A stretch of 64,000 bases of DNA from a virus, in the IMG/VR virus record IMGVR_UViG_3300034198_015644, positions 32,001-96,000 of that record. The stretch is one strand, 5' to 3'. How positions within the stretch are numbered: position 1 is the first letter of the stretch; each line of letters starts with the position of its first letter. This document shows positions 1 to 64,000 of the stretch, one piece after another. The position numbers and the translations under genes were made by a program. The notes beneath the pieces were generated by a model. That model saw only the letters and a program-made list of their open reading frames with translations. It was not told the origin of the DNA and did not search any database.

Positions 1-1706
1 CTATGTTAATCGAATTAAACGCGGGTGTTGCGGACGTATTGGCATTTCAAACCGATAGAATGTTTCAGGAAACACAACTTGATTATGCCCAAGAAAGAAG
101 ATCATTATTGGCGATAGCAAGAACATATGGATTGAAAATACCCAACAAAAGACCGTCAATAACTATTTTAGATTGGAGTTGTACTGTACCCGTATTAGGT
201 GATACTTTTGATGTTGCGTATGCACCATTAATTAGAAAAGGGGCACAAGCAATTGGTGCAGGTAGAACATTTGAGGCAATTGAAGATGTTGATTTTTCTT
301 CACCATATTCATCGGGGGGTATACCTAACAGATTGGTAATACCTAACTTAGATGCCAACGGCAACATATTAAATTATACACTAGTAAAGAGAGAAATTGC
401 TTTAAACGGGATCACAAAGATTTATAGATATGATGTCAACGTACAAGATTCTAGACCATTTTTTGAATTATATTTACCCGATATTGATGTTTTAAATGTT
501 GAACAAGTTATAACATTACAGGGTACTAATTATAATACTATACCTTCTTTAAATGAATTTTTAAATTTTAACAATAGATGGTGGGAAGTTCAAGCATTGG
601 CAGAAAATAAAATTTTTATTGAAGACACGACTAAAGTTTCTGATCGTGCAGGAGTTAGACCTGGTAGGTGGGTCAACATAAGTAGAAAATTTATTACAGA
701 ATTTACAGATAAAAATTATTGTAAATTAATTTTTGGTTCAGGATCTATAGATACATCAACTTTATTATCATTTTGTGCACCTAGTATAACACAACAAGTA
801 CAACAAGTTGGTAATTTTATTAATACAAGTGCACTTGGTGAAGTATTAAAACCAAATACAACTCTTTTTGTTAAATATAGAGTTGGAGGTGGGGCTAGTA
901 CAAATTTAGGTGCCAATATTATTAATACATTAGGTTTTATAGATGTTACTGTAACGGGACCTAACGCAAATACTAATACTAATGTAAAATCTTCAATAAA
1001 AGTTAATAATCCTATACCAGCACTTGGTGGTGCAGATACATTAGACATTGAACAAATTAGGGTATTAATACGATATAATTTTAGCGCACAAAATAGATGT
1101 GTGACTATAAAAGATTATAAATCTAGAATATTATTAATGCCGGGTGAATACGGAGTACCATATAGAACAAATGTAACTGAAGAACAAAATAAGATTGTTG
1201 TTTCATTATTGACACTTGGAACTGACGGTAAATTATCCAATCAATCTACCAATACCCTAAAAGAAAATATCGCAGAGTATTTAGCGGACTATAGAATGAT
1301 TAATGATTTTGTGGTCTTAAAAGATGGTAAAATTTATAATTTAAAATTTGAAATTGATTTATACATTGATAGTGCTTATTCTAAATCTGAAATAGTAACA
1401 AATACTGTTAATGCGGTTTATAACTATATGAATATAATAAACCACGATATGGGTGAAAATATTTATTTAGGTCAATTGATTGAAAATATAAATAATATTG
1501 GAGGAGTATTAAATGTAATTGATATTAGAGTTTTCAATAAAGTAGGAGGAACTGCATATTCCTCAAACGAGGTGTCACAACCATTAATAGATACTACAAC
1601 AAGACAAATAAATTTATTAGGTGAATTTACTTTATTTGCAGACCCTGATTCAATGTTTGAAGTCAAATATCCCGAAAAGGATATTGTAATTAGAATAAAA
1701 TCTTAA
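1..1706 (+). CDS. Baseplate wedge subunit, T4 gp6-like (probably 5'-truncated by the window edge)
   Basis: ORF 3..1706. N-terminal 'ELNAGVADVLAFQTDRMFQETQLDYAQERRSLLAIARTYG', later 'FGSG', 'YRVGGG..TN', 'GGAD', 'AQNRCVTIKDY': motif series typical of gp6/baseplate J-like wedge proteins. Confidence 0.8.
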   Translation, partial: MLIELNAGVADVLAFQTDRMFQETQLDYAQERRSLLAIARTYGLKIPNKRPSITILDWSCTVPVLGDTFDVAYAPLIRKGAQAIGAGRTFEAIEDVDFSSPYSSGGIPNRLVIPNLDANGNILNYTLVKREIALNGITKIYRYDVNVQDSRPFFELYLPDIDVLNVEQVITLQGTNYNTIPSLNEFLNFNNRWWEVQALAENKIFIEDTTKVSDRAGVRPGRWVNISRKFITEFTDKNYCKLIFGSGSIDTSTLLSFCAPSITQQVQQVGNFINTSALGEVLKPNTTLFVKYRVGGGASTNLGANIINTLGFIDVTVTGPNANTNTNVKSSIKVNNPIPALGGADTLDIEQIRVLIRYNFSAQNRCVTIKDYKSRILLMPGEYGVPYRTNVTEEQNKIVVSLLTLGTDGKLSNQSTNTLKENIAEYLADYRMINDFVVLKDGKIYNLKFEIDLYIDSAYSKSEIVTNTVNAVYNYMNIINHDMGENIYLGQLIENINNIGGVLNVIDIRVFNKVGGTAYSSNEVSQPLIDTTTRQINLLGEFTLFADPDSMFEVKYPEKDIVIRIKS

Positions 1707-1749
1707 TTTTGTAATTTACAAAATTAAAATATTAAATATTTTTGATAAT

Positions 1750-2064
1750 ATGGGATGCGGATGTAAAAACAATAGCGAATTTGTCGTAAGTGACGGTAAT
1801 ACAAATAGTAGTACATACACTATAGTAGGAAAAAAAGATTTTACTGAAAAATTTGGAGATTTTTTACTTAGAAAAAATAAATTTTCTATTTTTGGTATTT
1901 TTTTATTTTTTATTATAACACCAGTAACACTGGCTTTTATGATACCAATAGTTATTATTTTTTTATTCAATAAACTAATTTTTGGTAAAGATACTAACCC
2001 TGTAAATTTAATAGCTTTTTCTAAAGATAAAAGTTATAAAAATTTTAAAAAAATAAAAAAATAA
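1750..2064 (+). CDS. Small membrane protein, N-terminal MGCGCK
   Basis: 104 aa, co-oriented with neighbours, long hydrophobic stretch (FSIFGIFLFFIITPVTLAFMIPIVIIFLF) and basic C-terminus. Confidence 0.6.
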   Translation: MGCGCKNNSEFVVSDGNTNSSTYTIVGKKDFTEKFGDFLLRKNKFSIFGIFLFFIITPVTLAFMIPIVIIFLFNKLIFGKDTNPVNLIAFSKDKSYKNFKKIKK

Positions 2065-2071
2065 TATTTAT
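2065..2071 (+). promoter_or_regulatory. Putative phage late promoter motif TATTTAT
   Basis: TATTTAT in the short intergenic gap before the 2085 start; the same motif precedes many other genes (see findings). Confidence 0.4.
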
Positions 2072-2084
2072 TTAAAAATGTTAA

Positions 2085-5000
2085 ATGTCGGTTAGTGATA
2101 GTAATAATAATATACGTATTCGTACAACTCCTTTAGGTTCAGATAGATATGTAAAAATTAATCTGAATCAAAACTTTGATTTTTTAGAAATTTTAAGTTT
2201 AAAAATAGGGCAACAAGATGTATATAGAAAATATTGTTCCGATTACGGGGTAATAGTTGGTAGGGTAATTTGTAATAATGGAGTAGGAGTACCTAATGCG
2301 AAAATTTCAATATTCATACCAATATCTGACGAAGACCAAGAAAATCCAAAAATAAGGGCAATATATCCATTTACCAATGTAAATGATTTAAATTCTTTAG
2401 GAGTTCGTTATAACCTTTTACCTGAAACACCATTAGTTGACGATATTTGTTATACTGAAATAGGTAGTTTTCCTGAAAAAAGAAGGATATTGGATTGTGA
2501 ACCTTGGTGCGAAATTTATGGTAAATACTACAAGTATACTACCACAACTAATAATTCAGGAGATTATATTATATTTGGTGTGCCAACGGGATTACAAACC
2601 GTACACATGGATGTTGATTTAAGTGACATAGGTTATTTAAGTCAAAAACCATACGATATGATACATCAAGGATCATCTCCCGATTTGTTTGAATCATATA
2701 ATAAATTTAAACAATCAACAATATTAAGTCAATTACCCCAAATAAAGACGCAAAATAAAACTATAAATGTTGCACCTTTTTGGGGAAATTTAGATCAATG
2801 TGAAGTAGGGATAAATAGAGTTGATTTTGATTTACAATATAAAATAGACACAACTGCATTTTTTATTGGGTCAATTTTTGGAGACTCCGAAAAAAATTCA
2901 GTAAATAAAAGTTGTAGACCTAGAAAAAATTTAGGAAGATTAGATCAATTAGTTACTGGACCCGGAACTATAAAAATGATAAGAAGAACTCCTTTTGGGG
3001 GTACTGAGTCTTTTTCATTAAAGGGGGATCAGTTAATTGACAATGACGGTACTTGGGTAGTTCAACTACCGATGAATTTAGATTATAAAATTACAGATGA
3101 GTTTGGCAATTTAATTGATAGTGGTAGTCCTGAACAGGGTATTGCAACAAGTGCAAAATATCGTTTCATGATAACGATGAATGATTATGGTGCAGGACAA
3201 GCAAGATTAAGAGCTAGGGCAAATTATTTAGTTCCTAATTATGGTGATTACAGTTTTGACGATACTACACCTGATTTTATTACAAGTGGTCCTACTGCAT
3301 CAAGACCAAATTTTGCGGAATTAAAATGGAATGGAGTATATACAGTAAGACAATTTATTTCAAGATACTCTAATAGAAATGAAAGTACTTGTAAAGATAA
3401 TAACTTTATTGGAATAAAAGATGTTACCGCAAACGGTAATAATAATTTATTTCCATATAATAGGGCAGATGCAAATACTAATCCACTATATATTATACTA
3501 TGTCTTATATTAGTTTTAATTAGTTATATAGTCGCAGTAGTTAATATTATTATCAGTGCATTTAACTCATTCTTATTGGCACTCGCAAACATTTGTTTAC
3601 GTATTAGGTCAATAGGATTACAATGGTGTCCATTTGGATTTTTAAAAAAATTTACAATCGGTTGTTTGGTTATAGATCTTTGCGATAGGAAATATGCACC
3701 TAGTTGCAAAACACCAAAACCGGGACAACAAATAGATGATAATACGGAAAGCGGATTCAGAGAGTGTATTCAAGCAAGTTTAGCAGAGGCTTTAGGTATA
3801 TTTTCATTTTATTTTACAAATGATTGGATAAACGGTGCGTTATTTGCATTTTTATTTAAAATAAAATTTAAGAAAAAAAGATCACCTAAATTTTGTAAGG
3901 CCAATGAACCAAACGGAAGTAATCAATTTATAAAAGATCAAGTTTGTGTTAATGACGGAAGATTGGTAGATTGTGCGGATGTAGTTTACAGTACAAGACA
4001 AGGAGTAATAAAATATGTAGATAGTATTTTATATTATGCGGCAACAATTGAAAACACAATATTATTCCCAACTGACATATATGATTTGGGGTCTATGAAA
4101 AATTGTGATTATTATGGAAGACCAAAAACTGCAGTATTTCTTCCACCAACAACGTTTAATTTACCTGATTTAGAAGAAGACCCAAATGATGCATATCAAG
4201 ACGGAGAAAAAGGTATAGATGATTTGTTATTAGAATTTGATTGTTTAGGTGTCAAAGAAAACGCAACACAATGTGTTAACTTAGCAAGAATATGTGAGTT
4301 ATATGTCGATCCTGATTATATCGATCCTGAACCAATAGATATAAATTCAATTGACGATGAAGATGATAGAGAAGTTAGAATTAATTTAGAATGTTTAAAT
4401 TCTGGACAATGCAATCTATCAATAGCAAATAATGATGGTGGGTTTGGTTCTGATTGGAATAAATATAGGACAACATATGTAGTTGGTACTAACACACCAT
4501 ATAGTAAAAGATATGTTTATAGTACTAGATCTTTTTCTGAATCTACAAGAAATAGTTTACAACAACAACAATTAGTTAATAATTCATTTTATTTTTATTT
4601 TGGTTTAAAAGCGGGATCAACTGCGATTGATAAATTAAAATCTAAATATTTTGCACCTTGCGAAAGAAAAGAACCTTGCCCTATATCGATATCTGCAATT
4701 ATTAAAAATAATGAGTGCCCTAATGGTGCAACGGGAGAATTAACGGCAATTGCGGAAAATGGAACACCACCATACAAATATCAATGGTTCGCCGGTAATT
4801 ATCAAGGAAACTCTTTAGATGTACCTTTATGTTCAGTACCTAGCACTACCTGTGATCATATTACAGGACTTAGTGCAGGTACATACACAGTTGTTGTTTA
4901 TGACAATGTAGGACAAATTTGTAAAAAAACATTTAGTGTAGCTGACCCAACACCATTTTTTGTGTCAGTAGATTATAGTCAATATATTTGTCCAAATTCA

Positions 5001-6722
5001 AATAACGGTTATATTTCAGTTATTCCTTCAGGTGGAGTTCCACCTTATAATATAACTTGGTATTCTCCACCAAATGGGGCTGATGTTACAATTAATAATA
5101 CGGGCAATACCGGTAGTTTTTATGTGACAAATTTAAACCCAACATCTTTTTGTAATAATAGTGGAATAACTATTAATACAAATTCAACCACTAATTATGT
5201 CAATAATGGAGATTTTTCAAATGGGTTTTCTTATTGGACATATACAGGAATGATTTCACATGATAACACTAATAATTGTGCATTATTTGCAGGAAGGGCG
5301 GTAATTAGTCAAAATATTTCAGGAGTTATACCTTGTCCATCTTCATTTCCTTGTTATTTATTAACATTTACTCTTTCAAACTTTAATCCGGCACAAGGAT
5401 TTGTAAATCTTTTAGTTGACGGAAATTTAATTGCCACATATACTAATGGTGGAACATATACAGTTGATCTTAATAGTGTATCAATAATTTCTTTTGAAGG
5501 AGGAGGTACGACTACTAATCAGTACGTTTACACATGCTTAAGTAATGTTTCAGTACTAAGAAAAAATCAATTAGTAACAAATGCCGCACAATTTTATAAT
5601 GCATTAATTACTGATTCATCTCCGGCTAGCTGTCCAAATAGCGTTAATATAATTGTAGATATAAGTGTGGCTTGTCAATTAAGTATAAGTGCAAATACAA
5701 TTGACGATTATTGTACAAATATTGTTGGTAATAAATTAGGTAGCGGATCAATTACTTGGGGACCTTTATCTCCATTAGGCGTACCACCATTTACATACAT
5801 TTTAGATAGTACAGATGTTAATTTCCATTATACGGGAGTTACAAGTGATAGAGAAAAAACAATTGAAGGGTTATTGGGGGGAACTTGTCCAGGATTTACA
5901 TATACTGCAACTTGTATTGATAGTTGTGGATTTTCTGCGACATTAGTTACTGAACTTTATAAATGTGATGGATTAAAAAGTGGAAATACATTTTTCAATA
6001 GTTGGGTCAGAACAATTACTAACGCAATTTCAGGTACAGTGATAAGTACTGTGTCATCAACCACTAGACCTCATAAATTTGAATTTCCTAGCAATGGATT
6101 CTTTGGTTCACCAGGTTATAATTGGTATTACGTAGATTTTGTAGGTTGTTCAGGAACATATGAATTAACTGATTGTGCAAATATTGGTCAAGATGGATAT
6201 TGGGGTTGGATTGGAACTAGCACAAGTAACTCATTTGCAACTAGGGCAATTAACAATTGTTTTGCAGTAAACGGTAATGATAGTAATGGAAGTATTTATG
6301 ATAATAGTTATGTATTTGGTTCAAATTATAATACCAATGGAAGTGGTAATGTACAGGCACATATTGATCTTAGTCACTTCCATATTTTAGGTTCAGTAAC
6401 ACCAGGAAATCCTGCTCGATTAAGTTTTTGGGATAGAGGAATGGGATTAGATATTACAAGAACTAGTATTGTTGGTACAGATTACGATGAAATAATTATT
6501 AATTATTATAGTTATACCCCTAATGGCGGACCTTGTGGTGATTTAATTAAATTAAATGATGTGATAACAGGTACTATATGTAGAAATGCTGATTATATTT
6601 TCCACACTGTATTTTTTAATAATGATCTTGAATCTTGTCAAATATCAATATCATCACCTGATTGTTCAGATAAAGCAATAACTGTAGTCCATACTTATAG
6701 TACTACCGCAAGCTCACCTTAA
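2085..6722 (+). CDS. Large baseplate/tail structural protein with an internal hydrophobic segment and C-terminal SprB-like and CBM-like domains
   Basis: 1545 aa. N-terminal prealbumin/carboxypeptidase-regulatory-like fold (GVIVGRV..GVPNAKISIF..TTTNNSGDY), TM-like segment near aa 465-510, SprB-like units (GTPPYKYQW..GLSAGTYTVVVYD), CBM4/9-like 'NYVNNGDFSNGFSYW'. Confidence 0.6.
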   Translation: MSVSDSNNNIRIRTTPLGSDRYVKINLNQNFDFLEILSLKIGQQDVYRKYCSDYGVIVGRVICNNGVGVPNAKISIFIPISDEDQENPKIRAIYPFTNVNDLNSLGVRYNLLPETPLVDDICYTEIGSFPEKRRILDCEPWCEIYGKYYKYTTTTNNSGDYIIFGVPTGLQTVHMDVDLSDIGYLSQKPYDMIHQGSSPDLFESYNKFKQSTILSQLPQIKTQNKTINVAPFWGNLDQCEVGINRVDFDLQYKIDTTAFFIGSIFGDSEKNSVNKSCRPRKNLGRLDQLVTGPGTIKMIRRTPFGGTESFSLKGDQLIDNDGTWVVQLPMNLDYKITDEFGNLIDSGSPEQGIATSAKYRFMITMNDYGAGQARLRARANYLVPNYGDYSFDDTTPDFITSGPTASRPNFAELKWNGVYTVRQFISRYSNRNESTCKDNNFIGIKDVTANGNNNLFPYNRADANTNPLYIILCLILVLISYIVAVVNIIISAFNSFLLALANICLRIRSIGLQWCPFGFLKKFTIGCLVIDLCDRKYAPSCKTPKPGQQIDDNTESGFRECIQASLAEALGIFSFYFTNDWINGALFAFLFKIKFKKKRSPKFCKANEPNGSNQFIKDQVCVNDGRLVDCADVVYSTRQGVIKYVDSILYYAATIENTILFPTDIYDLGSMKNCDYYGRPKTAVFLPPTTFNLPDLEEDPNDAYQDGEKGIDDLLLEFDCLGVKENATQCVNLARICELYVDPDYIDPEPIDINSIDDEDDREVRINLECLNSGQCNLSIANNDGGFGSDWNKYRTTYVVGTNTPYSKRYVYSTRSFSESTRNSLQQQQLVNNSFYFYFGLKAGSTAIDKLKSKYFAPCERKEPCPISISAIIKNNECPNGATGELTAIAENGTPPYKYQWFAGNYQGNSLDVPLCSVPSTTCDHITGLSAGTYTVVVYDNVGQICKKTFSVADPTPFFVSVDYSQYICPNSNNGYISVIPSGGVPPYNITWYSPPNGADVTINNTGNTGSFYVTNLNPTSFCNNSGITINTNSTTNYVNNGDFSNGFSYWTYTGMISHDNTNNCALFAGRAVISQNISGVIPCPSSFPCYLLTFTLSNFNPAQGFVNLLVDGNLIATYTNGGTYTVDLNSVSIISFEGGGTTTNQYVYTCLSNVSVLRKNQLVTNAAQFYNALITDSSPASCPNSVNIIVDISVACQLSISANTIDDYCTNIVGNKLGSGSITWGPLSPLGVPPFTYILDSTDVNFHYTGVTSDREKTIEGLLGGTCPGFTYTATCIDSCGFSATLVTELYKCDGLKSGNTFFNSWVRTITNAISGTVISTVSSTTRPHKFEFPSNGFFGSPGYNWYYVDFVGCSGTYELTDCANIGQDGYWGWIGTSTSNSFATRAINNCFAVNGNDSNGSIYDNSYVFGSNYNTNGSGNVQAHIDLSHFHILGSVTPGNPARLSFWDRGMGLDITRTSIVGTDYDEIIINYYSYTPNGGPCGDLIKLNDVITGTICRNADYIFHTVFFNNDLESCQISISSPDCSDKAITVVHTYSTTASSP

Positions 6723-6731
6723 TAAATAAAA

Positions 6732-8963
6732 ATGGAATTTTATAAAAAAATATTAAGTAATAAATTGTATCAAGGAAGTCAGTTATCTAACTTCCAACTT
6801 AATACTTTTATAGACCAAGATAACCGACCACTTCCATTAGGTGAACAAGATGTTGCTATTAGCGAGTACCAACAATTTATTAATGAAAGAAATAATTCTA
6901 CATGTTATAGATTAAGTGGAATACTTAGGGGATTATTTACAAATATTTTGTTTAACGTAACGGGTGATAGGAGTTATGAAAATATATTGGCACTTACTGG
7001 AGATACAGGAGAATTTAATCCAAACGTACAAATATTTCAGAATTTTGGTTACAAAGATATTTTATTAGAAAGAGATGGATGGTTTTTTTATCGAGAAAAA
7101 ACTGCCGGTACATTAAAAGGATGTGTCAATAATTGTTTAAGACCATTACCAAACGACTTTTATTTTTTACCGTTGGCATATAGCGGTAAAACAATGTTAG
7201 ATCCTAATGGAGATCCGGTACAAAATTGGTATTTTAAACTTACATATCCTGCATATAGTGGAACTTGTTCAAATATATATTTTCAATCTCCATATGTCGC
7301 AGGATCATTGGGACAAGTAAATTTATGTGATGGTATTGTAATTAATAATATATTTACGGGAATAATAAATGGTAGAAATGCCACATATGTTCAAACACCT
7401 ATAAATCACGGTCTTTTAGATGGCGATCAAGTCATCATACGACCATTTGATATTTTTACTACCGAAAAAATTTTCAATGTATTGGCAGTTTCGGGTGAAA
7501 CTGGTTTTTGGATTGACTACTATGATAATTTTGTACCAATAACATTCATTAATGCTTCCACAATTAATTTTGATCCGTTAAGATTTAAAAGAATATTTCA
7601 AGGAATAGAATCTCAATACATGCCAAGAGTTTTTAAAAGTATTAGTAATTTAAATGATTATCAAATATACCAACCAACAAGTTTTGGGGTTAATATGTTT
7701 CATGACCCATTAGAATTATATCATTTTAATACGGATATTGATACTTCTCCATATAAAGATTATTTAAATCGACCATTGACAGAACTTTATTTAACAAAAA
7801 TAAAATATACAAATCCTGGTAAAATAATTGCGGATATGGAGGATTGGACAATATTGACTGTAGGTTTATTGACAAATCAACCAAATCAAAATTACGATGT
7901 TAGGGCAATTTATGGTGGGTCACCAAATAGATTATCTCCACCGCCACCAAAAATAATAAATTTTGTGACTGAAAATGACACAGAATTTTTTGGTGATATT
8001 GTGGATTACAATATTGGAGACATAACAGAACGAATTATTGCAGTGCCATATTATAGATTTAATAGTGTTAATAGGGAAGATAATGCATATGGGGAAGGTT
8101 ATTTTTATAAGGCACATGATAAAATTCAATTATTAGAATTTTCATCTCAGGTCGAACAAGAAAATTTAATATTACCTGATGCGAATGTTCCTGATTATGT
8201 GGTTACAGTAAATGGTGTACAACAATGGAGAGATTTATTAACACCAGGATTTAAAGACGCAGCAGGAAGAGGAGTTGATTATCCATTTTTAAATGGTTGT
8301 ACTTATATATTTACCGAACACGATATGTGTCTATATAGACAAAACCCAAAACAATTGGAAGTTTATAGTGGGACAGTTGCGACTTATGCAAATAATGTAG
8401 TTAATCCTGTAAATTTAAATTTTAATAATACTATAAACACTAGTTATAATGTTAGTGCACCTTCAGGACAAAATACATCGGGTAGTTTAATAATTGCAAA
8501 TAGTAATTATGTTGCACAATTTTACGGGATTTACGTATTTAATTATAACCTTACTATAGGAATGAACCCAAGTACACTTCCTATAGGTAATGAGGTTTCT
8601 ACAACTTTAATCATAGAGATTAAAAATAATTTAGGTGTCACTAAAGAGACTTTTACAATTGGAAATATATCGTCACAAAATTTAAGTACTTTGGGTAGTA
8701 TGAATTTTACAGGATCGTTGAATATTATTTTAGATGTTAATGATTATGTGAACATAGTAACGCTTTATGATGGTAAATCTTATTTTGGTGCAAATAATTT
8801 AAATGTTACATTTAGTGTTATAGGATCTTTTGGGTCATCATTTCAAATAACAACAAATAATATCCCAAATGGAACGGTAAGTCAATTACATTATTGGATT
8901 GCTGGTGTCAATTGTGATAGAATTTATGGAGAATATATAGAACCTGTAGATGGAGATTGTTAA
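6732..8963 (+). CDS. Putative virion structural protein with a C1q/TNF-like domain near the C-terminus
   Basis: 743 aa in the tail operon; 'WRDLLTPGF..GVDYPFLNG' followed by a beta-rich insert 'YVAQFYGIYVFNY...LDVNDYVNI'. Confidence 0.5.
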   Translation: MEFYKKILSNKLYQGSQLSNFQLNTFIDQDNRPLPLGEQDVAISEYQQFINERNNSTCYRLSGILRGLFTNILFNVTGDRSYENILALTGDTGEFNPNVQIFQNFGYKDILLERDGWFFYREKTAGTLKGCVNNCLRPLPNDFYFLPLAYSGKTMLDPNGDPVQNWYFKLTYPAYSGTCSNIYFQSPYVAGSLGQVNLCDGIVINNIFTGIINGRNATYVQTPINHGLLDGDQVIIRPFDIFTTEKIFNVLAVSGETGFWIDYYDNFVPITFINASTINFDPLRFKRIFQGIESQYMPRVFKSISNLNDYQIYQPTSFGVNMFHDPLELYHFNTDIDTSPYKDYLNRPLTELYLTKIKYTNPGKIIADMEDWTILTVGLLTNQPNQNYDVRAIYGGSPNRLSPPPPKIINFVTENDTEFFGDIVDYNIGDITERIIAVPYYRFNSVNREDNAYGEGYFYKAHDKIQLLEFSSQVEQENLILPDANVPDYVVTVNGVQQWRDLLTPGFKDAAGRGVDYPFLNGCTYIFTEHDMCLYRQNPKQLEVYSGTVATYANNVVNPVNLNFNNTINTSYNVSAPSGQNTSGSLIIANSNYVAQFYGIYVFNYNLTIGMNPSTLPIGNEVSTTLIIEIKNNLGVTKETFTIGNISSQNLSTLGSMNFTGSLNIILDVNDYVNIVTLYDGKSYFGANNLNVTFSVIGSFGSSFQITTNNIPNGTVSQLHYWIAGVNCDRIYGEYIEPVDGDC

Positions 8964-9798
8964 TAAAATACAAATTAGGTTAGACTCAATAAAAACAAGT
9001 GCATCGACCATATCGATTCCATTTGGTTTAGACTTTTTTCCTGTAGACAATTCTGAATTACAAGAAGTTGAATTTGTTGATAAGGAAATTGAAAGGGCTA
9101 TAAATCCAATATTTGACGATGAAAAATATCCATTTTATCCTACATACGTAGATAACGCACAAACTTTAATGGCGTATAATGTAAATTTTGTGATATTAAA
9201 TCAAAATTTATCATTCTTAGGATTAACTGACGATGACATTATATATAGAAGAAATTCTTTTAGAAGAACTTATCTTAGACTTAATTTTTATGATAGTAGA
9301 GATACTAAAATTCAAAATTTAGTGGCAAGAGAAACTATACATTTAGAATTAGACCCAAATTGGTTTGACAGTGACCAAAAAATAAAAGATCAAACAACCT
9401 TACCATTAATTTTTAAAACAAATTTTAAAGAATTAATTTATAATTCTTCAAATGGAGAGGGGTATAATTTTTATTGGTACAAACAAAATTTACCAAAAAC
9501 ACTTTATGTAAAGGCATCTATTATGAATGCTAAAACAGGTAGAGTTGAAAATTTATATTCATCTACAGTCAACCCCACAACATTATTTCCTGGTCAAGTA
9601 CTTTCACTTCCTGTTGCTATAGTGTCGGGAGGATTTAATTATATAAGATGTGATTTTTATGAAGAATTAACTAAAAAACAACAATTTTATTATACATTGA
9701 ACAGTGATTCACTTTGTGATGTTAGCAATACAGGAACACCAACTTCAATTGCAAATTCAATAACGAATACAATAATAATAAATTTACAGACATACTAA
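8950..9798 (+). CDS. Putative virion structural protein
   Basis: 282 aa, overlaps the upstream stop, same operon. Confidence 0.5.
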   Translation: MEIVNKIQIRLDSIKTSASTISIPFGLDFFPVDNSELQEVEFVDKEIERAINPIFDDEKYPFYPTYVDNAQTLMAYNVNFVILNQNLSFLGLTDDDIIYRRNSFRRTYLRLNFYDSRDTKIQNLVARETIHLELDPNWFDSDQKIKDQTTLPLIFKTNFKELIYNSSNGEGYNFYWYKQNLPKTLYVKASIMNAKTGRVENLYSSTVNPTTLFPGQVLSLPVAIVSGGFNYIRCDFYEELTKKQQFYYTLNSDSLCDVSNTGTPTSIANSITNTIIINLQTY

Positions 9799-10703
9799 TG
9801 GAGTTAATTAAGAAAACAATTAATTTAGGTGAGTTGAGAAGTCATATGACTCCATTGGTTTATGAACTTTTAACTAAAGATTTAAAACAAAAAGGTTGTT
9901 GTACGGGACTTAACAATAAACAAATTATTTTACAAAATGCCGAAACATTTGACAATAATTGGGGAAAATTAGATTTTCCATTTATTTACATAAATGTTTT
10001 TTTAACTCAGAATATAGATGATATGGGTATATTTACAGATCAACCGTATGTTGATGAACCTGTAGATTACACATTAATTTATAATAATTTTACCGCTTTT
10101 ACTAATCCATTACCTGTAAGTATAATATTTTCCGCATCGTCATTAGATCCTTATTTACCTTATTTTGCAAGATTAAATGGTCAAACAGAATCTGATTTTT
10201 ACGCGGCAGATGGAATAATAAGTGGTTTGACAGATGATAAATTTTATTCTGTGACTAGTTACAGTTCAAGTACACCATTTGTACCATATTTGAACTTGAG
10301 TATTGACCCAAATTATTTTGTAGGTGTAACTAATATTTTTTCTACGTATACTGCATATACAATTGATGCTCAAGTTGGTAGTATTTGGACTACAGGTTTA
10401 CATTATTATACCTATAATTTTGATAGGTTAATTTATAATTCAAATATTGGTTCATATTTCACGATACCATATACAAAAGTACTTTATCAAAGTGAGGGTT
10501 GGAATGCTTCAAATACGTCATTATCGGCAATAACAAAAGAAGAGATTTATTTTGGAATTGTTTTCCCACCAAAAATTGAAAATAATGTATTTATTGATAG
10601 AGGCGGAGTATCTGTTTTTGAAAACCACTCAAGATTGAGATCAATTTCGAGTATTCAACAACTTGAGATATATGGAAATGGGTACTATAACTTAATTAAT
10701 TAA
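9798..10703 (+). CDS. Putative virion structural protein
   Basis: 301 aa, TAATG stop/start coupling; C-terminal 'PKIENNVFIDRG..SVFE..YGNGYYN'. Confidence 0.5.
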   Translation: MELIKKTINLGELRSHMTPLVYELLTKDLKQKGCCTGLNNKQIILQNAETFDNNWGKLDFPFIYINVFLTQNIDDMGIFTDQPYVDEPVDYTLIYNNFTAFTNPLPVSIIFSASSLDPYLPYFARLNGQTESDFYAADGIISGLTDDKFYSVTSYSSSTPFVPYLNLSIDPNYFVGVTNIFSTYTAYTIDAQVGSIWTTGLHYYTYNFDRLIYNSNIGSYFTIPYTKVLYQSEGWNASNTSLSAITKEEIYFGIVFPPKIENNVFIDRGGVSVFENHSRLRSISSIQQLEIYGNGYYNLIN

Positions 10704-10716
10704 AAAAAAAGATAAA

Positions 10717-11622
10717 ATGTCAACAGGAAATTATGGAATAATCAGACCCGCAGACGTGTCACCAGATGACATGGAGGTTTTTTACCATTTTACCCCTACT
10801 AGGGATCAAATTGGTAATGTAAATTTAATAAAGTTGGATCCAAATACTATAGTTAAAAAAATTGACAACCCAACTAATCCAAACCAAATATTTGGAGGTT
10901 TATATACCCTACAACTACCAACCTCAATTTTTAACCAAAAAGGTATATATACTTTAGTAATTAAACCTAAAGAAATTAGGACAAGAATATTAGATTGCGG
11001 AGTTCTTTCATCATTTCCTGAGGTTAGAGGAATCATATTTGATTCAGGACAAATACCCGCAGGTGATGTTACTAAATTTGAAAATGGGGCGTTAGTTGGT
11101 TATAGAGTAGAATATTTAAGTACTGACCCTAATGCACCTGAAAAGAAAATTCAAAATTTATTTAGAATTTTTACGTCTAATAATAAAGCGGAGGCGGTAA
11201 GTCAAAATTTAAATAATACTACACAAAAGGCATTAACTTATAGATTTAACGATAACTCAAGCTTAGTATTTTGCACAGTAACACCTAGCTCTGCACCAAG
11301 TGTTAGACCTAACGCGTTACCATATATTGGAGTACCCGGACAAGATGTGATAATAACAAATACATTTTTTAATCCAGTATCAATTGAAATTGATATGGTA
11401 GAATATGATATAGAATCATTGGCATATGGTTTATTTGGTAATCAAACCAAATCCATTGATGATGGTATATATACAATTTATAACTTTCAAAATCAAATTT
11501 ACAAACAATATAACTTGTTTGAAATTAAAGATCAATATGATAAAGCGTTATATGAAGTTAGAGAAGAAAGAACTAATATTGATTTTGGTAAAGATTTTGT
11601 AACTGTAACTAGTGGTTTATAA
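10717..11622 (+). CDS. Putative virion structural (baseplate) protein
   Basis: 301 aa, begins 'MSTGNYGIIRPADVSPDD', located within the baseplate operon. Confidence 0.5.
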   Translation: MSTGNYGIIRPADVSPDDMEVFYHFTPTRDQIGNVNLIKLDPNTIVKKIDNPTNPNQIFGGLYTLQLPTSIFNQKGIYTLVIKPKEIRTRILDCGVLSSFPEVRGIIFDSGQIPAGDVTKFENGALVGYRVEYLSTDPNAPEKKIQNLFRIFTSNNKAEAVSQNLNNTTQKALTYRFNDNSSLVFCTVTPSSAPSVRPNALPYIGVPGQDVIITNTFFNPVSIEIDMVEYDIESLAYGLFGNQTKSIDDGIYTIYNFQNQIYKQYNLFEIKDQYDKALYEVREERTNIDFGKDFVTVTSGL

Positions 11623-11625
11623 TAG

Positions 11626-14187
11626 ATGGCGACAGTTAAGACAAAAGTAGTTGGGAATAATTTTGATCCTTACTTAGTAGGATTACAATGGACTAGTGAA
11701 GGAGGTACACCTCTTTTCACTGTAGGTAATTTTCAAATTACTACTAACTTAACTTCACCACCCAAAAGAAATTTTCAACTAGGATCATTTTCAGATCCAT
11801 TAACATTAGAAAATTTAGGTACAACACTTACTGAGGCGACTCAATTTGTTGACGATAATTATAGTATTTTTCTAAATTTAAATACTGAAAATTTATTAAG
11901 TTTTACTTTATTTGGTTCATTTAAAGAATTTGTAAGGGTAGAGTTAGAACAAATACAATTAAATTGGCCTGCTTCAATATACGTTTTTTATGCGTATGGA
12001 ACAACTACGGGTAACACCATGACGAATTATAGTTATAATTCGGGAACAGGAGAGGCTTCATTTGATGTATCTACTAATTTTTTCTACAATAATTATAATA
12101 TAAATTTTTTACAAAGTGGTGCTTTATTACCAAACACTTCAATACCTAGTTCAATAAGAAATTTAAGTGTTTATTATCCTGAGTATGAAATTTTTATAAA
12201 TGGACAAAGTTATCCTATCATTGGGTTTACGGGGTCGACTACCATAACTAATGGTACAGTAAATTTTATCATTCAAGGAGATCCACTTAGCGGTGCAACA
12301 AACACCACATTATCTTATCATATAAGACCAAATAGTAGATATTTGGAAAGATTTTTTTCCAATTTAGATGATTTTGCTAGATTTCTATTAAATAGAAATA
12401 CAGTACCTCAATATACATGTATGATATATTATGAGGAACAAAATGAAAATTATCAAATACTACAAAGATCACAAAGATTCACATGGCCGGTTACAGATGG
12501 ATATAATTTAGATTTAAATACGGGTGAATTTTTATTATATAGAAAATCATTATTAGAAATTGCAGAAAATTATGACGAGTATAGATCAGATTTAATGAGA
12601 AGAATGCTCGTAACAGAGTCTGTATCATACTTTGAATTAAATCCAAGACTATCCGCGTATATACCAATTAATACTACAGAAAAAATTGATAAATTATTAA
12701 ACATTTATGGTAGAGAGTTTGATGAAATAAGAAAGTACATTGAAGGTATTTCTTTTGCGGCAACAGTATCATATAATAAACAAGGTAATACTCCTGATGC
12801 TTTAATAAAAGATTTTGCTTATTATTTAGGTTGGGACATATTATCACCTATGGACGAGAATCAACTCTTCCAAAATTTTATGCCAACACAGAGTGTATTT
12901 TCAGGAATGACGGTTGGTTATACCCCTGCGGAGGCAGAGATTGAATTTTGGAGAAGATTAATTTTAAATTCGTCATTTTTATGGAAGAGTAAAGGCACTA
13001 GAAAACCAATCGAATTTTTATTTGATTTTATTAATACACCACCCGCTTTAGTTAATTTTAATGAATACATTTATCAAGCAAAAAATAAATTAGATATTAA
13101 TAATTTTAGACAAATAATACAATATCTTTATGATGATACTAATTTAGATGGATATAATGTGGATGAAAATGGTTATCCTAAAGTTCCGGTAGACACACTA
13201 CAAAATTATTTTCAAAAAGGTGGAGGATGGTACAGAGAAACCGCAGGAATCAATTCCCAAGTAGATTATTATGAAGGTAATAATCCACATATAGGACCTT
13301 ACGATGGTGGACAATTCTATATAGATAGTTTTCGTTGTTTATTAGAAAATTTTTCAGGACAAACAATAAAAATAACTAATGAGTATGTAGAATTTACAAA
13401 TATATTTTCAAATTATTATGGTGGCACAGTTGGAGATTATACAGGACAAATTTATGTTGATCCTGTAGATGGAGGTAACAATCCAACAGATTGTATATTA
13501 ATAGCAGGTACAGTAGTTACTGCAATTACGGCACCAGAATATACGGTATGTGGTTGTTTGTTACCATCAGGATTAACTAAGGCAATTGTGATTAACGTAA
13601 GACCAAATCCAAACCCGAACCCTGGATGTTCAACTGCGGCAACTCCATCTTGCCCAAGCAATTTATTGTATTATAATCAAGTTAATAATTTGCATGTTTG
13701 GATAGATAATAATACTGGTAATTTCGTAAATCAAGTACCGGCACAATGTTGTCAAGATATTGGAGGGGTTTATGATTCGTTAACACAACATTGTTTAGTT
13801 TCGGGAACTAATGGTTCTTCAGGAACTAGCGGTTCTTCAGGAACTAGTGGGTCTTCAGGAACTAGTGGGTCTTCAGGAACTAGCGGTTCTTCAGGAACTA
13901 GCGGTTCTTCAGGAACTAGTGGCGGTGGGGCATATAGATCTTGGATTATTACAAAATGTATAAATTCTTGTGGAGCAAATGGTTACGAATGTATTGGACC
14001 TTCAACAGTCACAGTTTATACTAACTCTACTGTAACATCTTTAACTGATCCAAATACGGTAATTTATTCAGACCCATTAGGAACTACATTATTTAGTTTA
14101 CAATATTTCTCTCGTTTAGGAAGTATATACATTACAGATATTGATGGCACCCCTGCGGTAGAAGGTGCAATAGGAAATCCGTGTTAA
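11626..14187 (+). CDS. Baseplate/tail structural protein (gp7/P2 gpI-like 'KSKGT' motif) with a C-terminal SGTSGS repeat and Cys-rich tip
   Basis: 853 aa; 'PDALIKDFAYYLGW..WRRLILNSSFLWKSKGTRKPIEFL' resembles the helical wedge motif of baseplate I/gp7-like proteins. Confidence 0.55.
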   Translation: MATVKTKVVGNNFDPYLVGLQWTSEGGTPLFTVGNFQITTNLTSPPKRNFQLGSFSDPLTLENLGTTLTEATQFVDDNYSIFLNLNTENLLSFTLFGSFKEFVRVELEQIQLNWPASIYVFYAYGTTTGNTMTNYSYNSGTGEASFDVSTNFFYNNYNINFLQSGALLPNTSIPSSIRNLSVYYPEYEIFINGQSYPIIGFTGSTTITNGTVNFIIQGDPLSGATNTTLSYHIRPNSRYLERFFSNLDDFARFLLNRNTVPQYTCMIYYEEQNENYQILQRSQRFTWPVTDGYNLDLNTGEFLLYRKSLLEIAENYDEYRSDLMRRMLVTESVSYFELNPRLSAYIPINTTEKIDKLLNIYGREFDEIRKYIEGISFAATVSYNKQGNTPDALIKDFAYYLGWDILSPMDENQLFQNFMPTQSVFSGMTVGYTPAEAEIEFWRRLILNSSFLWKSKGTRKPIEFLFDFINTPPALVNFNEYIYQAKNKLDINNFRQIIQYLYDDTNLDGYNVDENGYPKVPVDTLQNYFQKGGGWYRETAGINSQVDYYEGNNPHIGPYDGGQFYIDSFRCLLENFSGQTIKITNEYVEFTNIFSNYYGGTVGDYTGQIYVDPVDGGNNPTDCILIAGTVVTAITAPEYTVCGCLLPSGLTKAIVINVRPNPNPNPGCSTAATPSCPSNLLYYNQVNNLHVWIDNNTGNFVNQVPAQCCQDIGGVYDSLTQHCLVSGTNGSSGTSGSSGTSGSSGTSGSSGTSGSSGTSGSSGTSGGGAYRSWIITKCINSCGANGYECIGPSTVTVYTNSTVTSLTDPNTVIYSDPLGTTLFSLQYFSRLGSIYITDIDGTPAVEGAIGNPC
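13801..13923 (+). repeat. 18-bp coding tandem repeat (about 6.8 copies of TCAGGAACTAGYGGKTCT) encoding SGTSGS
   Basis: Directly visible; Gly at every third residue. Confidence 0.95.
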
Positions 14188-14197
14188 AAATTTAAAT

Positions 14198-14557
14198 ATG
14201 GAAATACATAAACTTCGTTGGCCACTTAATGAATGTCCCATTCCCGTTAAATTTAAAACACAAAAACCTATAATTTATCCGATCATAGAAAATTTTTATG
14301 AATTACCCGATGAACAAAAAAATGTTTTATTAGAAATAAAAAAGATAATAAATTTTTATTTACCCGATGCGAAGTTATTTTTATTTGGTTCTAGAATAAA
14401 AGGTAATTGGGATGAAAATAGTGATTATGACATAATGGTTGAAACTAAAGAAAATGGCGAAAAAAATAAAATTTTAAAAAAATACGATTTTGGGGTAAAA
14501 GTAGACATTTGTTTTACCCAAAAATACGAAGCACTAAAAAAAATTGAAATTACTTAA
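14198..14557 (+). CDS. Minimal nucleotidyltransferase (MNT, Pol-beta superfamily)
   Basis: 119 aa with 'LFLFGSRIKGNWDENSDYDIMV' (GS-x10-DxD) and a third acidic residue in 'KVDI'. Confidence 0.85.
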   Translation: MEIHKLRWPLNECPIPVKFKTQKPIIYPIIENFYELPDEQKNVLLEIKKIINFYLPDAKLFLFGSRIKGNWDENSDYDIMVETKENGEKNKILKKYDFGVKVDICFTQKYEALKKIEIT

Positions 14558-14587
14558 AAAATAAAAAATAATTTGAAAAAAACTTCA

Positions 14588-14610
14588 AAAACAAAATAAT
14601 TATTTTAAAA
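14588..14610 (+). promoter_or_regulatory. 23-bp element duplicated upstream of the 4101-aa and 626-aa genes (copy 1)
   Basis: AAAACAAAATAATTATTTTAAAA is identical at 14588-14610 and 27037-27059 and contains the 14-bp palindrome AAAATAATTATTTT. Confidence 0.6.
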
Positions 14611-14618
14611 TTGACATA

Positions 14619-17600
14619 ATGGCGTTCCCAATATTAAGAGATCCTGAAGTAATACATTTATTTGTAGATAAGTTCCCAACTTTATTGAGTGGTCCGTCTA
14701 GTGCAATTACAGAATTTTATAGTTTTTGTGTAAAAAATGGAGTAAATGAACTTTCATTATATGACACATTAAGTGTTTTACCAAGTTCAACAAACTCAGT
14801 TAGTAATTTTATTTATAGTGCAAAAACTTTTAATTACGTATGTGAAGTTGGCGGAACCGTAAATCCTTATGATCCTGCAACATTAGGATTAAAATATTTA
14901 AACTTAATTACTACCTACAATAATGGACAACCAAATCTATCAAGAAAATACGATAGGATAACTATTGAGAATGAATTTTGGAACTTAGAGACAAGTATTA
15001 ATCCATTAAAAAATACTGCAGGATTTACCATATCAACAATTGCGGGAAATACTGTGGCATCCATAGCAGGGGGAATACCCTCATCAATTTTTGTTGTGGG
15101 AAATATGGTTAAAGTTTTTGGTGAATATAGACAAGTCTTAGCAATTGGGGCGACAACAATAACTGTTGATAGAGGATTTACTAATACAGTAACAAATCAA
15201 ACTTTTGAAATTAGAGATAATAAAGTTTCGGGGGCAGAAACATATGCAATTGATTTTGAAACATATTTGTTGCGTTTAAAAAATATTAGAAATGTTGCAG
15301 TTGCAAATAATTTAAAAATAGATGCATATCTTTCAAGAAGAGTAACACAAGTACAATTTTTAAAATTAATTCCATTTATTGACAGAATTTTAATTGAGGC
15401 AGATTACGATCAAAATAATTATTTACTATATAACGACCCAACACAATTAAATAAAATACGAGATGTTTTAATTAGATGTAGTCAAAATAGAACAGGTACT
15501 GTCAATATCAATGTTGGTAACAATAATATGCAAGGTATTGGGACTGACTTTACCAATGAGTTGGGAGTTGGTACAAAGATTTACGTTAGTGGACAAGTTT
15601 TTACAATACAATCTATTGTAAGCTCAACGCAGGCAACTTTATTGGAAACTAACAATAGTAGTACAATTAATAATGCAACTTTTAAAACTTATACAGAATT
15701 TGCCCCAATATTCTATATCAACAAGACATTAAGAAAAACTTGGTTAACCACACCTGTTAGTACTAAAAGTTATGCTGATGTTTTTAAAATGTTTACACTT
15801 AGTGGTTATACAGTAGGAGGATCAGTACAATCAGGTAGTAACCCAATTTGTTATAATTTGGAAGACAACCCATCAATAACTGGTGCGACTAATTTGATTG
15901 GCATATCAATATTTGATAGAACTGAGGCACAATCTATAGACATAAAAGTTGCACAATCTTCTTCACCAAGATCAAGTTGTACCAATCCTTTGGCTAGATC
16001 TATTGGTGCTAACAATACTTATGCAATAACTTTTCAAGGAAATGATTGTACCTGTGATAATGCGACAAATGGATCAGTAACTGCGAATTTTAGTACAATA
16101 CAACCTACCCCATACAACTATACATTTACAAATGGTGGTAGAGTAATTGAGATTACAAATTTAACTACACCACCACCATATACGTTTAGTGGTCTAGGTT
16201 TAGGTACTTGGAACATATCAGTAAGAGATGGTAATAATAGTGTTTCAACAGGTAGTGTCACAATAAATGAATCATTTCAACCAACCATTACAGGTAATTA
16301 TATAAGTGCAGGTCAAGGCGGAATTACAGTATTCTATACGGGAGGTTATAACAACTACTATATTTCAAGAATAGATAACCCAACAAATATAAACAATCAA
16401 TGGGGACCTTTTATTTCATATCACAATGCAGGTAGTGATCCATTTTTTGATTCTAACATAACAGTTAATAATACAACAAAATCATATAATTCATCATCTA
16501 CTCCTGCGTATAATTTTGTACCAAATCAAAGTTATAGTTTTGTTATTGGAGATACAGATGCATGTATTAAAATTTTTACTGTAACAATACCTCAAGCGTC
16601 AACGGGACCTTCAGTAAATATTACTCAAACTACCAATCCATCTTGTGATGCAGCATCAAACGGTTCTATAACTATGGTTGCAGCAGGCACAGGACCTTAC
16701 GTATTTCATGTAACATATCCAAATGGAAATACAAGTAACATAAATAGTGTGAGTACTACACAAGTATTAAATAATTTATCGGCAGGAAATTACTCAGTAA
16801 CAGTAACAGATGCAAATAATGTTACATCTACCCCTGCGGTTACTACAACTTTAACTAATACATATAATTCAAATATAAATGCAACTAGTACATCACCTAA
16901 TCAAGTGTGTTTTCAATTAGTCGCAGGATCAACATATACTATAACATCAGGAGGGGGAACATTCCAATCATTTAATCAAACAGTAAGTGGACCTAACTTT
17001 ACCCCATGTTTTAATAATTTACCAGGAGGACAATATAACTTTAATGTTTTATCTTCTAATGGTTGTTCAGAAACAATTTATTTAACAGTTAATAGTGCAA
17101 CATTAACATTATCATTAAATCAATACGAAAATCCAAGTTGTACACAAGTTAATGATGGAATTATTAATGTATTTGCGACAAGTAATGGTAATGGACAATT
17201 TTCTTATTCCGCATCAAATGGTAGTGTAATTTATAGCAACAATAGTGGTAATTTTACTAATTTGAGTGCCGGTACTTGGACATTATCAGTTAGTCAAAAT
17301 GGAATTTTGGGGAATAATATTGTAGTGCAATTAAATAATTCATTTTATGTTAATGTGACTAGTACAGGTGAAACTGTATGTGTTAGTGCGAGTGGTGGTT
17401 CATTAGGTATTTATACTGTAGATATTAACGGTACGTTACACACCTATAACACCGCATCCACAATAAATTGTTATACTGGTCTTTGTTCGGGAAATGTTGT
17501 CAGAGTTGTTGATGGTGACATTATAAACACTTCAATATCAGGTTGTGTATACACCACAACAACACCTAAAGATTGTGCATTTAATTTTAACGTCACTGCT

Positions 17601-20600
17601 AATACAATTACTTGTGGCGACTACGGATCAATAATAGCTAGGGCGGATGGTGGAGTTACTCCATATATTTATACTGCCACAGGTAATGGTACGTACACGA
17701 ATACTACAGGTAATTTTAATGTTTTACCATCAGGTATATGGACAATAACAGTAGAGGATAACATTGGTAACTCAGGAACTACGACAGTTAATTTAGATAG
17801 TAAACTTAAATTTAGTGCCGACAGTAGCGCTCTTAGTGCAACATGTGTTACCATTATAGATGGTTTAGCACCTTACTATATTTTAATAAATCAAATATTA
17901 TATACTGCCTCTACACAAGGAACTTATTGTTTTGATTTAGAATGTGGTTATAATGGTATTGATGTATATGATAGTTGTACAGGAACTACTTGTGCAAATT
18001 ATTTATTTACTGCTCCGGGTGGAATACAAAGTTTTTTTCAAAATATATTTTGGACTAATTGTAGTGGAATGACACAAAGTGGAATTTTAAATTCAATTAG
18101 CCCTATCATAGGTAATACTTTTAGTACCTGTGCAATTTTTGGAACTCCTGTTACTACAAATTCTAAAATAGAAATAAGTCTAATAGGTTTTTGTCCACCC
18201 GGCACAAATCAAGATTGCGTGGTTGATAATAGTGTGATTGTGTATTATGATTGTCCGGGACCATTAAGTTTAGAACAAACTCAAGATAGTGTCAATCCTA
18301 GCTGTACTGATAGTAGTGATGGTGAGATATACTTTAGTGGTTTTGGTGGGGACTATCCCTATGTTAGTTATTCAGCAATAAATGGTAATACCATATATGT
18401 TAATGGTACAGGTACATTTTCAAATTTAAGTGCAGGTACTTGGACGATTTATGTTGAAGATAGTTCAAACACTATAACATCAACAACTGTAACATTAGTT
18501 TCAGATTTTATAGTTGATTTTACTATCACTAGTTTTACAGAAAACAGCGTGACCATTTGTGCTAATATACCAATCCAATATCAAACATTAGAATATGAAT
18601 TAACGTTTGAAAATCAAACGGCGATATTGAATGCATCTAATTCTTTTTGTAATACATTTACAGGGATAACAGGATGTAGTGTAGTTAATGTTAATTTATG
18701 TTCTTTAAGAAATTATAGAAGGCTTACTAATATTGGTGGTGGAGGTAGAAGTGTAATTAAAGGAAGTGATGGTCTTTTTTATGGGGTAACACAAATTGGT
18801 GGTTTATACAATTATGGGACTATATACAGATATAATGAAACCACTAAGGTTTATACTACATTACATAGTTTTAATGGGACTACAGATGGAAACACCCCGC
18901 AAGATATAATTGAAGTATCTAATGGAAAATTATACGGAATTTGTTTAGTCGGTGGTAATAGTGGTTATGGTACGTTGTTTAGTTGTACCACTTCAGGATC
19001 ATACGCAGTAATACATAATTTTGATGGGACGAACGGTGGAAATCCGGTTAGCAATTTAACTTTGGCTAGTAATGGTGTCATGTATGGAATGACACAATAT
19101 GATTCTACTTATGGATACGGCACTATATTTAGTTGTAGTACCATTGGAAATTTTGGGGTAGTTTATTCTTTCCAATACGTTTTTTCCATACCTTTTGATG
19201 GGTACAACCCAACAGGAAAATTAATCGAAGCATCTAATGGGTTACTTTATGGGGTCACACCACTTGGAGGTTCGAGTGACCAAGGAATTTTATTTAATTA
19301 TGATTATATAAATAATCAATATAACAATTTATTTTCTTTTGATTATGGGTCAGTCGCATATCCAAATGAAATAGTTGAAGGATTGGATAATAATTTATAT
19401 GTAATAGGTGATACATTTTCAAATAAAAGTATTTATAAATTAGATTTATCGGGAACACCAAAAGGAAATGTACATAATTTTTCATTAAGTGACGGATCAA
19501 ATGCAAATAAATTAATAAAAGGACTTAATGGTAATTTATGGGGATCAACTTTATATGGTGGTTTATATAATTTTGGTACAATATTTAGTTGTGATACTTT
19601 AGGTAATTTTGAAGTACTGTATAATTTTAAAAATTCTCTTCCAAATGACAATTTCTTATTGAATACTAACTCAACAATATTTTATGGGACAAGACAATCA
19701 AATATATTGTATAAAATAAATGTTAGTTTACCCGAATCTTGTTGTTTTGATACAACTACAAATTTAAATGATTTGTTAAAACCAAATATAATTTCTCTTT
19801 ATGGAGACTATGTTAATGGGGTGCCAAGTATTTGTACTACGATAGATATTAGTAGCTCAGTTAATGTTTGGTATACTGTAACTGTAAATGGAGAAGAAAA
19901 CATATATGATAGAAGTTTAGAACCTAATTGTTTTAGTGCGCTAACTGAGGGGTTAACAGATGTTTCTATATGTGAATATGTGGATTCATTTAACTATCTA
20001 GCAATACATTATTTTGACTCAACTAACAATACTTTTGGGACTACTCCTAATGGAGGTTTGATAGAGGCAAGTGACGGCAACTTTTATGGTATGACATTTA
20101 ACGGAGGTTCAAATGATTTTGGTGTAATTTATAGTTGTGATACTATAGGTAATTATGGTATAATATATAATTTTGGGTCTGTTTTATTTGATGGAAAATA
20201 TCCACTTGGATCTTTAATACAAGGATCAAACGGAACATTATATGGGATGACATCATCAGACAATATATTAAATTTATGTGGAGTAATTTTTAGTTGTACT
20301 ACAACAGGTAATTATGGGATAATACATAGATTTGATAATACAGTTACTAATGGCGTAACTAAAGGAAGAACACCTGAAGGTTCTTTATGCGAAGTTTCTG
20401 ATGGATTCTTATATGGGGTGACAAGATATGGAGGTTTTAATAATGGTGGGGTAATATTTAAAATTAACCCAACAACAGGACAATATTTTTCAATTTATGA
20501 ATTTGGACAAGCACCAAATGATCCATTAGAACCAATAGAAGGTGTAATAGAAGTTAACAATAAATTATATGGAATGTCTTACTTTGGAGGACAACATAAT

Positions 20601-23600
20601 TTTGGCACTATATATGAATTGGACTTAAACATAGGTGTACCTAATACTGTATTTAGTTTTGAAAATGTAACTGGTTCGGGAGATATTGGATTTTATCCTA
20701 ATGGAAAATTAACTTTAGGGTCAAACGGATTGTTATATGGACTAACAACTGGTGGAGGATTTTATGGAGTAGGGGCATTTTTTGAATTCGATCCAACTTA
20801 TCTAACCTATAGGACAATACATAGTTTTAGTGGCACCCCTATTGACGGTGAGACTGCGACAGGTACTTTATTTGAAGATGAAAATGGAGTATTTTATGGG
20901 TTAACAAAAGAAGGTGGACCTATAGGTCGAGGAACAATTTTTGCTTGTGATATATATGATAATTATAAAATTTTAAAAACTTTAAATAATTCAAACGGTA
21001 GATATCCTGAGAATACATATTTTATAAAGGCATCCGATAATAATTTATATTCTACAGTTAGTGGTGGATTACCTAATAATGGTGGTGGTATTATAAAATT
21101 AACAATTGAAACATTAACGGGTTGTTGTTATAGTGCAACTACAAATATACCACAGTGTTTAGACGGAGTGACTATTGACACATTATGGATAGATAATATG
21201 CCATATGTTAATGTATTAATTAATAGTCAAAATACTACACCTCCATATGAAGTTACGGTTGGGGGTATAACATATCCTTATTATGTTGGATCATTAACCG
21301 GAAATTGTTACCCAATAATCGGATGTGATCCAGTTATTGTAAATGTTTGTGCACCTGAGATTACTTCCCAACAATTAAGTGGATTTACAGTAGAACATAA
21401 ATTTAGTTTTTCAGATGCTTATGATGGTAAAAATCCATATGGTGATTTAACATTAAATTATAATGGAATATTTTATGGAATGACATCGCAGGGTGGTGTA
21501 AATGAGCCAGGATATTTCCCCACAGGATGCGGAACAATTTTTAGTTTTGATCCAATAACTAAGATTTATCAAAAAGTTTATGATTTAGACGCTGATAATG
21601 GAGATGGATTTTTTCCAAAAGGAACATTACAATGTGACCTAAATTATAATTTATATGGGGTTAATTATTACGATGCAGTTAGTGGTTATGGTACGTTGTT
21701 TAGTTGTACCACTTCAGGATCATACGCAGTAATACATAATTTTGACGATGTTAATGGATCAAATCCTGTTACATTACCTAGTAGAGAACCATTAACAGGA
21801 CGATTCCAAAGAGTCGGAACAACAATAAAAAGTGCAACCGGTGATGGAGTTTTATATAGTTTTGATAATGGTACACACGTGAATGATGATTTTAGCTCAA
21901 TAGGGTCTTTTGGTCGAGGCACTAATTCATATTTTAATGACCCATCTATATCTTATAATAAAGGAATAAATTCAAACGGACCCTTATTAGTTGATCAAGA
22001 GTTATCATTAATATATTTCGGATCAACTCAAGCATTTGTTTACGGCATGACAAAAGAAGGGGGAACAAACAATAATGGTGTTATTTTTGCTTATGACTTT
22101 TTTGTCTATGGTTTATACGATATTTATAATTTTACAGGCGGAGCGGACGGAGGAAAACCAACAGGAGGTTTAATTAAGTATAGTTATGGGTTATATAATA
22201 AAGTTTATGGAATGACTTCAGAAGGTGGTGCAGGTTTTGGTGTCATATTTGAGATGGATTTATCAATTTTTGGTTCACCTGTAAATACAATTTTACATAC
22301 ATTTGCGGGAGGAACTTCTGATGGATCTAGACCATATGGTTCATTATACGAATTTAATGGTCGACTTTATGGTATGACATATTATGGAGGAACGAATAAT
22401 GCCGGTGTAATATTCTCATTAGACCCAAGACTTCCTTATCCACACGACTATACAATCATTCATAGCTTTAATGGAAGTACGGGAGGATCAAATCCTGTAG
22501 GTTCATTGACAATGGGCCCTGATGGTAAATTATATGGTATGACATTGTATGGCGGTAATGGAGTAGGTGTAGGAGGTAAAGGTATAATATTTAGTATTGA
22601 TTTTAATTTAACTCAAAGAGCGGCATGTTGTTATCAAACAACCATAGACGTAAATGATCCTAACGATATAAATTTACCTCTTATTGAGGGAACTTGGTTT
22701 AATTCACAACCAACAATTTCTGTGAGCATTGACCCAAATAATTATTATGTCGCTCCTTATACTGTAACTATTGATGGAGTTACATATAACTATGACACAA
22801 ATAGTGCTAAAAATTATTTCCCACAATTAAGTTGTGGTACACATACAGTAGTCATTACACCAAATGCGGGAAACAATACACTTGACTTTTCGGGTTTAAA
22901 ATCGTTTAGTGGACCAACAATTGATCCGGGTTCATTATTTGGTAATCCAATTGAACCAATCACCAACGAATTTTATGCCTTATCTTATGCGGGTGGAGCA
23001 TTAAATTTTGGTACAATTTTTAAGATTGATTTGTTAGGTAATGTTGAGATACTTCATAATTTTTCAGGATCAACTTATGGTGATGGAAACCACCCAATAC
23101 AAGATTTAATTTTATCGTCAAATGGAAAAATGTACGGTACAACCTCGGAAGGCGGAATATATAATGCGGGTACAATATTTAGTTGTGATACTTTAGGTAA
23201 TTATGGTATAGTTTATAATTTTTCTGGTGGCACAAATGGAGGTGGACCGATTCAAAATTTAACAGAAGTTTCTAATGGTATTTTTTATGGATTAGTGTAT
23301 CAAACCGGTGCATTTGGTATGGGTATTATTTTTAGTTGTGATACAATAGGAAATTATAAATTGATTCATAGTTTTAGTGGGTCACCTTATGATGGGATGC
23401 AACCTTTAGAAAGTTTTTATAAACATTCAAATGGTATTTTATATGGTACTACATTTAATGGGGGTACTTATAATGCGGGAACAATTTTTAGTTGTGACAC
23501 TTTAGGTAATTATGGTATAATTCATAGTTTTAATAATACAGTGATTCCCAATAACGGATGCAACCCAAGATGTACGTTAATTGAGGGAGATAATGGTATT

Positions 23601-26600
23601 TTATATGGTACTACATCAAATGGTGGAAATATAGGTTCATATGGGACAATTTTTACTTGTAGTACATCAGGAAATTATGGAGTAATACATAAATTTACAG
23701 GTGTAGATGGTGACGGACCACAAGAAGGTCTTTTTAAAGGTCAAAGTAATATTTTTTATGGGACTACTTATGGTGGTGGGATTCATAATTTGGGTACAAT
23801 TTATAGTTGTGATACTTTAGGTAATCATGGGGTAATTTACAATTTTAATGGTTCAGGTTCAACCGGATCTTTACCGTATAATGGATTATATGTGGCAGAA
23901 AATGATATTTTATACGGTTTCACTCAGTACGGCGGAATTTATTCGGCGGGAAATTTTTATAGATTTAATCCATATAATTTTCTATATGGAGATTGTCCTT
24001 ATTCGGGTACTGTTAACATACCATGTTTTTATTTAGATGAATTAAATGTGGAAGTTCCATGTACAACAAACGATGGTCAAATATCAGTTCAGGCATTGGG
24101 AGGTAATCCTGATTACACATATACTTTGACATATACTAGTATAACAAATGATACATACAGTATAACACAATTTGGTACCACATTTCAACCAATAACGTTT
24201 ATCAATTTAAGTGCATTAACATGGGGATTAATTGTCACAGATTCTAGTGGACAAACGTTAAGTCAAATTTATGATTTTAATCCAATCGATAACCCATCTA
24301 TCACTACAGTTAATGGTGATACTATTTGTATTAGTTTAGATCAAGTGGGATTATCATTAACAGGTATTACATTAGATGGTAATATACTATATAGTGGGAA
24401 TATAGGTCTAACTAATTTTTGTTTTACTGCAGGTTGTGGTAACCATTTGGCCCAATTTTATACTACCAATGGATGTATGTACCCCATTCCCTTTTCTTTT
24501 GATTGCCCACCAAGTAATTTAGTCTTCACAAATTTAAGTCAGATAGATCCTTTTTGTTGTAACTCTTCTGCAAAAATTAATGTGGCAGTAACAGGCGGTA
24601 CATTGCCATATACGTATACTATATATAATATACCAACTACCGCGACTTATACTAATACTACGGGTAATTTTACAAACATATACCCACCTACAGGAACTTG
24701 GCAAGTAATTGCAACGGATGCAAATGGTAGCACGATAAGTAGTAATATTTTTACATTAAATTCAATATTTTTTGCTGATATTACATTTATTAATAATATC
24801 GCAGTTATTAATTTTAGTGGATCTACTGGAATAGATGTACTAATAAATGGAGTTTCACAAACTTTAGGTTATATTGCAACTAAAGTAAGTGGGGGAACTT
24901 TAAGTTATCCAATACCTTGTGGAACTAATATTAATGTTGAAGTTATTGGTAGAATAGTTATAAATCCTATAACTAAAACTTATGAATATTGTCCTATAAG
25001 TGCAAGTACATTTTATCCTTGTCCTTTATTTTGTAGTAATATAATTAGTCAACCAAGATGTCCAGGACAAAACGCTAATTCTGTTACAGTCTTAGTAACA
25101 GGCGGAACACCAAACTACAATATAACATTAACTAATGGTACGTTAATTTATACTGCTAACACATCACTAAATAGTTATATTTTTAACGATAACCCACCTT
25201 TAGTCACTTTAATACAAGATGATTGGACAATAACTGTTATAGATTCTGATGGTACAGTTTGTATACAAGATATAACTATACAATCTAGTTTTGATGCAAC
25301 AATAACAGGTACGTCAACGGGGGCATGTTTTACGGTAGTTGGGGGAAATCCACCATATACACTTTATATTGATGGCGTGATTTATACACCATTAATAAAT
25401 CAAATAAGTAATGATATTGTTTATTGCGTACCACTAAATTGCGGTAATCATCAATTAGAAATAAGAGAAACAGGAGTACCACCAGCGGCATGTTCAATAG
25501 TTTTAGATTACTTTAGTTCCTGTCAATTGACTTGTAGTACAATAACTACAGATCCCGGTTGTAATGATAATTGTAGTGGATCAGTTACGATAAGTGTAAC
25601 TGGTGGAACACCACCATACAACTATAGTTTAATTAGAACCTCACCATCGTTTTATCAAACGACATATACGGGTCCACAAACTACTTGGACTTTCTATGAT
25701 CTATGCGAAGGGACTTATGATATTACAGTATCGGCGTTAACTAATGGTGCGTTTTGTACATCTAATTTGAATCTAGCATCAATATATGATGTAGTAGTTA
25801 GTGGATATGCAGTTTCAACTAACTGTCTATATGGTGTAATGTGTATTGACATTACGGGAGGAACACCACCTTATGATGTATATATTGATGGAATACTAAG
25901 AGCAACTGCAATTACTCAAACACATAGTTGTTATAGTGCAACTTGTGGTGTAAATCATACTTATCAGGTAATTGATTCTGCACCTCCTTGTAATATACCA
26001 TTAAATCAGGCATTACTTAAAAATACAAGTTTTACAGGGACTAGTGATTGGATATTGACTAATGATTATACTGGTAGTACTATAATATCGGGAGGTAGTG
26101 CAATAGTATCTTCTACGACATATAATACTTTACAAGTATTTAGATTTTTACAAGATTATATTTTCCCGTTCCAAAAACCAATATCAATAAAATATAATGT
26201 CAGTGTTAGTACAGGGACAATTCAAAATTACAATTATTTACCACAATTTAGGATACAAAGTCCTTTTGGTAGTACTAATATGGGTGGAATTGCACCTAAT
26301 TCGACATATTCTACAACAAAACAGATAGTAAGTACGGTAGAACCTGTAATTTTCTCAGGTTTTGGTATTAATTTTTATCAATCGTTCCTACCTAATAATA
26401 AAACTGAGGTAAAAGACATGCAATTGACATTATTGTCTTATACTGTAGATTGTAGATGTTCGGCTAGCGGAACTACATATGTACCTTGCAACCCACCATT
26501 AACATTAAATGTTGTTTCTTATACAGAACCAAATTGTTTCAGTGCTTGTAATGGAACTATCATCGTTTCTGCAACCGGAGGAGTACTCCCATATAGTTAC

Positions 26601-26924
26601 TCAGCAACTAATGGAACGTCAATTTACATAAGCCCTAACGGGGTATTTAACGATCTTTGTGAAGATACTTGGGACTTGTCGGTTAGTGATAGTTGTAATA
26701 CAGTTGTTACAAACGCAGGATTCTTCTTACCAAACTCATTCCATGTAACAGTGGATACGTATCCTACAGAGTTTTGTGTGGGAATAACAGGAGGAACACC
26801 ACCTTACCATGTTTTCATAGATAATGTAGAAATTGATACCATTAGTCAAAGTCCGGTTAATATTTGTTATAGCGCAAGTTGTGGGGTAACCACAATTATA
26901 CGTGTGGTGGATAGCTCTACTTAA
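14619..26924 (+). CDS. Giant tail-fibre/adhesin-like protein: N-terminal GH-like TIM barrel, SprB-like Ig units, four TIGR03803 (GloVer) beta-propellers, CBM-like insert
   Basis: 4101 aa. 'TIENEFWN' domain; many 'P.C....G.I.V...GG.PPY.Y......F..L.AG.W...V.D' units; 'G.LYG.T..GG....GTIF......HSF.G..G..P' repeats at about 18.7-24.0 kb. Confidence 0.75.
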   Translation: MAFPILRDPEVIHLFVDKFPTLLSGPSSAITEFYSFCVKNGVNELSLYDTLSVLPSSTNSVSNFIYSAKTFNYVCEVGGTVNPYDPATLGLKYLNLITTYNNGQPNLSRKYDRITIENEFWNLETSINPLKNTAGFTISTIAGNTVASIAGGIPSSIFVVGNMVKVFGEYRQVLAIGATTITVDRGFTNTVTNQTFEIRDNKVSGAETYAIDFETYLLRLKNIRNVAVANNLKIDAYLSRRVTQVQFLKLIPFIDRILIEADYDQNNYLLYNDPTQLNKIRDVLIRCSQNRTGTVNINVGNNNMQGIGTDFTNELGVGTKIYVSGQVFTIQSIVSSTQATLLETNNSSTINNATFKTYTEFAPIFYINKTLRKTWLTTPVSTKSYADVFKMFTLSGYTVGGSVQSGSNPICYNLEDNPSITGATNLIGISIFDRTEAQSIDIKVAQSSSPRSSCTNPLARSIGANNTYAITFQGNDCTCDNATNGSVTANFSTIQPTPYNYTFTNGGRVIEITNLTTPPPYTFSGLGLGTWNISVRDGNNSVSTGSVTINESFQPTITGNYISAGQGGITVFYTGGYNNYYISRIDNPTNINNQWGPFISYHNAGSDPFFDSNITVNNTTKSYNSSSTPAYNFVPNQSYSFVIGDTDACIKIFTVTIPQASTGPSVNITQTTNPSCDAASNGSITMVAAGTGPYVFHVTYPNGNTSNINSVSTTQVLNNLSAGNYSVTVTDANNVTSTPAVTTTLTNTYNSNINATSTSPNQVCFQLVAGSTYTITSGGGTFQSFNQTVSGPNFTPCFNNLPGGQYNFNVLSSNGCSETIYLTVNSATLTLSLNQYENPSCTQVNDGIINVFATSNGNGQFSYSASNGSVIYSNNSGNFTNLSAGTWTLSVSQNGILGNNIVVQLNNSFYVNVTSTGETVCVSASGGSLGIYTVDINGTLHTYNTASTINCYTGLCSGNVVRVVDGDIINTSISGCVYTTTTPKDCAFNFNVTANTITCGDYGSIIARADGGVTPYIYTATGNGTYTNTTGNFNVLPSGIWTITVEDNIGNSGTTTVNLDSKLKFSADSSALSATCVTIIDGLAPYYILINQILYTASTQGTYCFDLECGYNGIDVYDSCTGTTCANYLFTAPGGIQSFFQNIFWTNCSGMTQSGILNSISPIIGNTFSTCAIFGTPVTTNSKIEISLIGFCPPGTNQDCVVDNSVIVYYDCPGPLSLEQTQDSVNPSCTDSSDGEIYFSGFGGDYPYVSYSAINGNTIYVNGTGTFSNLSAGTWTIYVEDSSNTITSTTVTLVSDFIVDFTITSFTENSVTICANIPIQYQTLEYELTFENQTAILNASNSFCNTFTGITGCSVVNVNLCSLRNYRRLTNIGGGGRSVIKGSDGLFYGVTQIGGLYNYGTIYRYNETTKVYTTLHSFNGTTDGNTPQDIIEVSNGKLYGICLVGGNSGYGTLFSCTTSGSYAVIHNFDGTNGGNPVSNLTLASNGVMYGMTQYDSTYGYGTIFSCSTIGNFGVVYSFQYVFSIPFDGYNPTGKLIEASNGLLYGVTPLGGSSDQGILFNYDYINNQYNNLFSFDYGSVAYPNEIVEGLDNNLYVIGDTFSNKSIYKLDLSGTPKGNVHNFSLSDGSNANKLIKGLNGNLWGSTLYGGLYNFGTIFSCDTLGNFEVLYNFKNSLPNDNFLLNTNSTIFYGTRQSNILYKINVSLPESCCFDTTTNLNDLLKPNIISLYGDYVNGVPSICTTIDISSSVNVWYTVTVNGEENIYDRSLEPNCFSALTEGLTDVSICEYVDSFNYLAIHYFDSTNNTFGTTPNGGLIEASDGNFYGMTFNGGSNDFGVIYSCDTIGNYGIIYNFGSVLFDGKYPLGSLIQGSNGTLYGMTSSDNILNLCGVIFSCTTTGNYGIIHRFDNTVTNGVTKGRTPEGSLCEVSDGFLYGVTRYGGFNNGGVIFKINPTTGQYFSIYEFGQAPNDPLEPIEGVIEVNNKLYGMSYFGGQHNFGTIYELDLNIGVPNTVFSFENVTGSGDIGFYPNGKLTLGSNGLLYGLTTGGGFYGVGAFFEFDPTYLTYRTIHSFSGTPIDGETATGTLFEDENGVFYGLTKEGGPIGRGTIFACDIYDNYKILKTLNNSNGRYPENTYFIKASDNNLYSTVSGGLPNNGGGIIKLTIETLTGCCYSATTNIPQCLDGVTIDTLWIDNMPYVNVLINSQNTTPPYEVTVGGITYPYYVGSLTGNCYPIIGCDPVIVNVCAPEITSQQLSGFTVEHKFSFSDAYDGKNPYGDLTLNYNGIFYGMTSQGGVNEPGYFPTGCGTIFSFDPITKIYQKVYDLDADNGDGFFPKGTLQCDLNYNLYGVNYYDAVSGYGTLFSCTTSGSYAVIHNFDDVNGSNPVTLPSREPLTGRFQRVGTTIKSATGDGVLYSFDNGTHVNDDFSSIGSFGRGTNSYFNDPSISYNKGINSNGPLLVDQELSLIYFGSTQAFVYGMTKEGGTNNNGVIFAYDFFVYGLYDIYNFTGGADGGKPTGGLIKYSYGLYNKVYGMTSEGGAGFGVIFEMDLSIFGSPVNTILHTFAGGTSDGSRPYGSLYEFNGRLYGMTYYGGTNNAGVIFSLDPRLPYPHDYTIIHSFNGSTGGSNPVGSLTMGPDGKLYGMTLYGGNGVGVGGKGIIFSIDFNLTQRAACCYQTTIDVNDPNDINLPLIEGTWFNSQPTISVSIDPNNYYVAPYTVTIDGVTYNYDTNSAKNYFPQLSCGTHTVVITPNAGNNTLDFSGLKSFSGPTIDPGSLFGNPIEPITNEFYALSYAGGALNFGTIFKIDLLGNVEILHNFSGSTYGDGNHPIQDLILSSNGKMYGTTSEGGIYNAGTIFSCDTLGNYGIVYNFSGGTNGGGPIQNLTEVSNGIFYGLVYQTGAFGMGIIFSCDTIGNYKLIHSFSGSPYDGMQPLESFYKHSNGILYGTTFNGGTYNAGTIFSCDTLGNYGIIHSFNNTVIPNNGCNPRCTLIEGDNGILYGTTSNGGNIGSYGTIFTCSTSGNYGVIHKFTGVDGDGPQEGLFKGQSNIFYGTTYGGGIHNLGTIYSCDTLGNHGVIYNFNGSGSTGSLPYNGLYVAENDILYGFTQYGGIYSAGNFYRFNPYNFLYGDCPYSGTVNIPCFYLDELNVEVPCTTNDGQISVQALGGNPDYTYTLTYTSITNDTYSITQFGTTFQPITFINLSALTWGLIVTDSSGQTLSQIYDFNPIDNPSITTVNGDTICISLDQVGLSLTGITLDGNILYSGNIGLTNFCFTAGCGNHLAQFYTTNGCMYPIPFSFDCPPSNLVFTNLSQIDPFCCNSSAKINVAVTGGTLPYTYTIYNIPTTATYTNTTGNFTNIYPPTGTWQVIATDANGSTISSNIFTLNSIFFADITFINNIAVINFSGSTGIDVLINGVSQTLGYIATKVSGGTLSYPIPCGTNINVEVIGRIVINPITKTYEYCPISASTFYPCPLFCSNIISQPRCPGQNANSVTVLVTGGTPNYNITLTNGTLIYTANTSLNSYIFNDNPPLVTLIQDDWTITVIDSDGTVCIQDITIQSSFDATITGTSTGACFTVVGGNPPYTLYIDGVIYTPLINQISNDIVYCVPLNCGNHQLEIRETGVPPAACSIVLDYFSSCQLTCSTITTDPGCNDNCSGSVTISVTGGTPPYNYSLIRTSPSFYQTTYTGPQTTWTFYDLCEGTYDITVSALTNGAFCTSNLNLASIYDVVVSGYAVSTNCLYGVMCIDITGGTPPYDVYIDGILRATAITQTHSCYSATCGVNHTYQVIDSAPPCNIPLNQALLKNTSFTGTSDWILTNDYTGSTIISGGSAIVSSTTYNTLQVFRFLQDYIFPFQKPISIKYNVSVSTGTIQNYNYLPQFRIQSPFGSTNMGGIAPNSTYSTTKQIVSTVEPVIFSGFGINFYQSFLPNNKTEVKDMQLTLLSYTVDCRCSASGTTYVPCNPPLTLNVVSYTEPNCFSACNGTIIVSATGGVLPYSYSATNGTSIYISPNGVFNDLCEDTWDLSVSDSCNTVVTNAGFFLPNSFHVTVDTYPTEFCVGITGGTPPYHVFIDNVEIDTISQSPVNICYSASCGVTTIIRVVDSST
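18959..19024 (+). repeat. 66-bp perfect direct repeat, copy 1 (copy 2 at 21680-21745)
   Basis: TAGTGGTTATGGTACGTTGTTTAGTTGTACCACTTCAGGATCATACGCAGTAATACATAATTTTGA occurs twice. Confidence 0.9.
21680..21745 (+). repeat. 66-bp perfect direct repeat, copy 2
   Basis: Identical to 18959-19024; encodes SGYGTLFSCTTSGSYAVIHNFD. Confidence 0.9.
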
Positions 26925-26964
26925 AAAAGTAAAATATAAAAGATTAAAACTATGTACGTTTTTT

Positions 26965-27015
26965 ATAAAATCCTTAATTTTAAATAATTAAGGATTTTAT
27001 CCTTTTATTTTTATT
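26965..27015 (+). terminator. Probable intrinsic terminator after the 4101-aa gene
   Basis: 15-bp perfect inverted repeat ATAAAATCCTTAATT / AATTAAGGATTTTAT with a 6-nt loop (26965-27000), followed by a T-rich tract. Confidence 0.65.
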
Positions 27016-27036
27016 AAAAAACTTATAAAAAATCAG

Positions 27037-27059
27037 AAAACAAAATAATTATTTTAAAA
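27037..27059 (+). promoter_or_regulatory. 23-bp duplicated upstream element (copy 2)
   Basis: Identical to 14588-14610; ends 7 nt before the ATG at 27067. Confidence 0.6.
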
Positions 27060-27066
27060 ACAAAAG

Positions 27067-28947
27067 ATGCCTATTCCAGCACCATATAATCCTAAAAATT
27101 TACATTTATGGGTTGATAATGTTACTAGTTTGTTAACTAACAGTACCAATTTTTTCCAATTAATTGATAATAACTGTATTAACACATTCACTATGTATCA
27201 AATACCTACGATAACTTCGCAGGTACAATCTTTGGGAAATTTTATATGTGAGGCAAAAACAAATCATGGAGTCTGTAGTGTGGCAGGAATTATAAACCCA
27301 TACGATTGGACTCCTCCTCCGGCCGGTACAAGAAACGTTCAATCTATTGTCAATTACAATAATAACCCAATTACACAGGCAAATTCATGTCGTAGAATTG
27401 ATTATCTCACAATTGAGAGTGAGTTTTGGAATATAGACGATCCCGCAATAAATCCTGTAGTTTCTAATGGTTGTACCATAAATATAGCTGCTAACTCATC
27501 AACAGGTACAGTTTCAGGTTGTTTAGGAGGAGTAACCGCAGGTATGATAATAAAAGTTTCTGTTGGGGCGACTTTTGTTTATAGACAAATAATTGGTATT
27601 AGTGGTAATATTGTAACATTTGATAGAGTTTTTGATCCAATTAACGCGTACTTAGCTGCACCATTTACAGTAATTAACAACCAAACCTTCTATGGAATTG
27701 ATTTTGAAACACTATTATATAGGATAAAATATAATATACGACCTATGGCAATTGCAAATAACTTATTGCCATTAGAAATATATGTTTCAAGAGCTTTAAC
27801 CAGCGATCAATTTGAAAGACTAATACCACACGTTGATAGATTATTAATTGAGGTAGATTATAATCAATTAAGTTATCCTAGATACAACGATAACGATGTA
27901 ACTAATCCCTCATGGTCAACTAACACTATTAAAAACGCTCTAAGTCTTTGTAGCGTCATTAGAACGGGTACAATTTCAATTGCACAAAATAGTAATATTG
28001 TAACAGGTAGTGGAACTTTATTTACAAGAGATTTGGGTGAACAATCACAAATAATTGTAAATGGAAACCAAATTTATACAATTGCCACAATAATTTCAGA
28101 TACTCAGGCAACAATTGTTGGTACTTCCCCAATCAATATAACTGCAGGTAGCACATACGCATCTTATTTTGATTACATGCCAATTTTTTATACATTACCA
28201 GCTGGGGCATTTGGTACTCCTCTTAGGAGACAATGGATGTTAAACCCTTCACCAAAAAGTTATGCGGATGTATATAGATTCCATTCTCAAAACGCCTATA
28301 CTGCAGGTGGATCAATACAGGTAGGAAATACCCCTATTGCATTTAACAACGAAACAGATCCATATATTGTTGATTCAGTTTCATTAGTTGGTTTATCGTT
28401 ATTTGTTTGGTCTTCTGTTAGTAATTTATCTCCTGTTGCACCACCAGATTATCCTTGTCCACCTTGTAGTGGAGAAACCATAATAGGGTGCGAGGTTACC
28501 GCAATCACAACCTCAAATTGTTTAATCGCAACATATACTAATCCAGCTTGTGATGGTGTTTGTGATGGCACTATAAGTGCGTCTACAACATATGGAATTG
28601 CGCCATTTACTTATTATATAACAGGAATAACTAATTCAATAACTTATGTAAGTAGTACAGGTTTTTTCAGCGGATTATGTGAAGACACTTATATTTTATG
28701 TGTTACAGATTCTGCATCAAATACCGAATGTTATTATCAAAATATAGAATTAGTAAATACATTTTATGCATCTATAAATTCATTTTTAAATGGTTTTTGT
28801 GTTACAATAAGTGGAGGTACAGGAATTTATTATGTATACAAGGATAATCAAGTTTTGCCTTGGGATTATAATAATACTACAAATTGTTATAGTGCGGATT
28901 GTTCCACACTTTCAGTAATAACAGTAAGAGATACTAGCACATTATAA
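27067..28947 (+). CDS. Short paralogue of the 4101-aa fibre protein: GH-like domain plus one SprB-like unit pair
   Basis: 626 aa. The N-terminal ~460 aa align by eye with the 4101-aa N-terminus (HLWVD/HLFVD, NPYD, TIESEFWN, IDFET, DRLLIE.DY.Q, KSYADV). The C-terminus matches its last unit. Confidence 0.75.
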   Translation: MPIPAPYNPKNLHLWVDNVTSLLTNSTNFFQLIDNNCINTFTMYQIPTITSQVQSLGNFICEAKTNHGVCSVAGIINPYDWTPPPAGTRNVQSIVNYNNNPITQANSCRRIDYLTIESEFWNIDDPAINPVVSNGCTINIAANSSTGTVSGCLGGVTAGMIIKVSVGATFVYRQIIGISGNIVTFDRVFDPINAYLAAPFTVINNQTFYGIDFETLLYRIKYNIRPMAIANNLLPLEIYVSRALTSDQFERLIPHVDRLLIEVDYNQLSYPRYNDNDVTNPSWSTNTIKNALSLCSVIRTGTISIAQNSNIVTGSGTLFTRDLGEQSQIIVNGNQIYTIATIISDTQATIVGTSPINITAGSTYASYFDYMPIFYTLPAGAFGTPLRRQWMLNPSPKSYADVYRFHSQNAYTAGGSIQVGNTPIAFNNETDPYIVDSVSLVGLSLFVWSSVSNLSPVAPPDYPCPPCSGETIIGCEVTAITTSNCLIATYTNPACDGVCDGTISASTTYGIAPFTYYITGITNSITYVSSTGFFSGLCEDTYILCVTDSASNTECYYQNIELVNTFYASINSFLNGFCVTISGGTGIYYVYKDNQVLPWDYNNTTNCYSADCSTLSVITVRDTSTL

Positions 28948-28948
28948 A

Positions 28949-31900
28949 ATGCCATATATTTTTAACGACAAATATTATAAAATAATACATAAAATAGGAC
29001 TTAATAATCTTAGTCAACAATCAAATAGTTCATTAATTATACCTAACTCCTTTCTAAATAATTTATTTTATGCAACAACGGAGGAAACGAGCTTAGTAGG
29101 TTCCAATTTTCGAGGTACTATATATAGAGCTGATGCGGATGGTAACGTTTTTGATGTTTTGTATCTTTTTTCGGGATTAACTCAACCACTCACACTATTT
29201 AAAGACGGTGATGGAGATCGACCAATCGGATCATTAATCGAAGCACCAAATGGGTTGTTGTATGGAACAACTGATGGTGGCGGGGTTTGGACTAATAGTA
29301 GTCAAACTCCTATTTATGGAAATGGTATATTATTTAGCTATGACCCTTTGGGTAATACATACAATATTTTATATAGATTTTCGGGTATAACAAATTTTGA
29401 TCCGATACCTTCTTTAACGGATGGTGGTAGGCCACAAGCAAATTTAAAAGTAATTTCAGGTACAACAATATTTGGTACAACTTGTGCCGGAGGTTATAAC
29501 CCTATAGGTGGGGGAACTGAATTAGGGTCTATTTGGAAATTTGATACGTCAACTAATACATATTCAATTTTACACCATATTACTGCATCTACGGAAGGAA
29601 GAAAAGTAACTGAACTTATTTTGGCTAATGATGATAATTTATATTTTACAACCAAATTTGATGGTGCGGGTTTTCCATGGCCTGCTGGAGGATCATTAGT
29701 TAAATTAGATCTAAATGGGAATAGTACAGTAATACATCAGTTTACCAATACTCCTGATGGGGCAGATCCTTCCGCATCATTATTACAGGCATCAAATAAT
29801 TTAATTTATGGTACAACTACTCAAGGAGGAACAGGAGGATATGGGACAATATATACGTGTGATACTTCAGGTAATTACGGAATCATATATAATTTTTTAG
29901 GTGGAATTAATGGACAAAATCCATCAGGATCTTTATATGAATATAGCCCTGGATTATTTTATGGTATGGCATATGGTGGGGGTAATTTTAATTTAGGTGT
30001 TATTTATAGTTCAGATACTTTTGGAAATGTAGGAGTAATTCACCATTTTGGATCTTTTTATCTAGATGGAGAATCTAATTATCGACAAATTACTAATCTT
30101 AGTACAGGAGTTAATGGATCTCTTTTTGGTGTTACAAACGGTGGAGGAATAGGAAGCGGGACAATTTATACTTGGATTGATACTTGTAGTTTTATTTATT
30201 CCAGAAGCGGAACAACATTAAATTATTTCGATCCAAATCATATTGAATATTCGTATTATTTTGAAACTATAAGTCCATCAAATATAAGAGTAGCATTTGC
30301 ATGTAGAAATAATAATCTTTTTTGGAGAAAAATTACCACATCATTTAATGTTATAGATGAATTTACGTTAGGAAATTTTTTAGACGAAGCGCCCGTCATA
30401 AATAGAAATATATTTTTACCTCCAGCAGCATTTAAAGGAATGGCATATGCCGGACCAAATCAACTCTTTGTAAACAATAGAACTTCACAAAGAGTTGAAT
30501 TATATGATATAACAAATACAAGTGCAACATTAATAACTCCAGTATTTTCACTACCTATAACACATCAGTTTAGTATAGGAAATTATACAGATTCTTTGTA
30601 TGTAAATAACACTCAAACAGTATTTTATATTAATTTTAATAATACATTTACATCGTTTGATTCTAGTGGACAAATTTTAAATGACGGGGCACCACCTTTA
30701 GGTAATGTAGTTAGTATGTATGTACATAATGGTGATATATACACTACTACTGACAATAATTTAATTTATCTTACCGAACCTTCCGCACCAAGTGGATGGA
30801 CTTTTACCTTGATAGGTAATACACCATATAACGAACCAATGTATGCAATCGCACAAGATAATATTTCTGAATGTCTATTATCAATCCCAACGGTAGATTA
30901 TTCTTGTGTAACTTTATTTGTACGTTATGCGGATGATTTTTATATTTATGAACTTGACCCCAATAATCCCGATATTTTAAATTATAGATTTAAGCCTTTT
31001 TATGCGACAACTCAATTAGCGACAAACGGAATTTATCTTTGGGCACATAGAAGTACAGTTCCTTCATCATTTATTGATGTGTATGATTTGGCCGCATCGT
31101 ATGCTACTCTTAATGGGGTATTAGTACCAAGTATGCAAATTACTGTTCCAATTAACACTAGACTTGGTGGAATTTTTTATATATCACCTAACCAATTATA
31201 TGTAGTTAATGAAACTTTAAATACGGTAGAATTGTGGGACATATCAACACCACCTACACCTATAATAACAACAGTATTTAATATACCCGCACCATATTCG
31301 CCAGTAATACTTAACTCTTCCTATAATTCTTTATATGTTGATTTAAATAATAATATATTTTATTTGACAACTTTTACTGATTTTGTTTCATTTAGTGTAA
31401 CACCTGGCAACCCTAATCCAACTGTTTTAAATACCTCATCAAGTACAATTCTCCCAAATGGGCATCAAATAATTAACATGTATTTGGATAATGGACAAAT
31501 ATATGTTACAACTCAACAAGGGTATATATATTTGGCACAACCGGCGGTGGGAGGAGGATGGACTTTTATACAACAAACATTTATACCTAGACCAACAAGA
31601 TTTGGTGTGACACAAACTTATGCAGAAGATTGTGTAGGTACTGTTCCACCCACACCTTTAACAGGTTGTGTTATCACAGGATTAACAGTAACAGGTTGTT
31701 CTGATTTTGTTATAGTAAGTGGGGATAGTCAAGACATAACATGTTTACATGATGGTAGTGTATCAATTCAAATATCAGGAGGATGCCCAAATTATACATA
31801 TACATTATACCACCCAAATATAAGTACACAAGTAAATCAAGTAGTAACACCTAACAAAAATTGGACTTTTACAGGATTAACTGATCCGGGAAATTACTAT

Positions 31901-34900
31901 GTATCTATAAGTGGATGTAGTGGGGCGACGTTAGTGACATTAAGTCCATTTACAATTTTAGATAACAATACTTTTTATAATAACATCTTCCAATTAAACA
32001 ATGAAGAGTTTTGTGTTACTGTAAGTGGTGGTACATTACCTTATATAATTACAATTGATGGAGTTTCTCAAACGTATCAAAGTGCAGACACATATTGTTT
32101 TAGTGCAAGTTGTTTAACACCACCATCACCATCACTAATTAGATGTAGATTAAGTAATAATAATGGAAGAATAAATAGAGCTTGGGATGGAACACCTTTA
32201 AGTCCATGTCAACATACTTTTACAATTTTAGATTTAACCGTAAATGGAGTCCAATATGGACCCGGTACACCACTAACAGTTACCGCACCTTCAGGATTGA
32301 TGGCGGGAATAGGTACTGATGGTAATAGTTACGTCACCAATATTACTGATTGGATAAATAGTTATGTGCCAGCAGGATTTACATTTTGGGATGACATGAA
32401 AGTTGTCGATAGACCTGTAGGATCAACATTTAACTTAACCATAAGTTACTTCAACGCATGTGCAGGAACAACTCAACAATATACATATAACGACTCTACG
32501 GGTTGGACAATACCGGGACCTCAAACATATTCTACATATGATTGTGTACCTTTAACAATTGGAGGTGGATCACAAACAGGAAGAACAGTTACTATTAGTG
32601 ATGCGGAAGGATGTAGCGCAAGCACTGTTATAAATTATACTTGTGAAACGCCAACAATTAGTATAAGTGGCACAAATCTTTGTTGTAATAATGACGGAAG
32701 TGTAAGTATAACAGTCAATAATGGAGTACCTGCTTTTAGTGTTACCGGCACTAATGCGACTACGGGTGAAGAAATAATTGTAACTTCACCCACAACTCCA
32801 ATAAACATAGATCATTTAACTCCGGGTAATTGGACGTTTGTTGTACAAGATTCTTACGGTAATTTAATAACCACCAATAATACAATTAATTTAATAAGAT
32901 CTTATAATGTTGATTTTTTCAGTGCAAGCACTTCCCCAACAGGGACTACATTTTGTTTTAGTGGAGAATCTTGTTTAGATTATTTGAATGTAATTATTGA
33001 AGCTACCGGTCAAATAACCTCGATCAATCTAAACCCGACACCGGATGCTTGGTTTGGTACTGATGGAATTATTGATACAAATACTTTATATTGCTTTGAC
33101 ATACCAATAGAGTATTGTGGAAACGATGTAATAAATATATTATTTTTTAATGGACTAAATACTAACATAAATGTTCTATCAGGATCATTTACTAACCCAA
33201 CCTGTCAGGCGCTATTTGGATATGTAGGGGCACAAGAAGGTACTTGGGTTAATGGGTATCCTGCTTATTGGTTTACTCTTAATAATGGAATTGATGTTGT
33301 AGTTTATTTTGATTTAACATTAAATCTTTGGGTTTGGAAAAATAGAAATAGTGGTACTATTTGTTCATCTTCACCTGATTTAATAAACTGGACATCAATA
33401 AATACTAGTCCAAATTGTCAGTGTGTTGATAGTTTTACTAGTTCTATAGTTATTGCTGTCGATTCTTGTGGTTACATATACGAATCTATAAGTTTACCAT
33501 GTCCGACACTTACATTAAGTGGAACATCAGTAAATCCTACATGTATTCAAAATTGTAGCGGAACAATAACATTGACATCATCAGGAGGTCAATCACCATT
33601 TACTTTTCAATTAACAGACTCCAATGGAAATACATTATTAAATTCCATTGGACAACCAACAATTGCAACAAATATAACTACTAATAGTTATACATTTACT
33701 AATCTTTGTTCGGGTACTTATTATACATTAATTACTGATAGCGCTTTCCCAATTCCAGCTACGGCAAATACAACACCAATAGTTTTAATAAATACATTTA
33801 TCGCTAGTGCAAATGTTTTACCTATAACAATAAATGGCACTGGAGGTACAATTTGTTTTACGGTTACAGGAGGTAGTGGAAATTATAATATTGACATACA
33901 AGATACCAATTATACTTATCCGCCAGTAAATGATACTATAGTGGACGGTGAAACTTGTTTTGATTTGCCATTTGGGTGTTATGATTGGTCAATTATAGAT
34001 CCTTCCACATTATGTCAATACACAGGAAATACGTGTATACCTGAGACACCATTTGGTTGCGGAGATTATACATATACTGACCCAACCTGCACCAATGACG
34101 GCACATTAACAATCAATGTTAGTGGAGGAACGGGTCCATATCAATTTGATTTATACCTTAATGGAATTTTCAATCAAACAGGTACTAATTCTGTTGAAAC
34201 ATTTACATTTCAAAATTTAGTTGCGGGAACTTATAACGTTTTAGTTACAGATTTAGGTAGTGGGACAGTTTTAGATTGTGTTACAGTAACATTAGTAAAT
34301 ACGTTTAGTGTTCAATTTATAAGTGGAAGTACTTGTGAAAATCCAGGATATTATTGTGTCTCATTTTCAGGAGGAAATCCACCATATATTATAGAGTTTG
34401 ATCAGACTATACAATATGTTGAATATATTGCAGGTACATACTGTTACCAAGCACCTTGTGGAACTTATGAATTAACGGTAAGTGATAGTGCAATTATTGG
34501 AAATTGTTATCAAGTCCAAGTGTACACTAAAGGATTGGGTGGATTTATTATAACCACAGATATAAATGGAAATGAAATTGCAAATACTGTACCAATTTCA
34601 TTAAGTCCACAAACATTTTATTTTTGTTCTTTTAGTGCGCCTTATTATTCGGTATCAGGACCACCTTATAGTCCATATGTACCTCCATCACCATATTATC
34701 TTAATATTTCTACATCAGGAGATTGTTCTAGTACGAATTGTGGCGGATCAACAATAGGTGGATGTAGTGATTCACAAACAATCACAATATCTTGTGGAGT
34801 TGATTTAAGTGCAACTACCGTTGGTAACCCTTGTGGTCAAAATGGTCAAGGATCTATAACTATATTTAATATTGGTGGATCACCTAATTTCCAATATTCA

Positions 34901-37900
34901 ATAAACGGAGGTTTAACCTATCAATCGTCTAATTATTTTACTGGACTAAATAGTGGTACATACGATATTACAATATTAGATGCAAGTGGTTGTACGGCAT
35001 CAACTCAGGCGGTAATAGGGTATCAAACAAATTTAAGTGTAAGTGCGAGTACAACACCTGAAAATTGTGACTATAGTAGTGGGGGAACTATTACGATTAA
35101 TATAGTTGGAGGTACACCTACATATTCAATATCACTTAATGGAGGATTACCAACTACGCAAACATATTACACAGGATTAACAGTAGGAACTTACACATTT
35201 AATATTACAGATTCAGAAGGTTGTACTGCGACAATTGATGTTACAATTGAACCACCAATAAGTCTTAGCGGTACAATAACTACGTCAGAAAGTTGTAGTT
35301 ATTCACCATCATTAAATCAATATTTGGCACTTAAAGTCGAGTCGCTAATTAACTATTTAGGTAATGATGTATTAGAAAATGAACACATAAATTATGCGGT
35401 TTGTCAAGGATATACAATTTTCCAATCCTATGGGGTGGCTAAAATATGGAGGACATTATCCCCAACTGTAACTAATCCACAAGGATTAAATAGAGCGCAG
35501 GCAGAGGCAAGACTTAGTGTATTTTTAGGTAAAATATATTCGGCAGGTTTATTACCAGTGGCACTTTTAGGTGACACTGCAGACATGGATTGGTTGGCAA
35601 GTGTGGATGCGGTAAATGCAAATAAATTTTGGGGAATTGGTTTAGAAAATGAATTTTGGAATGGTGCAGTATCTTTTGCGAATTGGGTTAGTTATTTAAA
35701 TTATTTAAAAGTTACATATCCACAATATTTTAGGATGGCATATTTGGCCAATCCGGCAGGAACTTGGGGGGCAACTGAAGCATTACAAATTATAGATGCG
35801 CAAATAGATGTAATAGAAATTACAAATTATAATTCAGGTAAACCTAATCCAAATTGGGGATCTTTTGTTAACCAATTAAATCTTTTAAGTACTGCGGCAA
35901 ATATTAGAGGAGTTAATCAAAAATTTATACCATTATGGAGTGCGGAATATAATGGTAACTCAGGTAATAATTTTTCGGGACAATATTTTGGCGTTACTAC
36001 AAATTATACAAAAATAAATCCATCTGCAGTACTTACGCAATATGATATAGATTTTGCTGCAGTAACATATGCATACCCTCCGAATTTGACAAAGGTAGGA
36101 TTTAGTATGTATGAATACATTTACGCAATTGATGCGGGTGTATTACCTCAATGTACGAATTTATCGGGTTCAATAACTGCTTCTACTATAACTTCTGGTG
36201 GTACAGGAGTTTATAGTACCTCAGGAACTTTAACAATAAATGCTAATGGTGGATATGCCCCATATCAATACTCAGTAGATGGTGGGGCGTTTGGAACATC
36301 TAATTATTTTACAGGATTAAATGGTGGAATACATAATTTTGTGGTAATAGACGCGAGCGGTTGTACTGTCAGCGGTACGACCACAATCGGAGGGGCATTT
36401 GAGTTTGAAACATCAGTGACATCGTTAGATTGTTTAACAACTAGCAGTGCAACCATATGTGTTACAAGTATATCAGGAGGATACCCACCATACACCTATT
36501 CAATTAACGGAGGATCTTTTAGTAGTTCAAATTGTTTTAGTGGATTATCTTCAGGTTCATATACAATTGCAGCTCAAGATTTATCGGGTTGTAGTGCAAC
36601 AACAGTAGTATTTATTTCTGCACCATCACCAATTATAGTAAATGCAAATGTAATAGATTCAATTAGTTGTTTAGATGGGTCAAGCGCTAGTGGAGGTACT
36701 ATAACAATTACTGCGACCAATGGTACTTCACCATATTATTATAGTATTGATAGCGGGTTAAATTATCAAACATTAAATACTTTTATAAATGTACCTGTAG
36801 GTACATATACCATAGTAGTTAAAGATTCCTTAAATTGTACAGGTACTACTACAGTAAATGTTGGAACAAGACCTTCGTTCTCAATAAGTGCCTCATCTAC
36901 GCCTGATAATTGTAGTTTAACAGGGTTAGGTAGTTTAACTATAAACGTTATCGGAGGATATTCACCATATTACTATTCAATTGACGGAGGTTTATTCTTT
37001 AATGGACCAATAAATTCAAATTCTTATTATCAAGGAGGATTAAATCCGGGTGTTTACGACATAGTAGTTGAAGATAGTAGCGGTTGTACTGCGACCACAC
37101 AAGTAACTATTATCACTAGTGAAGATTTAACTATAGGCGTTGTAACAACACCTGAAACTTGCAATTACAATAGTGGGGGTACGGCAACTATTAGTGTGAC
37201 AGGAGGGACTCCAACATTTACATATTCATTAAATGGATCTTCTCCAGTTTCTTCTAATTATTTTACAGGTTTAACTGTTGGTACATACACAGTAACAGTT
37301 ACTGATAGTTTAGGATGTAATGATACAATAACATTTACTATTGATCCACCAATAAACATAAGTGGTAATACAACTCCTCAACCATGTAATGGTATTAGTG
37401 GTGGTACGTTAACAATAAATGCATCTTCAGGTAATCCACCATATACATATTCTGTCGATGGTGGATCATTTACCAACAATAATTATTTTACAGGATTAAC
37501 AACAGGTAGTCATACCATTATTGTTAAAGACGCAAGCGGATGTACCGCGTCTACAATAACACAAGTAAATCCACCAATTATTGTAAGTGCCGTAACTACA
37601 CCAGAAAATTGTTTATATACAAGTGCGGGTACAATAACAATTGTCAGTACTATTGGAGGTACTTCACCTTATACTTATTCAGTTAATGGTGGATCATTCA
37701 CAAATTTAACATATTATACAGGATTAACTTTTGGTAGTTATAATATTATCGTAAAAGATATTTCAGGTTGTAGTGCAACTACGCAGGTGACAATTAATCC
37801 ACCTATACCTGTTAGTGGTACAGTAGTTACTACAAATTTAGATTGTAATAATACTAACATAGGTACATTATTGATAACTGCCTATGGAGGTACTTCACCA

Positions 37901-40900
37901 TATACTTATTCAGTTAATGGTGGTAGTTATACTTCACAAAATTATTATTTTGGACTTAGTGCAGGTACATATAACATAACGATTAAAGATGTGTATGGAT
38001 GTAGTGCAACTACTAGTGGTATAGTTAGTACTGCAACACCTATAACAGTATCTGCAGTAAGTGTTACTGCGATTACATGTACAGGAGTAAGTGTGGCGGA
38101 TTTGACATTGATACCAAATGGAGGTACACCACCTTATACATTCTTATGGAAACCAATAAATGTTAATACACAAACTGTAAACACAGGAAATTACATAACG
38201 TCTCCTGGTACATATACCTATAGTGGATCAGTAGTAGATAGATACGGATGTTCGGCATCAACGACAGTTACATTTACGATATTATCCGCGTTTACACCCA
38301 CATTAGATATAATCGCCACTGGTGATTTATCTTGTGATGGATCTTCTTATGTAACAATTTCCGCAATAACAAGTGGTTATAATACTATATGTTGGAGTAC
38401 AGGACAATGTGGTGTTTCATCAATAACCGCAAATACGCCAGGGTCATATTCTTATTATATAACTCTTAGTGGATGTGTTTATAGTTCAGACACTGTAATA
38501 TTAGATTATGTTGACGTACCACCACCAATAGTAGGATATGATGCAAATTTATGTATTTGTAGTTCTACCGATGTAAGTTTAATAAATAATGGATTTACTT
38601 ATACTGATATATTATGGAATAACGGTGAAACCGCATCTTCATTTAGTGTAAGTTCTTGTACACCAACAGGGTATACATTTTACCTAACTGCGAAGGATCA
38701 ATACGGTTGTCCTGTAACATCAAATACTGTTACTATTGTGTTTAGTGAATTGGATGTAGATGTTTACACAAATAATTCAGTTTGTTTAGAGTGCGGCATT
38801 TGTATTGATGGTTACGCAGAAGTTGTAGTAAATAAAGGAACACCACCATATGTATTTAGTTGGACGGGGGTAAATAGTACAACTAACGTTGTGGATAATT
38901 TACAACCAGGAAATTATTGTGTTAGCGTAACAGACGCTGCGGGTTGTTTTGAATCGATATGCTTTACAATATCGGCAACTACCCCTACTGATTGTACTTA
39001 TGAACCCGTTAAAGATCCTAATGGAAATATAATTTTAAATCCTGATGGTACAATATCTTTCACAGACCCAGCAATAAATGTTGGACCTGTAGCAAGAATT
39101 AGCATAACCAATTACAGTCCAACGGAAGAATGTTGTTTAAGTAATTCTACAACCGCATTACCATTATTATATTGTGACTGTAAATGTTATTGGAGTAAAC
39201 CATCTTGTAGTAGTGGAGATACTATTATAGATAAAATAATTTTAGGGACAAATGGAAATAATGGAATACAATTAATTAATAGCACACCAAAAAATAATCA
39301 AACAATTAAATGTCAATATCAAGTAACGTTTAATTATTTATTTAATTTTGATTGTCAATCTTTAAATGATTGTGTACAAACCAATTATAGTGGAGATGTT
39401 TTAACATTTTTAAGTGGATTATCCGCATTTGCGACTGTAGAAGTGTTAACAACTGGAGGAACTTATACAACACAACAAATTGCACCAATATGGAATTTTG
39501 ATTTTTATAATCAACCTACGGGGGTATATTTTGGTGGTCAAAATTGTGATCTAATAACACAATCAATATTTAATTCTTTAGGTACAAATTGCACGGCATT
39601 GACAGAAAATACTTTTGCCGCAATATGGAAAACCGCATCATTTAAGATATATGATTCACTTGTTGGTGAGACAATAAAACTTGGTATGATATTAGAAGGT
39701 TTTGGTTGTGAATATAATATTCTATTAGATAATATACAAATAAATGAAGTTTGTGTTGTCACAGAAGAACAAATAATAACACCACCTAATGGAGGGTGTC
39801 CGGGTTTTGAATTAGAAAAAATTGTAGATAATAAAAAATCTTGGATTTATAATGAAACTACGTATAATAGAGATTGGTTCCACTTAAAATATAGAGACAC
39901 ATCATACATAGATTATGACGAGAGATTAGATATAAACACTAAAGAAGTTGATTTAGAGGTTAATGTTTCTAGGGCAATAAATTATGACATATATTGTTAC
40001 GCTACTTCACCACAAAATTGTTTAACAATTAGTGGTTGTAATAACCCTAATTTAGTAGTGGGATTAATGACATCTATTGATTATTGTTCTTTAGGTATAC
40101 CTTATCTTAATGATATGAGTGGTTTTACGGGACCCGGAAGAATTTATTTCTTTGATGCACTTGGAACGCTTACGACAGATGTAAATCAAATTGTTAACGC
40201 ACCTGCAGGTGGGTTGTATTGGGATGGAACTGATATAAATGGGGTAGATAGAACTTCTTACTTTGCCCCAATAACAGGTAACACCGGTGTTTTATATATT
40301 TGTCAAAGCGGAGTTACCGCCGCATTTAAATTTGAACCAAATACGTTACAATTATATTATTTTAACTCTTGTTGTTTACCACAAATACCGAACAGTGTTA
40401 GACCAACATTTATGTGCTGGCCAACTAATACAGGTTTATCTTATTTACAGACAATAACTCCCGCTAGTACTTTATTTAGTGCTGGGTTGGTGTATTTGTA
40501 TTATGTATTAGGTACAGGAGTTCCACCATCAATTCAACCGTCAAACCCTTGGGTTCAATTCCCTAACGTTACAACCTACACAGGATCTGTTTTAACTTTT
40601 GCAACATCAGGTTTAACTGCAGGTCAAACTTACGACTTTCAATTTTCAATAAGAGTTAATGGAACTAACAATCCACCCCAACCGATAGTTTATATTGCGT
40701 TTGGAGTGGGTCAAGGAGGAACTCAAGTTACACTCTTAGACAATATTACAGGGGCAACAAATAATGGTACCATTACCTATAATTTTACTCAAACAATAAC
40801 GGGTCCATTAACACAGTATAATGAATTCTTTATACGTATAATAAATGGAACATCAACTAAGACGTATTTTGTTAACTATAATGATCTTATAATTACAGAA

Positions 40901-43438
40901 CATTGTGAACCAACAAATGTAAATAGTGGGAATATATTTTCAATACCTAGTGGAACTACCTTTAATCAATTTATGGATTTGATTAGCACTCAATTAATAG
41001 ATGTTAAAGATAGACAATCTATATCTGCGTATCCATTACTCAGATATTTTTACGACAAATATTTAGGATTGTGTGGTTTAGATAATTGTAATACCAGTAG
41101 TGGACAATATAACTACAATACCTTAAATAATTTTGCACAATTAATTGGAGATTATTGGATAGATTTAGTAGAACAATTTGTTCCTGCCACAACAATTTGG
41201 GGTGGAGACGGTGGAGGAAGAGGAACCAGAACATATTCAAATAATATGTTTGACCAACCTAAATTTGAATACAGAAATTTTTCATTTGGTTATTGTAGTG
41301 ATTATTGTTTTCAAATAGGGGCAACTTCACCACTTAATACATCAACATGTTATGTCGCATCTTCATTAATTAAAACTGTTGACACACCATTGACACCTCC
41401 AAATTTCGGTGAATGGGTAAATCAAAATATATTAGGAGGACAATCAACAATTGCAGGTAGAATATCTTCAGGGGTTCGTTTATGTGCTAGTCAAAACTCT
41501 CAATATAATGGATTATGTGACTGTATTAATGCACCAAACCCATGTTTAATTTCGGCAAATATAAATTTGTCGATGACAGAAGGTCCTTTAACTGTTAATA
41601 TCGCACTACCAATCGTGACCAATTTAAATACGGCACCAAATCAGACAGATTTTTTAAATGCAATATATGCGGGATTAACACAATTAGGTTATAGTACAAC
41701 AATAAATCCTCCATATAATAATTTATTGTGGAGTAAAGATAGTGCAATTGGTTGTAATGATGATATAACACCAAATTTAACGGTAGATATTGTTTATTCT
41801 TGTATAACAGGTAGTACTTTAGTGCCAGGATCAGGAAATGCTTTTGTGTACGATTCACTCAATTATAATTTCCCTAGTACAAGTACATTCAATATTGGTC
41901 AAGTTGCGTTTAGTGGTGATGTTATATATGGTGTAGTTAAAGGTGATCCTGCTTCAAATAATAATTTTGGTTATCTATATTCTTACAATAAAAATACAAG
42001 TACTTTATCAATATTAAAATTATTTGGTATTATAGGAAATTCATTAAGACATCCTAATGGAGGATTAGTTTTGGGTAATGATGGTTGGTTATATGGAACT
42101 TCACTTTATAATAATGCCCCTGGTACTTTGTATTATGATTGGGGTGCAATATTTAGGTACAACCCAATTACTGCACAGTTCCAAATATTAACTAATTTTA
42201 ATCCTTCGATTGGAAATGGTAAAGTGACAAATTCAAGTAGAATACTTTACCATAGTAATGGTAAACTTTACATACCTTTAGTTGATTATACAAATATAAC
42301 ATCATACATTTATGAATTAGACATAACTCAACCAACTCCAATAGGAAACGCTTTTCTAACATTAGGGTATCAAACGGGTGAAGTATTTTTGTCTGAAGAT
42401 ACGGCAAATTTATTGGGATCTAACTATATTTTTGGTACTACAAGTTTAGGTGGTACATTTAATAAGGGAACTATTTTTAGATTTGTACCAAATATATTTA
42501 CACCATTATTTAACATAGTTTATCATTTTGGTAGTTCAACTACAATTTTAAGTGAAAATCCAAGTGGACCATTATTACAATCTCCAACAATAGGGTCGTA
42601 TAATATATTTTATGGACTAACAAATGGGTCAACGGCAGTAAAACAAACTTTATATGAATTTGACGTATACCAGTCACCAACACCAAGTGCGGTATCCGTT
42701 ATCCACACATTTGATGGTACAACACCACCCGAAGGTAGAAATCCAGAAGGTAATTTAGTTATATCGAATAATAAATTATATGGACAAACCACATCAGGAG
42801 GTTTAGGATATGGCGAAATATTTGAGTATGATTTAATTGCCAATACGAATCAATATAATATTGTACATCAGTTTATTAACGGAGCCAATGGAGCTAACAC
42901 ACCTCAAAGCTACCCTTATTTGACGTATAATCCTAACGATAATTACATATATAGTGTTACACCTTATGGTGGATTTAATAAGAATGGTACATTGTATAGA
43001 TTTGCCTATACCGGAACACCAACAACTTACACATATCAATCAGGAATTTTTAATTGTAATGATTTACCTTTATTGGCAACTTCATTACCTGTACTAAATA
43101 AACTTAGTGTTTCATTCAGTGCTGATTCTGGTACGACAGTATCAACTGCGATTAGCGGACTTTCAAATTGCATTACGTCACAACAAGGGACAGGAAATTG
43201 TCCTGGTTATGTAAACAATCCGGGTGTTGAAGTAATCGTACAAGATTTGACAAGTTTAATTGATAATCCATGTGTTGAACCACCATTAGTTGCACAATGT
43301 AATACAATTTTTGCTACTCACATAGATAATGATATTTGGTTTGATGGTTGGGTAACGGTAATTACAGGTGCAACATATAATAACAATAGTATTACTACAG
43401 TCTTTACTGCATCAACTTCTAATACGGGAGCTATTTAA
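28949..43438 (+). CDS. Giant tail-fibre/adhesin-like protein with GloVer propellers, many SprB repeats, an internal GH-like domain and a C-terminal putative baseplate-anchoring region
   Basis: 4829 aa. GloVer repeats at the N-terminus and at about 41.8-43.0 kb; canonical SprB repeats 'GG.PPY.YS..GG......F.GL..G.Y...V.D.SGC' at about 34.8-39.0 kb; 'DNKKSW' and 'GDYWIDLVEQFVPATTIW' region. Confidence 0.75.
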   Translation: MPYIFNDKYYKIIHKIGLNNLSQQSNSSLIIPNSFLNNLFYATTEETSLVGSNFRGTIYRADADGNVFDVLYLFSGLTQPLTLFKDGDGDRPIGSLIEAPNGLLYGTTDGGGVWTNSSQTPIYGNGILFSYDPLGNTYNILYRFSGITNFDPIPSLTDGGRPQANLKVISGTTIFGTTCAGGYNPIGGGTELGSIWKFDTSTNTYSILHHITASTEGRKVTELILANDDNLYFTTKFDGAGFPWPAGGSLVKLDLNGNSTVIHQFTNTPDGADPSASLLQASNNLIYGTTTQGGTGGYGTIYTCDTSGNYGIIYNFLGGINGQNPSGSLYEYSPGLFYGMAYGGGNFNLGVIYSSDTFGNVGVIHHFGSFYLDGESNYRQITNLSTGVNGSLFGVTNGGGIGSGTIYTWIDTCSFIYSRSGTTLNYFDPNHIEYSYYFETISPSNIRVAFACRNNNLFWRKITTSFNVIDEFTLGNFLDEAPVINRNIFLPPAAFKGMAYAGPNQLFVNNRTSQRVELYDITNTSATLITPVFSLPITHQFSIGNYTDSLYVNNTQTVFYINFNNTFTSFDSSGQILNDGAPPLGNVVSMYVHNGDIYTTTDNNLIYLTEPSAPSGWTFTLIGNTPYNEPMYAIAQDNISECLLSIPTVDYSCVTLFVRYADDFYIYELDPNNPDILNYRFKPFYATTQLATNGIYLWAHRSTVPSSFIDVYDLAASYATLNGVLVPSMQITVPINTRLGGIFYISPNQLYVVNETLNTVELWDISTPPTPIITTVFNIPAPYSPVILNSSYNSLYVDLNNNIFYLTTFTDFVSFSVTPGNPNPTVLNTSSSTILPNGHQIINMYLDNGQIYVTTQQGYIYLAQPAVGGGWTFIQQTFIPRPTRFGVTQTYAEDCVGTVPPTPLTGCVITGLTVTGCSDFVIVSGDSQDITCLHDGSVSIQISGGCPNYTYTLYHPNISTQVNQVVTPNKNWTFTGLTDPGNYYVSISGCSGATLVTLSPFTILDNNTFYNNIFQLNNEEFCVTVSGGTLPYIITIDGVSQTYQSADTYCFSASCLTPPSPSLIRCRLSNNNGRINRAWDGTPLSPCQHTFTILDLTVNGVQYGPGTPLTVTAPSGLMAGIGTDGNSYVTNITDWINSYVPAGFTFWDDMKVVDRPVGSTFNLTISYFNACAGTTQQYTYNDSTGWTIPGPQTYSTYDCVPLTIGGGSQTGRTVTISDAEGCSASTVINYTCETPTISISGTNLCCNNDGSVSITVNNGVPAFSVTGTNATTGEEIIVTSPTTPINIDHLTPGNWTFVVQDSYGNLITTNNTINLIRSYNVDFFSASTSPTGTTFCFSGESCLDYLNVIIEATGQITSINLNPTPDAWFGTDGIIDTNTLYCFDIPIEYCGNDVINILFFNGLNTNINVLSGSFTNPTCQALFGYVGAQEGTWVNGYPAYWFTLNNGIDVVVYFDLTLNLWVWKNRNSGTICSSSPDLINWTSINTSPNCQCVDSFTSSIVIAVDSCGYIYESISLPCPTLTLSGTSVNPTCIQNCSGTITLTSSGGQSPFTFQLTDSNGNTLLNSIGQPTIATNITTNSYTFTNLCSGTYYTLITDSAFPIPATANTTPIVLINTFIASANVLPITINGTGGTICFTVTGGSGNYNIDIQDTNYTYPPVNDTIVDGETCFDLPFGCYDWSIIDPSTLCQYTGNTCIPETPFGCGDYTYTDPTCTNDGTLTINVSGGTGPYQFDLYLNGIFNQTGTNSVETFTFQNLVAGTYNVLVTDLGSGTVLDCVTVTLVNTFSVQFISGSTCENPGYYCVSFSGGNPPYIIEFDQTIQYVEYIAGTYCYQAPCGTYELTVSDSAIIGNCYQVQVYTKGLGGFIITTDINGNEIANTVPISLSPQTFYFCSFSAPYYSVSGPPYSPYVPPSPYYLNISTSGDCSSTNCGGSTIGGCSDSQTITISCGVDLSATTVGNPCGQNGQGSITIFNIGGSPNFQYSINGGLTYQSSNYFTGLNSGTYDITILDASGCTASTQAVIGYQTNLSVSASTTPENCDYSSGGTITINIVGGTPTYSISLNGGLPTTQTYYTGLTVGTYTFNITDSEGCTATIDVTIEPPISLSGTITTSESCSYSPSLNQYLALKVESLINYLGNDVLENEHINYAVCQGYTIFQSYGVAKIWRTLSPTVTNPQGLNRAQAEARLSVFLGKIYSAGLLPVALLGDTADMDWLASVDAVNANKFWGIGLENEFWNGAVSFANWVSYLNYLKVTYPQYFRMAYLANPAGTWGATEALQIIDAQIDVIEITNYNSGKPNPNWGSFVNQLNLLSTAANIRGVNQKFIPLWSAEYNGNSGNNFSGQYFGVTTNYTKINPSAVLTQYDIDFAAVTYAYPPNLTKVGFSMYEYIYAIDAGVLPQCTNLSGSITASTITSGGTGVYSTSGTLTINANGGYAPYQYSVDGGAFGTSNYFTGLNGGIHNFVVIDASGCTVSGTTTIGGAFEFETSVTSLDCLTTSSATICVTSISGGYPPYTYSINGGSFSSSNCFSGLSSGSYTIAAQDLSGCSATTVVFISAPSPIIVNANVIDSISCLDGSSASGGTITITATNGTSPYYYSIDSGLNYQTLNTFINVPVGTYTIVVKDSLNCTGTTTVNVGTRPSFSISASSTPDNCSLTGLGSLTINVIGGYSPYYYSIDGGLFFNGPINSNSYYQGGLNPGVYDIVVEDSSGCTATTQVTIITSEDLTIGVVTTPETCNYNSGGTATISVTGGTPTFTYSLNGSSPVSSNYFTGLTVGTYTVTVTDSLGCNDTITFTIDPPINISGNTTPQPCNGISGGTLTINASSGNPPYTYSVDGGSFTNNNYFTGLTTGSHTIIVKDASGCTASTITQVNPPIIVSAVTTPENCLYTSAGTITIVSTIGGTSPYTYSVNGGSFTNLTYYTGLTFGSYNIIVKDISGCSATTQVTINPPIPVSGTVVTTNLDCNNTNIGTLLITAYGGTSPYTYSVNGGSYTSQNYYFGLSAGTYNITIKDVYGCSATTSGIVSTATPITVSAVSVTAITCTGVSVADLTLIPNGGTPPYTFLWKPINVNTQTVNTGNYITSPGTYTYSGSVVDRYGCSASTTVTFTILSAFTPTLDIIATGDLSCDGSSYVTISAITSGYNTICWSTGQCGVSSITANTPGSYSYYITLSGCVYSSDTVILDYVDVPPPIVGYDANLCICSSTDVSLINNGFTYTDILWNNGETASSFSVSSCTPTGYTFYLTAKDQYGCPVTSNTVTIVFSELDVDVYTNNSVCLECGICIDGYAEVVVNKGTPPYVFSWTGVNSTTNVVDNLQPGNYCVSVTDAAGCFESICFTISATTPTDCTYEPVKDPNGNIILNPDGTISFTDPAINVGPVARISITNYSPTEECCLSNSTTALPLLYCDCKCYWSKPSCSSGDTIIDKIILGTNGNNGIQLINSTPKNNQTIKCQYQVTFNYLFNFDCQSLNDCVQTNYSGDVLTFLSGLSAFATVEVLTTGGTYTTQQIAPIWNFDFYNQPTGVYFGGQNCDLITQSIFNSLGTNCTALTENTFAAIWKTASFKIYDSLVGETIKLGMILEGFGCEYNILLDNIQINEVCVVTEEQIITPPNGGCPGFELEKIVDNKKSWIYNETTYNRDWFHLKYRDTSYIDYDERLDINTKEVDLEVNVSRAINYDIYCYATSPQNCLTISGCNNPNLVVGLMTSIDYCSLGIPYLNDMSGFTGPGRIYFFDALGTLTTDVNQIVNAPAGGLYWDGTDINGVDRTSYFAPITGNTGVLYICQSGVTAAFKFEPNTLQLYYFNSCCLPQIPNSVRPTFMCWPTNTGLSYLQTITPASTLFSAGLVYLYYVLGTGVPPSIQPSNPWVQFPNVTTYTGSVLTFATSGLTAGQTYDFQFSIRVNGTNNPPQPIVYIAFGVGQGGTQVTLLDNITGATNNGTITYNFTQTITGPLTQYNEFFIRIINGTSTKTYFVNYNDLIITEHCEPTNVNSGNIFSIPSGTTFNQFMDLISTQLIDVKDRQSISAYPLLRYFYDKYLGLCGLDNCNTSSGQYNYNTLNNFAQLIGDYWIDLVEQFVPATTIWGGDGGGRGTRTYSNNMFDQPKFEYRNFSFGYCSDYCFQIGATSPLNTSTCYVASSLIKTVDTPLTPPNFGEWVNQNILGGQSTIAGRISSGVRLCASQNSQYNGLCDCINAPNPCLISANINLSMTEGPLTVNIALPIVTNLNTAPNQTDFLNAIYAGLTQLGYSTTINPPYNNLLWSKDSAIGCNDDITPNLTVDIVYSCITGSTLVPGSGNAFVYDSLNYNFPSTSTFNIGQVAFSGDVIYGVVKGDPASNNNFGYLYSYNKNTSTLSILKLFGIIGNSLRHPNGGLVLGNDGWLYGTSLYNNAPGTLYYDWGAIFRYNPITAQFQILTNFNPSIGNGKVTNSSRILYHSNGKLYIPLVDYTNITSYIYELDITQPTPIGNAFLTLGYQTGEVFLSEDTANLLGSNYIFGTTSLGGTFNKGTIFRFVPNIFTPLFNIVYHFGSSTTILSENPSGPLLQSPTIGSYNIFYGLTNGSTAVKQTLYEFDVYQSPTPSAVSVIHTFDGTTPPEGRNPEGNLVISNNKLYGQTTSGGLGYGEIFEYDLIANTNQYNIVHQFINGANGANTPQSYPYLTYNPNDNYIYSVTPYGGFNKNGTLYRFAYTGTPTTYTYQSGIFNCNDLPLLATSLPVLNKLSVSFSADSGTTVSTAISGLSNCITSQQGTGNCPGYVNNPGVEVIVQDLTSLIDNPCVEPPLVAQCNTIFATHIDNDIWFDGWVTVITGATYNNNSITTVFTASTSNTGAI

Positions 43439-43462
43439 AAGTGATTAAAAAATTAAATTGAC

Positions 43463-45220
43463 ATGGGAGATATGTTTAAAACTGAAGGTATGGTAATCCA
43501 AGAGATTACAACTAAAGATGTAAAAAATTTAGACGTAAAAAATTTTTATGAAAGTAAAGATTATATTAATTACGATAATACCTATGTAAGTTTGACTAGA
43601 CAAGATTATGGTGAATCTAAAATAGATTTTTTAATTGACGGAAGAACTGTAGGTCAAATAGTGGCAGGTTTTATTGATGGTTATGTATTAAATACTAGTG
43701 GTTTGACCATACATGAAAATTTTAAATATCAAAATGATCATACTTCAAAAGGAAAATCAATAAATAATTTTAATGAAAGGTCGGATTATCACGTTTTCTT
43801 TTTACCAACTTATACAATTGATGGTGCGACTAAAATAATGACAGGAGTTACAAGTGCATCTACGGGTGTTTATATTGTAGATACTTTAAGTAGTCTAACT
43901 TTTACTACAATTTTCAATGACACTTCAGGATATACAACATCATTTTTTGTAAATAATAATGGAATAAAATTTGAACTTTTTCAAAGAACAACTCCAAGTA
44001 CAATATTTGCAAGTCCATATCCTGCGCCAGCACCACCAATTATTGGTTTCGTAGTAAATCCAATATTTAATCAAAATATAATTGATAGTACGGATTATTT
44101 TACTAAGGTAAATTTAGAGAACTACGTAACATCTTATTCTTCAGTAACATATACTTTTGATTTAACTAATTTTGAAGGAGAATTTGTAATCAAAGGGCTA
44201 TTTAAATGGACAAATTTTAGTTATTTTTCTAATTTAATTGGTAGTGAATATTACCAAAATAAAATAACAGGAATTTACCCTAATAATTTATATAACATAT
44301 ATGATCCTGATAAAGATTATTATTTTATTTATTTAAAAAAGGCTGAAAAACCTAAAATAACATCTAATATTTTTACACAAACTAATTTGCCATTAAATGT
44401 TATTAGCTTAGCCCCTTGTTTTGACGGACAAGTAGATTATCCAATCGCAAACGATATTAATACAGTGACTAGTAGTATATTGGTAACAGTTAATGGTATT
44501 GTTTTATCTACTGATGAATATATTTATTCATCCAATACCTTATCAATTATTAGTGGGTATTTGAAAATGGATGATATTATAACTTTAGCATATTCTAACC
44601 AAATAAATACCCCACCAATACAGACAGAATCTTATAAAATTACTTCAATACCAAACACAACTTACCCTAATTATGGGCAAAAAGTTATATATAATACTTC
44701 TAAAAATAAGTACGAATATTGGTTAGATTATGAATCGGTTGGAGATCTAGTTTTATCGGTAAACGGTCAAATTTTGCCAAATAATATTGATTTTTATGTC
44801 TCATCTTCAAATAAAAAAAGGATTATTTTTGAAAATGTTTTAAATATCGATGATATTATTACCGTTTTCTACAATTCGGTATTAAATAATGGGAACAAAA
44901 TAACCTCATCAGTATATAATTTAAATTGGAGTCTAAATGAGGCACCTAAAAATAATTCAGGATATTTCCAAGTTCAAGTGGCAAATTATAGTGACACTAC
45001 ATTTAGTAGTCCTATATTTACAGGTATTACACTTTACAATCAAAATATTGTAAATTATAATATGAATATTTCATTTAGTGGTAATTATGGGGACAAATTT
45101 TTAGTTAGAGTTATAAATTATAAAAATTACTATACCATTTTAAATGAATTAATACAAACAATAAATTATAGTGAAATAGTACCGTTGACTATTTCTACAA
45201 ACGCATTAAATAACTATTAA
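43463..45220 (+). CDS. Putative tail/baseplate structural protein with tandem small beta-domains and an FN3-like C-terminus
   Basis: 585 aa; repeated 'V.VNG..L....Y.......L..DDIIT..Y' units. Confidence 0.5.
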   Translation: MGDMFKTEGMVIQEITTKDVKNLDVKNFYESKDYINYDNTYVSLTRQDYGESKIDFLIDGRTVGQIVAGFIDGYVLNTSGLTIHENFKYQNDHTSKGKSINNFNERSDYHVFFLPTYTIDGATKIMTGVTSASTGVYIVDTLSSLTFTTIFNDTSGYTTSFFVNNNGIKFELFQRTTPSTIFASPYPAPAPPIIGFVVNPIFNQNIIDSTDYFTKVNLENYVTSYSSVTYTFDLTNFEGEFVIKGLFKWTNFSYFSNLIGSEYYQNKITGIYPNNLYNIYDPDKDYYFIYLKKAEKPKITSNIFTQTNLPLNVISLAPCFDGQVDYPIANDINTVTSSILVTVNGIVLSTDEYIYSSNTLSIISGYLKMDDIITLAYSNQINTPPIQTESYKITSIPNTTYPNYGQKVIYNTSKNKYEYWLDYESVGDLVLSVNGQILPNNIDFYVSSSNKKRIIFENVLNIDDIITVFYNSVLNNGNKITSSVYNLNWSLNEAPKNNSGYFQVQVANYSDTTFSSPIFTGITLYNQNIVNYNMNISFSGNYGDKFLVRVINYKNYYTILNELIQTINYSEIVPLTISTNALNNY

Positions 45221-45246
45221 CAACATATTTATAAATAAAATAACAG

Positions 45247-47352
45247 ATGAGTTATATTATCAAAGAAACTAGCCCCTTTATTGGGGTAAAATTGACTGAA
45301 ATAGGTCGCCAAAAATTGGCTATGGGTCAATTGACATTTAATCAATGGGCTGCCGGTGATTCTGAAATAGATTACGGATACGTCTCACCAAATTTACCTG
45401 GGGTAAATGAAATGATATTGAGACCAAAAGACGAACAACCCAATTTAAAATATTATCTAAGAAAAATTGATGGATCAATTAAGACAAATTTGAGTTCCGC
45501 AAATCTTAGAGTTTTGGGTATTACAGTTAATAATAAAGCGGATGAAAGAGGATTTTTTAATATAGCGGGAGATCCCACTACAGGGTGGCCAATACAGACA
45601 GGATCTACCTACATTAAAACTACAGGTACATTACCTTGTAATTTATTTAATGGGGGTAACACAATAAATTTAGGTACAACTAATTTTAGTGATTGTGATT
45701 TTGTTTTATTTATTGTAACAAATCCGGTAAATGGAACATTGTCTCCACAATCTTTTTCATATGTACCAGTTCCATATTTGTGGTTCAAAATTGTTTCAGG
45801 GGGGACTTCAGGTTCAATAGTGACACTAGATAGGGATTTACCAGATTTAAGTTTTTTTGGTACGTGTAATTCTAGTACACAAATTCAATACATCATATAC
45901 CCAGGTTGTAATGACCCAATAAATACATTTTATGGTAGTGGATGTACTTCCGCATATTGGAATACAGGTACATTGTCTTTTGATTCTTGTTGTGAAATAT
46001 CGGTTAGTGATGTTTTAGTTTGGAATCAAAATAACGTTTGGTGTGAAGATATCATTGGAACTCAATCAGGTACAGAAACACATAGAGATTATGGATCTAT
46101 TGATTATATAGGAGAAAAACAATATTTAGGTTTTCCATGTGAATGTCCTGCGGCAGATTCTGAAGTTAATTGTTGTGATCCGGCTGAAAGTATACGAGAC
46201 GGTTTCCAAAAAGGAATTGGAATAATTCACTATACAAATAATACAATATCTAATTTTTATGGTGAATTTTTCTATGTAGATGGACCTAGTGGCAAAGTTT
46301 TAACTTTAGATGTACCTACAGTCATGTGGTATAATAGGGATTTTGGTGGTGTGTCGGGAACAGGAGATATTATAGGAATGAGATTTGTTTCGGATACTAC
46401 ATTAAAATATGTTACAGGTACTGACATTCAATATTATGATTTAATAGAGGACGCAACATACAGTTCAACACCGACAGCACCATTAGTGGTCGGTAGAGTA
46501 TACCCACAATTAAAAATTGTGGTTATAACAGATGAAGAATTATTGGCGGCGATGTCGTATAAATCAAATAGAAATTGGACTTTACCCGAATTAAAAGCTA
46601 CTCTTACTAACCCATCTAGTGGAACAGGATTGTTATCGCCGGGCGAAACTTTATATCTAACTTATGACATTAGACCAACTTCGGGGTTACAACCATCATT
46701 ACCTTGTCAATATTATGTAAAAATAACTAACACAACAGTTACAAGTAAAGATGTTTATTTCCACATAAATGGTTTGGGTAAGTTACCATATATGCGAGAA
46801 GTTGAGCAGTTAGGATATGACGGTTTAGGGTTTTATGGACATCAATTTGTTTTACTATCACAAATAGTAACGACTAGTGGAGGTTGCCGACCCGACTCTT
46901 CAATGTGGAGACAAACAATATGGACAGATCCATCTGGAGGCACATTAAGTCCAACTGAAATTGAAGATCAAAATCCTGTTGTCAACGATTTCTTATTGAC
47001 AGTGGCTAGATATAGTGGAGCTACTTACTATGATAATACTATATTGGGCGTACCATTAATTGGGCAAACTAATATAATGAATTTTGGGGATGAAAGATTT
47101 TTTTATGGAAATTTAGATACGTATATCGGTGCTAAAATTTTTAAAACAATTTTTAGTCTCAGTGTAGATAGAAGTCAATTTGTTAGTACTACTAACCCAT
47201 CATATACAACTAGTAACAATGGAATACTTAATTTAAGTGAGATTGGAATATATGATAATTTATCTAATTTAGTTATGATTGGTAAATTTAGTACTCCCGT
47301 GATACTTCCGCCGGGATCAATTGCGGATATTGAAATGACATTAGATTTTTAA
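45247..47352 (+). CDS. Tail-collar/fibre-attachment-like structural protein (DUF3751-like termini)
   Basis: 701 aa; N-terminal 'KLTEIGRQKLA....F...A.GDSEIDY' and C-terminal 'LSEIGIYD....LVMIGKFS.P'. Confidence 0.55.
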   Translation: MSYIIKETSPFIGVKLTEIGRQKLAMGQLTFNQWAAGDSEIDYGYVSPNLPGVNEMILRPKDEQPNLKYYLRKIDGSIKTNLSSANLRVLGITVNNKADERGFFNIAGDPTTGWPIQTGSTYIKTTGTLPCNLFNGGNTINLGTTNFSDCDFVLFIVTNPVNGTLSPQSFSYVPVPYLWFKIVSGGTSGSIVTLDRDLPDLSFFGTCNSSTQIQYIIYPGCNDPINTFYGSGCTSAYWNTGTLSFDSCCEISVSDVLVWNQNNVWCEDIIGTQSGTETHRDYGSIDYIGEKQYLGFPCECPAADSEVNCCDPAESIRDGFQKGIGIIHYTNNTISNFYGEFFYVDGPSGKVLTLDVPTVMWYNRDFGGVSGTGDIIGMRFVSDTTLKYVTGTDIQYYDLIEDATYSSTPTAPLVVGRVYPQLKIVVITDEELLAAMSYKSNRNWTLPELKATLTNPSSGTGLLSPGETLYLTYDIRPTSGLQPSLPCQYYVKITNTTVTSKDVYFHINGLGKLPYMREVEQLGYDGLGFYGHQFVLLSQIVTTSGGCRPDSSMWRQTIWTDPSGGTLSPTEIEDQNPVVNDFLLTVARYSGATYYDNTILGVPLIGQTNIMNFGDERFFYGNLDTYIGAKIFKTIFSLSVDRSQFVSTTNPSYTTSNNGILNLSEIGIYDNLSNLVMIGKFSTPVILPPGSIADIEMTLDF

Positions 47353-47363
47353 AAACTTATAAA

Positions 47364-48545
47364 ATGGGATTTGTACCTGGACTTACAACACAAATAGAGA
47401 CATTTTTAACAAATAAAGGTGCTCAACAAATAATGACAAATGGAATTGGAATAATTAAATATTTCGCAGTTAGTGATGACGCTTCTAACTATGTAACTTC
47501 TGACCCATTAACCTACAATCAAGTGTTTACACTTGGGGGTAAATTATTGATAGATAATAAATCTTTATCCGTAGTTAATGATCAAGAATTGAATTTACGA
47601 ATTTTAGTTGATAATAGTTCTGAAACATTTAAAGGTTTTTTGGGGGAATCAGGTTCTATTATAATAGAAGAATCGGTAGGCGGTATTAACACATCTAATT
47701 TTTATAACATATATTCTTACACCGTAAATAGAAATACTATTAATTATCAATTAAATTGGGTTACCGATTTGAGATTACCGTATGGTGCGGGAGATAATAT
47801 TGCTTGGAGTACACCATTTAATGGTGGAGGGTTTTCAAATACTGCAATTAGTGATATGTATAATAACGAATTTTTATTGTTTAATATTGATGGATCGCAA
47901 CATGCAATAATGGATGGTAAATCAATTAAAATGACTTTACCATACTATACGTCTACTGTAGATATATATGGTACGTTTTTAAACACCAATATGAACAGGT
48001 CATTTTATGATGGACAATACAGTGATCAATCTCAATATATGAGAAGATTTGGATCTAATGCAATTTTATTATTTTGTGACGATATAATGAGACCTAATGG
48101 AGGTAATCCTTCATTATCTTGGTCTACAGGATATAATTATTCTAACGCACCATTCACACAAGGTGCTAAAAGTTTGGCAAATTATGTAAGTAATGGGTCT
48201 TTAAACAAAGATACTGCAGTCGGTATTGCATACCTTGATAAAGGAGTCATTGTAATATTTAACAATGTGTTGTATAATGGATATGTGGGTAGAAGTAATG
48301 ATAATATTTCTATTAACAATAGAAATTTAACTAGAAGAAGTGTGGTTAATTATATATGTGATTTACCCATAGGCAATTACACTAGATCCCAAAACCCTAC
48401 ATTTACTACCAATACACCGATTAGGATATCTTCAATAGGTTTATTTAATGAGAATAAAGAATTGATGGCAATAGGTAGATTTAACCAAGAAGTTACTAAA
48501 AATCCTGCACAAAGGTTGACATTTATGGTTAAATTAGTAATTTAA
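47364..48545 (+). CDS. Paralogous tail-collar-like structural protein
   Basis: 393 aa; 'FLTNKG....IKYFAVSDD..NY' and 'SQNPTF....IRISSIGLFNENKELMAIGRF' mirror the termini of the upstream gene. Confidence 0.55.
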   Translation: MGFVPGLTTQIETFLTNKGAQQIMTNGIGIIKYFAVSDDASNYVTSDPLTYNQVFTLGGKLLIDNKSLSVVNDQELNLRILVDNSSETFKGFLGESGSIIIEESVGGINTSNFYNIYSYTVNRNTINYQLNWVTDLRLPYGAGDNIAWSTPFNGGGFSNTAISDMYNNEFLLFNIDGSQHAIMDGKSIKMTLPYYTSTVDIYGTFLNTNMNRSFYDGQYSDQSQYMRRFGSNAILLFCDDIMRPNGGNPSLSWSTGYNYSNAPFTQGAKSLANYVSNGSLNKDTAVGIAYLDKGVIVIFNNVLYNGYVGRSNDNISINNRNLTRRSVVNYICDLPIGNYTRSQNPTFTTNTPIRISSIGLFNENKELMAIGRFNQEVTKNPAQRLTFMVKLVI

Positions 48546-48550
48546 TTCGT

Positions 48551-49186
48551 ATGAGCGAAGAAAAAGAGTTATTTTTAGGATTAGACGTATCAACTAAAAC
48601 AATTGGGATTTCTTTATTTGAAAGTACGGGTAAATTAATTTTATTAACCCATGTAACCCCCAAGATTAAGCTGGAAGATTTATCGTCTATGGAAATTTTA
48701 ATCAAAAAAGTTGAAGTTTTTGAAACAGAGTTTCTTGAAAAGTATGCGGATAGTAATATAACAAAGGTTGTTATAGAAGAACCATTATTACAATCTAATA
48801 ACGTTAATACGGTTGCTACGTTGCTTCGTTTTAATGGAATGATATGTAGGAGTGTTTACGAAACATTGAATGTTGTACCCGACTTTATATCGTCTTATGA
48901 CGCAAGAAAATATGCATTTCCTGAATTAATGCAAATTAGAACTACAGATAAAGAAGGTAAAATTTTAAGTGAAAAAGAACTTAAAAAGAAAACGCCGGTA
49001 TTATTTGGCGGACATCCAAAAAATGTAGATAAGAAATTAATTATTTGGGAAAAAGTTGCTGATCGTGAACCACACATTGTTTGGTTATATGATAAACACC
49101 AAAATCTTAAAAAAGAAAATTTTGATATGACAGATAGTTATGCTGCGACTTTAGGTTATATGAGAAAGAATGGTATTTGGAATTAA
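48551..49186 (+). CDS. RuvC-like Holliday junction resolvase
   Basis: 'LGLDVSTKTIG', 'VVIEEP' and 'DMTDS' acidic catalytic motifs of the RNase H/RuvC fold. Confidence 0.75.
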   Translation: MSEEKELFLGLDVSTKTIGISLFESTGKLILLTHVTPKIKLEDLSSMEILIKKVEVFETEFLEKYADSNITKVVIEEPLLQSNNVNTVATLLRFNGMICRSVYETLNVVPDFISSYDARKYAFPELMQIRTTDKEGKILSEKELKKKTPVLFGGHPKNVDKKLIIWEKVADREPHIVWLYDKHQNLKKENFDMTDSYAATLGYMRKNGIWN

Positions 49187-49193
49187 TTATTTT

Positions 49194-50612
49194 TTATCTT
49201 ACTAAATTAATTCCATATCTTCTTAATTTACCTTGCATGTAAACGTCATAGTTAGGACCTAATTGATATTCACCTTTTCTATTACGTGTCACAATACCCG
49301 CATCTTTTATAGAACCAAAAAATTGACTAAGATAACCTGAACGATATTTTCTACCTAATTTTTCTATAAAGCCTTTTTGTGTGGCAGGTTTACCCATACT
49401 ATTTTGTTCTTTTACATATGAAATAAACGCCTTTGTTGTTTTTCCTGCCTCTTTAGGATTTTCAAATGAATAAGTACTCGTACTGTTTTCAGGATACCAA
49501 TAAACAAAATCTCCTTTTTTGATAAATTCACCTTTTATTTTTGCAACTCTTCTTTTTATATTTAAAAAACGATCATTAACATTCCTTACAAATGAAACCG
49601 CAGATTCCGCAGAATCTACTGTACAATATTCACTATAGTTGGATAAAAAGTATTTTTTACCATTAAAGTTAAAACCTAATGTAAATGTTATTTTTTTAAT
49701 CTTATCTACACCGTAAGATTTACCAATGGTGATAAAATAAAATCCATCGGTATCATCAGACAATTCTTGTTTGTAAAGTGCAAAAATATTTTTATTTACA
49801 TTAAATTTAGTCTGTTTAAACTCACCCAATTCTTCGCCAAAATAAAATGAATCAATATGTTCAAATCTTTGATAACAACCAATATCTTCATTTTTAATTT
49901 CCTTAACTCTGTCATTTACAATTTTAACTATACCGCTAGGTAAAGTATTTAAAATTTTATTATCCTCAACACGATCTTCAGAATTCCAAACAGTTATTCT
50001 ACCGTAATTAGTTATTTGAACTGCCAATCTATTGTGGATGCCTCTACCTGCACCTTTTTTAATTACAAAGAAAAATTCATTTTGTTTCTTCTCAGTGTAT
50101 TGTGAAAATATATTATCTACTTTAGCTGCGATACACCACTTAGTATCCACACCAAACTTACAAGACGCTTCAGTGGTCAATGGTCTAATCATTAAATATT
50201 CATTATCTTCGTATAATTCATCATATTGACCTGTTAGAGATTTTTTGGAAACTCTGTCTTCCGCATCTAATACAACTTTTACTAATGAATCAAAATTATT
50301 ATAAGAATTAATATCTTTATTCTCTATTTGGTTTTTATTAATTAAATCATTAAATCTAACAATATAATCATGTACGTGATTAGCCCAATCAGGTAACATT
50401 ATACTTCTTTCATCGTTTATTACAATGTTTTTAATGATCCATTCTAAAAATTTTTTAGTTGGGGTTGGGTCTAAATTATTTACTAATTTTTTTATAACGT
50501 CACATCCATAACCAACTGACTCTATTCTTTTACAATATTTTTCAAATAGATCATCTATTTTAGCTTCTGTTAAAAGAAAAATATGTTGGTTTTCGGTTAT
50601 TTTTATTCTCAT
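49194..50612 (-). CDS. Hypothetical phage protein with a 'PLT.EASC.FG..TKWCI' (PcfJ-like) domain; probable start MRIKITENQ
   Basis: Long minus-strand ORF (track start 50618). The second Met at 50612 is preferred because TATTTAT overlaps the first ATG. Confidence 0.55.
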   Translation of the reverse strand: MRIKITENQHIFLLTEAKIDDLFEKYCKRIESVGYGCDVIKKLVNNLDPTPTKKFLEWIIKNIVINDERSIMLPDWANHVHDYIVRFNDLINKNQIENKDINSYNNFDSLVKVVLDAEDRVSKKSLTGQYDELYEDNEYLMIRPLTTEASCKFGVDTKWCIAAKVDNIFSQYTEKKQNEFFFVIKKGAGRGIHNRLAVQITNYGRITVWNSEDRVEDNKILNTLPSGIVKIVNDRVKEIKNEDIGCYQRFEHIDSFYFGEELGEFKQTKFNVNKNIFALYKQELSDDTDGFYFITIGKSYGVDKIKKITFTLGFNFNGKKYFLSNYSEYCTVDSAESAVSFVRNVNDRFLNIKRRVAKIKGEFIKKGDFVYWYPENSTSTYSFENPKEAGKTTKAFISYVKEQNSMGKPATQKGFIEKLGRKYRSGYLSQFFGSIKDAGIVTRNRKGEYQLGPNYDVYMQGKLRRYGINLVR

Positions 50613-50623
50613 AATCATAAATA

Positions 50624-50655
50624 TTTGGTTTTTTAATATAATTTACATATATTTG
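50624..50655 (+). promoter_or_regulatory. Bacteroidota sigmaA-type promoter (TTTG-N20-TATATTTG) for the primase gene
   Basis: TTTG at 50624-27, 20-nt spacer, TATATTTG at 50648-55; matches the -33/-7 consensus TTTG-N19-21-TAnnTTTG. Confidence 0.7.
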
Positions 50656-50659
50656 TCCC

Positions 50660-51592
50660 ATGTCGGATTTATTATTAGATTTAATCACAGACATTTTAGG
50701 TGAACCTAAGAGTCAATATGGTAGAGGTGGACAATACCAGTTCAACTGCCCTATATGTTCTGCAGAAAAGGGGGTAAGAACCGATAATAAGTACAATTTA
50801 GAGATTAATTTAGATAAAAACGTTTATAATTGTTGGAGTTGCACTGATAATCATGGGTCAATAAAAAAATTAGTTAAACTTTGGGGTAACAGAGATCAAA
50901 AGAAAAGACTTAAAATTTTATTACCCGATGAGATTAGTGTTAGCTCTGATGGTCAAAAAGAAACATTTGATGGACTACCAAAAGAATACATTTATTTGGG
51001 GTCAAATTATAATTCATTCACTAAAGATAAAGCATTGAAGTACCTTAAAAATAGGGGTTTAGGTAAAGATTTTATTGAAAGGTTTAAAATAGGATTTGCA
51101 GAAAAAGGTAAATATGCAGGAAGAATCATATTACCTTCATATGATGCAAATGTAAATATTAATTTTTTTACAACGAGAACATTTACCGGACAAAAACCAA
51201 AATATTTAAATCCTAAGATTGAAAAGAATGATGTAATATACAACGAACATTTGTTGTCTTGGTATTCTACGATATATTTTGTTGAGGGTCCGTTTGATCA
51301 CCTCGTGGTACCCAATTCAATACCAGGACTTGGAAAGATAATGTCGGATGAAGTATATAAAAAAATATCAGATAATGCCTGCGCGGATCTTGTTATATTA
51401 CAAGACGGAGATGCTTGGAAAGATTCTATTGAATTATATAAAAAATTAAATCAAGGTAAGTTACGAGATAGAGTTAGAATAATAAAGTTGCCCGATAAGT
51501 ATGACATATCAAAAATATATGAGTTATTTGGTAAAGAAGGTATAGTTAAAGTTCTTACTAGTTCTTTTAAATTGAAGGAACATTTAGTTTAA
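50660..51592 (+). CDS. DNA primase (DnaG-like, Zn-finger plus TOPRIM)
   Basis: CPIC...CWSC zinc-binding motif, 'GRIILP', 'KYLNP', 'FVEGPFD', 'DGD'. Confidence 0.85.
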   Translation: MSDLLLDLITDILGEPKSQYGRGGQYQFNCPICSAEKGVRTDNKYNLEINLDKNVYNCWSCTDNHGSIKKLVKLWGNRDQKKRLKILLPDEISVSSDGQKETFDGLPKEYIYLGSNYNSFTKDKALKYLKNRGLGKDFIERFKIGFAEKGKYAGRIILPSYDANVNINFFTTRTFTGQKPKYLNPKIEKNDVIYNEHLLSWYSTIYFVEGPFDHLVVPNSIPGLGKIMSDEVYKKISDNACADLVILQDGDAWKDSIELYKKLNQGKLRDRVRIIKLPDKYDISKIYELFGKEGIVKVLTSSFKLKEHLV

Positions 51593-52014
51593 AGGAAACG
51601 AATATTATTGAAATAATATGGTTCTAAAGTTTTTAATGAATCTACAGATGCATCATTTAAAAAAGTTTCATTACCATCTACAATATCAAATAATATATTT
51701 TTTAGACTAACACAGGAATCCTGAGTAAACTCAAATTCGGATTCAGTACATTCTACTCGAATAGTTTTTTTAAAATGTCCGACCATTTTATCAAATACCG
51801 CAAGAACGTCTACACCTAAATTAACTTCAAATATAATTTCTTTATAATGAGACAAATAAGATTCAAAAACCAAATAGAGTTGATCTTGATTAAATTCTTC
51901 ATCATGAGGTATAAAATCGTAATCTTTTAGTGAATAAAGAAAAAAACCTTCACTTTGTGTTTGGATTTCAAAAATAAAATCCTTATATTTGTCTAATATC
52001 TGTATCTTATCCAA
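51589..52014 (-). CDS. Hypothetical acidic protein (TTG start)
   Basis: 141 aa filling the gap between primase and MTase; upstream TATTTAT on the minus strand at 52039-52045. Confidence 0.55.
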   Translation of the reverse strand: MDKIQILDKYKDFIFEIQTQSEGFFLYSLKDYDFIPHDEEFNQDQLYLVFESYLSHYKEIIFEVNLGVDVLAVFDKMVGHFKKTIRVECTESEFEFTQDSCVSLKNILFDIVDGNETFLNDASVDSLKTLEPYYFNNIRFL

Positions 52015-52054
52015 AGTAATAAGTATAATACCTTAAATATAAATATAACGTAAC

Positions 52055-52720
52055 ATGGAAGAAATTGTAAATACTAAAGAGAAACAAAAAGTAATAAAAT
52101 CAATTGGTAAGGATCAACACCAAATCATTAGAGATATAATTGAATTGCATATACCTTCAGGTGTAATTGATTGCGATTGTACCTATTCTAGTGGTAAATT
52201 TTATACCCCAAAACACGGAATTGTGAGACCAAAATATGTTTTTGACATTGAACCTCAATTTGATTACGTAGTTAAGGCGGACTGTAAAAATTTACCATTA
52301 GAGAATGAATCTATAAATTCATTAATGTTTGACCCCCCATTTATCATAAGTTCGGGACCATCAATGACTTCGGATAATGAAAAACAAAATATGACGCATA
52401 GGCGTTTCTCTTCTTTTAGGAATCCAAAAGAATTATTTGGAACATATGATGGTGCAATAAAAGAAGCATATAGAGTTTTAAAAAATGATGGGGTATTAAT
52501 TTTTAAATGTCAAGATACCGTATCGGGCGGTAAACAATATTTTACACATTGTTGGATTATGAATAAGGCGTATGAATATGGTTTTTATCCTAAAGATATG
52601 TTTGTACTTGAAGGTAAATCACGTCTAATATCAGGTAAACACGCAAATCAAAAACACGCAAGAAAATTTCATTCTTATTTTTGGGTGTTTACTAAAGAAA
52701 AAAGTAAAGTATCATACTAA
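52055..52720 (+). CDS. Solitary amino-DNA methyltransferase (m6A/m4C)
   Basis: SAM-binding 'DCTYSSG.F' motif, catalytic 'FDPPF', 'RVLKNDGVLIFKCQD', 'HSYFWVF'. Confidence 0.8.
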   Translation: MEEIVNTKEKQKVIKSIGKDQHQIIRDIIELHIPSGVIDCDCTYSSGKFYTPKHGIVRPKYVFDIEPQFDYVVKADCKNLPLENESINSLMFDPPFIISSGPSMTSDNEKQNMTHRRFSSFRNPKELFGTYDGAIKEAYRVLKNDGVLIFKCQDTVSGGKQYFTHCWIMNKAYEYGFYPKDMFVLEGKSRLISGKHANQKHARKFHSYFWVFTKEKSKVSY

Positions 52721-53478
52721 TGGCAAAAATTTATTTAGAACCTGAAAAACATGTTTACATTAATGAAGATACGGGCGAAATATATAAATCCGTAACTACA
52801 GTACTGTCTATGTTGGAGGAAGAATTTCCGGCACAAAATATTGCGCAGGCAATTGCGAGACAATCCGAAAAAAAGAAAAAAGAAAAGTATAAAGGATTAA
52901 GTGAGAATGAAATATTAGATTTGTGGGAAGAAGAAAATAAAAGTGCAAATGAATATGGAACTAAAGTTCATAATCTTTTAGAAGAGTATTTGAAAAGAAA
53001 TAAATTTTATTTTCCTGAAAACGACGATGAACGAGAAATATTAAATTCATACGATGATTTAAATATTGATTTAGGGGAAAGATTTCATTGCGAAAGAATT
53101 TTATTTTCTGAAGAATATAGTATTGCCGGTATGTCGGATCATATTGTTGATGTCGATGGGGGGTTATTTGATATTAATGATTATAAAACTAATAAAGTAA
53201 TAAATTTTTATTCGCAATATAAAAAGAAATTACTACCCCCGATGGAACATTTGGATGATTGTCAATATAATATTTATTCCTTACAATTATCCATATACGC
53301 ATATTTTTATGAACAAGAAAGTAAGAGAAAATGTAGATCTTTAAATTTATTATATTTTGATCGCAATAGTAAAAAATTTATTAAATACCCTGTACCATAT
53401 ATGAAGATGGAGGCAATCGGAATTTTAAATCACTATAGAGATATGTCAAATGTATCTCCTTCGGATATTCCATTTTGA
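52720..53478 (+). CDS. PD-(D/E)XK family exonuclease
   Basis: 'SVTT', 'GTKVH', 'E', 'AGMSD..INDYKT', 'YSLQLSIY' motif series. Confidence 0.8.
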   Translation: MAKIYLEPEKHVYINEDTGEIYKSVTTVLSMLEEEFPAQNIAQAIARQSEKKKKEKYKGLSENEILDLWEEENKSANEYGTKVHNLLEEYLKRNKFYFPENDDEREILNSYDDLNIDLGERFHCERILFSEEYSIAGMSDHIVDVDGGLFDINDYKTNKVINFYSQYKKKLLPPMEHLDDCQYNIYSLQLSIYAYFYEQESKRKCRSLNLLYFDRNSKKFIKYPVPYMKMEAIGILNHYRDMSNVSPSDIPF

Positions 53479-53777
53479 TTACAAGTTCCGCCGGCAAGTT
53501 CTAATACTACATTTCCTGGATGGGAATAATGTTGACAATTATTTTCATTACATGGTGGACAATCGTGGAATATTTTGACAATTTGATTATTATCACAAAA
53601 AATAATATCTAAAGGAACCAAACAATCTTTCATCCAAAAAGAGTGGGATTCATCGTCTTGTAACATAAATAAATAACACCCATCTATGAAATTTTTACCT
53701 TTTAAACCCTTTTCTAATTCGGATTTTTTTCGTAATATTGTAATAGGAAATTCTATATCTTTTATGTAGATTTTCAT
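53433..53777 (-). CDS. DUF192 family protein (probable start MKIYIKD)
   Basis: 'GL...LFM......FWMKDCLVPLDIIF...PC......VLELAGG....GI.EGD' is the DUF192 signature. Confidence 0.8.
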   Translation of the reverse strand: MKIYIKDIEFPITILRKKSELEKGLKGKNFIDGCYLFMLQDDESHSFWMKDCLVPLDIIFCDNNQIVKIFHDCPPCNENNCQHYSHPGNVVLELAGGTCNQNGISEGDTFDISL

Positions 53778-53794
53778 ACTAATAAATATAGAAA

Positions 53795-53950
53795 ATGGAA
53801 ACAAAAAACGAAAATCTAAGTAAAATTAAAAAATATTCTGATTTATATAAAAGAAATATAATAACTTTTGATGAGTATCAAAAAGTAGTAAATCAGTCTA
53901 TAAATCAGTTAAGTGAGTCTAATAAATTAACTAAAAAACTTTCAAAATGA
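53795..53950 (+). CDS. 51-aa SHOCT-like protein (not in ORF track)
   Basis: METKNENLSKIKKYSDLYKRNIITFDEYQKVVNQ...; ATGA overlap with the downstream gene. Confidence 0.55.
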   Translation: METKNENLSKIKKYSDLYKRNIITFDEYQKVVNQSINQLSESNKLTKKLSK

Positions 53951-54756
53951 TTAAAAAAATTATCCACATAGGTGATCTTCATTTTAAAACTTATAAACGA
54001 CATGAGGAATTTCGTGAACAATTTCAAAAATTGTTTGATTATATCAAGGAATTGAGAAAAGATTATAAATACGAGGAATTGAGGGTTGCAATTTGTGGGG
54101 ATATTGTAGATCAAAAAATTAATGTGAGCAATGAATTAACTTTAGTTTTGGCATGGTTTTTTAATAATATATCTGAACACTGTCCTGTTGTTATGATTGC
54201 CGGTAATCATGATTTTCTTGAAAATAATAAAGATCGAGTAGATTCACTTACACCTGTAATTGAACTTTTAAATAAAGATAATATAAAATATTTTAAGGTA
54301 AGTGAGTGTGTAGTTGATGAAAATATTGTTTGGTGTCCTTATTCGATGTTTGAGGGCAACAAAACACCTAACATTGAAGAATATAGAAAAAAATATGGAG
54401 ATACTAAAAAATTTATTGGTCTTTATCATGGTCCTTTGTTTGGATCCGTCACTGATATGGGATTTGAGGTTGAAGGTACTGAACTGTCAATTTTCAAAGG
54501 ATTGGATTATGTTTTATGTGCGGACATTCACAAGCGTCAAACACTAAAATACAATAATATTCCTATTGTTTATTGTGGATCATATCTACAATTAAACTAT
54601 GGTGAGACTGTAAGGAAACACGGATTTTTAGTTTGGGATGTAGAAACTAGTACCTATGAAGAACATAATTTAGAGAGTGAATATGGGTATTATCAATTCA
54701 AAATCGAATCATTATTTGATATTGAAGAAGGAAAAGAAGAGTTGACTAATCGATGA
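53947..54756 (+). CDS. Mre11/SbcD/gp47-like metallophosphoesterase nuclease
   Basis: 'GDLH', 'GD', 'GNHD', 'YHG', 'DIH' motifs; adjacent to a Rad50-like gene. Confidence 0.85.
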   Translation: MIKKIIHIGDLHFKTYKRHEEFREQFQKLFDYIKELRKDYKYEELRVAICGDIVDQKINVSNELTLVLAWFFNNISEHCPVVMIAGNHDFLENNKDRVDSLTPVIELLNKDNIKYFKVSECVVDENIVWCPYSMFEGNKTPNIEEYRKKYGDTKKFIGLYHGPLFGSVTDMGFEVEGTELSIFKGLDYVLCADIHKRQTLKYNNIPIVYCGSYLQLNYGETVRKHGFLVWDVETSTYEEHNLESEYGYYQFKIESLFDIEEGKEELTNR

Positions 54757-55226
54757 AAATTGAATTACCTGAAAAAATTTATGATGAAATAAAAGAGTAT
54801 TGTCGTGTTAATAACATAGACGATGTTGATAAATTTATTCGTAAAATTTTAAATCAGGGATTTACAACTGAAAAATGGGGAGTAATTGGTGAAAATAAAA
54901 ATTCTAAAACTGAAATAATTGAAAAAATAATAATATCTGCAATTACAACAGAACCTGAAATAAGGATAGTAGAAAAAATTATTTATAGTGCAATTACAAC
55001 AGAACCTGAAATAAAAATAATATTTAGTGGAGTTCCACAAGAGAAAATTGTAGAAAAAATTGTACTTTCGGCAATTACTAATGAGGTAACAAAATTTGTT
55101 AATACGGGTGATAGTGTTAATTATATCTACAACGTTTATACTAAACCTGAACAACCAAAAAAAGAAATAAATAAATCTAACGATAATATCGACTTATATG
55201 GAGAAAGAAATATTAGAAAAACCTAA
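54753..55226 (+). CDS. Hypothetical protein, ribbon-helix-helix-like N-terminus with internal 17-aa repeats
   Basis: 'MKIELPEKIYDEIKEYC....VDKFIRKIL'; repeats EKII.SAITTEPEI. Confidence 0.55.
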   Translation: MKIELPEKIYDEIKEYCRVNNIDDVDKFIRKILNQGFTTEKWGVIGENKNSKTEIIEKIIISAITTEPEIRIVEKIIYSAITTEPEIKIIFSGVPQEKIVEKIVLSAITNEVTKFVNTGDSVNYIYNVYTKPEQPKKEINKSNDNIDLYGERNIRKT

Positions 55227-57594
55227 AAAGGGTAAGAAGAAAAAAGAACCAATAATCATTCCGTCAAAAGCTCAGATAAAAGTTTATTGGGACGATTTTC
55301 CTGAAAATAATTCTTATGAGGGTAAAAAAAGAGTTAAAGCATATTTTTCAGAAAAATATAACATTCCTCAGGAAAATATTAACGTAGTTTTTAGGGCGAA
55401 GAAGAGGGATATTGAAGGCAAAGAAGTTTCAATTGAAGAAGGTGTGATTGATAATATTATGGATATCAATTACCAACGAGATCTATTTAAACAATGGTTA
55501 GATAGAGAAAAAATTCAAGTTGATTGGGAACGTCTAATCAAATTGGACGATAAGGTAAACGAAATTTTAAAGACTAAAAAAGATACGGATTACAGATATC
55601 GGAGATGGTTTATAAAGGAAATCGAAATTAATAATTTTCTTTCTTTTGGTGAGGATAATGTTGTCGATTATAATAAATTAAATGGGGTTAATTTGGTTAC
55701 ATCTAACCCTACCAATACTGGCGGCAAAACAAATTTTTCCGTTGACGCATTACTGTTTTTATTTTTTGGAACTACTACTAAGACAAGTAAGAATGAAGAA
55801 GTATTCAATACTTTCAGTGGTAAACATAAAGTTTCTGTCAAGGGAGTGGTCAATATTGATGGTCACGATTATGTAATAGAAAGGACGTTAAGTAGAAAAG
55901 AAAAGAAAGATGGTACGTGGGGAGTAACGACAGGTTTGGAATACCAAAAACTTCTTTCTGATGGATCTTATGAAGATTTAAAAGGGGAGGCACGTCAACA
56001 AACAGAAAAGATTATAGTGGAGAGTATTGGTAGTGATTCAGATTTTTTAACAACAATTATTGCTACAGGTGAAAATCTTGAGACATTAATTCATACAAAA
56101 CCTACAGAAAGAGGTAAAATTTTTACAAAGTTTATTGGTCTTGAGGTTATTGAAGATAAAGAAACTATTGTTAAAGAACTTTCATCTGATTTTAGAAAAA
56201 AGATGAAAGGATTGCATTACGATGTGGAAAGTTTGAAAGTTGAGATTGATGACCTTGAAAATGAAATTCTGAAATCTAACTCCACTATTAGTGAAAAAAA
56301 TATAGAATTAATAAATGTCAACAATGAAGTATTGGAGTTAGATTATAAAAAAAATGAATTGGTTGCTAAAAAACAAGAAGTAGACCCAAAAATTTTACGA
56401 CTTAATGAAAATACAATTAAGAATGATATCTCAGACATTACTAAGAGAGGTAAAATTTTAAAAAATGAGGTTGATGATTTAAATAGTAAATTAAATGACA
56501 TGCCTCAAATAGATTTTGATGAAGACGAATACGAATCTTTATTAAAAGAAGAAAAACAATTAATCACTGAGAAAACTACACTATCTTCTGAGTTAAAAAG
56601 TAATAATAATTTGATAAAACAATTGGAAGAAGGAAAAATCTGTCCAACGTGTAAGAGAGAACTGGAAGACGTTGATCATACCGATGAGATCAATTCAATA
56701 AAAGATGAAATAAAAAAACAAAGTGTAGATTTAGAAACTATAATAAAAAAAATTAATGCACTTGAAAAAGAAATATTGGAAAGTAAAAGTTTAAAATTAA
56801 AGGCGGATGAAAAACAAAAGGTCGAACTTTTAATTTCCAAAAAAGAGGTTGAAATGGATAGAATGAGGTTAGATTTGAGAGAAAAAAATAGTACACTAAA
56901 AGAATATGAGAATAATAAGAGTATTATTGAAAACAATCAAAAACTTCAATCAGAAATAATTTTATTAGAGAGTAATATCAAAATTAAAAATAGTGAGAGA
57001 GATAATGTAATAATTGCAATTGAAAATGCTAAGAATGATATTAAAAGTGCAAATAATGAGATTACAGATAAAAAAGAATTAATTAATAGTATTAAGAAAG
57101 AGGAAGAGGTGGATAAAATTTTTACCATTTATGAAAAGATGATAGGTAAAAATGGTATATCTAAAATGGTCATTAAAAGCGTCATACCGATTCTTAATTC
57201 CGAAATAGAACAATTATTGGACGGTATTAGTGATTTTAATATTGAACTCAGAGTTAGCGATAAAAATGAAATTGAGTTTGTTTTAATTCGTGGAGATGTA
57301 GTTAAAAATTTATCTACAGGATCTGGTTTTGAAAAAACAGTGGGTTCACTTGCACTTAGGACTATACTTGGTCGAATATCTACATTACCTAAACCAAATA
57401 TAATAGTATTTGATGAAGTATTGGGTAAAGTTTCCGATGATAATTTACCGGCATTAAAAACATTCTTTGATAAGATTAGGGCATACTTTGATATTATACT
57501 TTTAATTACACATAGGGAACATTTCAAAGAACTTGCAAATCAACAAATTATGATTAATAAGGAAAATAACATCTCAAAATTTAGGTTAATTTAA
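55198..57594 (+). CDS. Rad50/SbcC/gp46-like SMC ATPase
   Basis: 'INNFLSFG', Walker A 'NTGGKT', coiled coils around a CPTC zinc hook, signature 'GSGFE', Walker B 'IVFDE', H-loop 'ITH'. Confidence 0.9.
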   Translation: MEKEILEKPKKGKKKKEPIIIPSKAQIKVYWDDFPENNSYEGKKRVKAYFSEKYNIPQENINVVFRAKKRDIEGKEVSIEEGVIDNIMDINYQRDLFKQWLDREKIQVDWERLIKLDDKVNEILKTKKDTDYRYRRWFIKEIEINNFLSFGEDNVVDYNKLNGVNLVTSNPTNTGGKTNFSVDALLFLFFGTTTKTSKNEEVFNTFSGKHKVSVKGVVNIDGHDYVIERTLSRKEKKDGTWGVTTGLEYQKLLSDGSYEDLKGEARQQTEKIIVESIGSDSDFLTTIIATGENLETLIHTKPTERGKIFTKFIGLEVIEDKETIVKELSSDFRKKMKGLHYDVESLKVEIDDLENEILKSNSTISEKNIELINVNNEVLELDYKKNELVAKKQEVDPKILRLNENTIKNDISDITKRGKILKNEVDDLNSKLNDMPQIDFDEDEYESLLKEEKQLITEKTTLSSELKSNNNLIKQLEEGKICPTCKRELEDVDHTDEINSIKDEIKKQSVDLETIIKKINALEKEILESKSLKLKADEKQKVELLISKKEVEMDRMRLDLREKNSTLKEYENNKSIIENNQKLQSEIILLESNIKIKNSERDNVIIAIENAKNDIKSANNEITDKKELINSIKKEEEVDKIFTIYEKMIGKNGISKMVIKSVIPILNSEIEQLLDGISDFNIELRVSDKNEIEFVLIRGDVVKNLSTGSGFEKTVGSLALRTILGRISTLPKPNIIVFDEVLGKVSDDNLPALKTFFDKIRAYFDIILLITHREHFKELANQQIMINKENNISKFRLI

Positions 57595-57612
57595 ATATTT
57601 TACGTATATTTG
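57581..57612 (+). promoter_or_regulatory. Bacteroidota sigmaA-type promoter (TTAG-N20-TATATTTG)
   Basis: TATATTTG at 57605-12 with a near-consensus -33 box 20 nt upstream. Confidence 0.55.
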
Positions 57613-57633
57613 TAGTCTAAAATATAAAAACAT

Positions 57634-58203
57634 ATGAAAAATTATTATTGTCTTATTGTTATTGGTAAAGTAGAAGGTATGGAAAATACATTAACTAAGG
57701 TCATAGAAGGAAAATTTATGCACAAAAATTTGGGTAAATTATTCATTTCTACTTTCGAATCAAATTTTTCTATATGGGAAATTGAACAAATCTTACATGG
57801 AGAAAGAAGATCATATTTTTTGACTAAAATGCAAGGGTCTAATTTTACTGCCACAGTTCAGGACGAACAAATTCAAAACGATTTATTTTTAGATTATGTC
57901 ACAAAAATGGTTCAATTGAATGACAATATTAACAATGATTTAACAAATTTTAATATTGAAGATCCATTTGAATCTAAAAAGATAAATCCTATGGATTTTG
58001 AAGACAAAATTAATGAATTTTTAAATAATATTAAAAATAATTCTGATGGAAAAAATCCATTTAAAAGTAGAAAAAAAGTTAAAAATGTAGAAATAGAACC
58101 ACCAACGTTAGACGAAATTTTAGATAAAATTAATAAGGTTGGTTATCAAAAATTGACCAAATTTGAAAAAGAATGTTTAGAAAATTATTCAAAAAAGGGA
58201 TAA
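57634..58203 (+). CDS. Hypothetical protein with C-terminal DUF6576-like helical motif
   Basis: 'TLDEILDKINKVGYQKLTKFEKECL' resembles the 'ILDKI...GY.SLT..EK' motif. Confidence 0.55.
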   Translation: MKNYYCLIVIGKVEGMENTLTKVIEGKFMHKNLGKLFISTFESNFSIWEIEQILHGERRSYFLTKMQGSNFTATVQDEQIQNDLFLDYVTKMVQLNDNINNDLTNFNIEDPFESKKINPMDFEDKINEFLNNIKNNSDGKNPFKSRKKVKNVEIEPPTLDEILDKINKVGYQKLTKFEKECLENYSKKG

Positions 58204-58208
58204 AAAAA

Positions 58209-58240
58209 TTTGGTTTTTGTCCAAAAATTTACTATATTTG
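58209..58240 (+). promoter_or_regulatory. Bacteroidota sigmaA-type promoter (TTTG-N20-TATATTTG) for the sigma factor gene
   Basis: TTTG at 58209-12, 20-nt spacer, TATATTTG at 58233-40. Confidence 0.7.
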
Positions 58241-58265
58241 ATACTTATAAAAACAAAAAAAGTTT

Positions 58266-59069
58266 ATGTCTAAAAAATATATTAATTCTACTGAAGAAAG
58301 TTTAACAAAATACTTCCAAGAAGTTAGAAAAACGGACACCATTAATGGTGACAAGGAAGTAGAATTGGCTAAAAGGATTAAAAATGGAGATCAAGGAGCA
58401 ATTGAAGAATTGGTATCTGCAAATTTACGTTTTGTCATTAGTATAGCTAAAGACTATCAAAATGGCGGATTACCATTGTCAGATTTAATTTCCGAAGGAA
58501 ATTATGGTCTAATAACTGCGGCTAAAAGATTTGATCATACTAAAGGTTATAAATTTATTTCTTATGCGGTTTGGTGGATTCGACAATCAATTCTACAATC
58601 TTTGAATGAAAATGGTAGGATGGTTAGACTTCCTGCAAATGTAATTAATAAGATTACTAAGAATAAGAAAGAACTAGAAAAAATGGGGGCAAATTTTCAC
58701 GAATATGATTATGACAATAATAATATTGAAAATGATTATCCTTACGTCTTATCACTTAGTTCTCATATGAATGAAGATGGTGACGAGCTAATTGACCTCA
58801 TTGAGGATAAATCAGTTAAGAGACCTGATCATGATTTGATGAATGAAGGTGACATGAAATATGAAATAAATCAAGCACTTTCATATTTAAGTGAACGTGA
58901 ACGTAATATTATTGAATGTTATTTTGGTTTAAATGGTGAGAGAATGACTCTCGAAATGATTGGTGAGGAATATAATCTAACTAAAGAACGTGTTAGGCAG
59001 ATTAAAGAAAAGGCAATCAGGAAACTACGTTATAATTCAGATAAATTGTACGAATTTTTAAATAATTAA
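58266..59069 (+). CDS. RNA polymerase sigma70 factor, RpoD/SigA family lacking region 1.1
   Basis: Region 1.2 'SLTKYFQEV'; region 2 'ANLRFVISIAK..DLISEGNYGLITAAKRFD..KFISYAVWWIRQSI'; region 4 'TLEMIG....LTKERVRQIKEKAIRKL'. Confidence 0.92.
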   Translation: MSKKYINSTEESLTKYFQEVRKTDTINGDKEVELAKRIKNGDQGAIEELVSANLRFVISIAKDYQNGGLPLSDLISEGNYGLITAAKRFDHTKGYKFISYAVWWIRQSILQSLNENGRMVRLPANVINKITKNKKELEKMGANFHEYDYDNNNIENDYPYVLSLSSHMNEDGDELIDLIEDKSVKRPDHDLMNEGDMKYEINQALSYLSERERNIIECYFGLNGERMTLEMIGEEYNLTKERVRQIKEKAIRKLRYNSDKLYEFLNN

Positions 59070-59096
59070 TCGTATATTTATTATATAAAAAACAAC

Positions 59097-59417
59097 ATGG
59101 AATTTTTAAAAAAATGGGGTATTTTAATCATTACATTTTTTAATGTAATGATATTTTTTAGTACTTGTGGGACAAAATCTAAAATTGAAAAAGTAGAAAA
59201 AAGATTTAATGCCGTATTGTACAATGATTCTATACAAGGTGAAATAAATTCAATAGATAGAGAAATTTTATTGAATGAAACTTCAAGGGAGGTGGTCTAT
59301 AATTGGAATGCAATTGTTAGAACTACAGAAAGACCCGATGATGTGATGAATAAATACAACTTGAAGATAAAAGAGTTGGAAAAACAAAAAGAAAAATTAA
59401 AGAATGCTAAACAATAA
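59097..59417 (+). CDS. Small N-terminally anchored membrane/lipoprotein-like protein with coiled coil (possible lysis accessory)
   Basis: Hydrophobic N-terminus ending 'FFSTCG', then helical; located upstream of membrane and amidase-like genes. Confidence 0.5.
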   Translation: MEFLKKWGILIITFFNVMIFFSTCGTKSKIEKVEKRFNAVLYNDSIQGEINSIDREILLNETSREVVYNWNAIVRTTERPDDVMNKYNLKIKELEKQKEKLKNAKQ

Positions 59418-60270
59418 AAAAACTTTATTTTGGTTAATTCTTTCTAGTTTTTTATTAATTCCTTTAATTGTATCAGTAATATCTAGTATACACGTTATTA
59501 ACTTTTTTGAGTTATCTAATTTTACCGGTTTAGCAGTTGCATTGTCAATTTCATTTGAAATCGGAGCATTATCGGCATTGGCGGGTTTAGTGGTGATGGA
59601 TAAAATAAATAAAAATGTCATTTATTTTATTTTTATTCTATTAACCGCATACCAAATGATGGGTAACACTTATTATGCATACGATATGTTGTCACAAAAA
59701 ATGTTAATAAATCCGAACCTAATAAAAAATTGGACGGAACTTTTTGGTTTTGAAACTGACGACACTATATTAATGAAGAGGATAATCTCGATAATTTCAG
59801 GGGCAATATTACCAATTGTTTCACTTTGTTTTTTAGATCTTTCGGTAGACTATATTAAAAAATCATATCCTACAGAAACTATTCTAAATGAAGAGGTAAA
59901 AAAAAAACTTCTGACGATAGAGGATCAGACAATTGAACATATTGTTAATACTCCGATTAAGGAAAATGTTGAACCTGTGGTAACAATTGAACAACCAATT
60001 GTTCAAAATACTATAGAAAATGAACGACCAATAGTTGAAGACAATAAAATTTTGGTCGAAGAACCTTTTATTGATGAGGAAGATTTAGAAATAGAATCTC
60101 TTTTTAGTCCGAATACCCAACAAGCTGAGGTTATAACTGAGGAGGATAAAAAAATTATTAGAGATCAAATAAATGAAATTAAAAATAATGTTAAAGATAC
60201 TGAATCAACAGATAATACTATAAAAATGCGCCCTAAAGGTGGATTTCATAATGTAATTTATACAAAATGA
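59404..60270 (+). CDS. Multi-pass (about 4 TM) membrane protein with acidic C-terminal tail (holin candidate)
   Basis: Four hydrophobic segments in the N-terminal 150 aa; directly upstream of the amidase-like gene. Confidence 0.5.
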   Translation: MLNNKKTLFWLILSSFLLIPLIVSVISSIHVINFFELSNFTGLAVALSISFEIGALSALAGLVVMDKINKNVIYFIFILLTAYQMMGNTYYAYDMLSQKMLINPNLIKNWTELFGFETDDTILMKRIISIISGAILPIVSLCFLDLSVDYIKKSYPTETILNEEVKKKLLTIEDQTIEHIVNTPIKENVEPVVTIEQPIVQNTIENERPIVEDNKILVEEPFIDEEDLEIESLFSPNTQQAEVITEEDKKIIRDQINEIKNNVKDTESTDNTIKMRPKGGFHNVIYTK

Positions 60271-60881
60271 TTGACGTTAATAGTTATGTTTTAAGTAATA
60301 ATAATTATCATTTTTTAGAGACAGAAAAAAAACAAATTGTCATTGGGAATACATTTAATGTGGATATGAACCATTTTTTTGGGTGGACACATAGATCGAA
60401 TGGTAGTTATAAAAAAGTTTCCAATTTTACTATCGACACAGGAGGTAAGATTTACCAACACTTCGACTCCAATTACTATTCAGAATTTTTACCCAATTCT
60501 ATATATAATAAACATATAGTATCTATAGTTTTGGTTAACGAAGGTTGGTTAGATTATGATATAAAAGATAAAAAATATATAAATTGTTTTGGTAATGTTT
60601 ATCTTAAAGATAACATGATAGAAAAACGTTGGAGAAACCATAGTTTTTGGGATACTTATAGTGAAAAACAAATTGATTCTTTAACCGAATTAACCAAATA
60701 TTTATTAGAAAAACATAACATAATCAAAAAAGTATTAGGACATAACACTTACGTTAGAGATATAGTTGGATTTGAGGGGGTAACATATCGTAGTAATTGG
60801 ATAAAAGATAGTACCGATTTAAGTCCAAGTTTTGATTTTGAGATATTTAAAAATAAAATAGAAGACAATGGCATACAATGA
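60267..60881 (+). CDS. N-acetylmuramoyl-L-alanine amidase-fold (Amidase_2-like) protein with degenerate active site
   Basis: 'F.ID..GKIYQ.F', 'SI.L.NEG', 'Y...QIDSL..L...L', 'D.SP.FDF' match the fold, but the usual first His ligand is absent. Confidence 0.6.
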   Translation: MIDVNSYVLSNNNYHFLETEKKQIVIGNTFNVDMNHFFGWTHRSNGSYKKVSNFTIDTGGKIYQHFDSNYYSEFLPNSIYNKHIVSIVLVNEGWLDYDIKDKKYINCFGNVYLKDNMIEKRWRNHSFWDTYSEKQIDSLTELTKYLLEKHNIIKKVLGHNTYVRDIVGFEGVTYRSNWIKDSTDLSPSFDFEIFKNKIEDNGIQ

Positions 60882-61305
60882 TCCACTTAGAGACATCACG
60901 AGAGAGATGATCGATAAAATGTACGAAAATAAAACAAAAAAGTTAATCAGAGAAGAATTTGACGAAAAAATTGAGTTAAAAGAGGATGAAGCTAAAGAAG
61001 AAGAAAAAAAATTCAGGGAAACTGTATCACCAAGAGTAGAGTTTAAAAAATTTTTTATATACCCAAAAGCGTTTAATGTGGAATGGGCAGGAAAATTTAC
61101 TAGTTCTAATTTAGAATGGGTTTATTCGTTAGATACCAGTAATGGTGTTTATATTACAGGAGATTTAGTGCAATTAGATGATGATACTATGGAAATTTTG
61201 AAAAAATTAGTGGGTTATTATGAAACTTGGTCTAACGAATGGGCTAATAAGATTGCAGATAATTACGAATCTAAAAGTAAGGAATCGGGAGAAGAAACTA
61301 TTTAA
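60868..61305 (+). CDS. Hypothetical acidic phage protein
   Basis: 145 aa, overlaps the upstream stop. Confidence 0.55.
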   Translation: MAYNDPLRDITREMIDKMYENKTKKLIREEFDEKIELKEDEAKEEEKKFRETVSPRVEFKKFFIYPKAFNVEWAGKFTSSNLEWVYSLDTSNGVYITGDLVQLDDDTMEILKKLVGYYETWSNEWANKIADNYESKSKESGEETI

Positions 61306-61850
61306 TTTTTATCTTTCTTTTTTCTTTTTGTAATAAGTGAGACTATTTTAACTACCCCACCTATTATTAAACCCCAAAGACCGGTGTTTATTAAAGTTAA
61401 TATTATTGTGGTACATAGGAATAGCCAAAATCCTGCGGTGAAAAATTTATAAATACTTGGGACATATTTAACTTCTTTGGTTATGGTAATGTTAGTATTT
61501 TTATTTTCTGTTTTATACTTCTCTATTTGAGACTCTAATTTAGTGATTAAAAGATCTTTTTCGTCACAGTTGTTTTGTACACTGATTTTACCATTTTTTA
61601 CTTGGACTAGGCTACTACTACTTTTTGATCTGTATATAAAAACCGTATCTTTATTGCACGGTACTTCAAATTTTATAGTATCACCAGGTATTTTTATTAA
61701 TGTATCTTTATAAACAATTTCTGTTTTAGTTATAATACTATCTTTATTTACGTATATAATATTAGGTTTATTGACCTTACATGTGGTCAAAGTTAGAATT
61801 ATAAATACCCCTAAAAATAGGGTTAAATATTTGTTTATTAGTCTTTTCAT
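61302..61850 (-). CDS. Unimolecular spanin candidate (N-terminal lipoprotein signal, C-terminal TM)
   Basis: 'MKRLINKYLTLFLGVFIILTLTTC' lipobox-like signal, beta-rich middle, hydrophobic C-terminal segment followed by KRKKK. Confidence 0.6.
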   Translation of the reverse strand: MKRLINKYLTLFLGVFIILTLTTCKVNKPNIIYVNKDSIITKTEIVYKDTLIKIPGDTIKFEVPCNKDTVFIYRSKSSSSLVQVKNGKISVQNNCDEKDLLITKLESQIEKYKTENKNTNITITKEVKYVPSIYKFFTAGFWLFLCTTIILTLINTGLWGLIIGGVVKIVSLITKRKKKDKN

Positions 61851-61915
61851 CTCCCTATAAATACCAAAAATGATAAAAAAAATAAATATTTATATATTTA
61901 AGAATATTTATTAAT

Positions 61916-62200
61916 ATGAAGATTATAATAACCGAAAACCAACTAAAAGTCATTAGTGAAGCATTTACTCAAACAGATAAAACTGAAATTGAGAGAATTA
62001 TTAGGAAAGAAATAAAAGATGCTTTAGATGATAGTAAATTTAAGAAAAAAATCAAAGATTATATGGATGAAGAACATAAATCTAGAGATTTTGAAAAAAA
62101 ATTAGTCGAAGTTAGTAAAAATGTGTTGGTTCAGTTATTTAAACAAATGTACAATAAGAGAAGTGTTTGGACTTCAGGATTATCTAATGACCCAAGCTAA
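61916..62200 (+). CDS. Small hypothetical protein, N-terminal MKIIITENQL
   Basis: 94 aa with TATTTAT 4 nt upstream of the ATG. Confidence 0.6.
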   Translation: MKIIITENQLKVISEAFTQTDKTEIERIIRKEIKDALDDSKFKKKIKDYMDEEHKSRDFEKKLVEVSKNVLVQLFKQMYNKRSVWTSGLSNDPS

Positions 62201-63031
62201 ATGGATTTTAAGACAAATTTAACGGACAAAATTAAACAAGAATTTCGAAAAGGGGTGGATTCTTTACCTTCTTCGGCAAAAATGGGTATAGGCGTAATAA
62301 ACGAAAAAAAAGAAACCATTAAATTCAAAAGTTGGAGAAAATCCATAATAAACGCTTTAACATTTTTGGATAATGACTATGATTTAGGTATGCCAGGGGA
62401 GGATAAGAATAAACAAATATTTAAAGATGATTTAATAAATTTATTAGGAAATTGCCCAAATTACCGTTGTGTTTCTAAAATTTTAAAAAAGACTTTTAAA
62501 AATAAAGAAATAATAGATAACATTATGGATAAGGCATATGAAGATTATACCACAAAAGGTTTAAATCCTAAATCTAAAGATGAAACTACAACATCGGCTT
62601 CTTCGGGACAATATTCGGGTCCTTTGTTTGGAGGTACACCAAAATTTAAATCTAATGTAGATATTCATAGAACAGATGAAACTTTAAAGAAAAGTGAGAT
62701 AGAAAAATTAGTAAAAGAAACCATTCAAAATTTAAATACTGATGAATCTACAACTGCATCATCTGCTGGACCTTATGTAGGGACTGCAATATGGGCGAAG
62801 AATAGAGAAAATTGGAGAGGTAAAAATAAACTTTGGAAAGGTGGTAAATTTGTCTCAGTGAAAGAAAAATGTAAGAAATACCCATACTGTAATCAAAGTC
62901 CTGAGGCAATTATTCTAAGTGACGTGCCTATGGATAAATTAGACCATGTTTTTGAACGTTTAAGTAAGAAAACTAATAAACCTTATAGTTATATAAAAAG
63001 AATGTTTTTTAAACACTTTGATGTAAAATAA
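62201..63031 (+). CDS. Hypothetical protein with duplicated E(S/T)TT.SS.G.Y motifs and 'KCKKYPYCNQ'
   Basis: 276 aa, directly abutting the upstream stop codon. Confidence 0.55.
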   Translation: MDFKTNLTDKIKQEFRKGVDSLPSSAKMGIGVINEKKETIKFKSWRKSIINALTFLDNDYDLGMPGEDKNKQIFKDDLINLLGNCPNYRCVSKILKKTFKNKEIIDNIMDKAYEDYTTKGLNPKSKDETTTSASSGQYSGPLFGGTPKFKSNVDIHRTDETLKKSEIEKLVKETIQNLNTDESTTASSAGPYVGTAIWAKNRENWRGKNKLWKGGKFVSVKEKCKKYPYCNQSPEAIILSDVPMDKLDHVFERLSKKTNKPYSYIKRMFFKHFDVK

Positions 63032-63055
63032 AGTATTTATAATAAAATAAATAAA

Positions 63056-64000
63056 ATGACGAAGAAAGATATCTTAAATAAAATTAAAAGAACTATTTTA
63101 GGTGAGGACGCTGGGACACCAGGTATTACTGTTACTAAAAAAACCCAAAAAACGGAGAAAAAATTCAGTGACGACTATTATAAAGAAACTGATAAAAAAT
63201 TCAAAGATTATTTAGGTATCAAAAAAGATGATTTTGATGCCCTAAAAGTTAACGCAGATGAAAATCAAGAAAAGACTTATGGTGGATCGGGAATGGAAGG
63301 ATTAACATACGATAATGAAGGAACTGAAGTGGAAAAGAAATTTACTAAAAGAGTAAAAGACTTAAATAAACCATCAAAAGATTATTATCTTAAAAAAGAT
63401 GAAATTGATAATACATTTGAGAAATTAGAGAAGAAGTCTAAAACATATAAAGAGGATAAGAAAAAATTTCAGAATACACCACCTGTAAGGGCGGTACAAG
63501 CTGAAGGTACAATTAAAAGATTAACATATAAAACTGAATTTGTTAATGAATCGACTGCAATTAATTTGATTCCTGAAGAATTCAAACAAGATAGTTTGGT
63601 TTTTGAAATGACAGATGGAAATAAACTTATGAAAGTTAGATGGGAAGGAGGAAAGAATGGAAGGGCGGTAGTCTTATTATCTAAAGATGGTAAAAAAATA
63701 AATGAAGAATTAAATAGAATGTACCAATTATTTGAGTATAACTCTAGAGATACGTTTGGTAAAACCAATTTATTGACAGAAGAAAAAGAATTAGATAATA
63801 TGGTAAAAACTTTTAGAGGTAAGGATGAAACTGATCCTTCACCCGGAGTTGCAGCTAAAATTTCTCCACCTAAAGAAATGAACATAGAAGTAAGAGAAAA
63901 AGGAGATTTAATTAGTGCGGCAAAATATCTTGTAGATAAACCTGAAATTCCAGTCGCACCGGGAAATATAGCAAGTTATGATAAAAGACTTTCTAGTTGG
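63056..64000 (+). CDS. Hypothetical charged protein, 3'-truncated by the window edge (not in ORF track)
   Basis: ATG at 63056 (MTKKDILNKIKRTILGEDAG...), open to the end of the window; TATTTAT at 63034-63040. Confidence 0.65.
   Translation, partial: MTKKDILNKIKRTILGEDAGTPGITVTKKTQKTEKKFSDDYYKETDKKFKDYLGIKKDDFDALKVNADENQEKTYGGSGMEGLTYDNEGTEVEKKFTKRVKDLNKPSKDYYLKKDEIDNTFEKLEKKSKTYKEDKKKFQNTPPVRAVQAEGTIKRLTYKTEFVNESTAINLIPEEFKQDSLVFEMTDGNKLMKVRWEGGKNGRAVVLLSKDGKKINEELNRMYQLFEYNSRDTFGKTNLLTEEKELDNMVKTFRGKDETDPSPGVAAKISPPKEMNIEVREKGDLISAAKYLVDKPEIPVAPGNIASYDKRLSSW

Follow-up and report, generated by a model that had tools for sequence, protein, structure and literature searches.

The shaft of the giant phage protein p1 is quite probably a continuous Ig/FN3-like rod in which the F-G hairpin of one kind of unit, the B unit, takes up whole domains as cargo that are stapled by cysteines and exchanged between phages. 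In the DNA examined (64,000 nt of the IMG/VR record IMGVR_UViG_3300034198_015644, positions 32,001 to 96,000, hereafter the window), the large inserts of p1 lie within B units, related proteins differ in the occupancy of the same sites and cysteines on the two sides of the insertion site covary. The shaft would be a chain of Ig/FN3-like β-sandwich units of two alternating kinds, A and B. The B-unit hairpin, which leads from the last core strand (F) to a short Cys-flanked closing strand (G), would tolerate the insertion of a whole domain: the chain would exit the sandwich after F, run through a passenger domain whose ends lie side by side and return as G to complete the same sandwich. Because the chain would return to the same sandwich, the shaft would be continuous and the passengers would project sideways. 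The six passengers of p1, four GloVer repeat domains, one CBM-like jelly roll and one Cys-rich module (Table 1), may act as multivalent ligand binders for host recognition. If this holds true, p1 represents a natural loop-display scaffold, a rigid rod of small sandwiches with one receptive hairpin per second unit. This hairpin would accept cargo that ranges from 80 to more than 400 residues and covers at least four unrelated folds, and single cargoes would be cleanly gained or lost between related phages. Large Bacteroidota phages would thereby have a route to reshuffle host-recognition modules while fibre assembly remains undisturbed, and engineers who wish to display folded domains on a rod would have a tested insertion site with its own putative disulfide staple.

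p1 can be classified as a tail fibre or adhesin of giant size, encoded by a large phage. Its ~440-aa N-terminal domain leads into a stalk in which A and B sandwich units alternate. The gene is part of a phage tail module, with baseplate-wedge and tail-fibre genes located upstream. The protein belongs to the SprB (Pfam PF13573; 72.7 bits at a cut-off of 28, five stretches) and GloVer (NCBIfam TIGR03803; 691.7 bits at a cut-off of 44, 22 stretches) families, and the fibre protein p3 scores 173 bits for SprB in the Pfam scan. The closest cellular homologues of p1 are SprB-type Bacteroidota surface proteins, and the phage host is probably a member of the Bacteroidota. Unlike most bacterial homologues, p1 and p3 lack a T9SS C-terminal sorting domain (PF18962 / PF13585) in Pfam scans. 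Related DNA loci were found neither in viral contigs (protein and alignment queries) or metagenome contigs nor by tblastn against deposited phages, and homologues could therefore be used solely as whole proteins.

The stalk units are FN3/Ig-like, forming seven-strand sandwiches that superpose on solved FN3 domains. In most units, a Cys stands at either end of the closing strand (C-x9-11-C); the strand comes after B cores exclusively, never after A units, whatever follows. In the empty B units of p1, core and closing strand are separated by loops of 1, 1, 8, 1, 13, and 6 aa. A preliminary description of this DNA had put these loops at 3-15 aa, which is correct for the loops of 8, 13, and 6 aa but too long for the three others ('TTN-G-CM', 'SSN-G-CS', and 'DTD-A-CI'), in which the F-G hairpin is forced because the loop consists of one residue. 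Across 15 family proteins, 39 of the 80 B units are followed by at least 60 aa before the next unit, and in every long B gap the Cys-flanked strand directly precedes that unit. Where a long gap follows an A unit, it is in nearly all cases a B unit missed by the HMM; two such gaps, located in A-only arrays within p3, are different in kind.

Insert boundaries were anchored on the end of the core strand and the start of the closing strand. All six large inserts of p1 lie between the last B core strand ('V.D' or 'V.V.C') and the closing strand, confirming that the passengers reside inside the repeat unit, and the insert ranges given in the preliminary description agree with the anchored coordinates in all six cases. 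The Cys-rich module is located where it had been placed, but it comprises 80 aa with five Cys instead of ~65 aa; it has no Pfam match and belongs to no known family. The notion of a fixed hairpin applies to the six p1 inserts, but the fibre protein that follows has one B unit in which the insert is found ahead of the last core strand. One p3 unit and one unit of the ORF at 2085-6722 carry inserts seemingly in another loop.

Table 1. Sockets, inserts, and protein ends of the fibre proteins (window coordinates).
Feature	Coordinates	Strand	Remarks
Fibre gene p1	14619..26924	+	4,101 aa, single ORF (ORF list and translation)
B3, empty reference unit	17340..17576	+	core, 8-aa loop, closing strand CVYTTTTPKDC
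B4 core	17802..17975	+	ends 'IDVYDS'; HMM match aa 1062-1119
Insert 1, Cys-rich module	17976..18215	+	80 aa, 5 Cys
Closing strand of B4	18216..18254	+	CVVDNSVIVYYDC
B5 core	18504..18701	+	ends 'VVNVNLC'
Insert 2, GloVer repeat domain 1	18702..19739	+	346 aa; TIGR03803 matches
Closing strand of B5	19740..19775	+	CCFDTTTNL...
B6 core	19776..19973	+	ends 'DVSIC'
Insert 3, GloVer repeat domain 2	19974..21122	+	383 aa, 7 repeat matches
Closing strand of B6	21123..21158	+	CCYSATTNIPQC
B7 core	21165..21350	+	ends 'VIVNVC'
Insert 4, GloVer repeat domain 3	21351..22625	+	425 aa
Closing strand of B7	22626..22661	+	CCYQTTIDV...
B8 core	22686..22862	+	ends 'HTVVITP', without terminal Cys
Insert 5, GloVer repeat domain 4	22863..23993	+	377 aa, 7 repeat matches
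Closing strand of B8	23994..24026	+	CPYSGTVNIPC, single Cys
B9, B10, B11, empty, A units interspersed	24285..25523	+	loops 1, 13, 6 aa
B12 core	25785..25979	+	ends 'TYQVIDS'; strand at residues 224-232, model 1
Insert 6, CBM-like jelly roll	25980..26450	+	157 aa
Closing strand of B12	26451..26489	+	CRCSASGTTYVPC; strand at residues 393-401, model 1
B13, terminal B core of p1	26733..26921	+	protein end 'VVDSST', no closing strand
Terminal B core of p2 (626 aa)	28756..28944	+	ends 'VRDTSTL', no closing strand
p3 N-terminal GloVer domain	29066..30178	+	
p3 closing-type strand	31667..31699	+	CVITGLTVTGC (aa 907-917); A unit next

Two structure models bear on the topology of the units, with strand pairing read indirectly from the first and last aligned residues and the aligned lengths. 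When internal fragments were aligned with complete giant homologues, the alignment was often pulled onto paralogous units; such alignments and a poor paralogue-only alignment from the window were excluded from folding. Model 1, the C-terminal p1 fragment with the B12 socket, reaches a pLDDT of 81.5; its alignment includes a homologue with an empty B12 socket and thereby biases the prediction in favour of an inserted jelly roll. The 157-aa jelly roll lies between the F and closing strands of B12, and two-domain FN3 chains align from residue 75/81 to 401/404 with 156-163 residues (4kty_A with rmsd 3.6, 163 aligned residues, 81..403; 2gee_A, 6pok_A, 4yfe_B, and 7zcb_C are further examples). This length equals the A unit, the B12 core and the closing strand, and the jelly roll is thus skipped. 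A four-domain Fn7B89 chain aligns with 309 residues over 1..486, and B11 and A9 align to tandem sandwich chains over residues 1..168. Taken by itself, the jelly roll (243..385) matches CBMs and shows the CBM jelly-roll fold; it matches no CBM sequence family and retrieved nothing from Pfam at E up to 1 except a sub-threshold PATR match, and a sequence search with the C-terminal fragment gave no PDB relative. Foldseek matches of model 1 in the PDB are long sandwich arrays only (complement C3/C4/C5, GhpA, titin) and are silent on topology because no ranges are given. In this confident model the flanking halves form one discontinuous sandwich, as had been anticipated, and the predicted nested topology holds for the jelly-roll socket, the sole occupied socket with a confident model.

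Together with its closing strand, the empty unit B3 yields single-domain matches over 1..80 and 4..79 of model 2, and 1ulv_A aligns 75 residues over 1..80 with the B3 closing strand included, which supports a single predicted sandwich composed of an empty B unit and its closing strand. According to DSSP, the closing segment is a β-strand of 6-9 residues (72-79 and 393-401 in model 1, 73-78 in model 2). Matches to the following A unit begin past this strand in both models, at about 78-83 and about 307-313. The Cys-module socket of model 2 has a pLDDT of 30-47; the placement of the B4 closing strand is unreliable because its pLDDT is about 33, and three-domain matches ending at 306-308 were not counted because residues 215-310 of model 2 are too uncertain.

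The same elements could also be read as beads on a string, with the B core complete at 'V.D', the passenger in series and the Cys strand serving as N-terminal extension or linker of the next unit, in which case passengers would be links of the shaft and not side branches. In favour of this arrangement, p1, p2 and 11 relatives have a terminal B core without a closing strand; that of p1 is modelled in model 1 with a pLDDT of 73-89, and a B core may therefore not strictly need its closing strand. Closing-type strands right before an A unit and with no upstream B core in the chain, as in p3 and the related protein P0087, point in the same direction. We nevertheless consider a serial arrangement unlikely, since the A-unit matches start past the closing strand in both models, the two-domain matches skip the jelly roll and end on the closing strand, the strand is confined to B cores, the F-G turns of empty units can be as short as one residue, and Cys residues covary across the insert (see below). 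It is more improbable still that the closing strand is part of neither sandwich and forms a disulfide-tied clamp over the unit junction, with inserts placed in an inter-domain linker that returns to this junction. The two bounding Cys would suit such a clamp, inter-domain disulfides are reported for the GhpA stem (10.1101/2024.01.29.577165), and judged by alignment ranges and aligned lengths, an edge strand and a clamp in tight packing look alike. The DSSP assignment as a β-strand in both models speaks against a clamp, as does the extension of single-domain matches over the closing strand of the empty unit (75 of 80 residues aligned).

In a continuous rod with nested cargo, a Cys pair would staple the loop at its base after the particle has left the cell. 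The brackets described around three GloVer inserts are present ('VNVNLC...CCFDT', 'DVSIC...CCYSA', and 'VNVC...CCYQT'); the fourth GloVer insert is flanked by 'HTVVITP...CPYSG' and has no extra Cys. Among 69 HMM-found units, a terminal Cys of the F strand and a closing strand starting with 'CC' occur together in seven, the core Cys alone in one, 'CC' alone in none and neither in 61 (Fisher p 7e-9, shared ancestry not corrected for). The idea that passengers are pinned by extra disulfides is supported in that the extra Cys on both sides of the loop covary; where both are present, the Cys at the F end and the doubled Cys of G most likely form a disulfide. Orthologous sockets change in step, with 'VSIC..CC' in p1 corresponding to 'YTVF..CL' in P0003 and 'VNVC..CC' to 'VVVT..CE' in P0004.

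The four GloVer inserts of p1 contain 5, 7, 6, and 7 repeat matches and thus about seven repeats each, and from about seven repeats of 48 aa they presumably fold into β-propellers. The nearest named Atlas clusters of insert 3, the SBBP and Tachylectin propellers, provide a weak lead; a sequence search with the GloVer domain gave no PDB relative, and no mention of TIGR03803 / GloVer repeats was found in the literature. GloVer sockets precede a B unit and not an A unit, unlike the other occupied sockets. Homology, the Cys covariation and the unfilled loop of 5 aa seen in P0002, P0005, and P0007 suggest that GloVer domains are nested in B units as well. This would place a repeat domain without a described function in a context pointing to surface binding.

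Comparison of loop occupancy among relatives, as had been suggested, reveals the same sockets empty or filled with other folds. In p1 the B5 socket contains 346 aa, compared with 5 aa in P0002 ('C NLSST CC'), P0005, and P0007, and it is occupied in P0003 and P0004. The jelly roll fills the B12 socket of six proteins; P0005 has a 92-aa Cys module there, and in P0007 the loop is reduced to 3 aa. The B4 socket comprises 76-80 aa in four proteins (P0002-P0004 also have the Cys module) and 5 aa in P0005 and P0007, and the B3 socket is empty in six proteins and contains a putative propeller in P0008 and P0009. An insert orthologous to insert 4 is present in P0002, and the Pfam list places vWA (PF00092) in sockets of P0087. 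Cargo in homologue sockets hence includes propellers (by inferred fold), jelly rolls, Cys modules, and vWA, and some sockets are empty. This pattern fits cassette gain and loss, with sockets that may gain, lose and exchange cargo between related phages.

p1 is a variant of known nested-domain architectures. GhpA is described as a series of 52 Ig-like repeats, for which a cryo-EM study reports numerous intramolecular disulfides that link adjacent Ig-like domains, and the available part of this source does not mention such nested insertions (10.1101/2024.01.29.577165). p1 resembles SprB/GhpA surface proteins in its SprB repeats and long rod of Cys-rich Ig-like units, and the best Foldseek matches of model 1 include GhpA stem fragments (PDB 9flp, 9fly, 9flw, 9flv). 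Unlike SprB/GhpA proteins, p1 is phage-encoded within a tail module and without a T9SS sorting domain in the Pfam scans, and unlike GhpA it alternates two unit types and nests whole domains in one hairpin. In the integrin beta-subunit, the betaI (vWA-like) domain sits inside the hybrid sandwich, and in the Gram-positive tip pilins RrgA and GBS104 a vWA domain is inserted in an Ig-like domain. The presence of vWA in tip pilins is described in the literature (PMC5536039). Here too, a binding domain with its ends together is held in a β-sandwich loop, and vWA also occurs in the relative P0087. However, integrin beta and the tip pilins have a single nesting at a unique position, whereas the p1 family reuses one hairpin in many tandem units, with at least four unrelated cargo folds and presence/absence differences between close relatives. 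In lactococcal siphophages, 'evolved' Dit, major tail and neck-passage proteins have acquired an internally inserted CBM, which provides additional capacity for host binding (PMC6669499). They share with p1 a phage structural protein with an internal CBM-like insert, but their host folds differ (the galectin-like arm of Dit and others), each protein has one CBM, and, unlike in the p1 family, the socket is not repeated and neither propellers nor vWA occur as cargo.

The gene breaks fall in the same loop as the inserts, as noted earlier: p1 and p2 stop 2-3 residues past the last core strand. Together with 11 of 12 relatives they end 0-3 residues after strand F, which at the sequence level corresponds to an acceptor lacking its last strand. 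The p3 start codon lies 1 nt past the p2 stop, and p3 contains a closing-type strand with no B core upstream within the protein. The N-terminus of the p3-like P0087 shows the order GloVer domain, 'DCIITGVTVTGC', A unit, and among 226 proteins no fused form of open-ended and closing-strand proteins was found. These open ends raise the testable question of how the three fibre proteins are joined. Tentatively, and with considerable doubt, the terminal B cores of p1 and p2 might be deliberately open and completed in trans by closing-type strands of p3, chaining the three products in a pilus-like manner. Candidate donor strands are aa 907-917 of p3 and possibly also 'CSFIYSRSGTT' at aa 412-424. The socket would then be a fibre joint too, and the cargo domains of p3 would lie inside an inter-protein 'loop'. 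Chaperone-usher pilins have an Ig-like fold without the last strand, which is supplied by donor-strand complementation. Likewise, p1 and p2 terminate in B cores that break off exactly ahead of the closing strand and the p3 strand is coreless, a likeness at the level of sequence; unlike in pilins, the donor strand would be an internal segment of a 4,829-aa partner, preceded by one to three cargo domains.

The fibre genes belong to a 106-kb IMG/VR virus record with a CheckV completeness of 32%, which implies a large phage; the G+C content of the window is ~30%. Three consecutive fibre genes (p1, p2 and p3) follow one another on the + strand, downstream of matches to a baseplate wedge subunit, Hoc-like Ig domains and tail-fibre families. 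p1 scores as an SprB repeat protein and contains 22 GloVer repeats (NCBIfam TIGR03803). From aa 476 onward, it is built of two alternating beta-sandwich units. A units (~75-85 aa) have the SprB-type start 'C..(D/N)G.I.V...GG..PY.Y' and end with 'G.W...V.D' and a last strand. B units consist of a ~60-aa core ('F.V.V...C....GG.PPY.V.IDG....CY...CG....V.D'), then a loop and a short closing strand, most often with a cysteine at each end (C-x9-11-C). In p1, profile HMMs of the two unit types detect 10 A units and 11 B units, and two further divergent B units were recognized by eye. The N-terminal ~440-aa domains of p1 (14619-15950) and p2 (27067-28400) are homologous and have an 'ENEFWN' motif that recurs in an internal p3 domain (aa ~2110-2400, about 35276-36148); none of these domains matches a Pfam family. 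Between p1 and p2 lie 142 nt (26925-27066) with an A+T-rich inverted repeat, AAATCCTTAATT...AATTAAGGATTT, and a T run after it, which together look like a terminator.

Fibre genes and large inserts in p1
Feature	Positions	Strand	Length
p1, fibre gene	14619-26924	+	4,101 aa
Insert 1, Cys module	17976-18215	+	80 aa
Insert 2, GloVer	18702-19739	+	346 aa
Insert 3, GloVer	19974-21122	+	383 aa
Insert 4, GloVer	21351-22625	+	425 aa
Insert 5, GloVer	22863-23993	+	377 aa
Insert 6, jelly roll	25980-26450	+	157 aa
p2, fibre gene	27067-28947	+	626 aa
p3, fibre gene	28949-43438	+	4,829 aa

The preliminary description placed six large inserts in the loop of the B unit between the last core strand (F) and the closing strand (G), here called the socket. 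This observation was confirmed: the claimed positions match insert limits set where the last core strand ends and the closing strand starts. The Cys module lies where it was placed but is larger than the ~65 aa claimed. Likewise, the loops of empty p1 B units are short (1, 1, 8, 1, 13 and 6 aa), but some fall below the described range of 3-15 aa, down to one residue. The 'C...CC' brackets are present on three GloVer inserts as described, and the fourth has none. Five to seven repeats are detectable per GloVer insert. Because each insert comprises approximately seven 48-aa repeats, we infer that these domains are beta-propellers; a sequence search of the PDB returned no solved relative, and a GloVer insert gave weak leads to SBBP and Tachylectin propellers in the Atlas. 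The jelly roll of insert 6, likened to CBMs (carbohydrate-binding modules), has the fold alone in common with them, and we infer a binding function for the passengers. Two repeats, from GloVer domains 1 and 3 (18951-19022 and 21672-21743, respectively), are identical over ~59 nt. The pair shares 79% identity over 124 nt and both repeats encode GYGTLFSCTTSGSYAVIHNF, which suggests that blades of different inserts have undergone gene conversion.

Several sequence features bear on whether the inserts are nested within the B unit. Across 15 family proteins, all stretches of at least 60 aa after a recognized unit follow B cores. Long gaps after A units are B units missed by the HMM except for two, which lie within A-only arrays of p3 and are different in kind. 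In these 15 proteins, the Cys-flanked strand always directly precedes the next unit, A or B alike, and 39 of the 80 B units are occupied; no closing strand occurs after any A unit. In three empty units, a single residue separates core strand and closing strand ('TTN-G-CM', 'SSN-G-CS', 'DTD-A-CI'), and a one-residue joint between two beta-strands implies a hairpin. Moreover, a terminal Cys of the core strand co-occurs with a doubled Cys opening the closing strand: seven of 69 HMM-found units have both features, one has only the first, none only the second and 61 neither (Fisher p 7e-9, treating units as independent despite their shared ancestry). Nine more concordant pairs were found by eye in homologue units missed by the HMM, and two orthologous sockets have changed on both sides in concert (p1 'VSIC..CC' vs P0003 'YTVF..CL'; p1 'VNVC..CC' vs P0004 'VVVT..CE'). 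These arguments, including the Cys covariation, indicate that both insert ends meet at the loop base. The extra disulfides proposed to pin the inserts are supported at the sequence level by the covariation across the loop, as a putative disulfide staple at its base. In a phage particle, such disulfides would need to form after release from the cell.

Two fragments were predicted with AlphaFold2. Model 1 covers the C-terminal part of p1 with the jelly-roll socket of B12. Two-domain chains align with 156-163 of its residues, over a range starting at 75-81 and ending at 401-404; the best such match is to two beta-barrels of factor XIII (4kty_A, rmsd 3.6, 163 aligned, 81..403). With 88 residues in the A unit, 65 in the B12 core and 13 in its closing strand, the aligned length fits a second sandwich made of core and closing strand that skips the 157-residue jelly roll. 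Furthermore, the four-domain Fn7B89 aligns 309 residues over 1..486, and thus the predicted shaft continues beyond the jelly roll. According to DSSP, core strand 224-232 runs nearly straight into the first jelly-roll strand (237-244), and the closing strand (393-401) follows just as closely on the last jelly-roll strand (374-389). Model 2 (aa 905-1375; B3 and the Cys-module socket of B4) is weaker (6 sequences, pLDDT 63). Here, empty B3 and its closing strand together are matched by single sandwiches, with ranges of 1..80 (75 aligned) and 4..79; the Cys module and its closing strand are at pLDDT 30-47. The closing strand might instead be the first strand of the next unit. This is disfavoured because matches to the following A unit start after the closing strand in both models. 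Nesting is well supported at the jelly-roll socket, where the unit is modelled as one sandwich interrupted by the insert, and comparative evidence supports it at the other sockets.

A homologue search of 5.8 billion proteins yielded seven giant phage-like homologues (P0002-P0005 and P0007-P0009) with 23-49% identity; many of the next-ranking matches are SprB-type, T9SS-sorted surface proteins of Bacteroidota. P0087, P0089, P0093, P0096, P0097 and P0109 emerged from an additional, full HMMER scan. Socket B5 holds 346 aa in p1 and about 370-390 aa in P0003 and P0004, and is empty in P0002, P0005 and P0007, with only 'NLSST', 'NNLLN' or 'DNSST' between 'C' and 'CC'. Socket B4 carries a Cys module of 76-80 aa in four proteins and 5 aa in two, and socket B3 a GloVer domain in P0008 and P0009 while being empty in six proteins. 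Socket B12 contains a jelly roll (157-195 aa) in six proteins, a Cys-rich module (92 aa) in P0005 and 3 aa in P0007. The p3-like P0087 (5,577 aa) has two vWA-like domains, each preceded by a 'V.D' strand and followed by a C-x9-C strand, and its precomputed Pfam list includes PF00092 (vWA). Thus, the socket takes at least four folds and gains or loses them with its flanks undisturbed. The proposed interpretation is therefore partly supported: nesting by a model at one socket and by comparison at the others, the staple by sequence, and cassette insertion by the clean differences in occupancy between orthologous sockets. P0087 also has three jelly-roll sockets, and the longest contigs listed for it and for the p1-like P0005 both measure 93,095 nt, so that both proteins probably stem from one related phage.

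The gene breaks lie within the same loop, as had been proposed: p1 ('IIRVVDSST') and p2 ('VITVRDTSTL') both stop in a B unit, 2-3 residues past its last core strand. A terminal-unit profile hits the extreme C-terminal end of 13 of the 14 family proteins. P0004 is the only member with sequence beyond the terminal B core, and this extension (287 Cys-rich residues, aa 3867-4153) contains no closing-type strand. p3 starts 1 nt beyond the p2 stop codon and has a GloVer domain at its N-terminus; its closing-type strand (aa 907-917; 31667-31699, + strand) has no core before it in p3 and is followed by an A unit. In P0087, an N-terminal GloVer domain is followed by 'DCIITGVTVTGC' and an A unit. The open-ended cores might be completed in trans; no fused form of open-ended core and closing strand was found among 226 proteins.

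Single domains are nested in the integrin hybrid domain (betaI) and in the tip pilins RrgA and GBS104 (vWA). CBMs are inserted into Dit and other tail proteins of lactococcal phages (PMC6669499). SprB and GhpA are rods of Cys-rich Ig-like repeats, as is p1; these bacterial adhesins are defined by a T9SS sorting domain, whereas p1 has no such domain. The GhpA grappling-hook stem was solved by cryo-EM (10.1101/2024.01.29.577165), and GhpA structures are among the PDB matches of model 1. While single nested domains and such rods are well known, the repeated reuse of one hairpin along one shaft is new, as are the cargo range up to whole seven-repeat domains, the putative covarying Cys staple and the clear-cut differences in socket occupancy between relatives.

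Insertions in this phage are not confined to the F-G hairpin. The first B unit of p3 (31964-32644, aa 1006-1232) matches the profile up to 'YCFSASC', where an insert of ~157 aa follows; past it come the last core strand 'RTVTISDAEG' and the closing strand 'CSASTVINYTC'. In an upstream ORF (2085-6722, 1,545 aa), an A-type SprB unit (4974-5654, aa ~964-1190) seems to be interrupted after 'GSFYVTNLNPTSF' and to resume at 'FYNALITDSS'. In between lies a segment of ~150 aa that begins with 'NGDFSNGFSYWT' and looks like a jelly roll, and this arrangement may represent nesting in a different loop of a different protein.

What the first reader, a model, noticed from the sequence alone, without database searches (positions are those of the whole stretch)
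26733..31699. Three fibre genes apparently chained by split Ig domains (donor-strand complementation between gene products)
Seen: most complete 'B-type' units in these proteins follow the pattern F..(C)V...GG..PY.V.IDG....C....C G....V.D and close with a C-x9-C strand. Examples are CVYTTTTPKDC, CMYPIPFSFDC, CPISASTFYPC, CSIVLDYFSSC, CSASGTTYVPC, CPYSGTVNIPC, CSASTVINYTC and CSDSQTITISC. The 4101-aa protein ends 'SCGVTTIIRVVDSST*' and the 626-aa protein ends 'DCSTLSVITVRDTSTL*', both stopping exactly before that strand. An orphan strand with exact spacing sits in the next gene product just after its N-terminal passenger: 'GCEVTAITTSNC' (28486-28521) in the 626-aa protein and 'GCVITGLTVTGC' (31664-31699) in the 4829-aa protein. 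Each is followed by a normal next unit. Inference: protein n's incomplete last domain is completed in trans by protein n+1, probably with an inter-chain disulfide, building one ~9,500-aa fibre (4101 -> 626 -> 4829 -> baseplate). Strand donation is established for chaperone-usher and type V pili, but I do not know it as a phage-fibre extension mechanism.
Basis: partly seen in the sequence, partly recalled or inferred. Interest (0 to 1): 0.92.

Follow-up and report, generated by a model that had tools for sequence, protein, structure and literature searches.

The report
Phage fibre genes split inside Ig domain
Three giant tail-fibre genes of a large phage each break inside a small immunoglobulin-like domain, and the missing last strand is encoded by the next gene, so the proteins probably plug into one another the way pilus subunits do; this joining mechanism has not been described for phage fibres.

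Summary
The 4101-aa and 626-aa proteins both end 2-4 residues after the sixth strand of a short SprB-related Ig-like unit ('B'). A C-x9-C strand with no B unit before it sits in the 626-aa protein (aa 475-485) and in the 4829-aa protein (aa 907-917).

Several results assign the C-x9-C strand to the preceding B unit as its seventh (G) strand, not to the unit that follows:
- a profile comparison with the complete SprB unit;
- an AlphaFold2 model of an internal stretch;
- the strand always follows a B unit, directly or after an inserted domain, whatever comes next.

The split is conserved. Twenty-one metagenomic proteins of 69-4101 aa stop at the same profile column. Two relatives begin with the bare strand ('MICQITGSTLISC'). 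Only the 626-aa family carries the strand between its N-terminal domain and first SprB unit.

Trans completion is therefore the best reading (about 0.6) but is not shown. The one complex prediction gave weak support only (0.41 against 0.17 for the best control). The inter-chain disulfide, the order of the chain and its polarity towards the baseplate remain untested. Contig look-up and read mapping were not available. I rate it a new variant of donor-strand complementation.

The parts
14619..26924 (+). Gene for the 4101-aa fibre protein (P0001). It has an N-terminal ~460-aa domain, SprB-type Ig units, four GloVer propellers and other domains nested in B units, and a terminal strand-A-B cassette. 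It has no orphan donor strand.
   Evidence: PF13573; TIGR03803; no C-x9-C after the N-terminal domain
25287..25526 (+). Internal reference unit: complete B unit plus directly joined closing strand (aa 3557-3636; strand CSIVLDYFSSC at 25491-25523)
   Evidence: HMM columns 2-79. In the AF2 model, strand E175-180 follows the F strand E162-168. Structural alignments place the A domains at model residues 19-106 and 187-273.
26007..26456 (+). ~150-aa inserted domain between the sixth strand of a B unit (aa 3735-3796) and its closing strand CSASGTTYVPC (26457-26489). It is absent from relatives P0014 and P0016, where the same B unit joins the strand directly.
26733..26921 (+). Acceptor 1: terminal B unit of the 4101-aa protein (aa 4039-4101), six strands, ending in the F-G loop
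   Evidence: HMM columns 1-63 of 79. The same end is seen in orthologs P0012, P0014-16, P0130 and P0131.
26925..27066 (+). Intergenic spacer with an inverted repeat 26967-26998 followed by a T-run, and the 23-nt leader motif at 27037-27059 that also precedes the 4101-aa gene (14588-14610)
27067..28947 (+). Gene for the 626-aa link protein (P0002): N-terminal domain (27067-28467), donor strand, one SprB unit (28522-28755), acceptor B unit
28489..28521 (+). Donor 1: orphan strand CEVTAITTSNC (aa 475-485). Both Cys, T481, S483 and N484 are invariant in 7 orthologs. It is an insertion specific to the 626-aa family.
28756..28944 (+). Acceptor 2: terminal B unit of the 626-aa protein (aa 564-626), ending in the F-G loop
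   Evidence: HMM columns 1-63. All 7 orthologs carry the truncated unit; six stop 1-2 residues after it and P0009 adds 'QSSVNLCL'.
28949..43438 (+). Gene for the 4829-aa fibre protein (P0003): 906-aa N-terminal passenger with GloVer repeats, donor strand, SprB arrays, and a non-cassette C-terminal region
31667..31699 (+). Donor 2: orphan strand CVITGLTVTGC (aa 907-917), with no B unit upstream in its chain. It is equivalent to CIITGVTVTGC in P0013 and to the N-terminal MICQITGSTLISC / MIQCIITGSTNISC of P0169 / P0191.

Best explanation
The three genes encode beads-on-a-string tail-fibre proteins of a large myophage. They are built from SprB-type Ig-like units, with whole domains (GloVer propellers and others) nested in the loop before the last strand of a short 'B' unit.

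The two gene boundaries lie in that same loop. Each upstream protein ends with a six-stranded B unit (the acceptor). The seventh strand (the donor, flanked by two Cys) is encoded in the next protein, after that protein's N-terminal passenger domain.

Most likely the donor strand inserts beside strand F of the acceptor, as it does within a chain. That would join the proteins head to tail into one composite fibre, with the passenger domains hanging off the joints. This is donor-strand complementation used as a plug and socket between different giant proteins.

Shown here: the split architecture, the homology of the strand to strand G, and conservation of the split. Inferred: physical completion in trans, which partner pairs with which, any disulfide lock, and which end faces the baseplate.
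For: (1) A profile of B unit plus C-x9-C aligns over the full length of the complete SprB unit. In hhalign local mode the probability is 91% and E is 1.1e-6, and the first Cys of the strand falls on the Cys that opens strand G.

(2) The AF2 model of aa 3450-3800 (mean pLDDT 66) gives the A units seven strands without the C-x9-C. The B unit has six, plus the C-x9-C as a seventh directly after F. Single-domain structural alignments place the A domains at model residues 19-106 (rmsd 2.0) and 187-273 (rmsd 2.9). That leaves 107-186, which includes the strand, as the B domain. A C-x9-C with no B unit before it in the construct is disordered at pLDDT about 32.

(3) Within a chain the strand always follows a B unit, directly or after an inserted domain. 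It may be followed by either an A or a B unit.

(4) Long paralogs go straight from the N-terminal domain into the first A unit. Only the 626-aa family has the strand inserted there, so neither neighbour needs it.

(5) Twenty-one proteins of 69-4101 aa end at HMM columns 62-65 of 79, at most 4 residues from the stop. Two relatives start with the bare strand. One further relative (P0137) has a propeller, an orphan strand and an acceptor end.

(6) The 106-kb record holds exactly two acceptors and two orphan donors, in consecutive genes.

(7) Complex prediction of the 4101-aa end with aa 468-560 of the 626-aa protein gave weak support. The score was 0.41 and the best of 3 controls was 0.17. That mark was reached by 58 of 80 solved complexes and 2 of 110 mismatched pairs. 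At 0.60 or under it was reached by only 7 of those 80, and by both mismatches that passed. The runs agree in at least 83% of contacts and the partner's pLDDT is at least 75.
Against: - No interface or contacts were returned, and the complex score is in the weak band.
- The B unit and its closing strand have only pLDDT 50-60 in the model.
- The full-length 626-aa model is poor (pLDDT 52) and says little.
- In one relative (P0011) the terminal B unit is followed in the same chain by 290 aa of unrelated Cys-rich repeats, although its contig also carries a 626-aa ortholog with a donor strand.
- Gene neighbourhoods of the relatives could not be fetched.
- The record is only 32% complete by CheckV, so the two-to-two tally may be incomplete.
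- A six-stranded sandwich could be stable on its own.
Confidence: 0.6

Rival explanations
1. Ordinary domain boundaries. The six-stranded B unit is a stable end domain, the orphan C-x9-C strands are only Cys-stapled linkers, and each protein attaches to the virion on its own. The recurring break point reflects a loop that tolerates insertion and gene fission, with no reassembly.
For: The loop clearly tolerates insertions of 65-400 aa. The 4101- and 626-aa proteins each have their own copy of the N-terminal domain and of the 23-nt leader, as expected of independent fibre genes. Part of that domain matches the N-terminal part of tail-fibre PHROGs. The complex score is only weak.
Against: The orphan strand is more conserved than the linker before it. 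It is an insertion specific to the link-protein family. In two relatives it forms the extreme N-terminus. All 21 ends stop at the same column, not at other inter-domain boundaries. The strand is homologous to strand G of the complete unit.
Confidence: 0.2
2. The truncated terminal cassette is a socket for something other than the next gene product, such as a baseplate protein, another fibre protein encoded in the unsampled 68% of the genome, or a host surface protein. In that case the pairing n -> n+1 is wrong even though strand capture is real.
For: The acceptor ends are very similar across many proteins ('..ITV.DSS'), so specificity may be low. The record is incomplete. In the P0011/P0008 relative, the 4101-aa ortholog found on that contig does not end in a free acceptor.
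Against: In the window the two acceptors and the two donors lie in consecutive genes and their numbers match. No other ORF of the record has a B or donor element.
Confidence: 0.12
3. The breaks are bridged covalently by recoding (frameshift or readthrough), or they are sequencing or assembly errors, so the real product is a single chain.
For: The 4829-aa gene starts 1 nt after the 626-aa stop, in the +1 frame.
Against: The +1 frame is open for only 7 codons before that ATG and would add a Met-led passenger, not a strand. Genes 1 and 2 are separated by 142 nt of AT-rich spacer with a hairpin, a T-run and a duplicated leader. Both stops are TAA. The same ends occur in 21 independent sequences.
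Confidence: 0.03

Closest known systems
Donor-strand complementation/exchange in chaperone-usher pili (FimA, PapA and relatives)
   Same: An Ig-like subunit lacks its C-terminal seventh (G) strand. A strand lying N-terminal in the next subunit fills the groove, giving a head-to-tail chain. By element content, the 4101-aa protein (acceptor only), the 626-aa protein (both) and the 4829-aa protein (donor only) mirror the tip adhesin, rod subunit and terminator.
   Different: No PapD-like chaperone or usher is present in the record. Assembly would take place in the cytoplasm of an infected cell. The partners are different multi-domain giants joined once each, not a homopolymer. The donor can lie after a 470-906-aa passenger and is flanked by two Cys.
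Type V pili of Bacteroidota (FimA/Mfa1)
   Same: Strand exchange between Ig-like pilins, in the phylum whose surface adhesins carry the same SprB repeats as these fibre proteins (the host itself is only inferred).
   Different: Those donors are C-terminal strands exposed after proteolysis of lipoprotein precursors. Here the donor is on the N-terminal side and the proteins have no signal peptide or lipobox.
SpyTag/SpyCatcher (engineered split CnaB2 Ig-like domain)
   Same: An Ig-like domain is cut before its last beta-strand and reconstitutes in trans, possibly with a covalent lock.
   Different: It is engineered rather than natural, and its lock is an isopeptide bond. Here any lock would be a disulfide, which is untested.
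SprB and other T9SS adhesins of Bacteroidota
   Same: They share the same repeat types (PF13573 SprB, BiPBP_C-like Ig, TIGR03803 GloVer repeats) and the same giant size.
   Different: The Pfam scan of the three proteins found no T9SS C-terminal sorting domain (PF18962 or PF13585), whereas the bacterial hits carry them. The context here is a phage baseplate and tail, and the genes are split.
Multi-gene long tail fibres (T4 gp34-gp35-gp36-gp37)
   Same: One fibre is built from several gene products joined end to end.
   Different: From general knowledge, the T4 joints are between trimeric segments. No single domain is shared between two chains.

Membership tests
SprB repeat proteins (Pfam PF13573) | Match to the SprB repeat model above the gathering score | tested here: met
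   4101-aa protein: 72.7 bits. 4829-aa protein: 173.2 bits. Cut-off: 28 bits. The 626-aa protein scores nothing in Pfam, but its A unit matches my A-unit HMM.
GloVer repeat proteins (NCBIfam TIGR03803) | Tandem GloVer repeats above the curated cut-off | tested here: met
   198 bits for aa 1350-1700 of the 4101-aa protein and 128.6 bits for aa 1-900 of the 4829-aa protein. Cut-off: 44 bits.
Donor-strand complementation systems (chaperone-usher type) | Acceptor: an Ig-like fold lacking its last (G) strand | tested here: met
   Terminal units match columns 1-63 of the 79-column B+G profile. The strand is homologous to strand G. The model shows six strands, with the closing strand as the seventh. 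All of this is in silico.
Donor-strand complementation systems (chaperone-usher type) | Donor: a spare strand N-terminal to the next subunit's own folds | tested here: met
   Orphan strands at aa 475-485 and aa 907-917 have no B unit upstream in their chains. The strand is an insertion specific to the 626-aa family. It forms the extreme N-terminus in P0169 and P0191.
Donor-strand complementation systems (chaperone-usher type) | The donor strand actually completes the acceptor fold in trans | tested here: inconclusive
   Complex prediction gave weak support: score 0.41, best of 3 controls 0.17. The mark was reached by 58 of 80 solved complexes and 2 of 110 mismatched pairs. At 0.60 or under it was reached by only 7 of the 80, and by both mismatches that passed. 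Runs agree in at least 83% of contacts, the partner's pLDDT is at least 75, and no contacts were returned.
Donor-strand complementation systems (chaperone-usher type) | Dedicated PapD-like chaperone and outer-membrane usher | tested here: not met
   No PF00345 or PF00577 match in the 106-kb record. The record is only 32% complete.
Type V pili (FimA/Mfa1) | Lipoprotein precursor with a C-terminal donor strand | tested here: not met
   The N-termini MAFPILRDPE, MPIPAPYNPK and MPYIFNDKYY have no signal peptide or lipobox. The donor lies on the N-terminal side of the repeats (read by eye).
T9SS-secreted SprB-like adhesins | C-terminal T9SS sorting domain (PF18962 or PF13585) | tested here: not met
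   The Pfam scan of the three proteins returned only SprB and BiPBP_C. The bacterial hits carry these domains.

The most novel reading that the evidence does not exclude
The split Ig domain is a general plug-and-socket system by which a clade of large Bacteroidota-type phages snaps separately encoded proteins into megadalton fibres. The 626-aa protein carries both a donor and an acceptor, so it could also polymerise head to tail. That would give a pilus-like fibre of variable length, started by the acceptor-only 4101-aa protein and ended by the donor-only 4829-aa protein, possibly locked by disulfides after lysis.
Probability: 0.15. Interest if true: 0.92.

Novelty: new variant of a known kind. 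Interest (0 to 1): 0.8.

Why it matters
If it is confirmed, four things follow.

- It would extend donor-strand complementation from secreted pili and archaeal or biofilm filaments to virion assembly, without a chaperone or usher.
- It would explain how phages can field fibres of about 9,500 aa while keeping the parts as exchangeable genes.
- It would suggest that acceptor and donor ends give a rule for swapping fibre modules, and so host range.
- It would offer a natural, small split-domain tag pair (an acceptor of ~60 aa and a donor of 11 aa) for protein engineering.

It also gives a concrete reading rule for annotating giant SprB-type phage proteins: a gene end of the type '...ITV.DSS' marks a socket, not a truncated gene.

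Tried and rejected
Tools that were closed or found nothing:
- Scans for related loci found nothing in viral contigs, metagenome contigs or genome contigs.
- The phage collection held no match to the 626-aa protein or to the junction DNA.

Work that gave little:
- The full-length AF2 model of the 626-aa protein was too poor (pLDDT 52) to show where the orphan strand sits.
- My third homology search, on the N-terminal part of P0191, was swamped by an inserted PF04185 phosphoesterase domain and gave no further N-termini.
- The atlas search of the N-terminal domain gave nothing usable.
- BLASTP did not confirm that the 'GLENEFWN' domain inside the 4829-aa protein is a paralog of the N-terminal domain (E 0.35).

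Ideas considered and rejected:
- My starting idea was that the C-x9-C strand is the first element of the following SprB unit, so that the ends are plain domain boundaries. I rejected it for three reasons. SprB units have seven strands without it. The strand can be followed by a B unit instead of an A unit. The long paralogs lack it before their first SprB unit.
- Completion of the 626-aa protein's own acceptor by its own donor is unlikely. The strand abuts the N-terminal end of the intervening domain and the acceptor sits at the other end (inference only).
- Cys covariation links C1 with C2 only and does not resolve which Cys could pair across chains.
- Five literature searches found no phage-fibre precedent. 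The library is not exhaustive.
Full report
**Context**

The window lies in an IMG/VR virus record of 106 kb that CheckV rates 32% complete. Its G+C content is about 30%. The first ORF is a baseplate wedge protein (phrog_219), 28% identical to that of Flavobacterium myophage vB_FspM_immuto.

Three consecutive + strand ORFs encode proteins of 4101 aa (P0001, 14619-26924), 626 aa (P0002, 27067-28947) and 4829 aa (P0003, 28949-43438). Pfam finds SprB repeats in P0001 and P0003. NCBIfam finds GloVer (TIGR03803) repeats in the propeller regions. No T9SS sorting domain is present.

**Observation**

I built a 79-column profile from 13 B units that are joined directly to their closing strand.
- Internal units match it through columns 77-79.
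- The terminal units of P0001 (aa 4039-4100) and P0002 (aa 564-624) match columns 1-63 only and stop 1-2 residues later.
- Both stops are TAA, and each next gene is in the +1 frame.
- A 142-nt AT-rich spacer with an inverted repeat and a T-run separates genes 1 and 2.
- A 23-nt leader is identical in front of genes 1 and 2.

**Which unit owns the C-x9-C strand?**

My first guess was that it opens the following SprB (A) unit, which would make the finding a phase error. Four tests went the other way.

1. Profile-profile alignment of B plus strand against complete A units covers the whole A unit (probability 91%, E 1.1e-6, local mode). It places the first Cys of the strand on the Cys that opens strand G of A.
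2. An AlphaFold2 model of P0001 aa 3450-3800 (mean pLDDT 66) shows seven strands in each A unit without the C-x9-C. The B unit has six strands, followed after a 6-residue loop by the C-x9-C as a seventh. Single-domain structural alignments delimit the A domains at model residues 19-106 (rmsd 2.0 Å) and 187-273 (rmsd 2.9 Å). A two-domain FN3 pair covers 106-270, so the strand at 176-186 falls within the B domain. The first C-x9-C of the construct has no B unit before it and is disordered (pLDDT about 32).
3. Within a chain the strand always follows a B unit, either directly or after an inserted domain. Inserts include GloVer propellers, a ~65-aa Cys-rich domain and a ~150-aa domain. After three of the propellers the next unit is a B unit, not an A unit. 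Relatives P0014 and P0016 join the B unit directly to 'CLISGTTFVPC' where P0001 has the ~150-aa insert.
4. Eight long paralogs pass from the shared N-terminal domain straight into the first strand of an A unit. Only the 626-aa family has the strand inserted there.

So neither the A unit nor the passenger needs the strand. In P0002 and P0003 it has no home in its own chain.

**Conservation**

P0002 has six orthologs at 48-66% identity and 621-636 aa. All keep both Cys of the strand together with T481, S483 and N484, while the linker before the strand varies. All carry the truncated terminal unit: six stop 1-2 residues after it ('..ITV.DSS') and P0009 adds eight more residues.

An exhaustive HMMER search and a regional search found 21 proteins of 69-4101 aa that stop at profile columns 62-65, at most 4 residues from the end.

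- P0169 (2545 aa, with a P0003-like C-terminus) starts with the bare strand 'MICQITGSTLISC'.
- P0191 starts with 'MIQCIITGSTNISC'.
- P0013 (5577 aa, P0003-like) carries the strand after one propeller.
- P0137 (855 aa) is another link protein, with a propeller, an orphan strand and an acceptor end.

The internal arrangement B(A-F) - propeller - strand, seen four times in P0001, is the single-chain counterpart of the P0002/P0003 junction. The 106-kb record holds exactly two acceptors and two orphan donors.

**Trans completion**

This is the inference. The one complex job was the P0001 end (A+B) with P0002 aa 468-560, using my own alignments. It returned 'weak support'.
- The score was 0.41 and the best of 3 controls was 0.17.
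- That mark was reached by 58 of 80 solved complexes and 2 of 110 mismatched pairs.
- At 0.60 or under it was reached by only 7 of those 80, and by both mismatches that passed.
- The runs agree in at least 83% of contacts and the partner's pLDDT is at least 75.
- No contacts were given.

The full-length P0002 model is too poor to use.

**Complications**

- P0011 is the P0001 ortholog on the contig that also holds a P0002 ortholog. It continues after its terminal B unit into 290 aa of Cys-rich repeats.
- Neighbourhoods of the relatives could not be fetched.
- Reads could not be mapped.

**Disulfide and polarity**

Across 111 B units, C1 and C2 are present or absent together, while C3, C4 and C5 persist. 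A terminal unit therefore has one Cys without an obvious internal partner. This is compatible with an inter-chain bond but is no evidence for one.

P0002 aa 299-365, and the equivalent segment of P0001, match the N-terminal part of tail-fibre PHROGs. P0002 has both a donor and an acceptor, so homopolymerisation cannot be excluded.

**Comparison and novelty**

By logic this is donor-strand complementation as in chaperone-usher pili: the G strand is missing and the donor lies on the N-terminal side of the next subunit. It differs in four ways.
- There is no chaperone or usher.
- The partners are different giant proteins.
- The donor can lie behind a large passenger.
- The setting is a phage tail.

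Five searches of the held literature found no phage-fibre precedent.

I rate it a new variant of a known kind, with interest 0.8 and confidence 0.6 that the joints form in trans.

Noticed in passing
window 14198-14557 (+): A 119-aa ORF between the collagen-like fibre gene and the 4101-aa gene has a minimal nucleotidyltransferase motif (LFGSR..G....SDYD). It gives a weak MntA-type hit (E 4.7e-5, 23 bits, below the cut-off of 60).
   Followed up: partly
window 14588-14610 and 27037-27059: An identical 23-nt AT-rich leader, AAAACAAAATAATTATTTTAAAA, lies 8-9 nt before the start codons of the 4101-aa and 626-aa genes and nowhere else in the window. It was probably duplicated together with the N-terminal domain and may be a promoter or translation signal.
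   Followed up: partly
window 11626-14187 (+): An 853-aa protein with a (GTSGSS)n collagen-like run near its C-terminus and weak tail-fibre PHROG hits. It is a separate fibre or whisker gene just upstream of the giant genes.
   Followed up: no
window 2085-6722 (+): A 1545-aa protein with two SprB repeats and Hoc-like head-decoration PHROG hits. SprB-type Ig units are therefore used elsewhere in this virion. It has no B unit or donor strand.
   Followed up: partly
relatives P0169 and P0191 (database proteins, no locus): A PF04185 phosphoesterase (phospholipase C / acid phosphatase family) domain is inserted inside a B unit of these P0003-like fibre proteins. The insertion loop therefore also carries enzymes.
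   Followed up: no
relative P0011, aa 3860-4153 (database protein): The ortholog of the 4101-aa protein carries about four Cys-rich repeats of ~75 aa ('C.C[YF]...') after its terminal B unit, instead of stopping there.
   Followed up: partly
window 35240-36200 (aa ~2100-2410 of the 4829-aa protein): A ~300-aa non-Ig domain with a 'GLENEFWN' motif, like 'TIESEFWN' in the N-terminal domains of the other two proteins. BLASTP similarity is not significant (E 0.35), so paralogy is unconfirmed.
   Followed up: partly
whole record (G000, 106,489 bp): CheckV completeness is 32%, which implies a genome of roughly 300 kb or more, that is, a jumbo phage. More acceptor or donor proteins may lie in the unsampled part.
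   Followed up: no
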